A DNA stretch of 64,000 nt, from the NCBI GenBank assembly GCA_964016885.1, contig OZ024741.1, positions 53,444,001 through 53,508,000 of the forward strand, given 5' to 3'. A program made the position numbers and the translations under genes. The notes beneath the pieces were generated by a model, which searched no databases, had not been told where the DNA came from, and was given only the letters and a program-made list of their open reading frames with translations. This DNA is from Eledone cirrhosa. Its lineage: Eukaryota. Positions 1 through 64,000 of this stretch are shown here, piece after piece (the stretch's first letter is position 1; each line of letters begins with the position of its first letter).

Positions 1-956
1 ATGCCACTACCAATAGCCTCGTCTAACTTATCTACCAACTCTCCCGCCTTTCTATTTTTCTCTAACGCTACTTCTATGCTAAACTCTATCGACATTACTC
101 TAATCTCTCTTTTGAGAGCCCCCACCATCTATTGTTGATGACTCCCCCTGTTAACTTTTTCTTAACTAAATTGTCGACCTGATCCCTGTAAGCCTTACGT
201 ACCGGAAATGACATGTTTAGCTTCCAGTAACCAGGTCCTAACCTACGCGTCTTATCTAGGTCGACCATACAGATCACAAACTTGTGATCTGAATAGGCGA
301 CCGTTTCAAAACGTGGACAGCTTACACTATTTCTGTCTATTTTCCTAATGAATATCCTGTCTATATACGATCTAGATGACCCTATGCGGTTAGCCCAGGT
401 CCACACTGGCGCATTAGGGAAATCTAGTCGATACCTGTCAGACAGTTGGAACTGGCTGATCAGGTTCTTGAGGCTTTTGCAATCCCCGCTCCTATCGGAT
501 ACTCCCACACAGTCCCAGCGTGCGTCTAAGATGCCGTTCTAGTCCCCCGCTAATAGTAAAGTGCGAGGCGTACCCAGAAAGGCTTCCAGGCGGCTAAAGA
601 AGTCCGGCCGTCCTGCCCCAGTAGGAGCAAAGACGGCCACCAGTCTAAAGGCACCACCTTCTTTATTGTTCACGTCCAGGACCACCAACTTCCCGTCCGG
701 GTCCCGGAAGATCGACCTTACCTCGAGATCCAAGCCTTTCCTAAACAGCACTGCCACCCGCCTCCCATTCCCGGCCGGCTAACAGATGCAAAGATCTGAT
801 AGTCGTCGAAAATGGGGGCTAGTGCGCGCGTGTCGGAAATCCTGGTCTCGCTGACGGCAATTACATCCATTTCTATAGACCTGAGGTCGTTGAGCAGGTG
901 ACTCTGCTTCCAGGACGATCCCAGGCCTCGAACATTTCTACTCTTAATACAGCCAT
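1..956 (-). pseudogene. Copy A ORF2 N-terminus: APE-type endonuclease domain, frameshifted and with stops
   Basis: ATG GCT GTA TTA AGA GTA at 956 matches the E2 start MAMLRVG. ORF pieces 718-972, 539-757 and 95-508 align consecutively with E2 ORF2. Confidence 0.92.
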
Positions 957-987
957 CTTGGCAGGTTAACAAGAGAGAGAGGAAGGT

Positions 988-2974
988 TTACTTACCTTCC
1001 ATGTTCTTGTGAAGGTCGAGTTGTACGACCACCATAGTTGGTGGGGTTTCTTTTGGGAACCCCTTTAAAAGTCTTGAAGTGGGTTTTACGTTCGGGGTTC
1101 CCACGTCCCGAGGAAAGCTGTCTCGTATTTCTTTGAATATATCGAGCGACATTCGCACCAGAACCAAATCTTCCGGCACGCGAAATGTGCTCGATTTAAA
1201 AATTTCCCCCTCTTTTAGTATATTTTCACTTCGTGCTACGAGGGCCATCAGTTCCTTGTTGGCCCTCCTGACGAGCACGAAGTTTTGTATGTTTTGTTAG
1301 TGTGATTTTATTTGTTTGCCTGGCTGTGGTGGTGATGGTTTTGGTGGTGTTGTTTCGGTTGTATCAGTGTTTGTTGTGAGTGCGATGTCTGTGTTTTCAG
1401 ATGCTTGTGTGTATATTTGTTCTTGCGTCTGTTTAGGTTGTTTGCGTTTGAGGGATTCTGGTGATGGTGATGGGGGTGTTGATGTTGGTGTTATTGGAGA
1501 GATGTTTGCGTGGGTGGTGTCTGCGTATTTTATTGTGGGTGATTTTGTGCTTTGTTGATTTTTTTTTTTCTTTATGTGTTTCCTTTTTTGTATTTTGGGG
1601 GATTTGGGTTTTCCCTCATTTTCACTACTGGTAGATGAGGGGTCTGTGTCTGTAAGTGTGTCTGTATGTATGTTTATGGTTTTACTGGTGTGTCTATTTT
1701 TGGGGGGGAGGGGAAATTTGACAGCTTTCCTCGTTTCTCCCCTGGGTGTTCAATGTTGGTGGTGGTCTTTCTATTGGTGTTGTTGTTGGTGGTTTTGCCA
1801 GTGCTGGTGTTTGTTGTGGTCCTCGCCCGGGCGTCTGCAGCAGCGGAGCCTTTAGACCCCTTGCCTCTTTCAGCAGTTGTGGGCAAAAGGCTCGCAAATG
1901 GGTTTTTTACCCACAAACAAAACACTGCGGCCTTTTGCCTTCTGTAATAATGTGAATGACCGTCCCATTCTGAAGGCGGATGTGGTCCGGGATTGTCTTC
2001 ACATTCTCAGGCCTCATCTGGAGAAGGATCGCCAGGTCAGCCCCGGACCAGTCCTCTCTGGCCGTTCTGGTCACTTCTATAGGGACGGTGTCCGTCCCCT
2101 CCACAATCACATATCCCAGAAGCCACCACATGTCAAGTCCTGGTGGGATTCTGGGAATGCGGAAACGGGCCGTTCTTTTTCCCATGTGGGAGGGGTACAT
2201 TATGACCTTGCTGGTTTTGCAAGGAGTCATAGCGTGTTTCATAGCGAGGGCTTCTGACTTGAACAACACCGAAATGGTGCCGTACTGTCTGTCCCTCTCT
2301 ATGTATTCGGTGTCTTCTCTGATGCACCTCAGCGCGACTTCGACATCTTCTTGTGGGATTAAAGCTGCCCTTTTGGTTTGTGCTGAGATGCATCTATAAT
2401 GCACTGTTCTGGGCTCCACTGCCTCAATAGCTTCTACCGGGACAGTTGAGTTGGCCCAGGTTTGTTCTTGCTTGATGAGCTTCCATGCCTGGGCCAACTT
2501 TTCATCTTTGTTTGAGAGGTCCATGTTGAAGCATGGCCTCTTTTTTGCTGTTGCCGCAGCGAAAGTGTTCTTCTTGTTTTCGTTGGGTGTGTTGTGGTCG
2601 TTGTCGTTGTTCTTGTTGGTGTTGTTGTTAGCACTGTCGCTGTTATCATTGTTGTCTTTGTTGCCACCGTTGTTCTCGGTGCAGTTGGTATTTTTGCTGT
2701 TGGTGTTGTCGCTATTTGTTTTCATGTTAGTGGTGTTGATATTGTTGTTGTATTTGTTATTATTTTTGTTGTTATCTGTATTTTCGTTGTCGCTGTTACT
2801 GTCATTTTTTTCAAAATTAGAGTTCTCATTGGTATCATTGGTGTCTTTGTTTACATTGTGTGTGGTGGTGTTTGTGTTATCAATTCGTGTTAATTTCGCT
2901 GTAGCACTCCTCTCAACTTCTACGTCGTTGTCGCACGACAGCTGACATATCGCTGGGGGGCGTGGCTCAGCCAT
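988..2974 (-). pseudogene. Copy A ORF1 (N/T-rich N-terminus, putative RRM-like core, Zn knuckle), disrupted
   Basis: Starts MAEPRPP at 2974. Core YIERDRQYGTISVLF...MYPSHMGKR...DMWWL...EGKRPQCFVCG matches E2 ORF1 (FIQKDRLYGSLSIL...YPTYMGRR...EGRRPSCYLC). Ends LHKNMEGK* at 988. Confidence 0.85.
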
Positions 2975-3229
2975 GTTTTTTTTTCTCCGTAAATGTTTTA
3001 ACATGTAAAAAGAATTCAAATATTTGGGCCAAAAGGCCCAAATATTATACTTTCCCCTTCACAGGGCAAAGTCTAAGGGCTTATATCCCTTACACAACAA
3101 GAAATATTTAACAACAAATAATTTTAACAGGCAAATAAAGCGACTTACTGGGAGCGAGCAAAATACGTCCGCTTAGACCAATAATAATAATTATAATAAT
3201 ATGGAAATTATGATGACAATATGGACAAT

Positions 3230-3925
<696 letters not shown>

Positions 3926-4166
3926 GTGGTTGTGGGGTGGTGCTGGCTTGGTGGTGGCTTAAACTAGCAGCTGCATTGTAGGAACTAGGAATTTGTTTGA
4001 AGATGGTAATTTACTCCATGGATACTCCGAGTTTAGTGCATATAATTCGTATCACTGAGCACTGGCAAAGCGAGTGAATATAAAGTACCAAAGAATTATC
4101 TATCTATCTATCTATCTAGAAACATATCTATCTATCTATCTATCGATATATTATATACGAAGTATA

Positions 4167-5013
4167 CGAAGTTTGTCAGAAAACTAATAAGACTTAGTGT
4201 GATCTGTGAGCTATGAGTGGTGTAGGGATTACTAGGTTGCCTCACCGAGTCCCGAAATAATCTAAGAGTATATAATTGTGATCTCAGCTCGCAGCAGCCA
4301 TAGTATGTTTTTTTTTTCTTCATATGCAACTCCTCAATTTTAGGCCATCGAGCGACGAACACGGTGCCACGAACCAACCTGAAATTTCTGATCCGGCTGA
4401 GGAAAGCTCCGTCAGAATCACTCGAAATACTGTAGCAAGTGTCCGTGATGAGATGATGTCGCTCTCATGGATTTTCGAGTAGTTCAAAAGGACGTAATGA
4501 CGTGGAATACGATCCCCCAGAAGCGGAATTTCTTCAACGATCAGGACTGAGGCCAATTTACGCGTGTAAGGAAGGTGATACCTGGTGATCATCGGCTGAC
4601 TGTTTGACAGATCATAAGATGTTGGGTATGGGCCGCGACAGTGACTGGAAGATTATCACTGAAGATTTGGGCATACGGAAGATCTGCAAGAGAATGGTGC
4701 CGAAACTGCGGAACGATGACCAGAAGGAGCGGTGCATGCAGGAATGTCAAGACGACTAGAGCCTCTTGAAACTGAACTTGACTTGCTGGGGAAAGTCATC
4801 ACCGGTGATGAACCAAGTTGATCCGTTTTCCGGGCATGGAAGCCATCAAGAGGGCCGGGACGACAGACATGCGAGGAATCCTGTGCGAATCATTCCATGA
4901 TTACATGGCGGCCTGAAGGTGATGGATACTTTAATGCATTAGACTCGAGGGGAATTATTTCGAAGGGGGAATCTTGTAGTTTACATTTGAAATATGTTTT
5001 ACGACACACCTCG
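4167..5013 (+). mobile_element. Mariner-family DNA transposon relic with internal deletion
   Basis: Imperfect TIRs: TA-CGAAGTTTGTCAGAAAAC on the left and TA-CGAGGTGTGTCGTAAAAC (reverse complement) on the right, with TA TSD. Degenerate transposase peptides NLKFLIRL, GDHRLTV, EDLGIRKICKRMVPKL (WVPxL-like), KVITGDE (first catalytic D) and C-terminal EGNYFEG. The middle of the DDD domain is missing. Confidence 0.85.
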
Positions 5014-5454
5014 TATGAGGAAATTCACCCAGGAGAACAGTTATATAAAACGAAAACACGACTGCATTTCTACTGGTCAGCCCTCTTGCTGGTACGCAAT
5101 TTTGGGCATTAATGTCATACTGCACTTATAATGCCAGCTTGCGCAACATATTGGAGAACTGCTCTGATACTAAGATGCGCGAGAGAAAATAATAAAATAA
5201 AGAATGAATGCGAGCCTTTCGAAAAAAAACAAAGATGAATACGCTGGAAAGAAGGAAGGAAAAATCATGTTTATTATTTTACTTGCATGAAGGAGCATTA
5301 CACAAATACTACGAGAAGCGTGCATGTATTGAGGAATGATCAGTAACTGAAATGGTAATTTCAGAAGCAGGCTGTTTCATTGATTGAATCAACTGGAGCT
5401 CTCTTCGTCGGAAATGATGAAGGTCCATCAACAATAACCTATACACGCACACAC

Positions 5455-5497
5455 TAGATAGATGGATGGATAGAAAGGTAACTAGATAGATAAATAA

Positions 5498-5539
<42 letters not shown>

Positions 5540-5562
5540 CGATAGATAGATAGATAGATAGA
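5455..5562. repeat. (GATA)n microsatellite at the 3' end of copy B
   Basis: Directly visible; follows the element's AATAAAGAAATC terminus. Confidence 0.95.
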
Positions 5563-5797
5563 TTTCTTTATTTGCCACAAGGGCTCACAAGAAAAGGGGA
5601 CAATACAAAAACACATGCCAGGGATTTTACATACAGTCGTGTAAAAAATATAAAACAAACAATTATAACAATCGAAATCCCCAATAGGGGGGAGGCGCCA
5701 CAAATGGGTTATTTAATACGCCGTCGATAGAACAACCCTCAACTTCAGGAGCGTGTTGTGCAAGTACCCCCTTCTTTCTTTTGCTCTCTTCTTTAAC

Positions 5798-8500
5798 CTA
5801 CAGGCTTATAAACAGAGAAGGCCCAATCACTCGGGCCATTTTCACTTCATTCACAAATTTTTCAGTAAATTTACGGGGGTGCAGTACCTCTCTCTCCACT
5901 CTTATTCTCCTTCTAAAGTAATACTTAAAGAAGGGAATCAATTGTTGTCCGGAGAGAAAGGCATCTGTCCTCATCCTCTCAATCTCGTCCACCATATAAC
6001 TTCTTTCACCATAGCCACTGTACAGAGGAAAACCACCTCTCTTTGGTTTTTGAAAGAGGCTGGCGGTTTGATCCTTACTATGGACTCGGCAGTCAACTCG
6101 ATTTGTCCCATACGTAACAGCAATTGTTCCGCGTAGTTCCACAGGTCAGTTACGCCCGGGCAATGTACAATTGTGTGCAGGACGGTTTCAAATTCCTGCG
6201 CGCATCTTGGACACATCATCTTGGAAAGAGCCCTGCCGGGGCGTCCGTGCCTGTAGATCTTGTCACGAAATGGTAGAGCTCTTCGGTAGCACTGCCAGGC
6301 CAGGGACCTCTGGAAGTTGTCCACAGGACCCGAGCGGAAATTCCTACCAAACAGACTGGTGAGCTCATCGTCTTCGACGCCCAGAGTCTCTCCTAGCACG
6401 TCGTTGCCCTTGTAACGTACAATCCCTCTATAGAATATCGAAGTGAAGTCTCCACTGATTGCTGTGCTCACTTGCCAGCGGACTGTGAGCACCTCAGCGC
6501 ATTCAATGTGCCAGGCGCCCATCGTTTTCGGTCTTTTCTTGACCCAGGACTGCAGCTCCGCCAGCGAGACGAGTTGCGGGAAAGCCTGTCTCACAAAGGG
6601 TGCCCACACCGGTTGGGGGTCGGTGAGGAATTCCTGGAGATGCCGCAGCCTCAGCGCACGTTTACGCATCATCAGCCACGGCATACCCAGCCCTCCGTTG
6701 GAAGAGTGCTGACAGCAGACAGATCTCCTCACCAGCGGAGCCTGCTTCTTCCAAAGGAACTGGAAGACAATGAGTTCCATCTTGGCGAGCTGTTCACGGG
6801 GACAAGGCATGACAGTCAAGCGGTAGTAGATGACGGACGCTATGAAAGTGTTTGCCATCTCCGCTCGAACTTTCAAGGACAGTTTGCACTCTGCCCACTT
6901 CTGGGTGAGCGCAAACACCTTAGCCGGGACCTCGTTCCATTTTTGCTCCACCTGGAGGTCTGGACCGAACCAGACCCCGAGCAATTTCAACGGTCCGTCC
7001 GTCCAGCGTCTAACGACGCTGTCGGACGTCATTGGTTTGCCTCTCCACGTACCGAGTTGCAAACCCACAGACTTGTCCAGATTTAGTTTTGCACCTGTCA
7101 GCGTTTCGTATTCTTTCAGTAAGCTGCCGATCACTCCGATTTCCGAAGTGCTCGACACCATTACCGTCACGTTGACGGCATAAGCCGACGCCACTTTGCG
7201 CAGTCCCGGTTCTAGAGGAATGCCCTGCAACAGCTCCAATTTCCGCAGTAGTGGCTCTAGAGTCAATACATACAGAATGGAGGAGAGAGGGCATCCCTGT
7301 CGAATGGAACGCGTGATTGCGAAGGGCTCCGATAGGTAGACGTTCACCTTGACCCTCGATCAGATGCTGGTTGCATCGCCTCGATCCAGCCTCTGAAAAC
7401 GGGACCGAAACCGGTCGCCTTGAGAACCGCTTCCAAGTATCGATGGTCGACCCTATCGAATGCCTTAGTCTGATCCAAATTGATCAGAGCCCCACCGAAG
7501 TCGGGTTTACTACCCACCCTCTCTATGATGTATCGCATGAGGTGGAGGTTGTCGTGTATGGACCTGGTTGGGATTGCACATGTTTGCGCTTTCCCTACCA
7601 CGTTCCCGACGCTAGCACCTTGAGGACGCCAGAGAACAAGTTCGGCATGCCTATGTAAAACTCATAGGGTAGACCATCTAGACCGGGTAACTTGCGTTTC
7701 AGTGTACGTGATCTGTCTTTCGCAGAACTCGACGTCCGTGTTCGAGAGACGCGGCAAGCCGTCGAGGAATGAACTAAATCCATTGCCCCGTTCGGCTTAC
7801 CGTCGTTCTGCTCAAAAAGTCACGCCAAGTGCTGCTGAAAGGCCGCGCACATTAGCTTGGGGTCAAGTAGCACGCGTCCGTTTTGGTCTTTCAAAGACCG
7901 AATCATGGACTTGTTGCCACTTTTTGTCTCCGCCAATCGGGCCCAGCTGACAGCTTTCGATCTTTCGTTTCCTAGAGCACGTGTTTTGCTTCTGACCACG
8001 CATCCTTCGTGTTTTTCCTCGAATAACTGGTCCAGTACCGTTCTCGACGCTAAAACTCTAGCCGCGTTGCCACTTTTAAGTGCCTCTTCTATCTTGGCTA
8101 CTAATTCTCTTTCTATTTTGTTTTTCTCTAAGGCTAACTCTCTGCTAAAACCTATCGATTCTACTCTAATTGTTTTCTTAAGAGAGTACCATTATCTATT
8201 GTTGATGATGGGTCCCGTTAACTTTTGCTTGACTAGTCAACTTATCCTTTCACTGTAAGCTTTACGTGCCGGCAACGACACGTTCCGCTTCCTGTATCCG
8301 GGGCCCTGTCTATGTGTTCTATCACGGTTGACTATGCAGACGACTAATTTGTGAACTGAATAGGCAACCATGTGCATTCGTGGACAGCTTAACATCTCCC
8401 TGTCCCTTTCTCTAATGAAGAATCTACCTAAATACGATCTAGATGTCCCGCTGAGGTTTGTCTACTCCACAGTAGTGCAGTCGAGAAATCCAGTCGATAC
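5798..8500 (-). pseudogene. Copy B ORF2 (partial EN, RT, C-terminal CCHC), inactivated
   Basis: RT motifs PGLDGLPYEFY, LDQTKAFDRVDH, IRQGCPLS. YADD is mutated to YAVN. C-terminal CPRCAQEFETVLHTIVHC. Several frameshifts. Confidence 0.93.
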
Positions 8501-8509
8501 ATATCGACC

Positions 8510-10025
8510 GTTTATTGATTTTTGGCATGGATTGCCAACGTCCTGTGAAAATTGGTTCTTTAGTTTTTGTTAGGTTTCTACCAGAACCCTTATTAGTTTG
8601 AGGTGTGGTGGAGTGTCAGATTTTACCAATGTTTTCTCCTCAGTTTCCAGTTTGGGGTCCTGGGAGATGATCTCCATTAAATTTTTATTGTTGGTGTTGA
8701 TGTTTGTATATTGTTTTTTTGTTTTGGTTGTGTTGTTTTAGTTTGTTGTTCGTCTGTGAGTTTTCTTTTTTGTGTTTGGGATGGTGTTGGTGTTTGTTTT
8801 GTTGGTAGGGGGAGGTTAGGTTGTGGTGTTGTTTGTGTTGTTGTTTGTGTCGGTGGTTGTGTGTTAGTGCTGGTGACTGCAGTTTTGGGGGTTTTGCGGT
8901 GTATCTTTTTTTGCTTTTTAGATTTCCGATGTTCTTCTTCTTCTTCACTTAAAGAAGGAGAAGCAGCCTCATCCGTTGATGAATAATCATCATCAGGAGT
9001 GTGGGGTAAGGGAATGTTGTGTCGTGATGGTGCTTCGGTGTGTGCGTTTACGGTAATGTTTGATGGAGTGGGATGGTGTGTGGTTGTGTTCTTCAGAAGT
9101 GTGGTCTGTATTTTTTCTGTTGTTGTTGGTTGAGTGTCTGTTTGTTTTGGTGTGTTTGCTCGTTTCGTCTGTTTATGTACTTGTGGTGGTGGTTGTTATG
9201 GTCTTGGTGTTTTTTTTTTAATGATGTTGTTCTGGTTTATGTGTGAAGAACAGGAGGCCTTTAGGTGTGCTGAGCTACCACAGCGAAAGTAATGAGGTTT
9301 ATACCCCTCCACCGAAATGTTTATCTTTTTGTTGTCGTCGATGACGACTTTTTCGGGTATTTTGGAGATTCTCTCCGGCTTCATCTGCATCAGAATCTTC
9401 AAATCAGTACCCGCCCACCTTTGTCTAATAGAATTCCATCAGTCTCTGGCTCCACGAAGCCAGCCAAGATCCACCAGATGTTAATGTTTGGTGGTATATT
9501 TTTTATTTTTATTTTTTTGTGTCCGTTTTCCCATGTACGTAGGGAAAAAGGTGAATGCTTTTGACACCATTGGTATCACAGAATGTTTTGGGGCGAGTGC
9601 CTCGCTTTTAAACAGTACGGAAATACTTCCGTACTGTCTTTCTCAATATTTTCTAAAGTCTCATTCAAGGTGGCCTCTATGTCTCCTTGACTCACAAATA
9701 CTGGCTTTCTCGTTGTGTTTGAGACAGTCCTGAAGGTAACTCTCCTTCGAACCGTCTCTTCTTTAATTTCGAGGGGTGAGTTGATTCTAAACCCACCCTT
9801 GTCTTCGAAAGTTACACATTTTCTACCTTGCTGGAGCATATCCCTTGCATTAGAGATGTCAAGATTTATAAAATCTTGTTTCTTGTTCACTGTTTCAGCG
9901 AAAAGCGAAAAGCATTTTTTTAGGTGTTGCTGTTGTTGTTGTTGTTGTTGTTGTCATTGTCAGCCTCGGTGTTAGAAATCGCAATTTCTTGACGAGGTGA
10001 AACTTTATCTATACATGTATCCATG
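8510..10025 (-). pseudogene. Copy B ORF1 remnant
   Basis: RVTFRTVSN and MKPERISKIPEKVVIDD...EGYKPHYFRCGSSAHLKASC are homologous to ORF1 of A and E2. Confidence 0.82.
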
Positions 10026-10499
10026 GTGTTGTTGATGTTGGCATTTTCATGTGTATGTATATGAATAGGTTTAATTTCTGTGTTTTCTGTGTTTTTCTGT
10101 GTATGTTGTGTGTTATTTTTCTTCGCTTCGACGGTAAAAATTTAAAAATGTTCAAGTGGCAATCATTTTTTCTTTGTTGACAGTCGTATACATGATGACG
10201 TCCATAGTGGCAGAAGCAGATATAACGTTAATATATACCTTTCTACCTCTCTTTACTCTGTTAACATCCTTCGGCGTTCTTTCCGAGTCACTCATTTTTT
10301 ATAGTCGGCAAAATTTGATTTTTTTTAAGAATAATTAAATTAAATGTTCGCCTCTTTAGGAGCGAAAAATGGGATTACCACCCAGCTGACAATTCAGCTT
10401 GGGGGTTAATCTACAAAATGATATGGTTTTTCAAACAATTAGTCCAGTTTTTTGTATAGAAATTAATAAAAAAGCTTACCAGCGATGTTCCACGCGTCA

Positions 10500-10500
10500 G

Positions 10501-10567
<67 letters not shown>

Positions 10568-10628
10568 GGATAGATAGATAGATAGATGGATAGATAGATA
10601 GATAGATAGATGGATAGATAGATAGATA
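10500..10628. repeat. (GATA)n microsatellite at the 5' end of copy B
   Basis: Directly visible. Confidence 0.95.
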
Positions 10629-11219
10629 TAAAGACATAGGCAGGGGACACGTGATGGAGATGAACAATTTTGACAACTTTCTGCCAGTCCATATAATCAA
10701 TGGTGCAAATTAATAGACACGCGTTCTCCAACAACCTACGTTCTCCAGTTTATTAACCATACATCATACAAATTATAATACGTTATATAACTAAATATCT
10801 CCAGTACCAGCATATACTATTACTCCATAGAAGGCCTGCAGCGGTCGTCCATTTAATGGTCCCTGCTCTGCCCTCGTAGTAGTATTACTACATTGTGATG
10901 ATGATCATGATGACGATGACGATGATGATGGTTTTTATGAATGATGGGGAGGTGATGAGGTCATGATAATGAATATGATGAAGATGATGATGATAATGAT
11001 GATGATGTTGAACACGATGATAAGGGTGACGATGATATCGATGAACGGGTCGATGTAGCACACTATATCATTTAACCAATCAGCCAGCACATATAACAAA
11101 CAGCCATCTTGTAGAAGTCTCTAATAAATATCTCCATTTCTAGACATCATTAATAGTCTACCTTTCATATTCTCCCAAGTAATTAAGGACAGCAAACCCC
11201 ACTCCGTCCTTCCTATAAT

Positions 11220-11730
<511 letters not shown>

Positions 11731-12235
11731 CATGCATGTATGTGTTCATTTTAAGTGTGTATGCGTCATTGTGAGTAAGTGTTATATGCATATGTGCATG
11801 TATATGGGTATGCGTCTATATGTGTTTGTGTGTCTAAATGAATGTATATGTGTGTCTCATCTAATATCTACATTTCTAATTTGGTCAAAATTGGCAGCGA
11901 TGTTTCCTTTCATCCTGCAACATATTTTGCTGATTCGAAGGTTTCTTCTGTAAGTAAAGGGGAGATCAATAAGAAGGTTGAAGGAGGGAGGGGAGATAAT
12001 TTCAGATCCAATCCATTTCATTCACTTGTTTCTACCCAACACTACCCAAACTTCTCTCTCATGCATCTACGTATTCATTTACAGTCCATATTATAGAAGG
12101 TCGGTTAGCACCCATGATATATATATATATATGTGCATACTATGAACAGTATACGTTTTTATGATAGGCGTACACTATAGTTCTCTTACTTATGACATTC
12201 TCATATGAGAGAGCACAACGGCAATGATTCTCTAT

Positions 12236-12413
12236 TTTGGCGGTATGGGTAGAGGGTTGACGCCATGCTTTCTAGCATAGTTACGTCCCTTTACGCTCTG
12301 AGTTCAAATCCCGTCGAGGTTAACTTTGCCTTTCATCCTTATCGGGTCGATAAAATAAAGTACCAGTAATGTTCTGGGTAATTGATGGCCTTGTGCCAAA
12401 AGTAGAAACAAAT
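12236..12413 (+). mobile_element. tRNA-derived SINE (window's main family)
   Basis: A-box-like TGGCGGTATGGG and B-box GAGTTCAAATCCC. Body ...GGTCGATAAAATAAAGTACCAG...GGCCTTGTGCC...AGTAGAAACAA is shared with about 15 other copies. Confidence 0.88.
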
Positions 12414-12600
12414 ATTTTCCACATCTACGGGCACATAAATATATATGTATATACATACTTATACACATACATATATATGTATGTACATATTTATACACAT
12501 ACATATATATTTATATACATACTTATATACATACATAGTTACATACATACACACACATACATACACACACATACATATACACACATACATACATACATAC

Positions 12601-13480
12601 ATGGTGGCTGCCAACTCGTTTTCGAGTACGGCCACTACTTTATATGCGCTGAACGAGTGACTTTTTAGTCCAGCCAGCGACTTGAAAACTCTGGTACAAA
12701 CACTACACTTGTGACAATTATTGACACATAGTGCTGGGCCCATGGCACTGTAGCGGTTGTCTCCCTTGTGACTCACAACCCCAATAGATTAACATCTAGA
12801 CGGGAAGTAGAACCCTTTCTGTAACTTCCGGTCAGAGCCCTATAAAACGAATAGCCTTCGGCTCTCTCTCTCTCATCTGCCCTTCCGGCGCCTGGCCTTC
12901 GCCAGGCGTCTCGCGTTTGCCTGGCAATCAAAACGGTAACTACTAACTTTGCTTCATTCTTTCGTTTATTTCATTGACATGTCAACTATACTGTTAAATT
13001 GTTGATTAAATATTATACACACAAACCATGCCTCGTTTTGTTACATTCATACAACCCAGTATCTTCTCTACAGTACCATGTGACGACAAGTGCAGAGAGA
13101 TCTCCAGATATAAAGCAATGCATGTGCTATGAAGCTTTTATAGTGAGCAAAGGCACTGCACAAAGCCAGTCCCACTCTCTTAACCAAGATGATATTTACC
13201 AAAAAGAAGAACAAGTCAACATCATTGGATACCATTAGGGTTGCAGGTGTTATATCAGAGTTTTCCTTCTCCTAGAATTCTGCCTTGACAAAGGCTAAGG
13301 AGTCATCTCTCCCAGTGATTTTGGATGGCCATTAACTCTTAAGAGCTCCTTTGCCCTTTGACAGGTTTTGTTTTTAGTCCTGCAGGATGTCCAAAGCTAC
13401 CCTCACCAAGAAACCTTGGTGGGGTTGCCAGTTTAGTCGCCAACGACCCGACCATGAGACAGGTTGTACTGAGATACATG

Positions 13481-13483
<3 letters not shown>
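12601..13483 (-). mobile_element. RTE-like LINE-derived non-autonomous element, copy 1, with (GTAT)n tail; interrupted by a solo LTR
   Basis: The 3' part encodes a C2H2-finger remnant CSVCTRVFKSLAGLKSH and matches the copy at 35747-36066. The 5' part is shared with 13527-14058. RTE assignment is inferred from the C-terminal finger and short-repeat tail. Confidence 0.65.
12749..13072 (+). mobile_element. Solo LTR (324 bp), probably Gypsy-type
   Basis: Termini TGTAG...CTACA. 4-bp TSD GCAC/GTAC; the uninterrupted paralogous site at ~35904 reads GTAC once. TATAAAA at 12841 and ATTAAA near 13005. Confidence 0.85.
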
Positions 13484-13511
<28 letters not shown>

Positions 13512-13526
13512 CATACATACATACAT

Positions 13527-14058
13527 GATGATGGCTGCCCCCTCGTTATCGAGTATGGCCATTGCACGATACCATTATTAATAATTATTAATTAATTCTA
13601 TCGTGCAATGCCTGTGCGCGAAGATATTTTTTAAAGTGAGGAAAGACTGTGCACTGAGCCAGTCCCAGTCTCTGAGCGACAGTAGCTATAACCTGAAAAG
13701 ATGAAAAGATCAACATCATCGGTAACTACTGAGCCGCAGGTTTATATCGGAGTTATCCCAGTTTCCTGAGTTGCCTTCTCCTAGAAGAATGCCCTGACAA
13801 AGGCTGAGGTCCTTCACTCCCAGTGGTTTAACCACGCGGTACATGTCTATATACATATTTACACAATTTCGCATGGCCGTTGACTGTTATGAGTTCTTCC
13901 GCTCTTTGTCAGGTTTTGTTTTTTTACTGCAGGGTGTCCAAAATCACCCTCCTCACCAAGTAAACTTGGTGGGGTTGCCGGTTTATTCGCCGACGACCCG
14001 ACCATGCGACAGGTTGTACTGGGTTACATGTTACCAGTAGCACTAAAGAGTGACTCGA
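13527..14058 (-). mobile_element. RTE-like non-autonomous element, copy 2 (related subfamily), in tandem with copy 1
   Basis: Shares the ATG(A/G)TGGCTGCC..CTCGTT.TCGAGTA.GGCCA end and the CGACCCGACCATG.GACAGGTTGTACTG.G.TACATGTTAC end with copy 1. (TACA)n lies on both sides. Confidence 0.7.
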
Positions 14059-14111
14059 CATACATACATACATAAAACATATATACATAGATACAAACCC
14101 ATATACATGCT

Positions 14112-14272
14112 CTGATGTAGAAGTCAGTTACCCACTCGATATCTATGTTGTGACAAAAGACAAGAGAAAGAGGATATCTACGGATCATTGATGCAGGACT
14201 TGCAAATCCAGTACCCAAGACACACACACATTCAGCATCGTCGCTATTTATAGTGGAGCTAGAGGATATATA
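14112..14272 (+). mobile_element. Possible fragment of an RLE-endonuclease non-LTR element (C-terminus)
   Basis: Degenerate reading VEVSYPLDIYVVTK..EKEDIYGSLMQDLQIQYP..GARGYI resembles the region following the PD-(D/E)xK core of NeSL/Hero-like ORFs. Confidence 0.4.
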
Positions 14273-14279
14273 GCAATCC

Positions 14280-14835
14280 ACCTGGACCCAACATTCCTGA
14301 AGACCCACGTCTGTTGGAATTCACGTGCAGAAATCGTAGGGGTTCACGGTTGAATATTTTCTTCGGCCTCTGGACAATTCCGTGCCCTAGACACGTTCAT
14401 TGACGCCTGCCATCGAGCATTAAACCGGTGCAACACCTGCCGGGCTGAAACCCCCCCCCCTCTGTCAGCGTGATAACATCGTCATCAAACCAACTGACAA
14501 AGGGTCGTTTGGCGCACTGACCTCTACAAAACCGAGGCGTTACAGCAACTCTGCAATCTCCTCGTTTATCGTCTTCGGCTTTCTGACCCTATCACTCTCT
14601 ACCAGCAACAAGTTTCCTCCATGTTTGGAAACTCATCGCCCCGTCCTTCCTACCCTACAGAGTCGTTTATCGTCTTCGGCTTTCTGATCCTATCACTCTC
14701 TACTAGCAACAGGTTTTCTCCATGTTCGGAAACTCATCGCCCCGTCCTTCCTACCCTACACAACCACCAACCTTATTGTCCACACATACTATTGAGTATT
14801 TCATCTGACGAAACATCTGAAACTGTAGTTACACT
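14280..14835 (+). mobile_element. Penelope-like element fragment with ~95-bp internal tandem duplication
   Basis: [27 protein letters not shown] matches the IVIKPADKG signature upstream of PLE RT. 14562-14659 is duplicated at 14664-14760. Confidence 0.7.
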
Positions 14836-14947
14836 CATTTATACCATATATGTGCATATGTGCGTGTGTGTGTGTGCGTGTATGTATGTGTATGTGTGTG
14901 TGAGTGTGTGTGTGCGTGTGTGTGTGTATATGCGTGTGCCTCTGTCT

Positions 14948-14990
<43 letters not shown>

Positions 14991-15164
14991 CTTTATGGTA
15001 ATTAACTGTTGCATGCCGGTAGAGAAGGTGGTGTATCAATATGTAAAAGGAGGAGGAATGTGTTTAAGGATTTTGAAGAAAGCAAGTACATTGATCATCG
15101 TATTGCGGTAATGATTAAATAATTAACTGAGATCAACATTAGCGGCAGAAGTAATACTATAATG

Positions 15165-15168
15165 GTAC

Positions 15169-15231
<63 letters not shown>

Positions 15232-15331
15232 TAGTAGTGGTAGTAGTATCAGTAGTAGTGGTGGTGGTGGTGGTGGTGCTGGTAGTAGTGGTGGAGGTAT
15301 AGTAGTAGTAGTAGTGGTGGTGCTGGTGCTG

Positions 15332-15395
<64 letters not shown>

Positions 15396-15974
15396 GAGGA
15401 GGAGGAGGAGGAGGAGGAGGAGGAGGAGGTGGAGGAGAAGGAAATGGACGAGGAGGAGGAGAGAGAAAAAATCAGATTGTGGCTGCTGAGGTGTTGGAGG
15501 TGGTGGTGGTTGGATGATGATGATGATGATGAAGATTGCGATAATGACGGGGACCTTGATGTTATATATGTAGTTGATGATGATGATGATGATGATGACG
15601 ATGTCGAGCTTTGTTACTGCCGAATCACGCAACTGCTGTAATACTCCTCTATAGCAATGATGAAAGTGTGTCGATTAAAAAAAGACGAACAAAACAATAA
15701 GAAGAAACATAAAATACAACAACAATAACAACAACAAAATGACGAACAACAAAAAACAAACATCGATTTATACATCAACTACAACAGCGGGGACGATGAT
15801 ATCGATGACAAGAAGAAGAAGAAGAAGAAGAAGAAGAAGAAGAAGAAGAAGAAGAAGAAGAAGAAGAACAAGAACAAGAACAACAACAATAACACCACCA
15901 CCACCAACACCACCACCACCACCACCACCACCAACAACAATACCGCCAACAACAATACCAACAATACCAGCAAC

Positions 15975-16006
<32 letters not shown>

Positions 16007-16400
16007 CACCAACAACACCAACATTAACAACAACAACAACACCAACATCAACAACAACAGTTACTATAAAATCATTAAGAGATAAGAAGAAGACAATTAG
16101 AGCAGGACGACCAGCATAAAGAGCCAGAATTACGCAACAGCAATGAAAAAACCCACCACAGTCACTTACAGCAGCGGTGGGTGAGTTGTTGAGAAGAGAG
16201 ATAGGGAGGAGGTGGTGGAGGTGTAGGAGGAGGGGGAAGGGGAGGAGGAGGAGGAGAAGAAGAAGAAGAAGAAGAAGAAGAAGAAGAAGAGAGAAGAAGA
16301 AGAAGAAGAAGAAGAAGAAGAAGAAGAAGAAGAAGAAGAAGAGAAGAAGAAGAAGAAGAAGAAGAAGAAGAAGAAGAAGAAGAAGAAGAAGAAGAAGGAC
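15165..16400. repeat. Mixed triplet microsatellites (AGT, GGT, GGA, GAT, AAG, ACC/AAC)
   Basis: Directly visible. Confidence 0.95.
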
Positions 16401-16467
16401 AGCACCATTTATAAGAGTTAAACAACCAGATTATCAACATTAATATTCCTAGAATTAAACAACGATA

Positions 16468-16771
16468 ATGATTTCTTATATAGGCACAAGGTCAGTAATT
16501 TTGGGGGAGGGGGAAAGACGATTGAATCGACCCCAATGCATGACTGGTACTGCCAATCCACCGCCCTAGGGATAGGCAATAATTGTTTCTACTTTTGGCA
16601 CAAGGCCAGCAATTATCCCAGTGCATTACTAGTACTTTATTTTATCGACTCCGTAAGGATGAAAGGCAAAGTTAACCTCGGCGGGATTTGAACTCAGACC
16701 ATATAGGGGCGTAACTCTATCCGGGAAAGCATGGCGTCCGACCCTCTACCGATACTGCCAATTCACCGCCC
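16468..16771 (-). mobile_element. Two tandem tRNA-SINE copies (internally deleted 16468-16570; full 16580-16771)
   Basis: Reverse-complement match to the SINE family, including GGGATTTGAACTC (B box) and CCGATACTGCCAA (A box). Confidence 0.88.
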
Positions 16772-18002
16772 AACTTTAAACAATACGTATTCCTCAATAG
16801 GGAGTTTTTAAATCAAGGTTAGACTTGGTGCGAATAAACAAAATAACAAAAATTTCTCCGGAGCCGATGTGAAGCGTAGTATCAACCTCAGAGGTCAGTA
16901 ATAATAGTAATGGTTTCTATTATAGTCACATGGTCAACAATTGGGATGAGGGGAAAGTCGATTGAGACGACCACAGTGCGTTCTAGTAAATTATTTTATC
17001 AAGGAATAGTAAGACCAGCATTACTAGTATAAACGCCACAGAACTATCAAGGAGAAAAATTATAACAATAACAACAATAGTAAGATGAACAATGCAATAA
17101 CACCAACAACAGTATTAAGAGGGTCAGAAATATGGACAACATAAAACAATGATTACACCAACAGCAGCAACAACCACGACGTACGTAGACGATAGCAACA
17201 AAGACAAAAAACCATAACCACAAATACGATGCCAATAGCAACAACAACAACAATGACGAGACTACTAAACATCAACAACAACAACTAGAAAAAATACGAA
17301 AACAACAGAAACAATAGCAGATACAGCAAGAACTACAAGAAAAATAGTCGAATAAAAAAAAGAATGTTAAAAAAGTTAAACGTATCAAATATATCATCAC
17401 ACTACAAGATGGCCGACTACGAGAGAATCTCCCGAAGGAATAGAAGGAGAGGGAGGATAATGAGAAGGAAGGAGAAAGAAGTGGGGATGATTTGTGGGGT
17501 GAAAAACGGACTCTTTTACCTCCAAGAATATTTCTCTGGTAAACAGGAAATTAATTGAAATCAAAAGACATAATCAATTCATTCATTTTCTCGTAGTTTC
17601 GCTCATTTTATTTTTCTCTTTGGATATTTTCTTCCTTTATTTTTATGTCTTTTTCTTCTTCTTTCTATATTTCTTCGTCTTATTTGATCCTGCGCCTTCA
17701 TTTTACCTGCTTTAGTTATTCGTCAACTTTCATCTTCATTTTCCTCCTTTCTTTCTTTGTTATCATTTTATCTAATTTATTTTATGTTTTTATTGTTTTG
17801 AGCCATTAAGCGGAATATGAGATTTTCTTGCAAATCTTCATTATTTTAGATATTTTATCTGCAGTGTTTTCTTGCTCTTGTGGTTATTGTTGTCTTTATT
17901 ATTACTTTCTTGATTTGGGTGTTGTGCAGGTTTTGGTTTCGGATATCGGGTTTTTTTTCCATTAAAACATTATTATTATTTGACGATTTATCACGACCAA
18001 CT

Positions 18003-18367
18003 TTGATGTTGCTTTGGGCTGGTTGTTTTAGGGAATACCAGGCTACAACTAGTAACCTAGGGTAATTCCAACTTTGGGCTGTTAATTTAGGGAATACCTG
18101 GCTACAACTAGTAACCTAGGGTAACTCCAACTTTGGGTCGGTTTTTAGGGAATACAGAGCTACAACTAGTAACCTAGGGTAACTCTAGCTTTCGGTCGGT
18201 TATTTTAGGGAATACCAGGTCACAACTAGTAACCTAGGGAAACACCAACTTTGGGCCGGTTTTTAGGGAATACAGAGCTACAACTAGTAACCTAGGGTAA
18301 CTCTAGCTTTCGGTCGGTTATTTTAGGGAATAACAGGTCACAACTAGTAACCTAGGGTAACTCCAAC
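18003..18367. repeat. Tandem repeat, ~59-bp unit x6, later units alternating as a ~118-bp dimer
   Basis: Core TTTAGGGAATAC....ACAACTAGTAACCTAGGG(T/A)AA recurs six times. Confidence 0.92.
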
Positions 18368-18400
18368 ATCGTCATGTAATGCCTTGTATTTCACTACTGT

Positions 18401-18864
18401 TGGTAGTCCAGAACATTTCCCAATATTTGGGCTATTTCCAGTAGACAAGTCTTCTGGAGCCGTTCAATCCCTGGTGCACAGTCTATTTTAGACAAGTAGT
18501 TTTCAAGGTTCTTTGTCACATGCCAAGAGCACAAATCACTATTGAGATAATTGTTTCTACTTTAGGCACAAGGCCAGCAATTACCCAGTTCATTACTGGT
18601 ACTTTATTTTATCGACCCCGTAAGGATAAAAGGCAAAGTCAACCTCGGCGGGATTTGAACTCAGATCGTAAAGGGACGTAACTATGCTGGAAAGCATGGC
18701 GTCCGACCCTCCACCGATACTGCCAATCCACCGCCCTTTGGCATGTGACAAAGAACCTTGAAAACTACTTGTCTAAAATAGACTGTGCACCAGGGATTGA
18801 ACCGCTCCGGAAGACTTGTCTACTGGAAATAGCCCAAATATTGGGAAATGTTCTGGACTACCAC
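18401..18864. repeat. ~125-bp inverted repeat arms (18401-18526 and 18738-18864) around a SINE
   Basis: TGGTAGTCCAGAAC...CACATGCCAA and its near-perfect reverse complement TTGGCATGTG...GTTCTGGACTACCA. Confidence 0.93.
18552..18737 (-). mobile_element. tRNA-derived SINE, full length
   Basis: Family match with A and B boxes. 15-bp TSD CACTATTGAGATAAT at 18537-18551 and 18862-18876. Confidence 0.92.
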
Positions 18865-18889
18865 TATTGAGATAATGGTGACTGTCTTC

Positions 18890-20945
18890 ACTTCATTACT
18901 CCAGTATTTCATGAATACAACACCATCACCACTATCTCCATCATGTCCAGAGCCTAAAAAAAAAAACAATCAAAAACAGCAACAGCACAAAAAAATGACT
19001 CTACTGCCGATGACTTGTTGCAAAAGTTTAACAAAGATAAGAATGACTCAGATGGCGCCCAAAATAGCTATTCTCTGGCTAGTGGCAGCTGTCCTCATCG
19101 ACGTTGAGGATAACACACAAAGTCAAGTCAAAAAAATCAAACTGAAAAAACTTGTCAGAACAGTGAAATCAAGAAAATGTCGCCGTAACAGTAGAGAGGA
19201 AAAAGAATAATCACCACACGTACAAAAACACACCTGCTGGCCTTATGCTCTCAACAAACCACAGACTTGACAAGATCTCCACTCCTGCCTACGCCAAATC
19301 CCACAATATTAACAAAAACTCACAAACATCAATGAGAGCAGCAGCAACAGTAGCTCAAACATCATCTGCCACGCCAGAACCAACCACAACACATCCAACA
19401 ACACTGCAAAGGAAAGATATGCGCCTCCCTAACTTGGCACATTCAGACATGAATGTAGTCATGGGGACGAGTGGGAAGCTTAATAAAAAAAAGGAAAAAA
19501 TTAAAAACTTCGCCCTCAAATAAGAAAAAAAAACCCAAACACATCACAAACATATGACATACAACACCAATCTTTAGACTACCACCAAACCCATCATCAC
19601 TACTACTACCACCACTAACCCAACATTTATGAACAGGCTCAACACAACAACGGACGCCAACAACAACATCCCAAACAAAACAAAACCCTAATCTGCAAAA
19701 AAGAAACAAAAACGCAAGCCCCCCCCCCCCCCCCCCCCCACAAACTCCACACATTGCACAGCCATAAATACAAACAACCAGAAATTAATGCAACACTTAA
19801 GACACAAGACTTCACTTACAGGAACTGATTACATCACCCCTAAAAAGATTACACTAACCGCATACAAATCATACATATCACGCAAGAAATACACACCAAA
19901 TTAAACGAAATATTCCCCAATGCAATTGGGGATATGGGCCATACAATCCAAACAGATATACTTCGACATGCTTCTGGAGGTGCCAACAACTGGCCGGAGG
20001 ATGAGATCATCACACACGCAGCCCTCCACATGAACAGGGTAAGTAATGCTTTCTCATTTGCCTTATACTTTATATAAGATGGCTTTACTCAGAATAGGCA
20101 GTATAGGCACGTGGCCTCGGGTCGGCATGGAGGCAAGGTCACATGCTCAACGACTACAAGTCACTGACGATAGAGGCGGTGGCCATCAGTGAGACCAGAA
20201 TTTTTGGTGGCTACGAGGTGTATGCATCTCCAAGCTGTCCAGATTCTGTGGTGGAGTCACTGTGTTACTTCGGAAAGGCTCGGATCTCACGATATGTACC
20301 GTCGTCCTGGACCCAGTTGGTACGTTGGTGGTGCTGGACGTGACCAGCAGCGAAGTATACGTTTTCAGGCGCCTCGACACCTTTCTACGAACGTCCCTCT
20401 CTTTAGTGTTAGTGAGTGACAGGGATGGTATCTTAGATGCAAGCTGGGACTGTGTGTAGCTAGTAGATAGAGGAAGAGGGTGTAAAAGCCTTGCTAACTG
20501 CTCAGGCATTACAACTATCTGTCAGGTACGGAATGGAGATTCCAAATGTGTCAATGTGGACATGGACAAACCGCATCGAATCATCCAGATCGTATCTAGG
20601 GTATTTTGAAGAGAAATAAATAAACCTAGCATAGGCCCTATAGAATTCAATGCATTCGACTTCACAGACAACAATTTAGTGATCTGTACAGTCGATGTAG
20701 ATAACTTTCATAAACAGGGACTTGGTTACTGGAAGCTGAATGCGTACTTTCCTACTGACACTGGATTAATGAATTAATTAAGCGGGCGTTGACGAGGACA
20801 ATAGTCAACAACAAATGGTGGTTCACCCTGAAAAGAACGATTAGAGTAGAACCGATAAGTTTTAGTAAAGGAGTAGCAAGAGAGAAAATTAAACTAAAGG
20901 GTAAAGCTAGTTAGAAAGCTGGAAGAGGTTCCTTTTGCGGCAAAG
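18890..20945 (+). mobile_element. Tx1/L1-clade element, copy D (decayed ORF1 + endonuclease part of ORF2), old
   Basis: ATG GCT TTA CTC AGA ATA GGC at 20079. HMLND, AISETRI, VLDPVGTLVVLDV, WTWTNR and GYWKLN remnants. The ORF1 boundary is approximate. Confidence 0.82.
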
Positions 20946-20994
20946 GTAGTGTTATTTTTGTTGAAAAACAACAAACTTAGAAGTGTAATAATAA

Positions 20995-21346
20995 TGATTT
21001 GTGATATAGGCACAAGGCCAGCAATTTTGAGGGAGGGGAAAGTCGATTAAATCGACCCCCGTGAGTTACTAGTACTTTATTTTATCGACCCCGTAAGGAT
21101 GAAATGCAAAGCTAACCTCAGCAAGATTTGAACTCAGAACGTAAAGGGAAGTAACTATATTCCACAGACTGAGGCATAGAGTTACGTCCCTTTACGTTCT
21201 GAGTTCAAATCACGTCGAGGCTAGCTTTGCCTTTCACCCTTACATTGTCGATAAAATAAAGTACCAGTAATGCACTGGGGTTGATTCAATCGACGTTCTC
21301 CTCCCCCAAAATTGCTGGCCTTGTGCCTAAAGTGGAAACAATTATT
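20995..21346. mobile_element. Head-to-head inverted pair of 5'-truncated tRNA-SINEs (- 20995-21160; + 21174-21346)
   Basis: Both match the SINE body from just upstream of the B box to the 3' end, in opposite orientation. Confidence 0.88.
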
Positions 21347-21899
21347 GTCGTTGTTTTTTCCTATTTTTGTTGAAGATATATTTTTTGTTATTGATGTGTA
21401 GACCTCTTTAATATGGCTCCGGAGATTGGATTTACCACATTATACTTCATAGAACCTATTTTTTTTAGATTATTTTGCGAAGAGAAGGTTTTAGAGTATT
21501 TAAGTAGCCACACACGTAACGAGAAATAGGGAAATATAATTCTTCCTTTGACATCATTTTTATTTTATATATTTAATTTTCTTTTTCTTTGAAATTAATA
21601 TGGTTTTCTATAGAAGAGCATAAAGAGTTGCTTCTCAAAAATGTGGTAGCAGAAAATATTCACCCCAAAATTTGAAAAGAAATTTGTTTGAAATTTGAAA
21701 AATATATGCAACGTTGCAGAAATCAGAATAGAAAAAGACAGTTGTATAGATAGACACATCTTTAGAAATATGCATACGAACTTTAATACAGACAAGTCAT
21801 CTAAATAGGATTCATCATAACGCAGGCAATTCTATTGACAGGACATCGTTTCCTGTCGTAGCAAGTCAGAAAGAAATACTGAACATAATCGACAGTAGA

Positions 21900-22420
21900 A
21901 AGTTAGGCGTGATAGGTATGCCAAAGTGCTTTCTTATTCAACGTATTAATCCAGATAAGGATTAATAAAAACGTGACATATCTCAAATGACATGTCTTTC
22001 GCCCAATAACATAGAACAGCTCTGTTTCAGTAGTCCATTACGTTAACGGAATACTGAAATATAATCTAAGAGAAAGGCACCAAATCCCAAAGCGACATGC
22101 GACATCTTTGAATGGATGTCAGAAGTCTTGTCTAATTATCGCCATTGGTGGAAGTTCCTCACAGGAAATTTCCAGAAATCTGAGTTAACTGAAAGGTACA
22201 ACCAATAAAATTTACTCTAGAATGTTCATTCTAATATATTTATTGAGCTAATTAAATCGCGGAGCAATTACACTTAAATAAACAAAAGATCAAAAGTTGC
22301 AGTACAGGCAGTAAAACGAGCTGATATTACAAGTGCAACTGCGGACATTGGATTTTCAGTGATTTTTCGAATTATCGTGAGAAATATCGCAGCCATAAAT
22401 CTCGTGTGAGACGATATGAA
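21900..22420 (+). mobile_element. Possible highly decayed hAT transposase C-terminus
   Basis: ITSATADIGFSVIFRI near 22325-22375 resembles the hAT dimerisation motif (TSAxxERxFS). Nothing else is diagnostic and the extent is a guess. Confidence 0.3.
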
Positions 22421-22900
22421 AATTGAAATAATGTGAAAGTATTTACTAATTACTTTACTATAAATATGAAGTGTATTTCGTGTATTGTGTGGCCTTTGCT
22501 TTCGTTTGTGCACATAAAAATGTTTGTGTATAGATACATACCTAAATACACACACGGATGCACCCCCCCCCCCACACACACACACATACATACATACATA
22601 TATTTTTTTTATATATATACTAGGTGATTCAATGTATTACTAGACATGATACTGATATGATTAGAGGTAGTGTATAAAATAAGAAAGGAACCCAATGAAG
22701 TTTCGTTTATATGTGTTTATGATTATCGACCTGTTATGAACATTTCACAGATGAATGGTGAACTTGAACTAATTATCTGTGAAACACCGCGTGACAGGTT
22801 GATAAAAATAAAAAACATATAAATATATAAACGAAACGTCGTTTTCTCTTCTTATACACACACACACACACACGCACCCATATATATATATATTTATATA

Positions 22901-22938
<38 letters not shown>

Positions 22939-23699
22939 GCATGTCTCGGATATGCATGACTCACTTAATTTAATATTGGATATATACACGGCCCCTTGAT
23001 TGTAGAGCTAACTCAGTTGAAAGGACTCGGCTGCTATTTCTAGCTGTCGATAATCCTATTCACCCCACTGGGATAACGTTGGCACGATGTGTGTAGTTTT
23101 AGAAATGCAACACGTGCGACGGGTCATTCGCAGATTTGCATTTGATGTGTAAACACAGATAGTTAAATCTTCTCCCTTGCTGATGATCCGTATTTGACTA
23201 CTGTGAGTTTACGGATTAATGGTGAAATATAGCTCTTTAATGAAATATATATAAGTAAGGTTAATCATTTTTAAAAGGTATCTATATTTGAAGTTCTAGT
23301 TAAACTTTAATTAGTTACCTACCTAGCTGTGTGTGCTTACACACTTTACAAATTATCCCCTGTGATTGTTTCATGTGTTTATTTATATATATATATATAT
23401 GCCAATCAATTTCTAGTTGATATATATATATATATATGATATACCTACGCAAACACTCTCATACATACATTCAAATTCAAATACACATATATACATTCAT
23501 ACACACACAAATCAACAAATATATACACCCATATAATGGTATAGGCTGAGAAAAGAAAAAAACAAGAGAGAGAGAGAGAAAGAGAGAGAGAGAAAGAGAG
23601 ACCCATTACTTTTTCTATATTATTAAGTCATATTGATGATGATGAAGATATTACTATAATTATCCTCCATCGACGTCATTACTGTACACACACAATCAT

Positions 23700-23752
23700 G
23701 TAGTAGTAGTAGTAGTAGTAGTAGTAGCAGCAGCAGCAGCAGCAGCAGCAAC

Positions 23753-23793
<41 letters not shown>

Positions 23794-23842
23794 CAGTAGT
23801 AGCAATAGTAGTAGTAGTAATAGTAGTAGTAGTAGCGGTAGC

Positions 23843-23874
<32 letters not shown>

Positions 23875-24455
23875 AAGTAGTAGTAGTAGCAACAGCAGTA
23901 GTAGTAGTAGTTGTTGTTGTTGTTGTTGCTGTTGTGATTCTAGTTATTAATTTAGAACACAATATCGTACGTAATTAAATATATATTTCTTTAATTATAT
24001 ATATTCTCTCCCACCAAACCCCTTGCCAACCGCCACCTTCCACTAATAACCTACCTACTTTCCTCAAAGCAAGCCACGCGCCATCAACAAGTTTTACCAT
24101 TACTACCACCAGGATCGCTCTTACGCCGATGACGATGAGGATGACAGCCATAACTAATTGCACAGTCTTCACCATTACCATTAACCCCTTACACTCTTAA
24201 CGCTCACGTCTACCTTCACTTCATTCTTCTCCTCCTCATCACGATCATCATTGTCGTCTCGCCCTTTTCCTCCTCCACCACCACCACCTTCACCACCTTC
24301 ACATCATCATCATCACCATCATCATTATTATCAATATCATCATCATCACCATCATCATCATTATTATCATCATCATCATCATCATCACCATCATCATCAT
24401 TATTATCATCACCATCATCATCACCATCATCATCATTATTATCATCATCATAATT
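23700..24455. repeat. (AGT/AGC)n and (CAT)n triplet tracts
   Basis: Directly visible. Confidence 0.92.
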
Positions 24456-24920
24456 ATCAACAAATAGAACTAGTAATAAAAAAAGCAGCATTAGCATCGT
24501 TTACAGAAGCTGAATTACAAAGAAATTTACTCTAATAAAGTGGAAAATTGGCCGATCCAAAGAAGAAAAACAAGGAGTAAAAATAGAAAGAAAGCAAGAA
24601 AGAAAAAAAGAAAGAAAGAAAGTATGGATAAATGGAAAAAAAAATCCAGAAATTTACAATTTATCTACGTTTCCATTTTAAGAAAATGAAAGAGAAAAAA
24701 AAATTAAAGAGCAAAAGCAAAGAAGGGTTGGGAAGGAGTGACAGACTGTAAAACCCAGTCTAGGGGATATATCTTAGCTACATTCCGCTGACAATGTGGC
24801 GAATGCATTGCCGCGGTGAACAGCCTGCGTTACACACTGCATCAGCCGTTCTACCTCAAAGGTCTCCCTCTTCACGCTAGACGCTCTCATGGTTTTGCAG
24901 AAGAAAATGGCTTATTATCA

Positions 24921-25240
24921 TTGGATTGGCAGTAACGGTAGAGCGTCAGACAACATGCATCGAGGAATAGAGTTACGGCTCTTTACGCTCTGAGTTCAAA
25001 TTCCCCTGATGTTAGCTTTGCCTTTCGTTCTTACGTGGTCAATAAAAATAAAGTACCAGTAATACACTGAAGTCCCCTTCAAATTGCTGGCTTTGTGCCT
25101 CAAGTAAAAATAATTGTTATACCAGGGCTGTGGATTGAAAGAAACGTTAGAACCCGGGACAAAATGCTTTGCGAATTTTCACGTTCTGAGTTCAAATACT
25201 GCCGAGGTTAACCCGGTCTTTTATCCTCACTGGATCAATA
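24921..25240 (+). mobile_element. Two older tRNA-SINE copies in tandem
   Basis: TTGGCAGTAACGGTAGAG...GAGTTCAAATT...AATAAAGTACCAG; second GAGTTCAAATAC at ~25188. Confidence 0.75.
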
Positions 25241-25322
25241 CAATTAAGCTCTAGGATAGATTTAATCGAATTTCCTCTTCGCTTAAAATTAATGTGATGT
25301 GCCAAAAGTAGAAACATTTAAT

Positions 25323-25984
<662 letters not shown>

Positions 25985-26254
25985 TTTGCATGACAACAAT
26001 GTGTAATGTTGGACATTGTCTCTCCATTCCGATATATTAAAATGCGCTATGACCTCTTATGATTGTCTTCCATCATTTTATCATTATTTTTTCCTACAAT
26101 GAAAGCAGAATTTAAAATATTCTATGATCGATACTATTGGAATATACAACTTAGTTCCAAAACTGTTGAATATCTGAGGGACATAGCACCGAGAGGATGC
26201 TAACATAGGAATAAAATGTCGTTTAATGAAAATTGAAAAAATGAAACTTTAGCA

Positions 26255-28228
<1,974 letters not shown>

Positions 28229-28549
28229 TTAAACTTCAAAGCTTAGTTACAACATAACAGAAGACGAACTAAAAATTGCAGACAATAACAAATATAAAAC
28301 AATATGAAAACCAAATATTCAAATTAAAAACAAAATATAACAACACCTAGGACACACAAAACAGTGTGTGTAAGAGTGAAATAGGAACCCCTACATAATA
28401 TATATTTAACAACAATACACAATATATAGGAACAGAAGCAGCCCCTGCACCACCAACTCCACATTGAACAAAATAAATATGAAAACAAATACAATAACAA
28501 TATCATCACCACCATCAAAACCACAACAGACATCAATAATATACACAAG

Positions 28550-31500
28550 TACCACCAACCCCAAGAACACCAGCACTACCACCAACACCAGCACTACCTC
28601 TAGCACCACTACTACCAACACCACCAACACCAGCACTACCTCTAGCACAACCACCACCAACACCACCAAGACCAACACTAGTTCTAGCACCAACACTACC
28701 AACACCAAAAAGACCAACACTACCACTAGCACCACAACTACCAACACCAACAAGACCAACACTACCACTAGCACCACCACTACCAACACCAAGAAGACCA
28801 ATACTACCACTAGCACCACCACAACCAACACCAACAAGACCAACACTACCTCTAGCACCACCACTACCAACACCACCAAGACCAACACTACCACTAGCAC
28901 CACCACTACCAACACCAACGAGACCAGCACTACCACTAGCACCACCACTACCAACACCACCAAGACCAACACTACCACAAGCACCACCACTACCAACACC
29001 AACAAGACCAACACTACCTCTAGCACCACCACTACCAACACCAACAAGAGCAACACTACCTCTAGCACCACCACTACCAACACCAACGAGACCAGCACTA
29101 CCACTAGCACCACCACTACCAACACCACCAAGACCAACACTACCTCTAGCACCACCACTACCAACACCACCAAGACCAACACTACCTCTAGCACCACCAC
29201 TACCAACACCACCAAGACCAACACTACCACTAGCACCACCACTACCAACACCACCAAGACCAGCACTACCACTAGCACCACCACTACCAACACCACCACC
29301 ACCAACACTACCACTAGCACCACCACTACCAACACCACCAAGACCAACACTACCACTAGCACCACCACTACCAACACCACCAAGACCAACACTACCACTA
29401 GCACCACCACTACCAACACCACCAAGACCAGCACTACCTCTAGCACCACCACTACCAACACCACCAAGGCCAACACTACCACTAGCACCACCACTACCAA
29501 CACCACCAAGACCAACACTACCACTAGCACCACCTCTACCAACACCACCAAGACCAACACTACCACTAGCACCACCACTACCAACACCACCAAGACCAAC
29601 ACTACCACTAGCACCACCACTACCAACACCACCAAGACCAACACTACCAATAGCACCACCACTACCAACACCACCAAGACCAACACTACCACTAGCACCA
29701 CCACTACCAACACCACCAAGACCAACACTACCACTAGCACCACCTCTACCAACACCACCAAGACCAACACTACCACTAGCACCACCACTACCAACACCAC
29801 CAAGACTAACACTACCACTAGCACCACCTCTACCAACACCACCAAGACCAACACTACCTCTAGCACCACCACTACCAACACCACCAAGACCAACACTACC
29901 ACTAGCACCACCTCTACCAACACCACCAAGACCAACACTACCACTAGCACCACCACTACCAACACCACCAGGACCAACACTACCACTAGCACCACCTCTA
30001 CCAACACCACCAAGACCAACACTACCACTAGCACCACCACTACCAACACCACCAACACCAACACTACCACTAGCACCACCACTACCAACACCACCAAGAC
30101 CAACACTACCAATAGCACCACCACTACCAACACCACCAAGACCAACACTACCTCTAGCACCACCACTACCAACACCACCAAGACCAGCGCTACCACTAGC
30201 ACCACCACTACCAACACCACCAAGACCAACACTACCACTAGCACCACCACTACCAACACCAACAAGACCAACACTACCACTAGCACCACCACTACCAACA
30301 CCACCAAGACCAACACTACCTCTAGCACCACCACTACCAACACCACCAAGACCAACACTACCTCTAGCACCACCACTACCAACACCAACAAGACCAACAC
30401 TACCTCTAGCACCACCACTACCAACACCAACAAGAACAACACTACCACTAGCACCACCACTACCAACACCAAGAAGACCAGCACTACCTCTAGCACCACC
30501 ACCACCAACACCAGCAAGACCAACACTACCACTAGCACCTCCACTACCAACACCAAGAAGACCAACAGTACCACTAGCACCTCCACTACCAACACCACCA
30601 AGACCAGCGCTACCACTAGCACCACCACTACCAACACCACCAAGACCAACACAACCACTAGCACCACCACTACCAACACCACCAAGACCAGCGCTACCAC
30701 TAGCACCACCACTACCAACACCAACAAGACCAACACTACCACTAGCACCACCACTACCAACACCACCAAGACCAGCGCTACCACTAGCACCACCACTACC
30801 AACACCACCAAGACCAACACTACCACTAGCACCACCACTACCAACACCACCAAGACCAACACTACCACTAGCACCACCACTACCAACACCACCAAGACCA
30901 ACACTACCACTAGCACCACCACTACCAACACCACCAAGACCAGCGCTACCACTAGCACCACCACTACCAACACCACCAAGACCAACACTACCACTAGCAC
31001 CACCACTACCAACACCACCAAGACCAGCGCTACCACTAGCACCACCACTACCAACACCACCAAGACCAACACTACCACTAGCACCACCACTACCAACACC
31101 ACCAAGACCAACACTACCTCTAGCAACACCACTACCAACACCACCAAGACCAACACTACCACTAGCACCACCACTACCAACACCACCAAGACCAACACTA
31201 CCTCTAGCACCACCACTACCAACACCACCAAGACCAACACTACCACTAGCACCACCACTACCAACACCACCAAGACCAGCGCTACCACTAGCACCACCAC
31301 TACCAACACCAACAAGACCAACACTACCACTAGCACCACCACTACCAACACCACCAAGACCAACACTACCTCTAGCACCACCACTACCAACACCACCAAC
31401 ACCAACACTACCACTAGCACCACCACTACCAACACCACCAAGACCAGCGCTACCACTAGCACCACCACTACCAACACCACCAAGACCAACACTACCACTA

Positions 31501-34500
31501 GCACCACCACTACCAACACCACCAAGACCAACACTACCACTAGCACCACCACTACCAACACCACCAAGACCAACACTACCACTAGCACCACCTCTACCAA
31601 CACCACCGAGACCAACACTACCACTAGCACCACCACTACCAACACCAACAAGAACCGCACTACCACTAGCACCACCACTACCAACACCACCAAGACCAAC
31701 ACTACCACTAGCACCACCACTACCAACACCACCAAGACCAACACTACCTCTAGCACCACCACTACCAACACCACCAAGACCAACACTACCTCTAGCACCA
31801 CCACCACCAACACCACCAAGACCAACACTACCACTAGCACCACCACTACCAACACCACCAAGACCAACACTACCACTAGCACCACCACTACCAACACCAC
31901 CAAGACCAACACTACCACTAGCACCACCACTACCAACACCACCAAGACCAACACTACCTCTAGCACCACCACTACCAACACCAACCAACCAACACTACCT
32001 CTAGCACCACCACCACCAACACCACCAAGACCAACACTACCACTAGCACCACCACTACCAACACCACCAAGACCAACACTACCACTAGCAACACCTCTAC
32101 CAACACCACCGAGACCAACACTACCACTAGCACCACCACTACCAACACCAACAAGAACCGCACTACCACTAGCACCACCACTACCAACACCACCAAGACC
32201 AACACTACCTCTAGCACCACCACCACCGACACCACCAAGACCAACAGTACCACTAGCACCACCACTACCAACACCACCAAGACCAACACTACCACTAGCA
32301 CCACCACTACCAACACCAACAAGACCAACACTACCACTAGCACCACCTCTACCAACACCAACAAGACCAACACTACCTCTGGCACCACCACTACCAACAC
32401 CAACAAGACCAACACTACCACTAGCACCACCACTACCAACACCAACAAGACCAACACTACCACTAGCACCACCACTACCAACACCAACAAGACCAACACT
32501 ACCACTAGCACCACCACTACCAACACCAACAAGACCAACACTACCTCTAGCACCACCACTACCAACACCACCAAGACCAACACTACCTCTAGCACCACCA
32601 CTACCAACACCAACAAGACCAGCACTACCACTAGCACCACCACTACCAACACCACCAAGACCAACACTACCACTAGCACCACCACTACCAACACCACCAA
32701 GACCAACACTACCTCTAGCACCACCACTACCAACACCACCAAGACCAACACTACCACTAGCACCACCACTACCAACACCAACAAGACCAACACTACCACT
32801 AGCACCACCACTACCAACACCAACCAACCAACACTACCTCTAGCACCACCACCACCAACACCACCAAGACCAACACTACCACTAGCACCACCACTACCAA
32901 CACCACCAAGACCAACACTACCACTAGCGCCACCACTACCAACACCAACCAACCAACACTACCTCTAGCACCACCACCACCAACACCACCAAGACCAACA
33001 CTACCACTAGCACCACCACTACCAACACCACCAAGACCAACACTACCACTAGCACCACCACTACCAACACCAACAAGACCAACACTACCACTAGCGCCAC
33101 CACCACTACCAACACCAACAAGACCAACACCAACAAGACCAACACTACCACTAGCACCACCACTACCAACACCACCAAGACCAACACTACCTCTAGCACC
33201 ACCACTACCAACACCACCAAGACCAACACTACCACTAGCACCACCACTACCAACACCACCAAGACCAACACTACCTCTAGCACCACCACTAACAACACCA
33301 CCAAGACCAACACTACCACTAGCACCACCACTACCAACACCAACAAGACCAACACTACCACTAGCACCACCACTACCAACACCACCAAGACCAACACTAC
33401 CTCTAGCACCACCACTACCAACACCAACAAGACCAGCACTACCACTAGCACCACCACTACCAACACCACCAAGACCAACACTACCACTAGCACCATCACT
33501 ACCAACACCACCGAGACCAACACTACCTCTAGCACCACCACTACCAACACCACCAAGACCAACACTACCACTAGCACCACCACTACCAACACCACCAAGA
33601 CCAACACTACCACTAGCACCACCACTACCAACACCAACCAACCAACACTACCTCTAGCACCACCACCACCAACACCACCAAGACCAACACTACCACTAGC
33701 ACCACCACTACCAACACCAACCAACCAACACTACCACTAGCACCACCACTACCAACACCAACAAGACCAACACTACCACTAGCGCCACCACCACTACCAA
33801 CACCAACAAGACCAACACCAACAAGACCAACACTACCACTAGCACCACCACTACCAACACCACCAAGACCAACACTACCACTAGCACCACCACTACCAAC
33901 ACCACTAAGACCAACACTACCACTAGCACCACCACTACCAACACCAACAAGACCAACACTACCACTAGCGCCACCACCACTACCAACACCAACAAGACCA
34001 ACACCAACAAGACCAACACTACCACTAGCACCACCACTACCAACACCACCAAGACCAACACTACCACTAGCGCCACCACCACTACCAACACCAACAAGAC
34101 CAACACTACCTCTAGCACCACCACTACCAACACCAACAAGACCAGCACTACCACTAGCACCACCACTACCAACACCACCAAGACCAACACTACCACTAGC
34201 GCCACCACCACTACCAACACCAACAAGACCAACACTACCACTAGCGCCACCACCACTACCCACACCAACAAGACCAACACTACCTCTAGCACCACCACTA
34301 CCAACACCACCAAGACCAACACTACCACTAGCACCACCACTACCAACACCACCAAGACCAACACTACCACTAGCACCACCACTACCAACACCACCAAGAC
34401 CAACACTACCACTAGCACCACCACTACCAACACCACCAAGACCAGCACTACCTCTAGCACCACCACTACCAACACCAACAAGAGCAGCACTACCACTAGC

Positions 34501-34735
34501 ACCACCACTACCAACACCACCAAGACCAACACTACCACTAGCACCACCACTACCAACACCAACAAGACCAACACTACCACTAGCGCCACCACCACTACCC
34601 ACACCAACAAGACCAACACTACCTCTAGCACCACCACTACCAACACCACTAAGACCATCACTACCACTAGCACCACCACAACCAACACCACCAAGACCAA
34701 CACTACCACCAGCACCACCACAACCAACACCACAA
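28550..34735. repeat. 42-bp minisatellite, roughly 147 units (consensus ACCAACACTACCACTAGCACCACCACTACCAACACCACCAAG)
   Basis: 14-triplet unit read directly. Edges are degenerate. 41-bp and 45-bp variant units occur in the right half. Confidence 0.96.
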
Positions 34736-35099
34736 CAATCAAAAACATTTACACCACCACCAACACCACCACCACCAACGACAACAACAACAACCATAAC
34801 AACATAAATGATAATAATAGTAATAATAAAAAAATGGAAACGAAACTGAAGGAAAAGGCAAAAACACAGTCGTAATAAAACTCCTAACAAACAAGAATAT
34901 AAACGTACAAGTGTATAATATATAAAAATAGAGAAGTATTGGGGAGAAGAAGAAATCCCAAATTAGTTTCGTTTGAAGTTGAAGGGAAAATAATTTTCAT
35001 GTGATTTAAAAGATTTAGACACACCCCAACTCCCCACAAAATATATAAAGTAAGCCAAAATACAATAACGGTCCAATGAAAAGCTACACATACAAACAT

Positions 35100-35157
35100 C
35101 ATATATACATACAATCACATATGTGTATGTGCATATATATATATGTATATAAATATA

Positions 35158-35203
<46 letters not shown>

Positions 35204-35240
35204 TGTATATATATATATATATAAATATATATATATGCAT

Positions 35241-35272
<32 letters not shown>

Positions 35273-35420
35273 ATATATATATATAAATATATATATATAT
35301 GTGCATATATATATATATATATATAAATATATATATATATTTATATATATATATATATATATTTTATATATATACACACAATTATATAAATATACATATG
35401 TATGTATTTACACACACACA

Positions 35421-35469
<49 letters not shown>

Positions 35470-35480
35470 TTATATATATC
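35100..35480. repeat. (TA)n tract
   Basis: Directly visible. Confidence 0.95.
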
Positions 35481-35746
35481 TAAAGGAGGCTAATCGAATA
35501 TCAATTAACATAAAAAAAGGATTTATGCTATACATATTAGGAGTGAGAGAGAGGATCTATCTTTTTGTATGGATTTGTCTTTTGCTCTATTTTAAGGCGC
35601 AAGAAGGTCATGACGTGACGATGGTGGTTTGGTAGCCATGTTTACCAATCTTTTTTATATATGTATGTATGTATATATGTATGTATGTATGTAAGTATCT
35701 ATGTAACTATGTATGTAAGTATGTATGTATGCACGTATGTATGTAT

Positions 35747-36066
35747 GGTATCCAATGATGTTGATTTGTTCTTCTTTTTGGTAAATATCATCTTGGTTAA
35801 GAGAGTGGGACTGGCTTTGTGCAGTGCCTTTGCTCACTATAAAAGCTTCACGGCACAGGCATTGCTTTATATCTGGAGATCTCTCTGCAGTTGTCGTCAC
35901 ATGGTACCATGGGCCCAGCACTATGTGTCAGTAATTGTCACAAGTGTAGTGTTTGTACCAGAGTTTTCAAGTCGCTGGCTGGACTAAAAAGTCACACTCG
36001 TGGTAGGGCTACTCCTACATGGATATAAAGTAGTGGCCGTACTCGAAAACGAGTTGGCAGCCACCA
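35747..36066 (+). mobile_element. RTE-like non-autonomous element, copy 3 (5'-truncated, no LTR insert), embedded in (GTAT)n
   Basis: Reverse complement of 12601-12748 plus 13073-13233; (TATG)n on both flanks. Confidence 0.8.
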
Positions 36067-36383
36067 TGTATGTATGTACGTATGTATGTACGTATGATTG
36101 TACGTATGTATGTAAGTATTTATATATGTATGTATGCATTTATATATGTATGTACGTATGCATGTATGTATGTATATATGTATGTACGTATATATGTATG
36201 TATATATGTATGTATGTATGTACGTATGTAATTTAGGAACGTATGTATGTATGTACGTATGAATATATGTATGTATGTATGTACGTATGTGTGTACGTAT
36301 GTATGTATGTATATATGTATGCATGTATAGAAGAATACTCAATCACACTCATACATACACAGAAATATAATTATAATAATAAT

Positions 36384-36632
36384 TGTTTCTATATTTGGCA
36401 CAAGGCCAACAATTACCCCAGTGCATTAAATAATAATAATAATAATTGTTTCTACTTTAGGCACAAGGCCAACAATTACCCAGTACATTACTGGTACTTT
36501 ATTTTATCGACCCCGTAAGAATGAAAGGAAAAGTAAACCTCGGCGGGATTTGAACTCAGACTGTAAAGGGACGTAACTATGTTAGAAAGCATGGCGTCCG
36601 ACCCTCTACCGATACTGCCAATCCATCGCCCT
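36384..36632 (-). mobile_element. tRNA-SINE with duplicated 3' end and (ATT)n tails
   Basis: Full copy at 36445-36632 plus an extra 3' piece at 36384-36427. Confidence 0.88.
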
Positions 36633-36651
36633 AAACAATAATAATAATAAT

Positions 36652-36864
36652 GATTTCATTTATTAGCCACAAGCGCCGACATGTAGGGGACAATACAAAG
36701 ACAGGGACAGTGGGGGTTTACAATAAAGTTGAGTAAAAGTGCACAATGGCAAGACTAATTTAACAATGAAGTTATAAAATATATAAAATAAACTATGCAT
36801 AAATATAACAAAATAAATTCCCCGATAGGGGGTGGACGACCCTGGGGTATGTGGGATACCCCAC
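36652..36864 (-). mobile_element. Tx1-like 3'UTR-only fragment (copy F lineage) inside (ATT)n
   Basis: Similar to 43036-43200 (GCCAC...GACAATACAA.AGACAGGGACAGTG...CCCC.ATAGGG); (AAT)n on both sides. Confidence 0.78.
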
Positions 36865-36990
36865 CAATAATAATAATAAGGTACGTGTCAAACTATCATC
36901 AATCTGATTATTCAGGTGTGACGCGCGTTTAGCCACCGATCAAGTACAATCAGTATTGATCACGACCGACTCTGTAGTCAATATATCTAT

Positions 36991-37882
<892 letters not shown>

Positions 37883-38586
37883 GTGCCTGTTTGCGGGAAT
37901 GTGTTAATGTATGCATGTACATATGCATTTATGTATGTGTGTATATGCATGTGTATTTGCGTATTAGTATGCCATACGTAAATAACATTTGCGGTCATTC
38001 AATATATTACGTCATATCCAGATACATTTACAAGCACACCTACTCACACGCTCGTAAGTGCGCATGCTCAGGCAATGATGGAGAAATGTGTTAAAGAGAG
38101 ATAGAGAGCGTTAGTGGGATTCCGAGTGATTGGCTGCGAGAGAGAGAGACGCGAGAGAGAGAAAGTGGACTTAAAATCTATTCATTGATATATGTGTCTG
38201 TAGTAACATTTATATCTGTGTATTTAAGTGTATCATTTGTTCTTTTGTCATATATTTTAAATTTTATTTATTACATGTAACATAATTCTTTCGTCTGTCT
38301 TATTTTTGTTCAACTATTTGATGTAATACAGTGTCAATTCACTGGTTGCTGAACTGACAGTAATGAAGTCACTGCGTATAGAAATAACGATAGATATGAT
38401 TTTTCTCCTGTGTGAGAACTCGTAATATTATTCATATATATTGACTAAGCACCTGACTATACATCAGATGCTGTGGTGTATTGTGATGGCGTCTATCCCA
38501 TAATTCTAAGAAAACGTATATGATTTAATAATTTAATATGATGTTTCATGTATATGATATATATATACACGAACATATATATATAT

Positions 38587-38833
38587 ATAATAAATGTAAT
38601 CTGAGTTTTTGAATATCAATAATAATATTCGCTTCGTTTGCAATTATGTAAATAGCCCCTTTTAAGCCATGTCAGTCGAATGAGCACCCTATTCTTGGTC
38701 TTGTGATTACTCTTCAACACAAAAGCAAGAATGAGGGGCTCATTCTTCTGACATGGCTTAAGAGTGGATGTTTGCATAATTGCAAAAGAATCGAATATTA
38801 TTGATATTCGTAAAACTCAGATTACATTTATCA
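38587..38833. mobile_element. Palindromic (foldback/MITE-like) element, ~245 bp, in TA-repeat context
   Basis: ATAAATGTAATCTGAGTTTT...TTAAGCCATGTCAG..GAATGAGC is mirrored by GCTCATTC..CTGACATGGCTTAA...AAAACTCAGATTACATTTAT. The terminal motif recurs at 39351-39369. Confidence 0.8.
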
Positions 38834-38859
38834 TCTCTCTCTATATATATCTATATATC

Positions 38860-38917
<58 letters not shown>

Positions 38918-38945
38918 AAAATGTTCAAGACCCCTACGGCATAGC

Positions 38946-39131
38946 TCAAGCCGTTTCGACGGCTATTTCTGGACCGAAGTCCTGGTTGTCGCGGTATCTA
39001 TCGTAGAAAAATGTTCTCCATCTCAATCTTTTCGCAATCAAGTCAATTTTTTGCGTCAGCATCCGTGGGTAAAGTTTTCTCGGTGCAACTGGGATGTTCT
39101 TGGTGGAGAAGTCGATAGTGTGTTTTCGCAT
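38946..39131 (-). pseudogene. Penelope-like element ORF N-terminal fragment, within an insert of ~38916-39270 in (TA)n
   Basis: FSTKNIPV....Y...L..KID...KRLRWRTFFY resembles the YSxKNIP...KRMRWKAxFF N-terminal block of PLE ORFs (recalled, not searched). Confidence 0.6.
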
Positions 39132-39272
39132 GATAGGTATAATGAAGAAACTGGGGCTGGGTGGAAAAGTCGGGATATGGCGTGGTAGGGTCGGAAAGTG
39201 CTCTACTACAGAGGTAGGAGCTAGCTAGATAACGAAGGAAGTGTGGGAAGGAACAAGGTGGACCTTAACGCA

Positions 39273-39329
<57 letters not shown>

Positions 39330-39452
39330 CATCCACCGTCAAAACACAGCAAACTCAGATTACATTTATTGCATTCAGCCATGTAGAGCGACAACTATTT
39401 GTTAGTTATTTGAATATTGCAAAGCTGGCCATTAATCGCTCGTATACATGAA

Positions 39453-39560
39453 ACTGACTGGCCTATCTGCTGATATGCAAATCTGACTGATTAGGGGATT
39501 TGCAAATATGCAGATCTGACTGATCAGCCAGTCTGCTAATATGCAAATCAGACCGCTCAG
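39453..39560. repeat. 33-bp degenerate tandem repeat x3 carrying octamer motifs
   Basis: ATGCAAAT at 39475, ATGCAGAT at 39508, ATGCAAAT at 39541. Confidence 0.75.
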
Positions 39561-40013
39561 TCACTGTATATTTCATAAAATATCATATATTTTTTACTAG
39601 CTTTGACAGTTGCCAGTTGAACAGTAAACTGCACTGATGTAGGGTAATCACCCAGAAACATTAGTGTCTGCAGTTCTGTTTACATGCCAACACAAGAGCA
39701 AAGATACAGCTCGTCTTATCGTGAGCCAGAACAGCAGACTGTGCGCCACCCATTATCACACATACATATATACATGATCTGGACTATAATTGGCTACAAT
39801 CAGCTCGATTCCAGGATCGATTTTCATAGTGAAATTTAGAATCGGAAAAGGCGGACTATTTCCAGATTCTAATCTCCAATACGTGTGATGAGGAAATCGA
39901 TTCTACAATAGTGCTGAATTTAACTGTTTAAAGTTCCAAGTAGGTCATTTGTAAAGAAAAAAACGTGTTACGAGTGATTACGAATATATATTGAAAGATA
40001 ACTTCGATGTCTT

Positions 40014-40052
<39 letters not shown>

Positions 40053-40189
40053 ATACAAATGTGTACACACACACACGCACGCACACACACACCCCCGCAC
40101 ACACACATATATATATACGTATATATATATTTATCTCTATATATGTATATATATATACACGTATATATATATTTATCTATCTATCTAAC

Positions 40190-40332
<143 letters not shown>

Positions 40333-40390
40333 TGTGTATGTGTGTGTGTGTGTGTGTGTGTATACTCACACACACACACAAACATATTTT

Positions 40391-40540
40391 TAATTAAAAT
40401 TTGAAATTTTAAATGATTCGTGACCGAACCCATTTTGTTTCAGTCAAATAAGCTTTTGAAACGATTCAGTTGAAAATATCAACTGATCAAAATCATTGAG
40501 CTTTTGTCATGAATCATTTTAAATTTTATCTTTAATTAAT
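40391..40540. mobile_element. Imperfect palindromic MITE-like element
   Basis: AAATTTTAAATGATTCGTGAC ... GTCATGAATCATTTTAAATTT. Confidence 0.55.
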
Positions 40541-41006
40541 AAACAGTAGTTTTTTTCGATATCTAGACACGTCTTGAATCCCCAGTTTAAGATGGCCTCA
40601 GGCATTTAGCCCGCACTACAATTACTTATATAAATGTGTGTTCGTACGCTATATTACTTGTCCCAATAGCTTTATTTAGCTATTGCTCGCACCAACTAGA
40701 TGTATATGATTTTTAAAGCGATGAAATACCAATGAAAGTTGGAAAATCACTGATGAAGGACTAATTTTATTCATATGTAACCCATGTGCAACCACGAAGC
40801 ACTCAATTCTTCTCATATTTATATATATATATTTTCCCCAGCTGCGTTTGTCTGTTTCTTTCTTACTACTTCCCCCCTCTCTCTATCTCTCACCTTCTTT
40901 CGTCCCCTCTGTCAGTCACACTTTCTCTCGACTGGCCTCTTCCTCGCACGTCTAATTTTATTGATATGTAACACATGTACAACCACGCAGCACTCAATTC
41001 TTCTCA

Positions 41007-41101
<95 letters not shown>

Positions 41102-41290
41102 TAGAAAGTGAGTTTCTTTTTACAAAATGAAAAAAAACGAGGTGTCCTACACGAGTGAAAGTATAAGGAAAAAGATGAAATCGAAAATGCAAATGGAGTC
41201 ATTTTTTTTTAAAATATATTTATTTGGTTTGTTTACCGGTTTCGCTTTTCAAAAATAGAATTGAGATGTAGGGATTGTGGTTTTTCTCAC

Positions 41291-41370
<80 letters not shown>

Positions 41371-42084
41371 GTAGACACAAACATACACACATATATATAT
41401 GTATGTATATATGTGTGTGTGTGTGTGTGTGTTTGTGTATGTGTGTGTGTGAGTGTGCATTAGTTATCTCCCTTGGTACACTTCTTTTATGCCGAATTAC
41501 TATTTATCAGCCACTCTCCAAGATCGCCGACTGAATACGAATGTGTGATTTTTTTCGTCCCCAATTTCTTTTTCTCATTTTCCCCGTTCCTTCCTCTAAG
41601 CATTCTTTATTTTCTATTTATCTTCTATTTCTAACTCTATTTTCTGACGACGGACTAGTTTCCAAACGGGTAAGACTCTCTTCCTGCTATTTCAAGAGTT
41701 AAACTAATATATTTCTTCCATATACTGTGCCGTTTGTTTTGTTATACTTGTTATTCTTATTTACTTTTTACATAAATATATTCATATATGTACATAGGTA
41801 TGTATGTGTATGTGTGTGTGAGGATGTGTATGTGTGTGTGTTATTCATAGTCAAAAAAAGATTTTTTTCAAGGACAGTGTAATTCAAAGACAGAGATCAA
41901 ATGCAGCCGATACCTTCAAATTTACATATCACACTTTCGATGTTTTTAGTCCACACATTCTCATCCGCCATATATTTTCTTTCATTCTTCTTTTTAAATA
42001 AGTATATGATCCATAACGAACTTATCACTTTAGCTTTGATGTTTGTGGCGATGACTGATTTAATGCGGAGGTTGGTATAGGTAA

Positions 42085-42087
42085 TAG

Positions 42088-42121
<34 letters not shown>

Positions 42122-42347
42122 AATGGTTGATTACCATAACTATGAAAGTAAGACTAATGATGATGATAGTGAACACGATGATGGTGATGATGATGATAAC
42201 AATGATGATGGTGATGATGATAATGATGATGTTGATGATGGTGATGATGGTGATGATGATAATAACGATGGTGATAGTGACAGGATAATGATGATGATGA
42301 TGATGATCACGATTATGATGATGATGATGATAAGGATGATAATGGCA

Positions 42348-42384
<37 letters not shown>

Positions 42385-42739
42385 GGATGATGATGAGGAT
42401 GATGATGATAAAAGTTATGATTTTGATGAATGCTAAAAAATGATGATTAGACGATGGTAATATAGATTGCGGCGACATATTACGATCCCCCACCACTACA
42501 CTACTGAACCTGCTCTTACTTCAGCTGTGTGTGATGGTGGAGGTGTTGCTGCTGCTACTAGTGCTGGAGCTCCAATAGAAGAATTACTGATTAGTTTGGT
42601 GCCGCACTGAGGACCAATGCATTTTGGGAGAGTTAATTAGAGCAGATAACGTTTCTTAGATTAGAATATTTTCCCTCCCCGCACACTATATTGTTTTTGT
42701 TATGTTTAATATGTTGATGCTGCTTTACAACAACAACAC

Positions 42740-42771
<32 letters not shown>

Positions 42772-42815
42772 GCTGCTGATGCTGCTGCTGCTGTTGTTAC
42801 TACTGTCGTTTCTGA

Positions 42816-42859
<44 letters not shown>

Positions 42860-42945
42860 GTACTACTACTAGTACTACTACTACTACTACTACTACTATT
42901 GCTGCTGCTTCTGCTGCTACTACTACTATTAGTACTACTTCTTAT
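42085..42945. repeat. (GAT)n and (CTA/CTG)n triplet tracts
   Basis: Directly visible. Confidence 0.92.
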
Positions 42946-42949
42946 AATA

Positions 42950-43020
42950 ATTGTTTCTACTTTAGGCACAAGGCCACCAGTAATTATCCCAGTGCATCAC
43001 TGGTACTTTATTTTATCGAC
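42950..43020 (-). mobile_element. tRNA-SINE 3' fragment
   Basis: TTGTTTCTACTTTAGGCACAAGGCC...GGTACTTTATTTTATCGAC. Confidence 0.85.
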
Positions 43021-43035
43021 CTCAACAATAATAAT

Positions 43036-44390
43036 GATTTCTTTATCGGCCACACGTGCCAACATATAGGAGATAATACAATAGACAGGGACAGTGTGGT
43101 GAGGGGCGGCTACAATAAAATAAAATAAAAAAAAATAACAATAATCAAATGAATTACAACAATAAAAATTCCCCAATAAGGGCAGGACAACCCAGGGGCT
43201 ACAAAGGAACCCTACCAATCCTAACCACCAGACGCTCCAAGAGCACCCGGCAAGGACACACCTCTCTTCTCCAAATAAGCCAGCATAGAGTTGTATGCTC
43301 AATGGTTCGAGTAGGCCCATTCACACGGACCATCTTCGCAAGATTCACCCACCTCTTAGCAAATGTACTGGATGGCAACACTTTACTCTCAACCCTAATC
43401 TTCCTTTCTAAATGAAACTTGAAAGAGTTGATGAAGGGTTGGCCGACGAGAAAAGTGTCTGTCTTTAGTCCTTTGAGCCTCGTCCAGCACAACCTATTAT
43501 GCTATTGCCGCCAAACAGATAAAAATTGCCTGCCCTTCCCCGACAAAAGAAGGTGGTGGGGCGATCTTCTAGATGGAAACGGTTGATAGCCGGATCCGCC
43601 CCACACGTAATACCAGCTGTTCGACATAACTCCACAAGTTAGTAATGTATGGACACTGGACGAGTGCGGACAGAACGGTTTCGTCGCCGTGGGGGCATCT
43701 CCGACAGGTCTGTCTGACCGCACTTCCACGCCTGTAGAGATTATCTCGAACCCGCCGAGTCCCACAGTAGCATTGCCAATTGAAGGATTTCTGGAAGTTA
43801 TTCATAGTCTCCGACTCGAAAATCAGCCGGAACAGACTGGTCAATTCGTCGTCGCACTTGCCTACCACTGATCCTCTCTAGAGCAGAATCTCCACTGAGA
43901 GTATTGCTCGCCTGATATAGGTCTGTGAGCGTCTGGCAACATTCCAGATGCCAGGCGCCCAGTCTCAGTCTCTTCTTGTCACATGACTTCAGCTCAGTCA
44001 AAGAGACGAACTGCGGAAAGGCCTGTCACACAACCGGCACAACACCTGTTCACTGTTTAAGAATATCTGAAGATGCTGTAGTCTCAGCGCATGTTTGTGC
44101 ATCATCGGTCACGGCACGCCCTGCCCTCTGCGTAGAGGGTGTTTGCAGCAGATGGATTGCATCACAAACGGAACCTATCTCTTTCACAAGAATTTGAAGA
44201 TCAGCTGTTCCAATTTTGGTGAGATGCGAACGGGGGTAAAACACGAGAGTCAGGCGGTAATAGATGACGAACGCTATGTACACGTTGACTCGACTTTTCA
44301 AGGATAGCTTCCTCTCGGCCCATTTCTGGACAAGAGAGGCCACCTGCTGGTTACCCCGTTCCAGTTCTTATTCACCTGGAGGTCTGGTCT
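43036..44390 (-). mobile_element. Tx1/L1-clade element, copy F (3' 1.35 kb of ORF2 + 3'UTR), (ATT)n tail
   Basis: QKWAERKLSLKSR, GAWHLEC, NNFQKS..WQCY, CRRC...ETVLSALVQC and WTRLKGL are all homologous to B and E2. Ends GGCCGATAAAGAAATC(ATT)n. Confidence 0.92.
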
Positions 44391-47300
44391 TGGATTTCTG
44401 CATGCTCTCGACTTTAATAACGCATTGAGCGTATATATGTATGTATGCGCGCGTGTGTGTGCGTGTGTATGTGTGTGTGTGTGTGTGTGTGCGTGTGTGT
44501 GTGTATGTGTATGTATGTATATGTGTGTGAGTGTGAGTATCACGATGATTTCGGTAACAGTGAATTTGATGATGATGATGATGATGATGGTGGTGATTGG
44601 ATTATAATAATTTTATTATGACTTAGTGTATTTCAAGTTTCCTTTATTCCATTAATACGTAAAGTTGTTGTTTCTGTTGTTGTTACCGTCACAGTTGCCC
44701 TCGATCTTGGTGTAGCTGTTATTGTTTATATTTTAATTGTTGCTGTTGTCGTTATCGTCGTTACAGTTTTTTTTTTTGTTATTCTTTCTGTTGGTTATGT
44801 TAATGCTGTTACCACAATGTTCTTTGTTGTCACGTTCTCCACCTTTTGTGAGTTGATCTGATTCTGTTGTCGTAGGTGCATTTGGCTTTGTTACGAGTGT
44901 TGCTGTTTGTATTATTGCGGCGAATTTTCTTTGGTTACTGTGTTTGTTTTTGTTATTACTTTCCCGAAAGCACACTAAGCAGAGGTTAATACTAAGCGAA
45001 GACCTCGAAGAAAGAAGAGAGAATCATTAATGTCAAACAAACCCTATGTATACATACATGTTTAAAATAGCGATTAAAATGGGCAATAAAATAATTGTCA
45101 GCAGATTTGAATAAAAGGCGAAGAGAAAGTAATAATAAATCTGACAAAGTATGTTATTACAAAAAAATACAGAAACTGAGATGATGGTAAATAAGCTAAT
45201 AAAATGTTAATAAAAATGAACGCCAATATGAAAAAAAAATTATATAAATATTTGCATGAAAGAAGACGTCTATCTTATGCAATGTACCTGTTAACTTGTG
45301 AATATAAAACGGTCAACGTTATAATAAGCAGTGGAACAATACAAAGAGAGGTTATTCTACCATTCAGCTGTGTGGCTCCCCACCTCTCCCCGGATGCTAT
45401 ATGTAAGTGAGATATTTAGTATAGGAGTATGGGATTAACTGAATTCGGCAAAACAGTACCTGATGGGAAATACCGGACTGATGTACTTGCGGAATGAAAG
45501 TCAGATCATTTGAACATATGCTATGAAAGCAACAGCGGTTATGGTGGAGGCATATTTGCAAAATTCCATCGAAGAGAGAAGTTTTAGGGGGATGAAAATG
45601 TTTACCACCAACTAGGCTAAGCTTATATCTACACTATCGACAGTCGATCGACTTTCGTCAAATCGGACCAAGCAAACAATGTTTCCGTTGGTCTTTCCAA
45701 TTGCTCTAACCTCTCAGCCACATGCCATCACATCTACACTATATATATATATATATTTATATATTTATATATATATATATATATATACACAGACACACAA
45801 ACACACACACATACATATGTGTGCGCACATATGTGTATCTGTGCTTGCGTAATGTTAGCATCACCATCAACATATTTTTACATCCGCTTTTCCCACTTGC
45901 ATGCGTTGGACGTGCTTTTTCAGCACACCATCTCTGCATACGTCATGACCTTTTCTCATCTCTTCTGTAAGCGCTAGCTAGCGATTTGATATCAGCTCTC
46001 ATCCCTCTCACAGAAATACTATATTAAGAGGAAACAACACAAAATACAGGCTGTCAAACTACCAGTCACTTTGATAGGTGTCCATCTAGAATACATCAAC
46101 AACAGATTCAAGATCTGCAGCATTTGGCATGGTATCCTATAAGGATACCGCCTATAAATCATTTCTTTTCAATCAATACTTACAGAGCCTGCTCATAACA
46201 TACAAACAGGATCAAACGCAGTTTTCTACATGTTTGTATCCTCCCAGTGAATATATGAATGTGTGCAGAATTATTTGAATCCATTTGATTCCTCTAGAAA
46301 TCTGCATCCATAAAAATCGACTTAAATTTAACATCTACTAAAGCCGATGTTTGCTTTCAGAGCAGAAATACTAGAAGACATGAATTTAAACTAATTATCA
46401 AACTGAAGAAGAACACCGACCATTAACACAGAAGACAAAATCACCATGGTATTAGATATAACAGATTGACAAAACTCACACCACACATATAGGACATATT
46501 AACGTAAGTAAAAAAGACGTACAAGCATAATATAAGCTATTACAAGAATTACATTTTATCAACAAAACGAATACAACAAAACATTTGATACAATACAGAA
46601 TATGTCGGACTCATATGAACCAACAATCTCTTCTTAACAAACCACAACAACCAAGAGAGTACACAAGAGATTACACATTATTTTGGGTTCTATACGAACT
46701 ACATGTATAGACAGTTTACACAACCAACCAAAGTATACTAAACATGGAAGAACATTTGAATATACAAAGCGCACAATTTGTTGCTGAAGCAAGCTTCACT
46801 TACCACGGTCAGTGTCACTACATAAAAAACAATTTCCAAACACCTATAAAACTCGCCTGAAAAAATACTATAACAAAAAAAAACGATAACAACTATAACG
46901 ACAGCAAGAGTAAAAGCAATAAATAACAACAACAGCAACAATAAAAGTAAAAACAATAACGCCACCATGGCTACAAACGCAAAATAATAGTAACGATAAC
47001 AACAACACTTCTACAATAATCACAATAACAATAGCAACAACAATAAAACAAAGTTTTCTCATTAATCACAGCAACACCAACAATGTTCCTACATTAATTA
47101 CAATAATACCAGCAAAGAGGTTCCCACATTAACAACAACATAGCTATAACAACACCAACAACAGCAACATCAACATCAACAACAAGGCATTCCGACCGAG
47201 ATTCATTCCAGAATTGATAAATCGATATTGTATTGGAATATTGCTCATTTGCATAATATTCTGGATGAGGTGCGGTGTGGGGACTGTACGGGGTAGGGGC

Positions 47301-47409
47301 AGTGTGGGGCGAAGGTGATAAGGATAGGGTGGAGGAAAGGACAAGGAAAATAAAGAGGAGGATTTGGATATTTATGAGAAAGATAGATAAATAATTAGAA
47401 GTGTTCAAG

Positions 47410-47424
47410 GTAATATATATATAG

Positions 47425-47508
<84 letters not shown>

Positions 47509-47573
47509 TTATATATATACACATATATATATATATATATTTATATATATACATATTTATACATATATATATG

Positions 47574-47605
<32 letters not shown>

Positions 47606-47700
47606 CATATATATTTACATATATATGTATATATATATATGATTATATATAAATTATAAATATATATATATGTGTATATATATATAGAGAGAGAGACAAT

Positions 47701-47746
<46 letters not shown>

Positions 47747-47842
47747 AGAATGTATATATATGTGTGCGTATACATTGATAGGGAGGGGGAGATAAGGGGG
47801 ATGAAAGATTTGATAGGTAGATGGATAAACGGATAGATAGAT

Positions 47843-47892
<50 letters not shown>

Positions 47893-48394
47893 TTCTTTAG
47901 ATAGATAGATAGTTTAATTGATGGAAAGACAGACAGACAGAGAAATGGACTGATAGATAGATGGCTAGATAGATAGAGAGAAAGTCCCCCTCTCTCTCTA
48001 GAGAGAGGGAGATAGAGAGAGAGAGAAATAGAGAGAGAGATACATAATCAGATTTGTAGGTGGGTATAGACTTAGATAGGCAGAGAGAAATAGACTGACT
48101 GATAGATAGATAAATAGATAGGCAGGGAGACAAATAGATGAAAAGTGAAAGAAAGTAAGAGAGAATAGGGTAGACAAAAACTTAGAGACAAACAGAAAAA
48201 TATATATGTCGATATACTGATAGATCAATAGAGGGATAGATCGATATTATAGATAAATATTTTATTCAATTTCCCTGCGATTTTTACATTACAAAATTAT
48301 AGTTTGCTATAATAGATTCTCTATTGAAAAGGCGTATTTGAACTATGTGTGTGTGTAAGCATATATATATTTAAGCACATATTATATATATATA

Positions 48395-48454
<60 letters not shown>

Positions 48455-48521
48455 AATATATATATATATATATTTTATATATATATATTTATATATATAT
48501 ATATTTATATATATATATATT

Positions 48522-48606
<85 letters not shown>

Positions 48607-48826
48607 ATATATATATATATTTACATTTTAATAAATATATATATATATATATATATATACATAGGAATAAAAAATGGCGTGGTGTGTTGTTGCAAATGTG
48701 ATATACAAATTAAAATGAAGAATTAGAAATAGAAGCCAGGACTATGGCTTCTATTTCAAATTCTTCATGTTAATTTTTATTTATATATATATATATATAT
48801 ACATATTTATAATATAATATAGTGTG

Positions 48827-48858
<32 letters not shown>

Positions 48859-48940
48859 CACACTATATTATATTATATATATGTATATATAGATATAGAT
48901 ATAGATGCACATATAGATATAGATATACATACATATATAA

Positions 48941-48960
<20 letters not shown>
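47410..48960. repeat. (TA)n and (GATA)n/(GA)n fields
   Basis: Directly visible. Confidence 0.92.
48715..48768. repeat. Near-perfect 54-bp hairpin
   Basis: ATGAAGAATTAGAAATAGAAGCCA-ggacta-TGGCTTCTATTTCAAATTCTTCAT. Confidence 0.85.
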
Positions 48961-48979
<19 letters not shown>

Positions 48980-49599
48980 TATATATATATATTTATATTG
49001 TGTACAGCTGATTAAGAGGAGAATTGAAAAGCAATGTAAAATGAAATCAGTTTGATAAGCCGTTGCACACAACGATCGCTTTAGCAGTTGAAATTACTGA
49101 GAACAATGAAAGAAATGTAATACTGTTGGTGTTATTGTTTGTTCTCCAGTGAATTCTTGATTACGAAATGCCATAATTTAGAGATTAAGGGTAGGTATAT
49201 GCAAATATGTTCTTCAAACTGTAAACGAAACTTTTATAACATTAAAAAAAGAATCTTCGATAATTGAAAAGTGTTGCCTGAGTTACATTTGATTTGATGT
49301 TGTTTACGTATCCAGTGTTTGTAAGGATTCTGGCAAAACGATAGATTTTCATGTATGAGTAGGCGGATGGACGATATATAAAGTATACATACATACATGC
49401 ACATACACACACACCTACATACATACACATATACATACATATATTCATAAATACATACTCACATACATGTATGCATACATACAAACTTACATATATAAAT
49501 AGACTAAGAATTTCCAGTTTGTGAATTTGATTTTAGTGGAGGTGGCTTGCATGAACCACGCCCACTTTCCCGACAAAGCCAGCAGGAAAAGACAATGGG

Positions 49600-49850
49600 C
49601 CTACATAGTTTGGAACGACCAGGAACTATTTCATCTTCGGGTTTTCCACCAGAATTTCCCCTATCCTAATAAACCTTTGGATGGCCGTTCATTCTTAAGA
49701 GTTCTTACGCCTTTTGATGAGCTTTGTTTTCCCTTCCGCAGGATATTAAAGCTAACTTGATTGGTTTGCCTGCTTAGACGCCAACGACCCGACTACGGAA
49801 CTGGTTATATTGGGTTACATCTCATTAATAGCGCTCCAGAGCAAGCTGGC
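49600..49850 (-). mobile_element. Diverged 5' piece of the RTE-like element
   Basis: TTTGGATGGCC...TCTTAAGAG and CGCCAACGACCCGAC...GGTTACAT are shared with 13320-13483. Confidence 0.6.
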
Positions 49851-49922
49851 ATATATACATAAATACATATTCATGCATACATACAAAACATACATATATG
49901 CGCGAATACACACACACTCACA

Positions 49923-49977
<55 letters not shown>

Positions 49978-50043
49978 TGTCATACTTGGGGAGGGTCATA
50001 TTGTTGTAATAATATTGTCAGAAATAATAACAGAACACACTCG

Positions 50044-50101
<58 letters not shown>

Positions 50102-50455
50102 TAACAGATTAAAGTTTAAGCAAAGAATTGCTGCTTTCACCCGTAACGGGATCTTCTGAAACTAAAAAATTAAATCTGTGAACACAAGTAAACATTTCGA
50201 AAAACGTTGCAATCGAAGGACGGGTATGTTCTTTGTAGAAATATTCAGATGTTGTTTCTGCATGATGAATATAAGTCAATAGAGTGCTCAACCGAGGGAG
50301 CCAAATAGTAATAATAAAAATTTGAAGACTAAAATCCAAAGAGGGTTCGATAAGGATAAATATATATCAAATATATAAGAATCGTAGAGCAAATATTTTT
50401 TAAAAATAACAGATTATTATTACTATATGTGTATATATATATATATATACACACA

Positions 50456-50565
<110 letters not shown>

Positions 50566-51429
50566 GGAATAGAGAGAGAAGGGAAAGAAAGTTGGTGAAA
50601 TAGTGCGATGGAATTGAGCGTAAATCAGAATATTCGGGTTAATATATATCTAAGATTTGAAGGTGCTACACTCGTATGACCAGAGTAAATAAATATAAAA
50701 ATAAAATAAATCTTTCCCTCTCCATTAACTTGGTTTGATCTTTGTCTTTAGTTGTTCACTGTTCTCTTTCCACGTCAGATATTTCAGTGGGAAACATTGA
50801 TGTTGTTATTGTTACTGGTGTTGGAAGCAGTGGTCATCATTATGGTGTCGCTGGTCATGTTAGTGAAGTTATTGTTGAATTTGATGGTGGTGGTGGTTAT
50901 GCTGATGTTGATGATGCTGGTGGTGGTGACGGCGGTGGTGATGGGGATGGTAGTGTTGGTGACTGTGCTGGTGTTAGTATCGATCATGTTGGTGGTACTA
51001 GTAGTGCTGGTGTTGCTAGTAACGGAGGTGTCAGTATTGGTGGTGTTTAGTGATGCTAGTACTGGCTTTGTTTATAAAGATGGCGCTGGTGGTTATGACA
51101 CTGGTTGTGACGGTGATGGATGAAAGTTAATGTCGTGCTGAAAATGGTCTTTGCCCCACATAAAAGACTCAAAAGAACAACAACAAAAAACTATAAGGTC
51201 AATCTCAAAACAGATGGAAAAAATAACAGGAATCCCGTCACTTTTTTCTTGTCGTCCAATAAATCGAAACCTCATAATTTCTCGTATCTTTTCGAGTGAA
51301 CTATCCGAGCCGTCCCTGCACACCCCTTCACACCCTTTATTAGTAGCAAAGAGAAGAAAAAAATGGGGAAAAAGTAAACACTGTAATGTCTCTCATCCAT
51401 ACACACACATGAACGAACATGATAATAAT

Positions 51430-51810
51430 TGTTTCTTCGTTTGGCACAAGGCTAGCAATTTGAAGGAATAGTAAATTCGATTAAATCGACCCGAGCGTGT
51501 TACTGGTTGAATTGGCAGTATCAGTAGAGGGTCAGGTGGCATGCTTTGCAGCATAGAGTTACGGCCCTTTATGAACTGTGTTCAAGTCCCGTCAAGGTTA
51601 ACTTTGCCTTTAATCCTTACGGGGTCGATAAAATAAAGTACCAGTAATGCACTGGATAATTGCTGGCCTTGTGCCAAAATTAGAAACCATAATTTCATCG
51701 ACCCCTAACGAATGAAAAGCAGAGCTAACCTAAACGGCATTTGAACTCAGAACGCAAAGGGCCGTATCTACAACCCTCAAAGCATGTTAGCTGACGTTCT
51801 ATCGATTGCT
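51430..51810. mobile_element. Cluster of three tRNA-SINE pieces (-, +, -); the + copy 51508-51690 appears nested in an older - copy
   Basis: Family motifs in both orientations. Confidence 0.82.
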
Positions 51811-52398
51811 GTCAAACATGAAGGAAAACATGTAACAATTAACAATAAATTCATAACAACAGAATCCTCCAATAATGGAGAGAAGCAGCAATAATAATAA
51901 CGAGAAATCATAAGATTGAAAGATGGTTATTAATGAGGGAAGACCTTGTCACAGAGACAAAAGGTTTCGACAGGAAAATATGAGAAGCTTTTATGTGTGA
52001 CTCTAACGGCAAAAATACTCAATTACGTTTGACACTTTAAATCTGGCAAATATCCTTTTGGTCTTTTCGTGGTGAACACACACATACACACGCACACACA
52101 CACACACATAGTGAGACCAACACACTCAGAACCCCCCCCCCCCCCCACACACACACACATATATATATATATATAGAATCAGCTACTCAGAGAGTATGTT
52201 TGACCCCTTCCCAACCACCAAACTAGCTGTGCATATTTCTGATAACGTATGGCCACCATAATTAATTAGTACAACTGACAGGGTAATTAATGACCACTAA
52301 CGCCCCTGCCTCACCAATATCATAGACACACAAACACACATAATAAACAAAAATACCTCTCATCATCATCATCATCTACATAATAAATTAATAAGAAC

Positions 52399-52448
<50 letters not shown>

Positions 52449-52589
52449 CACTAATGATGATAATAATAATAAAAATAATTAATTAAATAAATAATAAATC
52501 GAAGTTAATTAACGTCTTCACATCTATTAATAAGATACGTGTAAAGTATCGGTTATTAATTCTGTTTTCTGTGTGAGATGTGTGTTTGA

Positions 52590-52609
52590 ATATCTATCTA
52601 TCTATTTAT

Positions 52610-52643
<34 letters not shown>

Positions 52644-52856
52644 TTCTGTCTGTCTGCATGTCTATCCATGTATCTATAAAAAAATAATAATAAATGATTA
52701 ATAAATAAATATATCTATCTATTCACCTATCCATCCGACTGTCTTTCTGCCTATTTATCTGTCTGTCTGCCTGTCTAACTGTATATCTATCCGTCTATCT
52801 GGCTGTCTGTCTGTCTGTCTCCCTCACTCCCTCTCTCTCTCTCTTACTCTCTCTAT

Positions 52857-52942
<86 letters not shown>
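52590..52942. repeat. (ATCT)n/(GTCT)n microsatellite heading the Tx1 array
   Basis: Directly visible. Confidence 0.95.
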
Positions 52943-52946
52943 CTGG

Positions 52947-53990
52947 GACTCGTCTCACTCACCGAGCTGCAATCCTGGGTCAAGCAAAGACCGAGAAAAC
53001 TGGGCGCCTGGCACACCGAGTGTGCCCAGGCGCTCACGGCTCTCTGACAGGCGGACCCGGCTGTCAGTGGAGAATCCATCTCGTCATTCTATAGAGGGCT
53101 GGTGGTTAGCAGGTGCGACGACGCCCTCGGAGAAGCCCTAGGCATGGAGGAAGACGAACTGGCCAACCTGTTCGGTAGGACATTCAGCCCGGGACCCATG
53201 GATAACTTCCAGAGGTCCCTGGCCTGGCAATGCTACAGAAGGTCTCTGCCCGTTCGAGAAAGGCTCTACAGACACGGGCGCCCGGGTAGGGACCCCTCGA
53301 AAAAGATCTGTCCCAGATGCGTGTGCGACGAGGAAACCGTTGCACACGCATTGGTACACTGCTCGGGCATTGCCGATGTGTGGGGCTATGTCGAACAACT
53401 GCTGTCAAGGGTGGGACCGATCCGGTTGACCACTGAGTCTATTGTAACGATCAAGCCGCCTCCCCCCTTCAAAGATTAAGGAGAGGCGGTGTTTCTGTGC
53501 GTAATAGCCATGGCGAAAGAGGTTGTATGGTGGACGCGTCTGAAAGGACTGAGGTCAGACACCTTTCTCTCTGGCCAACAACTGGTCCGTTTCTTCCGAT
53601 ATCATTTCGGAAGAAGGATTAGGATGGAGAGAGAGGTGCTGCACCCCAGCCGTTTTTATGAAAGATGGGTGAAAGTGGCGAGAATGGCCCGTGTGAATGG
53701 GCCTTCACTCTACATCAGACTATAGGTGAGGAAGATGAAAGACCAAGGGAGCACCTCTTCTCTGTGCTCCCGAGGAAAAGGGTTGCACACTTTTTTCGGA
53801 GGTGTGTGCGACCCCCAAGGCGCCTCCTCCCTATTGAGGACATTGTTATAAATTTTATTTTTTGTTATATTTTATTTTATTTTTATATATTGTTATTGCG
53901 TCCTCCTTATTGAGGACGCCTTGTCTTGTAAACTCCCCCCATTGTACATGTCCCACTTTTGATGCCCTGATGGCAAATAAAAGAAACATA
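52947..53990 (+). mobile_element. Tx1/L1-clade element, copy E1 (5'-truncated, ~1.04 kb)
   Basis: Near-identical to E2 58677-59715. AATAAA at 53976. TSD TATCTATCTATCTCTGGGA on both sides. Confidence 0.96.
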
Positions 53991-54215
53991 TCTATCTATC
54001 TCTGGGATGGACACACGCGTATAACTTGCTGAGTAAGTTCTGTTTAAATTTTTATAGAAATTCTTGTCTGTAAACTTTAATTTTTGTACCATTTTGTAGA
54101 GGGACTGCCAGCTCAAACTTTGATCTGGTCAGTCGCTCAAAATATTCTACGCCTTTAGGAGTAATAGTTAAACAAAAAAAGTTTTTTTCTTGTTGAAAAG
54201 TTAACATTTTTTAAG

Positions 54216-56001
54216 ATGGCTGAAGCTTCTTCACCAAAATTCGAAGGAGGAAAGGGGAAGATAAACTTACAACTTCCCCTGCCACTGTCACAGTAGCATA
54301 GGTAAAAAACAAAGGCCAGCCAGAGGAAGGACTTTCTCCACTTGCTGACCGACAAATTGACGTTGCCATGGCAACAAACCAAAGAACCAGCGGCACCAGC
54401 AACAACAACAACAACAACGATGCGACGGACGAAAACAACACCAATAACAATAACAACAACAACAACAATAACTGTGATAACAACAACAATGATAGCAACA
54501 ACACCACCAACTACAACAGCAACACAAGCAGGGAAAGGGTCTCCTTCGCCCAGACGGCAAGGAAAACCCTCGACTGTCTGCCAGTAGATATAACCAAAGC
54601 GAAGGAGCTATTGGCAGATGCAAAAAAATATATAGTGTACGGGGAAAATGGTTCATTCGAGATCCATTCCCCCCCCGGAACTAAAAAGCCAGAGACTCCT
54701 AAACACTGTCATGTTTAGGACAATCTCGAATAAAAGCAAAAAACCAGCTCAACCATCACAGAGTGAGATAGAGCTGGTTTTAAAAGACGTCATGAAGGAC
54801 ATCACCTTCATTCAGAAGGATAGACTCTACGGGAGTCTATCCATTCTCATGAAGGACAGGGACACAGCAGTGAAACTGTCCATCAAACCAATTACATCCA
54901 CCGCATACACCTTCTACCCAACGTACATGGGTAGAAGAACACAAAAATAAAAATCCACACCATCCTGCCGATTATGGACATATGGTGGGTTTTGACAGGT
55001 TTCCTGAACCTGGATGATGACACGCTGGTGTCCATGGGAAAGCATCGGGTGACGCGTTCAGTGGAACAAGCCTCGAACTTGTAGTTCAAATGAGGCCCGA
55101 AAGGATCGCCGAGATCCCTGAACGCGTCATACTGGATGATCAAACTTTCATCAACATTACCGTTGAGGGTAGGCGGCCCTCGTGTTACCTCTGCAGAACC
55201 AGCGGTCACCTGAGGGATGTCTGTCCCCAACTTAATAAGAAAACCCCAATCTGCCTACACCACCAACAACTGCACAACCAACACAATCACCACAACTACC
55301 ACTACAAAAACAACAACCACAGCTCAAACCAAAACAAAACAACGTCGAACCCATCCTCCCCACTAAAAAAAAAAACAATTTCCAAAACACCCGCACCGCA
55401 AACACAACTCGAAAATATACCCCTCCCCTCCAACGCGGAAGATGACCCTAGTTCGTCGTCAGACGAGGAGGAGCACTTCCACACAATCAAAGGAAAGAAA
55501 AGAAAACACACCTCAGACACACAAATGAATACAACCCCTCCCCAAAACATAACACTGACACCAACACAAAAGAGCTCACCATAACAGCAAACAAAAAACA
55601 CCACAGAAAAACAAAAACATGCATACACATACATAAACACAAGAAACAAAAAACTGTTAAACATTGTGTACAACAACAATACAATAAAAACCCAAGGGCC
55701 TAACTTCACCAAGGCAGGGGATTTCCCCCACCTCAAAATGATTAAGGCCCCACAGGACACTTATAAAACTTTAAAAAACAACTTTAAAGAGGAGGTGAGT
55801 CCCCCCTGCGTCGGGCCCATTAACCGCGTCCTTCTAAAAAACTGCCCCACCCCCTCCCCAAACACCCACACAACTCCAAACACCCCAACAACACAACACA
55901 CTGATGCCCCTACGCTTCCACAAACCACCACCCCACCCAACAACCCATCCCCCACACTAATGGAAATTGTGCAGCCCGATACCCGGGACGTAGAGAGGTA
56001 A
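54216..56001 (+). pseudogene. E2 ORF1: N-rich N-terminus, nucleic-acid-binding core, CCHC knuckle, T/P-rich tail
   Basis: Starts MAEASSP at 54216. CYLCRTSGHLRDVC fits CX2CX4HX4C. Spread over several frames. Confidence 0.88.
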
Positions 56002-56025
56002 GTGCCTTTTCTCTTCACCACCAAC

Positions 56026-59000
56026 ATGGCTATGCTAAGAGTAGGCTGTTTAAATGCGCGTGGCCTGGGCTCAACTTGGAAGCAAGCAATGCTTCTAAAT
56101 GACCTCAGGTCACAACGTATAGATGTGATGGTTATTTGCGAGGCCCGGATCAGCAACGTGCGACGGCTGGCCCCCACCTTTGATGACTTTGAGATGCACG
56201 CATCTCTCTGTCAGCCCGGAGGTGGGGGTGGCGTTGTCGTTCTGCTGCAAAAACATCTGGGTCTCGCAACACAGACGGTACATTTGGATCCGGAGGGTCG
56301 ACTAGTGGTTCTGGACTTTGGCAGTGGTGAAGGCGGAGCGTTTAGATTGGTAGCCGCCTACGGCCCTTTTGGGTCAATGCGGCCGGACTTTTTCCATCGA
56401 CTGGAGACTTTTCTAGGGACGCCCCGCTCCTTGCTATTAGTGGGGGACTGGAATGGTATCCTAGATGCACGCTGGAACTACGTAGGGGCCTGTCCCGATA
56501 GAGAGGGGTGTAATAGCCTCAAAGGGTTAATCGTTCGATTTTATCTGGCCGATAGATATCGACTAGATTTTCCGACTGCGCCAACCTGGACTTGGGAAAA
56601 TCGTAGCGGATCATCTAGGTCGTACCTAGATAGGTTCTTAGTTAGAATTAAGGATAAGGACTTTTTAAGTTGTCCAAAAATGCGCATGGTTGGCTATTCT
56701 GACCACAAGTTAGTGACCTGCATGGTCAACCTTGACAGAACTCATAGACAGGGACCCGGTTACTGGAAGCTCAACTTACCGGCAAGTAAGGCTTACAGGG
56801 ACCGGATTAGCACTTTAGTTAAGGAGCGGTTGACGGGTGCCATCGTCAACAGCAGGTGGTGGGGATCTCTCAAAACAGAGATTAGAGTAGTCTCTATAGA
56901 ATTTAGTAAGGAGTTAGCCTCAAATAGAAATAGGAAGGAAAGGGAGTTGGTAGATAGTGTAGAAGAGGCAATTAGAAGCGGCGTCGTGGCCAGAGTGCTA
57001 GCGTCGAGAACGGCCCTGGGCCAGTTCTTCGACGCGAAACACGAAGGCTGCATCGTCCGAAGCAAAATACGTGCTCTGGGAAACGAGGAGACCAAAGCTG
57101 TTAGCTGGGCCCGCGTGACAGAAGCCAAAAGAGGGAGCAGATCCACTATCCAGTCTTTGCGAGACCAGGATGGACGGAAGATCCTAGAACCCAAGCAGAT
57201 GTGCGAGGCTTTTCAAAAGCACTTTGCCGGATTGTTCGGAAGGGGCGGGGAGCCGGTTGGGGATGTGGACTTCGGCCAATACCTCGACGGCCTGCCGCGT
57301 CTCTCGGACAGGGAGGCGAAGTCCTGCGAGGAGCCGAATTCAGCCACTGAGATAGAGGACGTGCTGAGCCAATGCGGCAAATACAAATCCCCGGGTCTCG
57401 ATGGTCTTCCATACGAACTATATCTAGCTATGCCGGACTTGTTCCCCGATCTCCTCGAGGCGGTCTACTGCAACTGGCAACAGAACGGGAAAATTCCCTG
57501 TGCTGTGACCAAGGGCGTAGTCACGCTAGTGAGGAAGGACGAGAACAAGGGGGACGATATAAATAATTTCAGGCCCATAACTGTGCTAAATACAGAGTTA
57601 CAGATTTTGGCCAAGGTGCTAGCAAAGAGGTTGGCGCTTGTCGTGGGCAACCTGGTGGGAGATGCGCAGACATGTGCTATGCAGTCCAGGTCCATCCACG
57701 ACAACCTGCACCTCATGCGATACATCATAGAGAGGGTTGGGAACGAACCCGGCTTTGGTGGGGCCCTGATCAACTTGGATCAATCTAAGGCATTCGATAG
57801 GGTCGACCATGGTTACTTGGATGCGGTGCTAGCGGCGGAAGGCTTCGGACCCGTTTTCAGGGGCTGGATCAATGCCATACACAGCAGCCGCATCTGCTCT
57901 AGGGTCAAGGTGAACGGCTACCTCTCGGAGCCGTTCGAAATCACGCGGTCCATCCGACAGGGGCGCCCTCTCTCCTCCCTTCTGTATGTAATGACTCTAG
58001 ACCCACTGCTGCGGAAGTTGTAGTTGTTGCAGGGCATCCCGTTGGAACCGGGATTGCGGAAAGCGGTGTCGACCTACGCCGACGACGTAATAGTAATGGT
58101 GTCTACGGCCTCGGAAATCGGGGCGATCGGCACCTTACTGGAGGAGTACGAAAGGTTTACAGGGCTAATCTGAACCGGGACAAGTCGATCGGTCTGCAAC
58201 TCGGCACGTGGAGGGGAAGATCGATGCCCTCCGATAGCGTCGTCGGGCGCTAGACGGAGGGCCCGGTGAAGTTGCTCGGGGTCTGGTTCGGACCAGACCT
58301 CCAGGTGGAGAAGAACTGAGGTGAGGTAATGAACAGGGTGTTTGCACTGACCCAGAAGTGGGCCGAGTGCAAACTGTCCCTGAAAGGTCGGGCGGAGGTG
58401 GCGAAACTTATATAGCGTCCGTCATCTACTACTGCCTGACCGTTGTGCCTTGCCCAAGGGAAACGCTCGCCAAAATGGAGCGCGCACTCTTCCAATTCCT
58501 TTGGAAGAAGCGGGCTCTTATGGCGAGGTGATCCATCTGCTGTCAACACCCTTCGAAAGGAGGGCTGGAGATGCCGTGGCTAATGATACGTAAACACGCA
58601 TTAAGGCTATGGCACCTCCAGGTATTCCTCTCCGGTTAACCGGTGTGGGCCCCGTTTGTGAGGCGAGCCTTTCCCAGACTCGTCTCACTCACCGAGCTGC
58701 AATCCTGGGTCAAGCAATGACCGAGAAAACTGGGCGCCTGGCACACAGAGTGTGCCCAGGCGCTCACGGCTCTCTGGCAGGCGGACCCGACTGTCAGTGG
58801 AGAATCCACCTCGTCATTCTATAGAGGGCTGGTGGTTAGCAGGTGCGACGACGCCCTCGAAGAAGCCCTAGGCATGGAGGAAGACGAACTGGCCAACCTG
58901 TTCGGTAGGACATTCAGCCCGGGACCCATGGATAACTTCCAGAGGTCCCTGGCCTGGCAGTGCTACAGAAGGGCTCTGCCCGTTCGAGAAAGGCTCTACA

Positions 59001-59455
59001 GACACGGGCGCCCGGGTAGGGACCCCTCGAAAAAGATCTGTCCCAGATGCGTGTGCGACGAGGAATCCATTGCACACGCATTGGTACACTGCTCGGGCAT
59101 TTCTGATCCGTGGGGCTATGTCGAACAACTGCTGTCAAGGGTGGGACCGATCCGGTTGACCACCGAGTCTATTGTAACGATCAAGCCGCCTCCCCTCTTC
59201 AAAAACGAAGGAGAGGCAGTGTTTCTGTGCGTAATAGCCATGGCGAAAGAGGTTGTATGGTGGACGCGTCTGAAAGGACTGAGGTCAGACACCTTTCTCT
59301 CTGGCCAACAACTGGTCCGTTTCTTCCGATATCATTTCGGAAGAAGGATCAGGATGGAGAGAGAGGTGCTGCACCCCAGCCGTTTTTATGAAAGATGGGT
59401 GAAAGTGGCGAGAATGGCCCGTGTGAATGGGCCTTCACTCTACATCAGACTATAG
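56026..59455 (+). pseudogene. E2 ORF2: APE endonuclease + reverse transcriptase + C-terminal CCHC
   Basis: CLNARGL, ICEAR, VGDWN, SYLDRF, SDHK; SPGLDG, FRPITVLN, LDQSKAFDRVDH, IRQGRPLS; YADD at 58075-58086; CPRCVCDEESIAHALVHC. Premature stop at 58021 and later lesions. Confidence 0.96.
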
Positions 59456-59715
59456 GTGAGGAAGATGAAAGACCAAGGGAGCACCCCTTCTCTGTGCTCC
59501 TGAGGAAAAGGGTTGCACTCTTTTTTCGGGGGTGTGTGCGACCCCCCAAGGCGCCTCCTCTCTATTGAGGATTTTGTTATATATTTTATTGTTATATTTT
59601 ATTTTATTTTTATATCTTGTTATTGCCTCCTCTTTATTGAGGACGCCTTGTTTTGTAAACTCCCCCGATTGTACTTGTCCCACTTTTGATGCCCTGATGG
59701 CAAATAAAAGAAACA

Positions 59716-59732
59716 TATCTATCTATCTATCC

Positions 59733-59802
<70 letters not shown>
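59716..59802. repeat. (ATCT)n spacer between E2 and G
   Basis: Directly visible. Confidence 0.95.
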
Positions 59803-60290
59803 AACGAGGGAGAGGCGGTTTTCCTATGTGTTATGGCTATGGTGAAAGAGCTTATATGGTGGACGAGGTTAAAAGGGCTGAGGTCAGACACCTTTCTCTC
59901 CGGCGAGCAACTGCTTCGTTTTTTCAAATATCATTTTGGAAGAAGAATCAGGATGGAGAGAGAGGTGCTGTACCGCAGCAAATTTTATAAAAGTTGGGTG
60001 AATGTGGCAAAGATGGCCCGAGTGGTTGGGCCTTCTCTCTATATAAGCCTGTAGGTTGAGGAAAAAGAGGAAGAGAGGAAGGGAGTACTCACTCTTGGTG
60101 CTCCTGGAGTTAAGGGTTGTACATTTTTTCAGGGTGTGTGCAACCCCTGTGTAACACCTCCCCCCTATTGGGGATTTCAATTGTTATTTGTTATTTTATT
60201 AATATTTTTATTTTCATATACCTGTATGTAAACTCACCATTTGTATTTGTCCCCTTCTTTTGTGCCCTTGTGGCTAATAAAGACATTTTC
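59803..60290 (+). mobile_element. Tx1/L1-clade element, copy G (5'-truncated, ~0.49 kb; 3'UTR differs from E2)
   Basis: MAMVKELIWWTRLKGLRSDTFLSG...GPSLYISL*, then AATAAA at 60276 and TCTATCTATCCATC. Confidence 0.93.
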
Positions 60291-60304
60291 TATCTATCCA
60301 TCAA

Positions 60305-60450
60305 TAGTGGACTCGTAGTTAAAATATTAATTAGTCTTATGATTGTAATGTAGTGGATTGTATTTTTGAACTGATTAGAGCGTTGTGGTCTTGAGCAAAA
60401 CACTTTATATAATGTTGCTGCATTCCACTTAGCTGAAAATGCGTACCAGT
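60305..60450 (+). mobile_element. Old SINE of a different family (CORE/Meta-like body)
   Basis: CTTGAGCAAAACACTTTA...CCACTTAGCTGAAAATGCGTACC resembles conserved SINE central domains; the head is decayed. Confidence 0.4.
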
Positions 60451-61715
60451 GGTAGGACGGACTTTTGAAAGCTTTGTGCTACTTAAATACCTTATTTTTG
60501 TCAGAGTGGCATCTCTTTAAGCTTGTCTTAAATAATTAAATATTTCGTTGGCAGATTCATTGACTTTCACACAAACATTGATCACAAACCGTTGTTCGAT
60601 ATTTTCTGGTATCGCAAAAATACCAGAGGTTATAAACACGTCTGTACATAAACAATCGATCATGCTGAAGCAAGGATGTACGTGCAACCAAGGTTATAAC
60701 TAACGTACCTATATACATTAACGAGGTGCTTCCTCACCATGTCATACATAGGGTAATCAGCACCCTTTCTTCTGGGACAGACCTCGTGTGTGTGCATGTC
60801 TTTGTATAACTCAACTATTTAAAATGAGTGATTAAACACACACTAAGCCCCCCCCCCCCCACACACACACACACATGCACACAAACACACACACACACAC
60901 ATATATATATATATGTGTATGTATGTATATAGTTACCCATAATAACTAGGCGACTTATACGCACACACACTAAGACACACATAATGATGATACTGATGAT
61001 GAAGGTGATGACGATGATGGTGTTTTGTTGATGACGACCAGGATCGTGTTTTCATTGATGATCATGAGGATGATGATGATGACAACGATAATAATGATTA
61101 TCACGATGAGGATGATGATGATGATGCCGTTGAGGATCATAGGGGTACTGATGCTGATGATAGTGATATTTTGATGATGACGATTATGATGATGGTGATG
61201 AAAGTGAAAACGATAATGATGATGATGATGATGAATATTATGTTCTTGATCATTTCATTCATAAGCTTCATTCAATGCCTTAAGCTGGTTTCCATTGCCA
61301 TCCTCATTCTCATCAACACACTGCTACAATAATAATCATCTTCCTCGTTATCATCATCATTATCATCATCATTATCATCATAGATGCTTCCACTTGCTGT
61401 GGCAACAACAACAACAACAACATAAACAACAGTAGCAGCAGCAACAACGTTGATTTATTAATTCTCCAAACTAACTCGAGCAACACATAAGCGTGACGCA
61501 CCCCTCCCTGTTTTGTGGAGGAAAATAGGATTGCTTTAGATATGAATAATCACGTGAAGCTACTTCACACGTTGTTCTTAGTTATTCTTGAAACATGTCA
61601 CATAGCATCTACCAACTTATTTATCTCTCCCTCTAATAATTCCATTAAGCACTGCCACAAAAATTCTTTTTTTTTTTAACAAAAGAATCCCCGGTGTTCG
61701 TGTTTATATTAAGGG

Positions 61716-61892
61716 TTTCTAAATTAGGCACAAGGGGTGCAATTTTCGAGCGAGAGGAATATCTGCTGATTCGACCTCAGTATTTGAAGAAAAGATGACC
61801 TCAATGAGATGTGATCTCAGAACCTAAATAACCGTATCGAAATGCTGCATTGTATTTTATTAGACGCTCTAAAGGTTCTGCCAATAAACTGC
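61716..61892 (-). mobile_element. Degenerate tRNA-SINE
   Basis: GTTTCTAAATTAGGCACAAGG...GATGTGATCTCAGAAC...CTGCCAAT. Confidence 0.65.
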
Positions 61893-62249
61893 CCAAGAAT
61901 TGATTATAATATTTCTTCCCAGCATTGGCATAAGGTCAATAATTTCAAATCGACCCCAAGTGATAGAATATAAAGGTGTAGCTTAATTTGGTAAAGATAT
62001 TCAAAAATTGGAAGAGCACTCAATCAATGGGATATGTTGTGGCATACAGATATTACATTAGGATGCTGTCATAAACATTGTCAATAATGGCTGATGAATT
62101 TAGGCCTACTTCAGACACAACTGTTTCATTCAAAAAGTACCTTACAAATTGTGATTATTCCCAATTGAACTTGGGACTCCTAATAGGATATATATTTATC
62201 CTTATCCAGCCCTCTTTGGATTTTAGTCTTCACATTTATTATTATTATT

Positions 62250-62425
62250 ATGGCAGTATCAGTAGAGGGTTGGACGCCAAGCTTTCTAGCATAGTTACGT
62301 CCCTTTACAGTCTGAGTTCAAATCCCGCCAAGGTTAACTTTGCCTTTCATACTTATGGGGGTCGATAAAATAAAGTACCAGTAATGTACTGAGTAATTGC
62401 TGGCCTTGTGCCTAAAGTAGAAACA

Positions 62426-62489
<64 letters not shown>

Positions 62490-62830
62490 GTTTCTCCGTT
62501 TGGCAGAAGGCCATCAATTATCCCAGTTCATTACTGGTACTTTATTTTATCGACCCCCATAAGGATGAAAGGCAAAGTTAACCTCGGCGGGATTTGAACT
62601 CAGACCATAAAGGGGCGTAACGTTATGCTGCAAAGCATAGTGTCAGACCTCCTACCGATACAGCCAAACCGAATTGGCACTGATAGGAACATCCGGTAGA
62701 ATGCTTTGTGGTATTGTTTCCAGCTCTCTACCCTCTCAGTTTAAATACCACTTAGGTCAACTTTCATTTCATCCTTTCGAGGTCGATAGTAAAAGGAATA
62801 GTTTAGTACTGGGAGTCGCTTTTACCTCTA
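62250..62830. mobile_element. Three tRNA-SINEs: + 62250-62430, - 62488-62672 (tail-to-tail around (ATT)n/(TA)n), older + 62673-62830
   Basis: A/B boxes and body motifs in the stated orientations. Confidence 0.88.
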
Positions 62831-63661
62831 TATTACCTTCTAAATTTCTTTCTATCGCCTTCTCTATTTCTCTAGGAGAAATCGGCTGTGTTCAGAACTG
62901 GAGATGATGGGCTTCACCAGGTTTAAGAGATTCTTCTTCTTCTTCTTCTTCTTCTTCTTCTTCTTCTTCTTCTCTTTTTTCTTCCTGAAATTTGCCACCT
63001 CCTTCTTCTTCTTCTCATCCTCCTCCTCCTCATCCTCATCCTCATCCTCCTCCTATGCCAACACCCTCTTTCTCCCTCTTTTCAGCATAATAATCATTTA
63101 TGTGTGTTACTACCGTTTGTTGCTCCATTTGTTGTCTTTCGGGGGAATGGTATCCGAGATTCGTTTCCGGCATCAGAATATGTTCGACGTATGACGCTAA
63201 TGAACTGTAATGTGCTAACAATCCCAAGGGGCAGAAAAGAAAAACGGTTGTTTTGCTACTGGTAGTAGTAGTAGGAGGAGGAGGAGGAGGAGGAGTTGGA
63301 GGAGGAGGGGGGAGTAATAATACTTGTAGTATCGCTATGTGGTGCTGATATGTTTGGTGGTAGTAGTTACGTTTATTGTTGCTCGTGTTTGTCATGGTAT
63401 TGGTGGTGGTTGTGATAGAGACAACTACCTGCTATTGACAGTTGCCTGTTAGCATTGATATTCACTTTAGCGAGATTGTTATTACGTACATCACTTTCTT
63501 CCATAGATTTTCTGGTACTGTCTTTGATTGTATGTACACACCATACACACGCACACACATATAGCGGCTGCTGGCCATTATCTCTATCTATGAGGGTACT
63601 TTACCCAATTTTCTAAACAGTTTTCATAGCAATCTCCTGTGTTCGAAATGTTCTACATTTC

Positions 63662-63713
<52 letters not shown>

Positions 63714-63823
63714 GTTATACATACATATATAAATATAAATAAGATAAGGGTAATATTGTATATTACTCGCTTACTAGTAAGATAAGTAGCTCAATGTAAA
63801 ATATCAGTAATACTACATATGTT

Positions 63824-63875
<52 letters not shown>

Positions 63876-63876
63876 T

Positions 63877-63919
<43 letters not shown>

Positions 63920-63920
63920 T

Positions 63921-63953
<33 letters not shown>

Positions 63954-64000
63954 CTAAAGGTTTTCCGAAAAGTAGATCAAGGATGAATAGCGTTCGTTTT

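Follow-up and report, generated by a model that had tools for sequence, protein, structure and literature searches.

Consensus splice donors are kept, and re-created where they decay, at two fixed places in a group of probably Tx1-like LINEs of Eledone cirrhosa, one in the 5'UTR (donor 1) and the other at the ORF1 stop (donor 2). Comparison of diverged lineages indicates that this conserved feature is real and selected; the mechanism discussed below, binding of U1 snRNP, is a proposal. LINEs are usually regarded as lacking introns, and any splice sites in them as detrimental by-products. In the present elements the two donors persist in lineages down to about 25% ORF1 identity, with no spliced insertions. 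The window, a stretch of 64,000 nucleotides from the 3.0-Gb assembly, contains three LINE 5' ends, those of E2 (plus strand, 54002), B (minus strand, ~10501) and A (minus strand, ~3179). The motif coordinates given for these three elements in the original prediction were all correct (Table 1).

Table 1. Features of the LINEs in the window (a slash marks the exon-intron boundary of a donor).
Feature	Position	Strand	Remarks
E2, full-length two-ORF APE-RT LINE	54002..59802	+	in (TATC)n, tail (TATC)n
DPE-like putative promoter block of E2 (GGACA, ACGCGT)	54009..54020	+	exon 1; resembles RGACGTGY
E2 donor 1, GTAAGT	54033..54038	+	5'UTR
E2 GT-AG segment, 67 nt, U-rich, candidate retained intron	54033..54099	+	ends TAG at 54099
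Predicted hairpin 1 of E2	54103..54134	+	directly behind acceptor; MFE folds
ORF1 of E2	54216..56001	+	N/T-rich N-terminus, conserved domain, CCHC knuckle
E2 donor 2, AG/GTAAGT (G at 55998)	55996..56003	+	over ORF1 stop
ORF2 of E2	56026..59455	+	APE endonuclease, RT, zf-RVT; broken in window copy
B element	~5455-10501	-	internal deletion took out donor 2
B GT-AG segment, 69 nt, GTAAGC...TAG	10411..10479	-	GTAAGC at 10479, TAG at 10411
Predicted hairpin 1 of B	10375..10410	-	contains TTAAC and second CAG 94 nt from donor
A donor GTAAGT at 3148 with candidate acceptors AAG 3089, AAG 3080, TAG 3073	3073..3148	-	(ATT)n-targeting family
A donor 2, AG/GTAAGT (G at 995)	990..997	-	phase 1 of ORF1 (Gly-Lys-stop)
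Donor 2 of a further degraded relative, GG/GTAAGT (G at 20039)	20037..20044	+	

ORF2 of these elements matches PF03372, PF00078 and PF13966 in Pfam (APE, RT and a C-terminal zinc motif), and its closest PDB structure is L1 ORF2p (E 1.5e-48). A separate ORF1, which had no Pfam match, carries a CCHC zinc knuckle (CxxC-x4-H-x4-C, read from the translation); the window copy of E2 has stops and frameshifts in its reading frames. All families are high-copy, the E2 exon-2 19-mer being exact in 434 genomic copies and the end of exon 1 of A in 363. A (TATC)n microsatellite precedes E2 and B, and (ATT)n precedes A; one or the other lies immediately upstream in nearly all of 150 aligned copies, where more than 20% of flanks is the measure of target-sequence preference used for Tx1 (PMC4494074). 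Three characters of Tx1 are present, namely an APE/RT/zinc ORF2, a separate CCHC ORF1 and a target-sequence preference. In an RT tree the families of this genome form one clade (support 1.0) within a group containing Takifugu BAC82603 (0.915) and away from plant L1, and they join relatives from snRNA arrays with a support of 0.32; the tree contained no named Tx1 reference, and we regard the Tx1-like assignment as likely. The hallmarks of Penelope-like elements (GIY-YIG endonuclease, single ORF, pLTRs) are not those of these two-ORF APE-RT elements, and any comparison with Penelope is therefore functional only.

Families occur in mixed tandem arrays, inserted in each other's microsatellite tails, with an AATAAA ~8-12 nt before the tail at every 3' end and no poly(A) (window 52848-60200; L157/L158, L224, L253). 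The 5'UTR, ORF1 and ORF2 types are mosaic (L226, L246, L212), F combining a G/H-like UTR with E2'-like ORFs and B4 a B'''-like UTR with a D'-like ORF1, which points to frequent recombination or template switching. A frequent SINE-like repeat ends in (ATT)n (L017:270-600, L076:340-540), and its tails are targets of family A. Elsewhere in the window, a 6-kb array of a 42-bp unit (28479-34797; 142 copies, 90% matches) carries an open 1454-aa Thr/Asn-rich frame on the plus strand, either a mucin-like exon or a minisatellite, and there are tandem repeats at 18012-18367 and 14562-14760 (58/118-bp and 101-bp units).

Because elements nest in each other's tails, 56 and then 100 upstream stretches were sampled, along with 200 kb adjoining the window, and yielded about two dozen different 5' ends, from lineages with pairwise ORF1-domain identities of 21-87%; F, G, J, M, N and A' are each represented by one copy, and family K by three. 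A U1-pairing score chose non-consensus sites in several lineages, and motif counts were used instead. The P-values across lineages are optimistic, since groups share ancestry and the UTRs are mosaic against the ORF1 tree.

Within families, the signals around donor 1 are nearly fixed. Among the best 30 genomic copies of each, E2 has the donor in 29/30 and the acceptor in 30/30, B has GTAAGY and the acceptor AG in 29/30 each, and A has the donor and TAAG in 29/30 each. In young copies whose entire UTR is almost equally invariant, such fixation does not indicate selection. Seven diverged proximal-donor TATC lineages are more informative: all five donor columns and all three TAG columns are invariant, against 11 of 62 in the intron interior, 2 of 22 in exon 1 and 18 of 60 in exon 2. 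Donor and acceptor are thus conserved above their neighbourhood.

Of 12 groups, 11 have GTRAG within their first 100 nt, where dinucleotide shuffles predict 1.7 (P 2e-9), and GTRAG or GTAGG is found there in 12 of 15, against 3.1 expected (P 5e-7), in both cases among groups that share ancestry; the antisense donor motif is at chance in the same interval (3/15 groups). The groups lacking a counted donor 1 are C3 (AAG/GTTTGT in its place), K (none, 3 copies) and O (possibly truncated). Elsewhere donor 1 alternates among GTAAGT, GTGAGT and GTAGGT across lineages, with GTAGGT in M and GTGAGT in N. These comparisons support selection on the splice signals in lineages that have diverged from each other. 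Family K (L254, L256, L408), without donor 1 and with donor 2 kept in L254 and L256, provides a natural control.

Of 13 groups, 10 have a YAG 55-80 nt past the donor, where 3.9 would be expected (P 5e-4, for an interval set after looking at the data). The exceptions are N and C3, which have AAG, and M, where no AG follows 45-100 nt downstream of the donor and which is a single copy with a local duplication. GT-AG spacing is 60-77 nt in nearly all lineages, also where the donor has moved, which gives most lineages a unit shaped like a 60-77-nt intron. Lineage H has a textbook unit of 60 nt (GTAAGT...CTAAC...polypyrimidine...TAG). YTRAY is found 12-40 nt upstream of the AG in 9 of 20 lineages, comprising all six distal TATC lineages, E2, B and I. 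The branch-like GACTAAT singled out in B turned out to be present in just 9/30 B copies (ACTAAT in 22/30), with no YTRAY at that place in B', B'' and B'''. The UTRs of B and E2, which had been thought to align poorly, do align along the intron and hairpins, and the two are therefore orthologous rather than independent cases.

Besides hairpin 1, a second GC-rich hairpin is predicted after it in all TATC lineages (window 54135-54170; 10365-10340 on the minus strand), and A has a perfect 12-bp stem ahead of the ATG (window 3065-3020, minus strand). RNAalifold returned zero consensus pairs for 13 sequences with shifted registers, so that the hairpins rest on single-sequence folds; UTR fold z-scores range from -0.02 to -0.82. 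A 5' self-cleaving ribozyme (HDV-like or hammerhead) was considered and rejected, as an Rfam scan of L001, L031 and L062 gave none at E<=1 and nothing at gathering score.

Donor 1 takes one of two positions. The exon-1 block resembles RGACGTGY, the downstream promoter element described for Drosophila LINEs (PMC2377424), and the distance from this GACG/RGWYV block to the donor is either 18-24 nt (E2, B, A, I and N types) or 50-53 nt (D, D2, D', F, G, H, M). The gap between the two, ~32 nt, equals about three DNA helical turns. In the young family D (30/30 copies) the proximal donor has decayed to AGAAGT and a GTGAGT stands ~32 nt further on, where lineage D2 has GTAAGT; in D, D2 and D', donor 1 re-arose at the second position upon decay of the first. 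The old AG before hairpin 1 is present in all seven proximal-donor TATC lineages; in the distal class it is gone in 5/7 (D', F, G, H, M) and lies 35 nt from the donor in D and D2. In six of the seven distal-donor lineages a YAG follows the donor at 60-69 nt and is preceded, at 15-29 nt, by YTRAC; hairpin 1 encloses both motifs in D, D', F and G. An intron of 35 nt in D, from the new donor to the old AG, was set aside as probably too short by general knowledge.

Donor 2 (GTAAGT, GTGAGT or GTAGGT) is present in 59 of 70 distinct ORF1-stop junctions against 121 of 910 background windows, 22-45 nt before ORF2; three of the 11 junctions without it had been sampled for being mutants. The 59 junctions have G at -1 in 58 cases and G at +5 and T at +6 in all. 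In E2, a pyrimidine tract without AG follows up to the ORF2 ATG at 56026, and such a tract with no AG ahead of the ATG is found in 51/59 junctions. The site coincides with the ORF1 stop in most lineages, but its phase is 2 in E2, D, C and I, 1 in A, D' and B4, and 0 in G and H. Being kept in three ORF1 phases, donor 2 is more than a stop codon. No in-frame acceptor is common to all phases and no partner acceptor is conserved. In 7 of 14 near-full-length copies, donors 1 and 2 are the sole sense consensus donors across 5.4-5.9 kb.

Pairings of donor 2 with an acceptor were tried and rejected. Treating all of ORF2 as one large intron, bounded by donor 2 and the stop-codon TAG of ORF2, fails as this TAG is TAA in one ATT family, and the short copy L229 is an ordinary deletion. 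An ORF1-ORF2 fusion via a 42-58-nt intron would keep the frame in several lineages and break it in G/H and E2''; among 908 copies none shows such a fusion.

Among 80 loci of metagenome relatives, 44 have a usable ORF2 start, and a donor precedes it in 3/44, which is the background level; the three are L311 and L312 (one element, with AG/GTAAGT at the ORF1 stop) and L293. Two further sites in these relatives, G/GTGAGT in the 5'UTR of L280 and AAG/GTAAGT before ORF1 in L270, are leads only. So far, the two-donor system appears to be specific to the window clade. Some of the distant relatives lie within snRNA/5S arrays (U2 in L280, U1 and 5S in L286, U1 in L312), and the L280 element starts right after a short piece resembling the start of the L312 U1 match.

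Two lineage-specific arrangements at the ORF2 start deserve mention. ATA or ACA replaces the ORF2 ATG in 3/3 copies of G and H (L215, +2497; L225, +3261; L249, +3281), where ORF1 reaches up to or into the ORF2 start; a non-AUG start or an A-run frameshift is possible. D'-type spacers (L212, L252, L246, L208) have GTGAGT...TTAAC...TTTTCAG in 33-35 nt right before the ORF2 ATG, a possible acceptor, in D'-type lineages only, for an ORF2-only RNA made from donor 1.

Human L1 leaves spliced copies (SpIREs) in the genome at a rate of ~2% (131 of 6,609; PMC5860796). By exact patterns, no precisely spliced copies of the present elements were found: 0/434 for E2 (none with a non-G before exon 2, none with exon 1 followed by a non-T at +2), 0/363 for A and 0/908 for donor 2. 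Six A copies without GT all retain the intron and show that a degenerate last letter works in the pattern search; five of the 908 donor-2 sites differ at +3, through point changes, small indels and one GTGAGT variant. For B, exon 2 is preceded by TAG in all 30 pattern matches, a number of which come from overlapping loci. These tests see copies with an exact 17-19-mer, and the E2 test is blind to acceptors with GT or TT as next letters. The pooled 5'UTR result is 0/797 (upper 95% bound 0.38%; P 1e-7 at the L1 rate). The insertion template is thus the unspliced RNA. Assembled contigs from four runs of unrecorded kind (window 53985-54390) span donor and acceptor unspliced at 54017-54109 (X2, X3) and, in X4, as one 368-nt contig at 54001-54364, the only joint listed in the four runs being 54166-54230; such contigs cannot show absence of splicing and were counted neither way.

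The original prediction had proposed a splice switch, with unspliced RNA as insertion template and spliced RNA as mRNA. Its first half is borne out by the copies. Its second half, a putative spliced mRNA, is not required to free translation, as the candidate intron contains no ATG in 17 of 20 lineages. That the intron holds the internal promoter is likewise unsupported, because the shared ACGCGT, which resembles the DPE RGACGTGY (PMC2377424), lies in exon 1, where splicing would not remove it. With an intron ATG in 3/20 lineages only and the DPE-like block in exon 1, neither translation nor promoter needs a switch. The other option raised at the time, U1 recruitment, fits best, and it is extended by the mostly acceptor-less donor 2 at the ORF1 stop.

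We therefore favor, with about even confidence, the reading that donors 1 and 2 are selected U1 snRNP landing sites that would prevent early Pol II termination while the intron stays in the template RNA. Three features point to U1 binding as the selected function: an orphan donor 2, variation compatible with U1 and an ORF1 rich in poly(A) signals. The donors vary as U1 pairing tolerates, with A/G at +3 or +4, and AG/GTTTGT given a strong exon side. Sense AATAAA stands at 54729, 54946 and 55683 in E2 ORF1; over the ORF1 region there are 35 in sense against 1 in antisense, and 1.4 per kb against 0.13 in ORF2; other hexamers of the same composition number 29-68, and AATAAA, with 36, falls among them. 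Restrictor is blocked by a 5'SS even when no splicing takes place, and splicing competence adds protection (PMC12211998); the latter would explain why the acceptor is usually kept. Consensus 5'SS are also described as shielding TE-containing RNA from Su(s) (PMC4691828), and U1 as suppressing premature termination of unspliced Copia EVD RNA (PMC5580714).

The proposed sequence of events would be as follows. TFIID would read the DPE-like block, and transcription would begin at or just upstream of the element boundary. U1 would bind donor 1, aided by the U-rich tract, and block Restrictor/Su(s)-type attenuation as well as premature cleavage at the ORF1 AATAAAs. Some 2 kb on, typically 140-330 nt past the last ORF1 poly(A) signal and before ORF2, donor 2 would renew the protection. 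The 60-77-nt GT-AG spacing would make an intron-shaped unit that the spliceosome can engage, with excision kept rare, probably by a predicted hairpin 1 that lies directly against the acceptor in E2 and B and encloses both branch point and acceptor in D, D', F and G. The intron-retaining RNA would serve as both mRNA and template. In its most specific form, to which we give somewhat less than even confidence, this amounts to a two-site U1 decoy: a 5' intron-shaped unit with its acceptor shut by a hairpin, plus an orphan donor at the ORF1 stop, would let an intronless element pass as an intron-containing gene and escape Restrictor/Su(s) attenuation and premature polyadenylation without ever splicing, a decayed donor being replaced 32 nt away.

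Several observations speak against U1 landing sites. The acceptors also look selected and would be unneeded for U1 binding alone. Family K does without donor 1. Donor 1 has a weak exon side, mostly without G at -1, which leaves about 6 U1 pairs, and is largely paired in predicted folds. The ~32-nt step of three helical turns and the presence of a donor before ORF2 in only 3/44 metagenome relatives also count against it. In addition, unpaired 5'SS motifs can cause nuclear retention, which a LINE mRNA must avoid.

One alternative is a true, routinely excised 5'UTR intron like that of Penelope. Spliced RNA would be exported and translated, and ORF2p would act in trans on nuclear unspliced RNA via its 3' tail, so that only intron-containing copies insert. 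The donor-acceptor spacing retained even after the donor moved, the textbook unit of lineage H (60 nt) and the disappearance of the old AG once too near the donor all agree with this. The Penelope intron (75 nt, 46 nt from the start) is removed from most transcripts, is required for protein production and persists in inserted copies (PMC2377424), and the proteins of Tx1 elements probably act in trans to mobilise other RNAs (PMC4494074). Such a scheme demands, however, a near-perfect exclusion of translated RNA from insertion (<0.4%), and it conflicts with the preference for acting in cis that L1-type proteins have (PMC5860796). The intron that it removes usually holds no ATG, and lineage M (single copy) lacks the acceptor. 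Donor 2 stays unexplained, having no AG before the ATG in 51/59 junctions and no in-frame acceptor in G/H or E2''. We consider routine excision unlikely overall; in its favor, the acceptor spacing follows the donor, and in Penelope an intron laid out in the same way is genuinely spliced (PMC2377424; PMC8557442).

The helical-turn spacing raises another alternative, in which donor 1 is a DNA promoter element, a transcription-factor site resembling a donor, while promoter or nucleosome features account for the T-rich segment and TAG. Such a site would suit the constant distance of donor 1 from the DPE-like block (18-24 or 50-53 nt, ~three helical turns apart), its poor exon-side consensus and the lack of spliced copies; the L1 donor lying in a RUNX3 site is a precedent (PMC5860796). 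A promoter element is nevertheless improbable, as the motif appears again 2 kb further on, in full AG/GT context at the stop of ORF1, its variants (GTAAGT, GTGAGT, GTAGGT, AG/GTTTGT) are those tolerated by U1 pairing, and it is sense-specific (antisense 3/15, chance level). It is more improbable still that donor 2 is only a conserved stop-codon or reinitiation context (G-TAA/TGA/TAG-GT) and donor 1 with its AG functionless inherited baggage: the three common variants do all hold a stop triplet at +2..+4, which is the ORF1 stop in most lineages, and shared ancestry makes the P-values overstate independence, but the motif is also retained in phases 0 and 1, in which this triplet does not serve as the ORF1 stop, donor 1 is invariant against 2/22 columns in exon 1, and it re-arose elsewhere after decay (D, D2, D').

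If the donors are U1 landing sites, these LINEs would represent a natural evolved counter to 5'SS-sensitive termination. They would also provide a compact test system, one 100-nt module with naturally moved and lost donors, for asking how an RNA without introns is taken for that of a gene. Should the intron be spliced, Penelope-type intron retention would extend to APE LINEs and cis preference would be broken. Either way, thousands of inserted strong donors can influence host splicing. Functional splice sites have reportedly been found in zebrafish L2 elements. In the open-access full-text literature, we found no conserved donors for Tx1-like LINEs or at a LINE ORF1/ORF2 junction, and in the literature consulted no LINE family was found to have evolved 5'SS sites that protect against termination.

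Among known systems, Kibi and Koshi of Tx1 are likewise two-ORF, APE-RT and microsatellite-targeting (PMC4494074), whereas the targets of the window LINEs are (TATC)n and (ATT)n. The Ty1/Copia element EVD is an LTR element whose intron is spliced for a short gag mRNA (PMC5580714), while donor 2 here has no conserved acceptor. Human L1 also has a conserved 5'UTR donor, and most of its transcripts escape splicing; its donor is explained by a RUNX3 site, and it has ~2% spliced copies and introns of 500-900 nt (PMC5860796). The window LINEs differ in a full consensus donor, two positions, an AG 60-77 nt away and 0/797 spliced copies. Penelope shares with them a short 5' intron (75 nt, 46 nt from the start), a DPE-type promoter and conserved splice sites, retained after retrotransposition (PMC2377424; PMC8557442). 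It is a PLE, with GIY-YIG/RT and outside the LINEs, and its splicing was shown by RT-PCR; the window elements are two-ORF APE-RT LINEs with a candidate intron, plus donor 2. A functional parallel to the proposed role is found with Restrictor (ZC3H4-WDR82) and Su(s): a promoter-proximal 5'SS on nascent RNA protects against early termination without splicing, as established for genes, reporters and engineered alleles (PMC12211998; PMC4691828).
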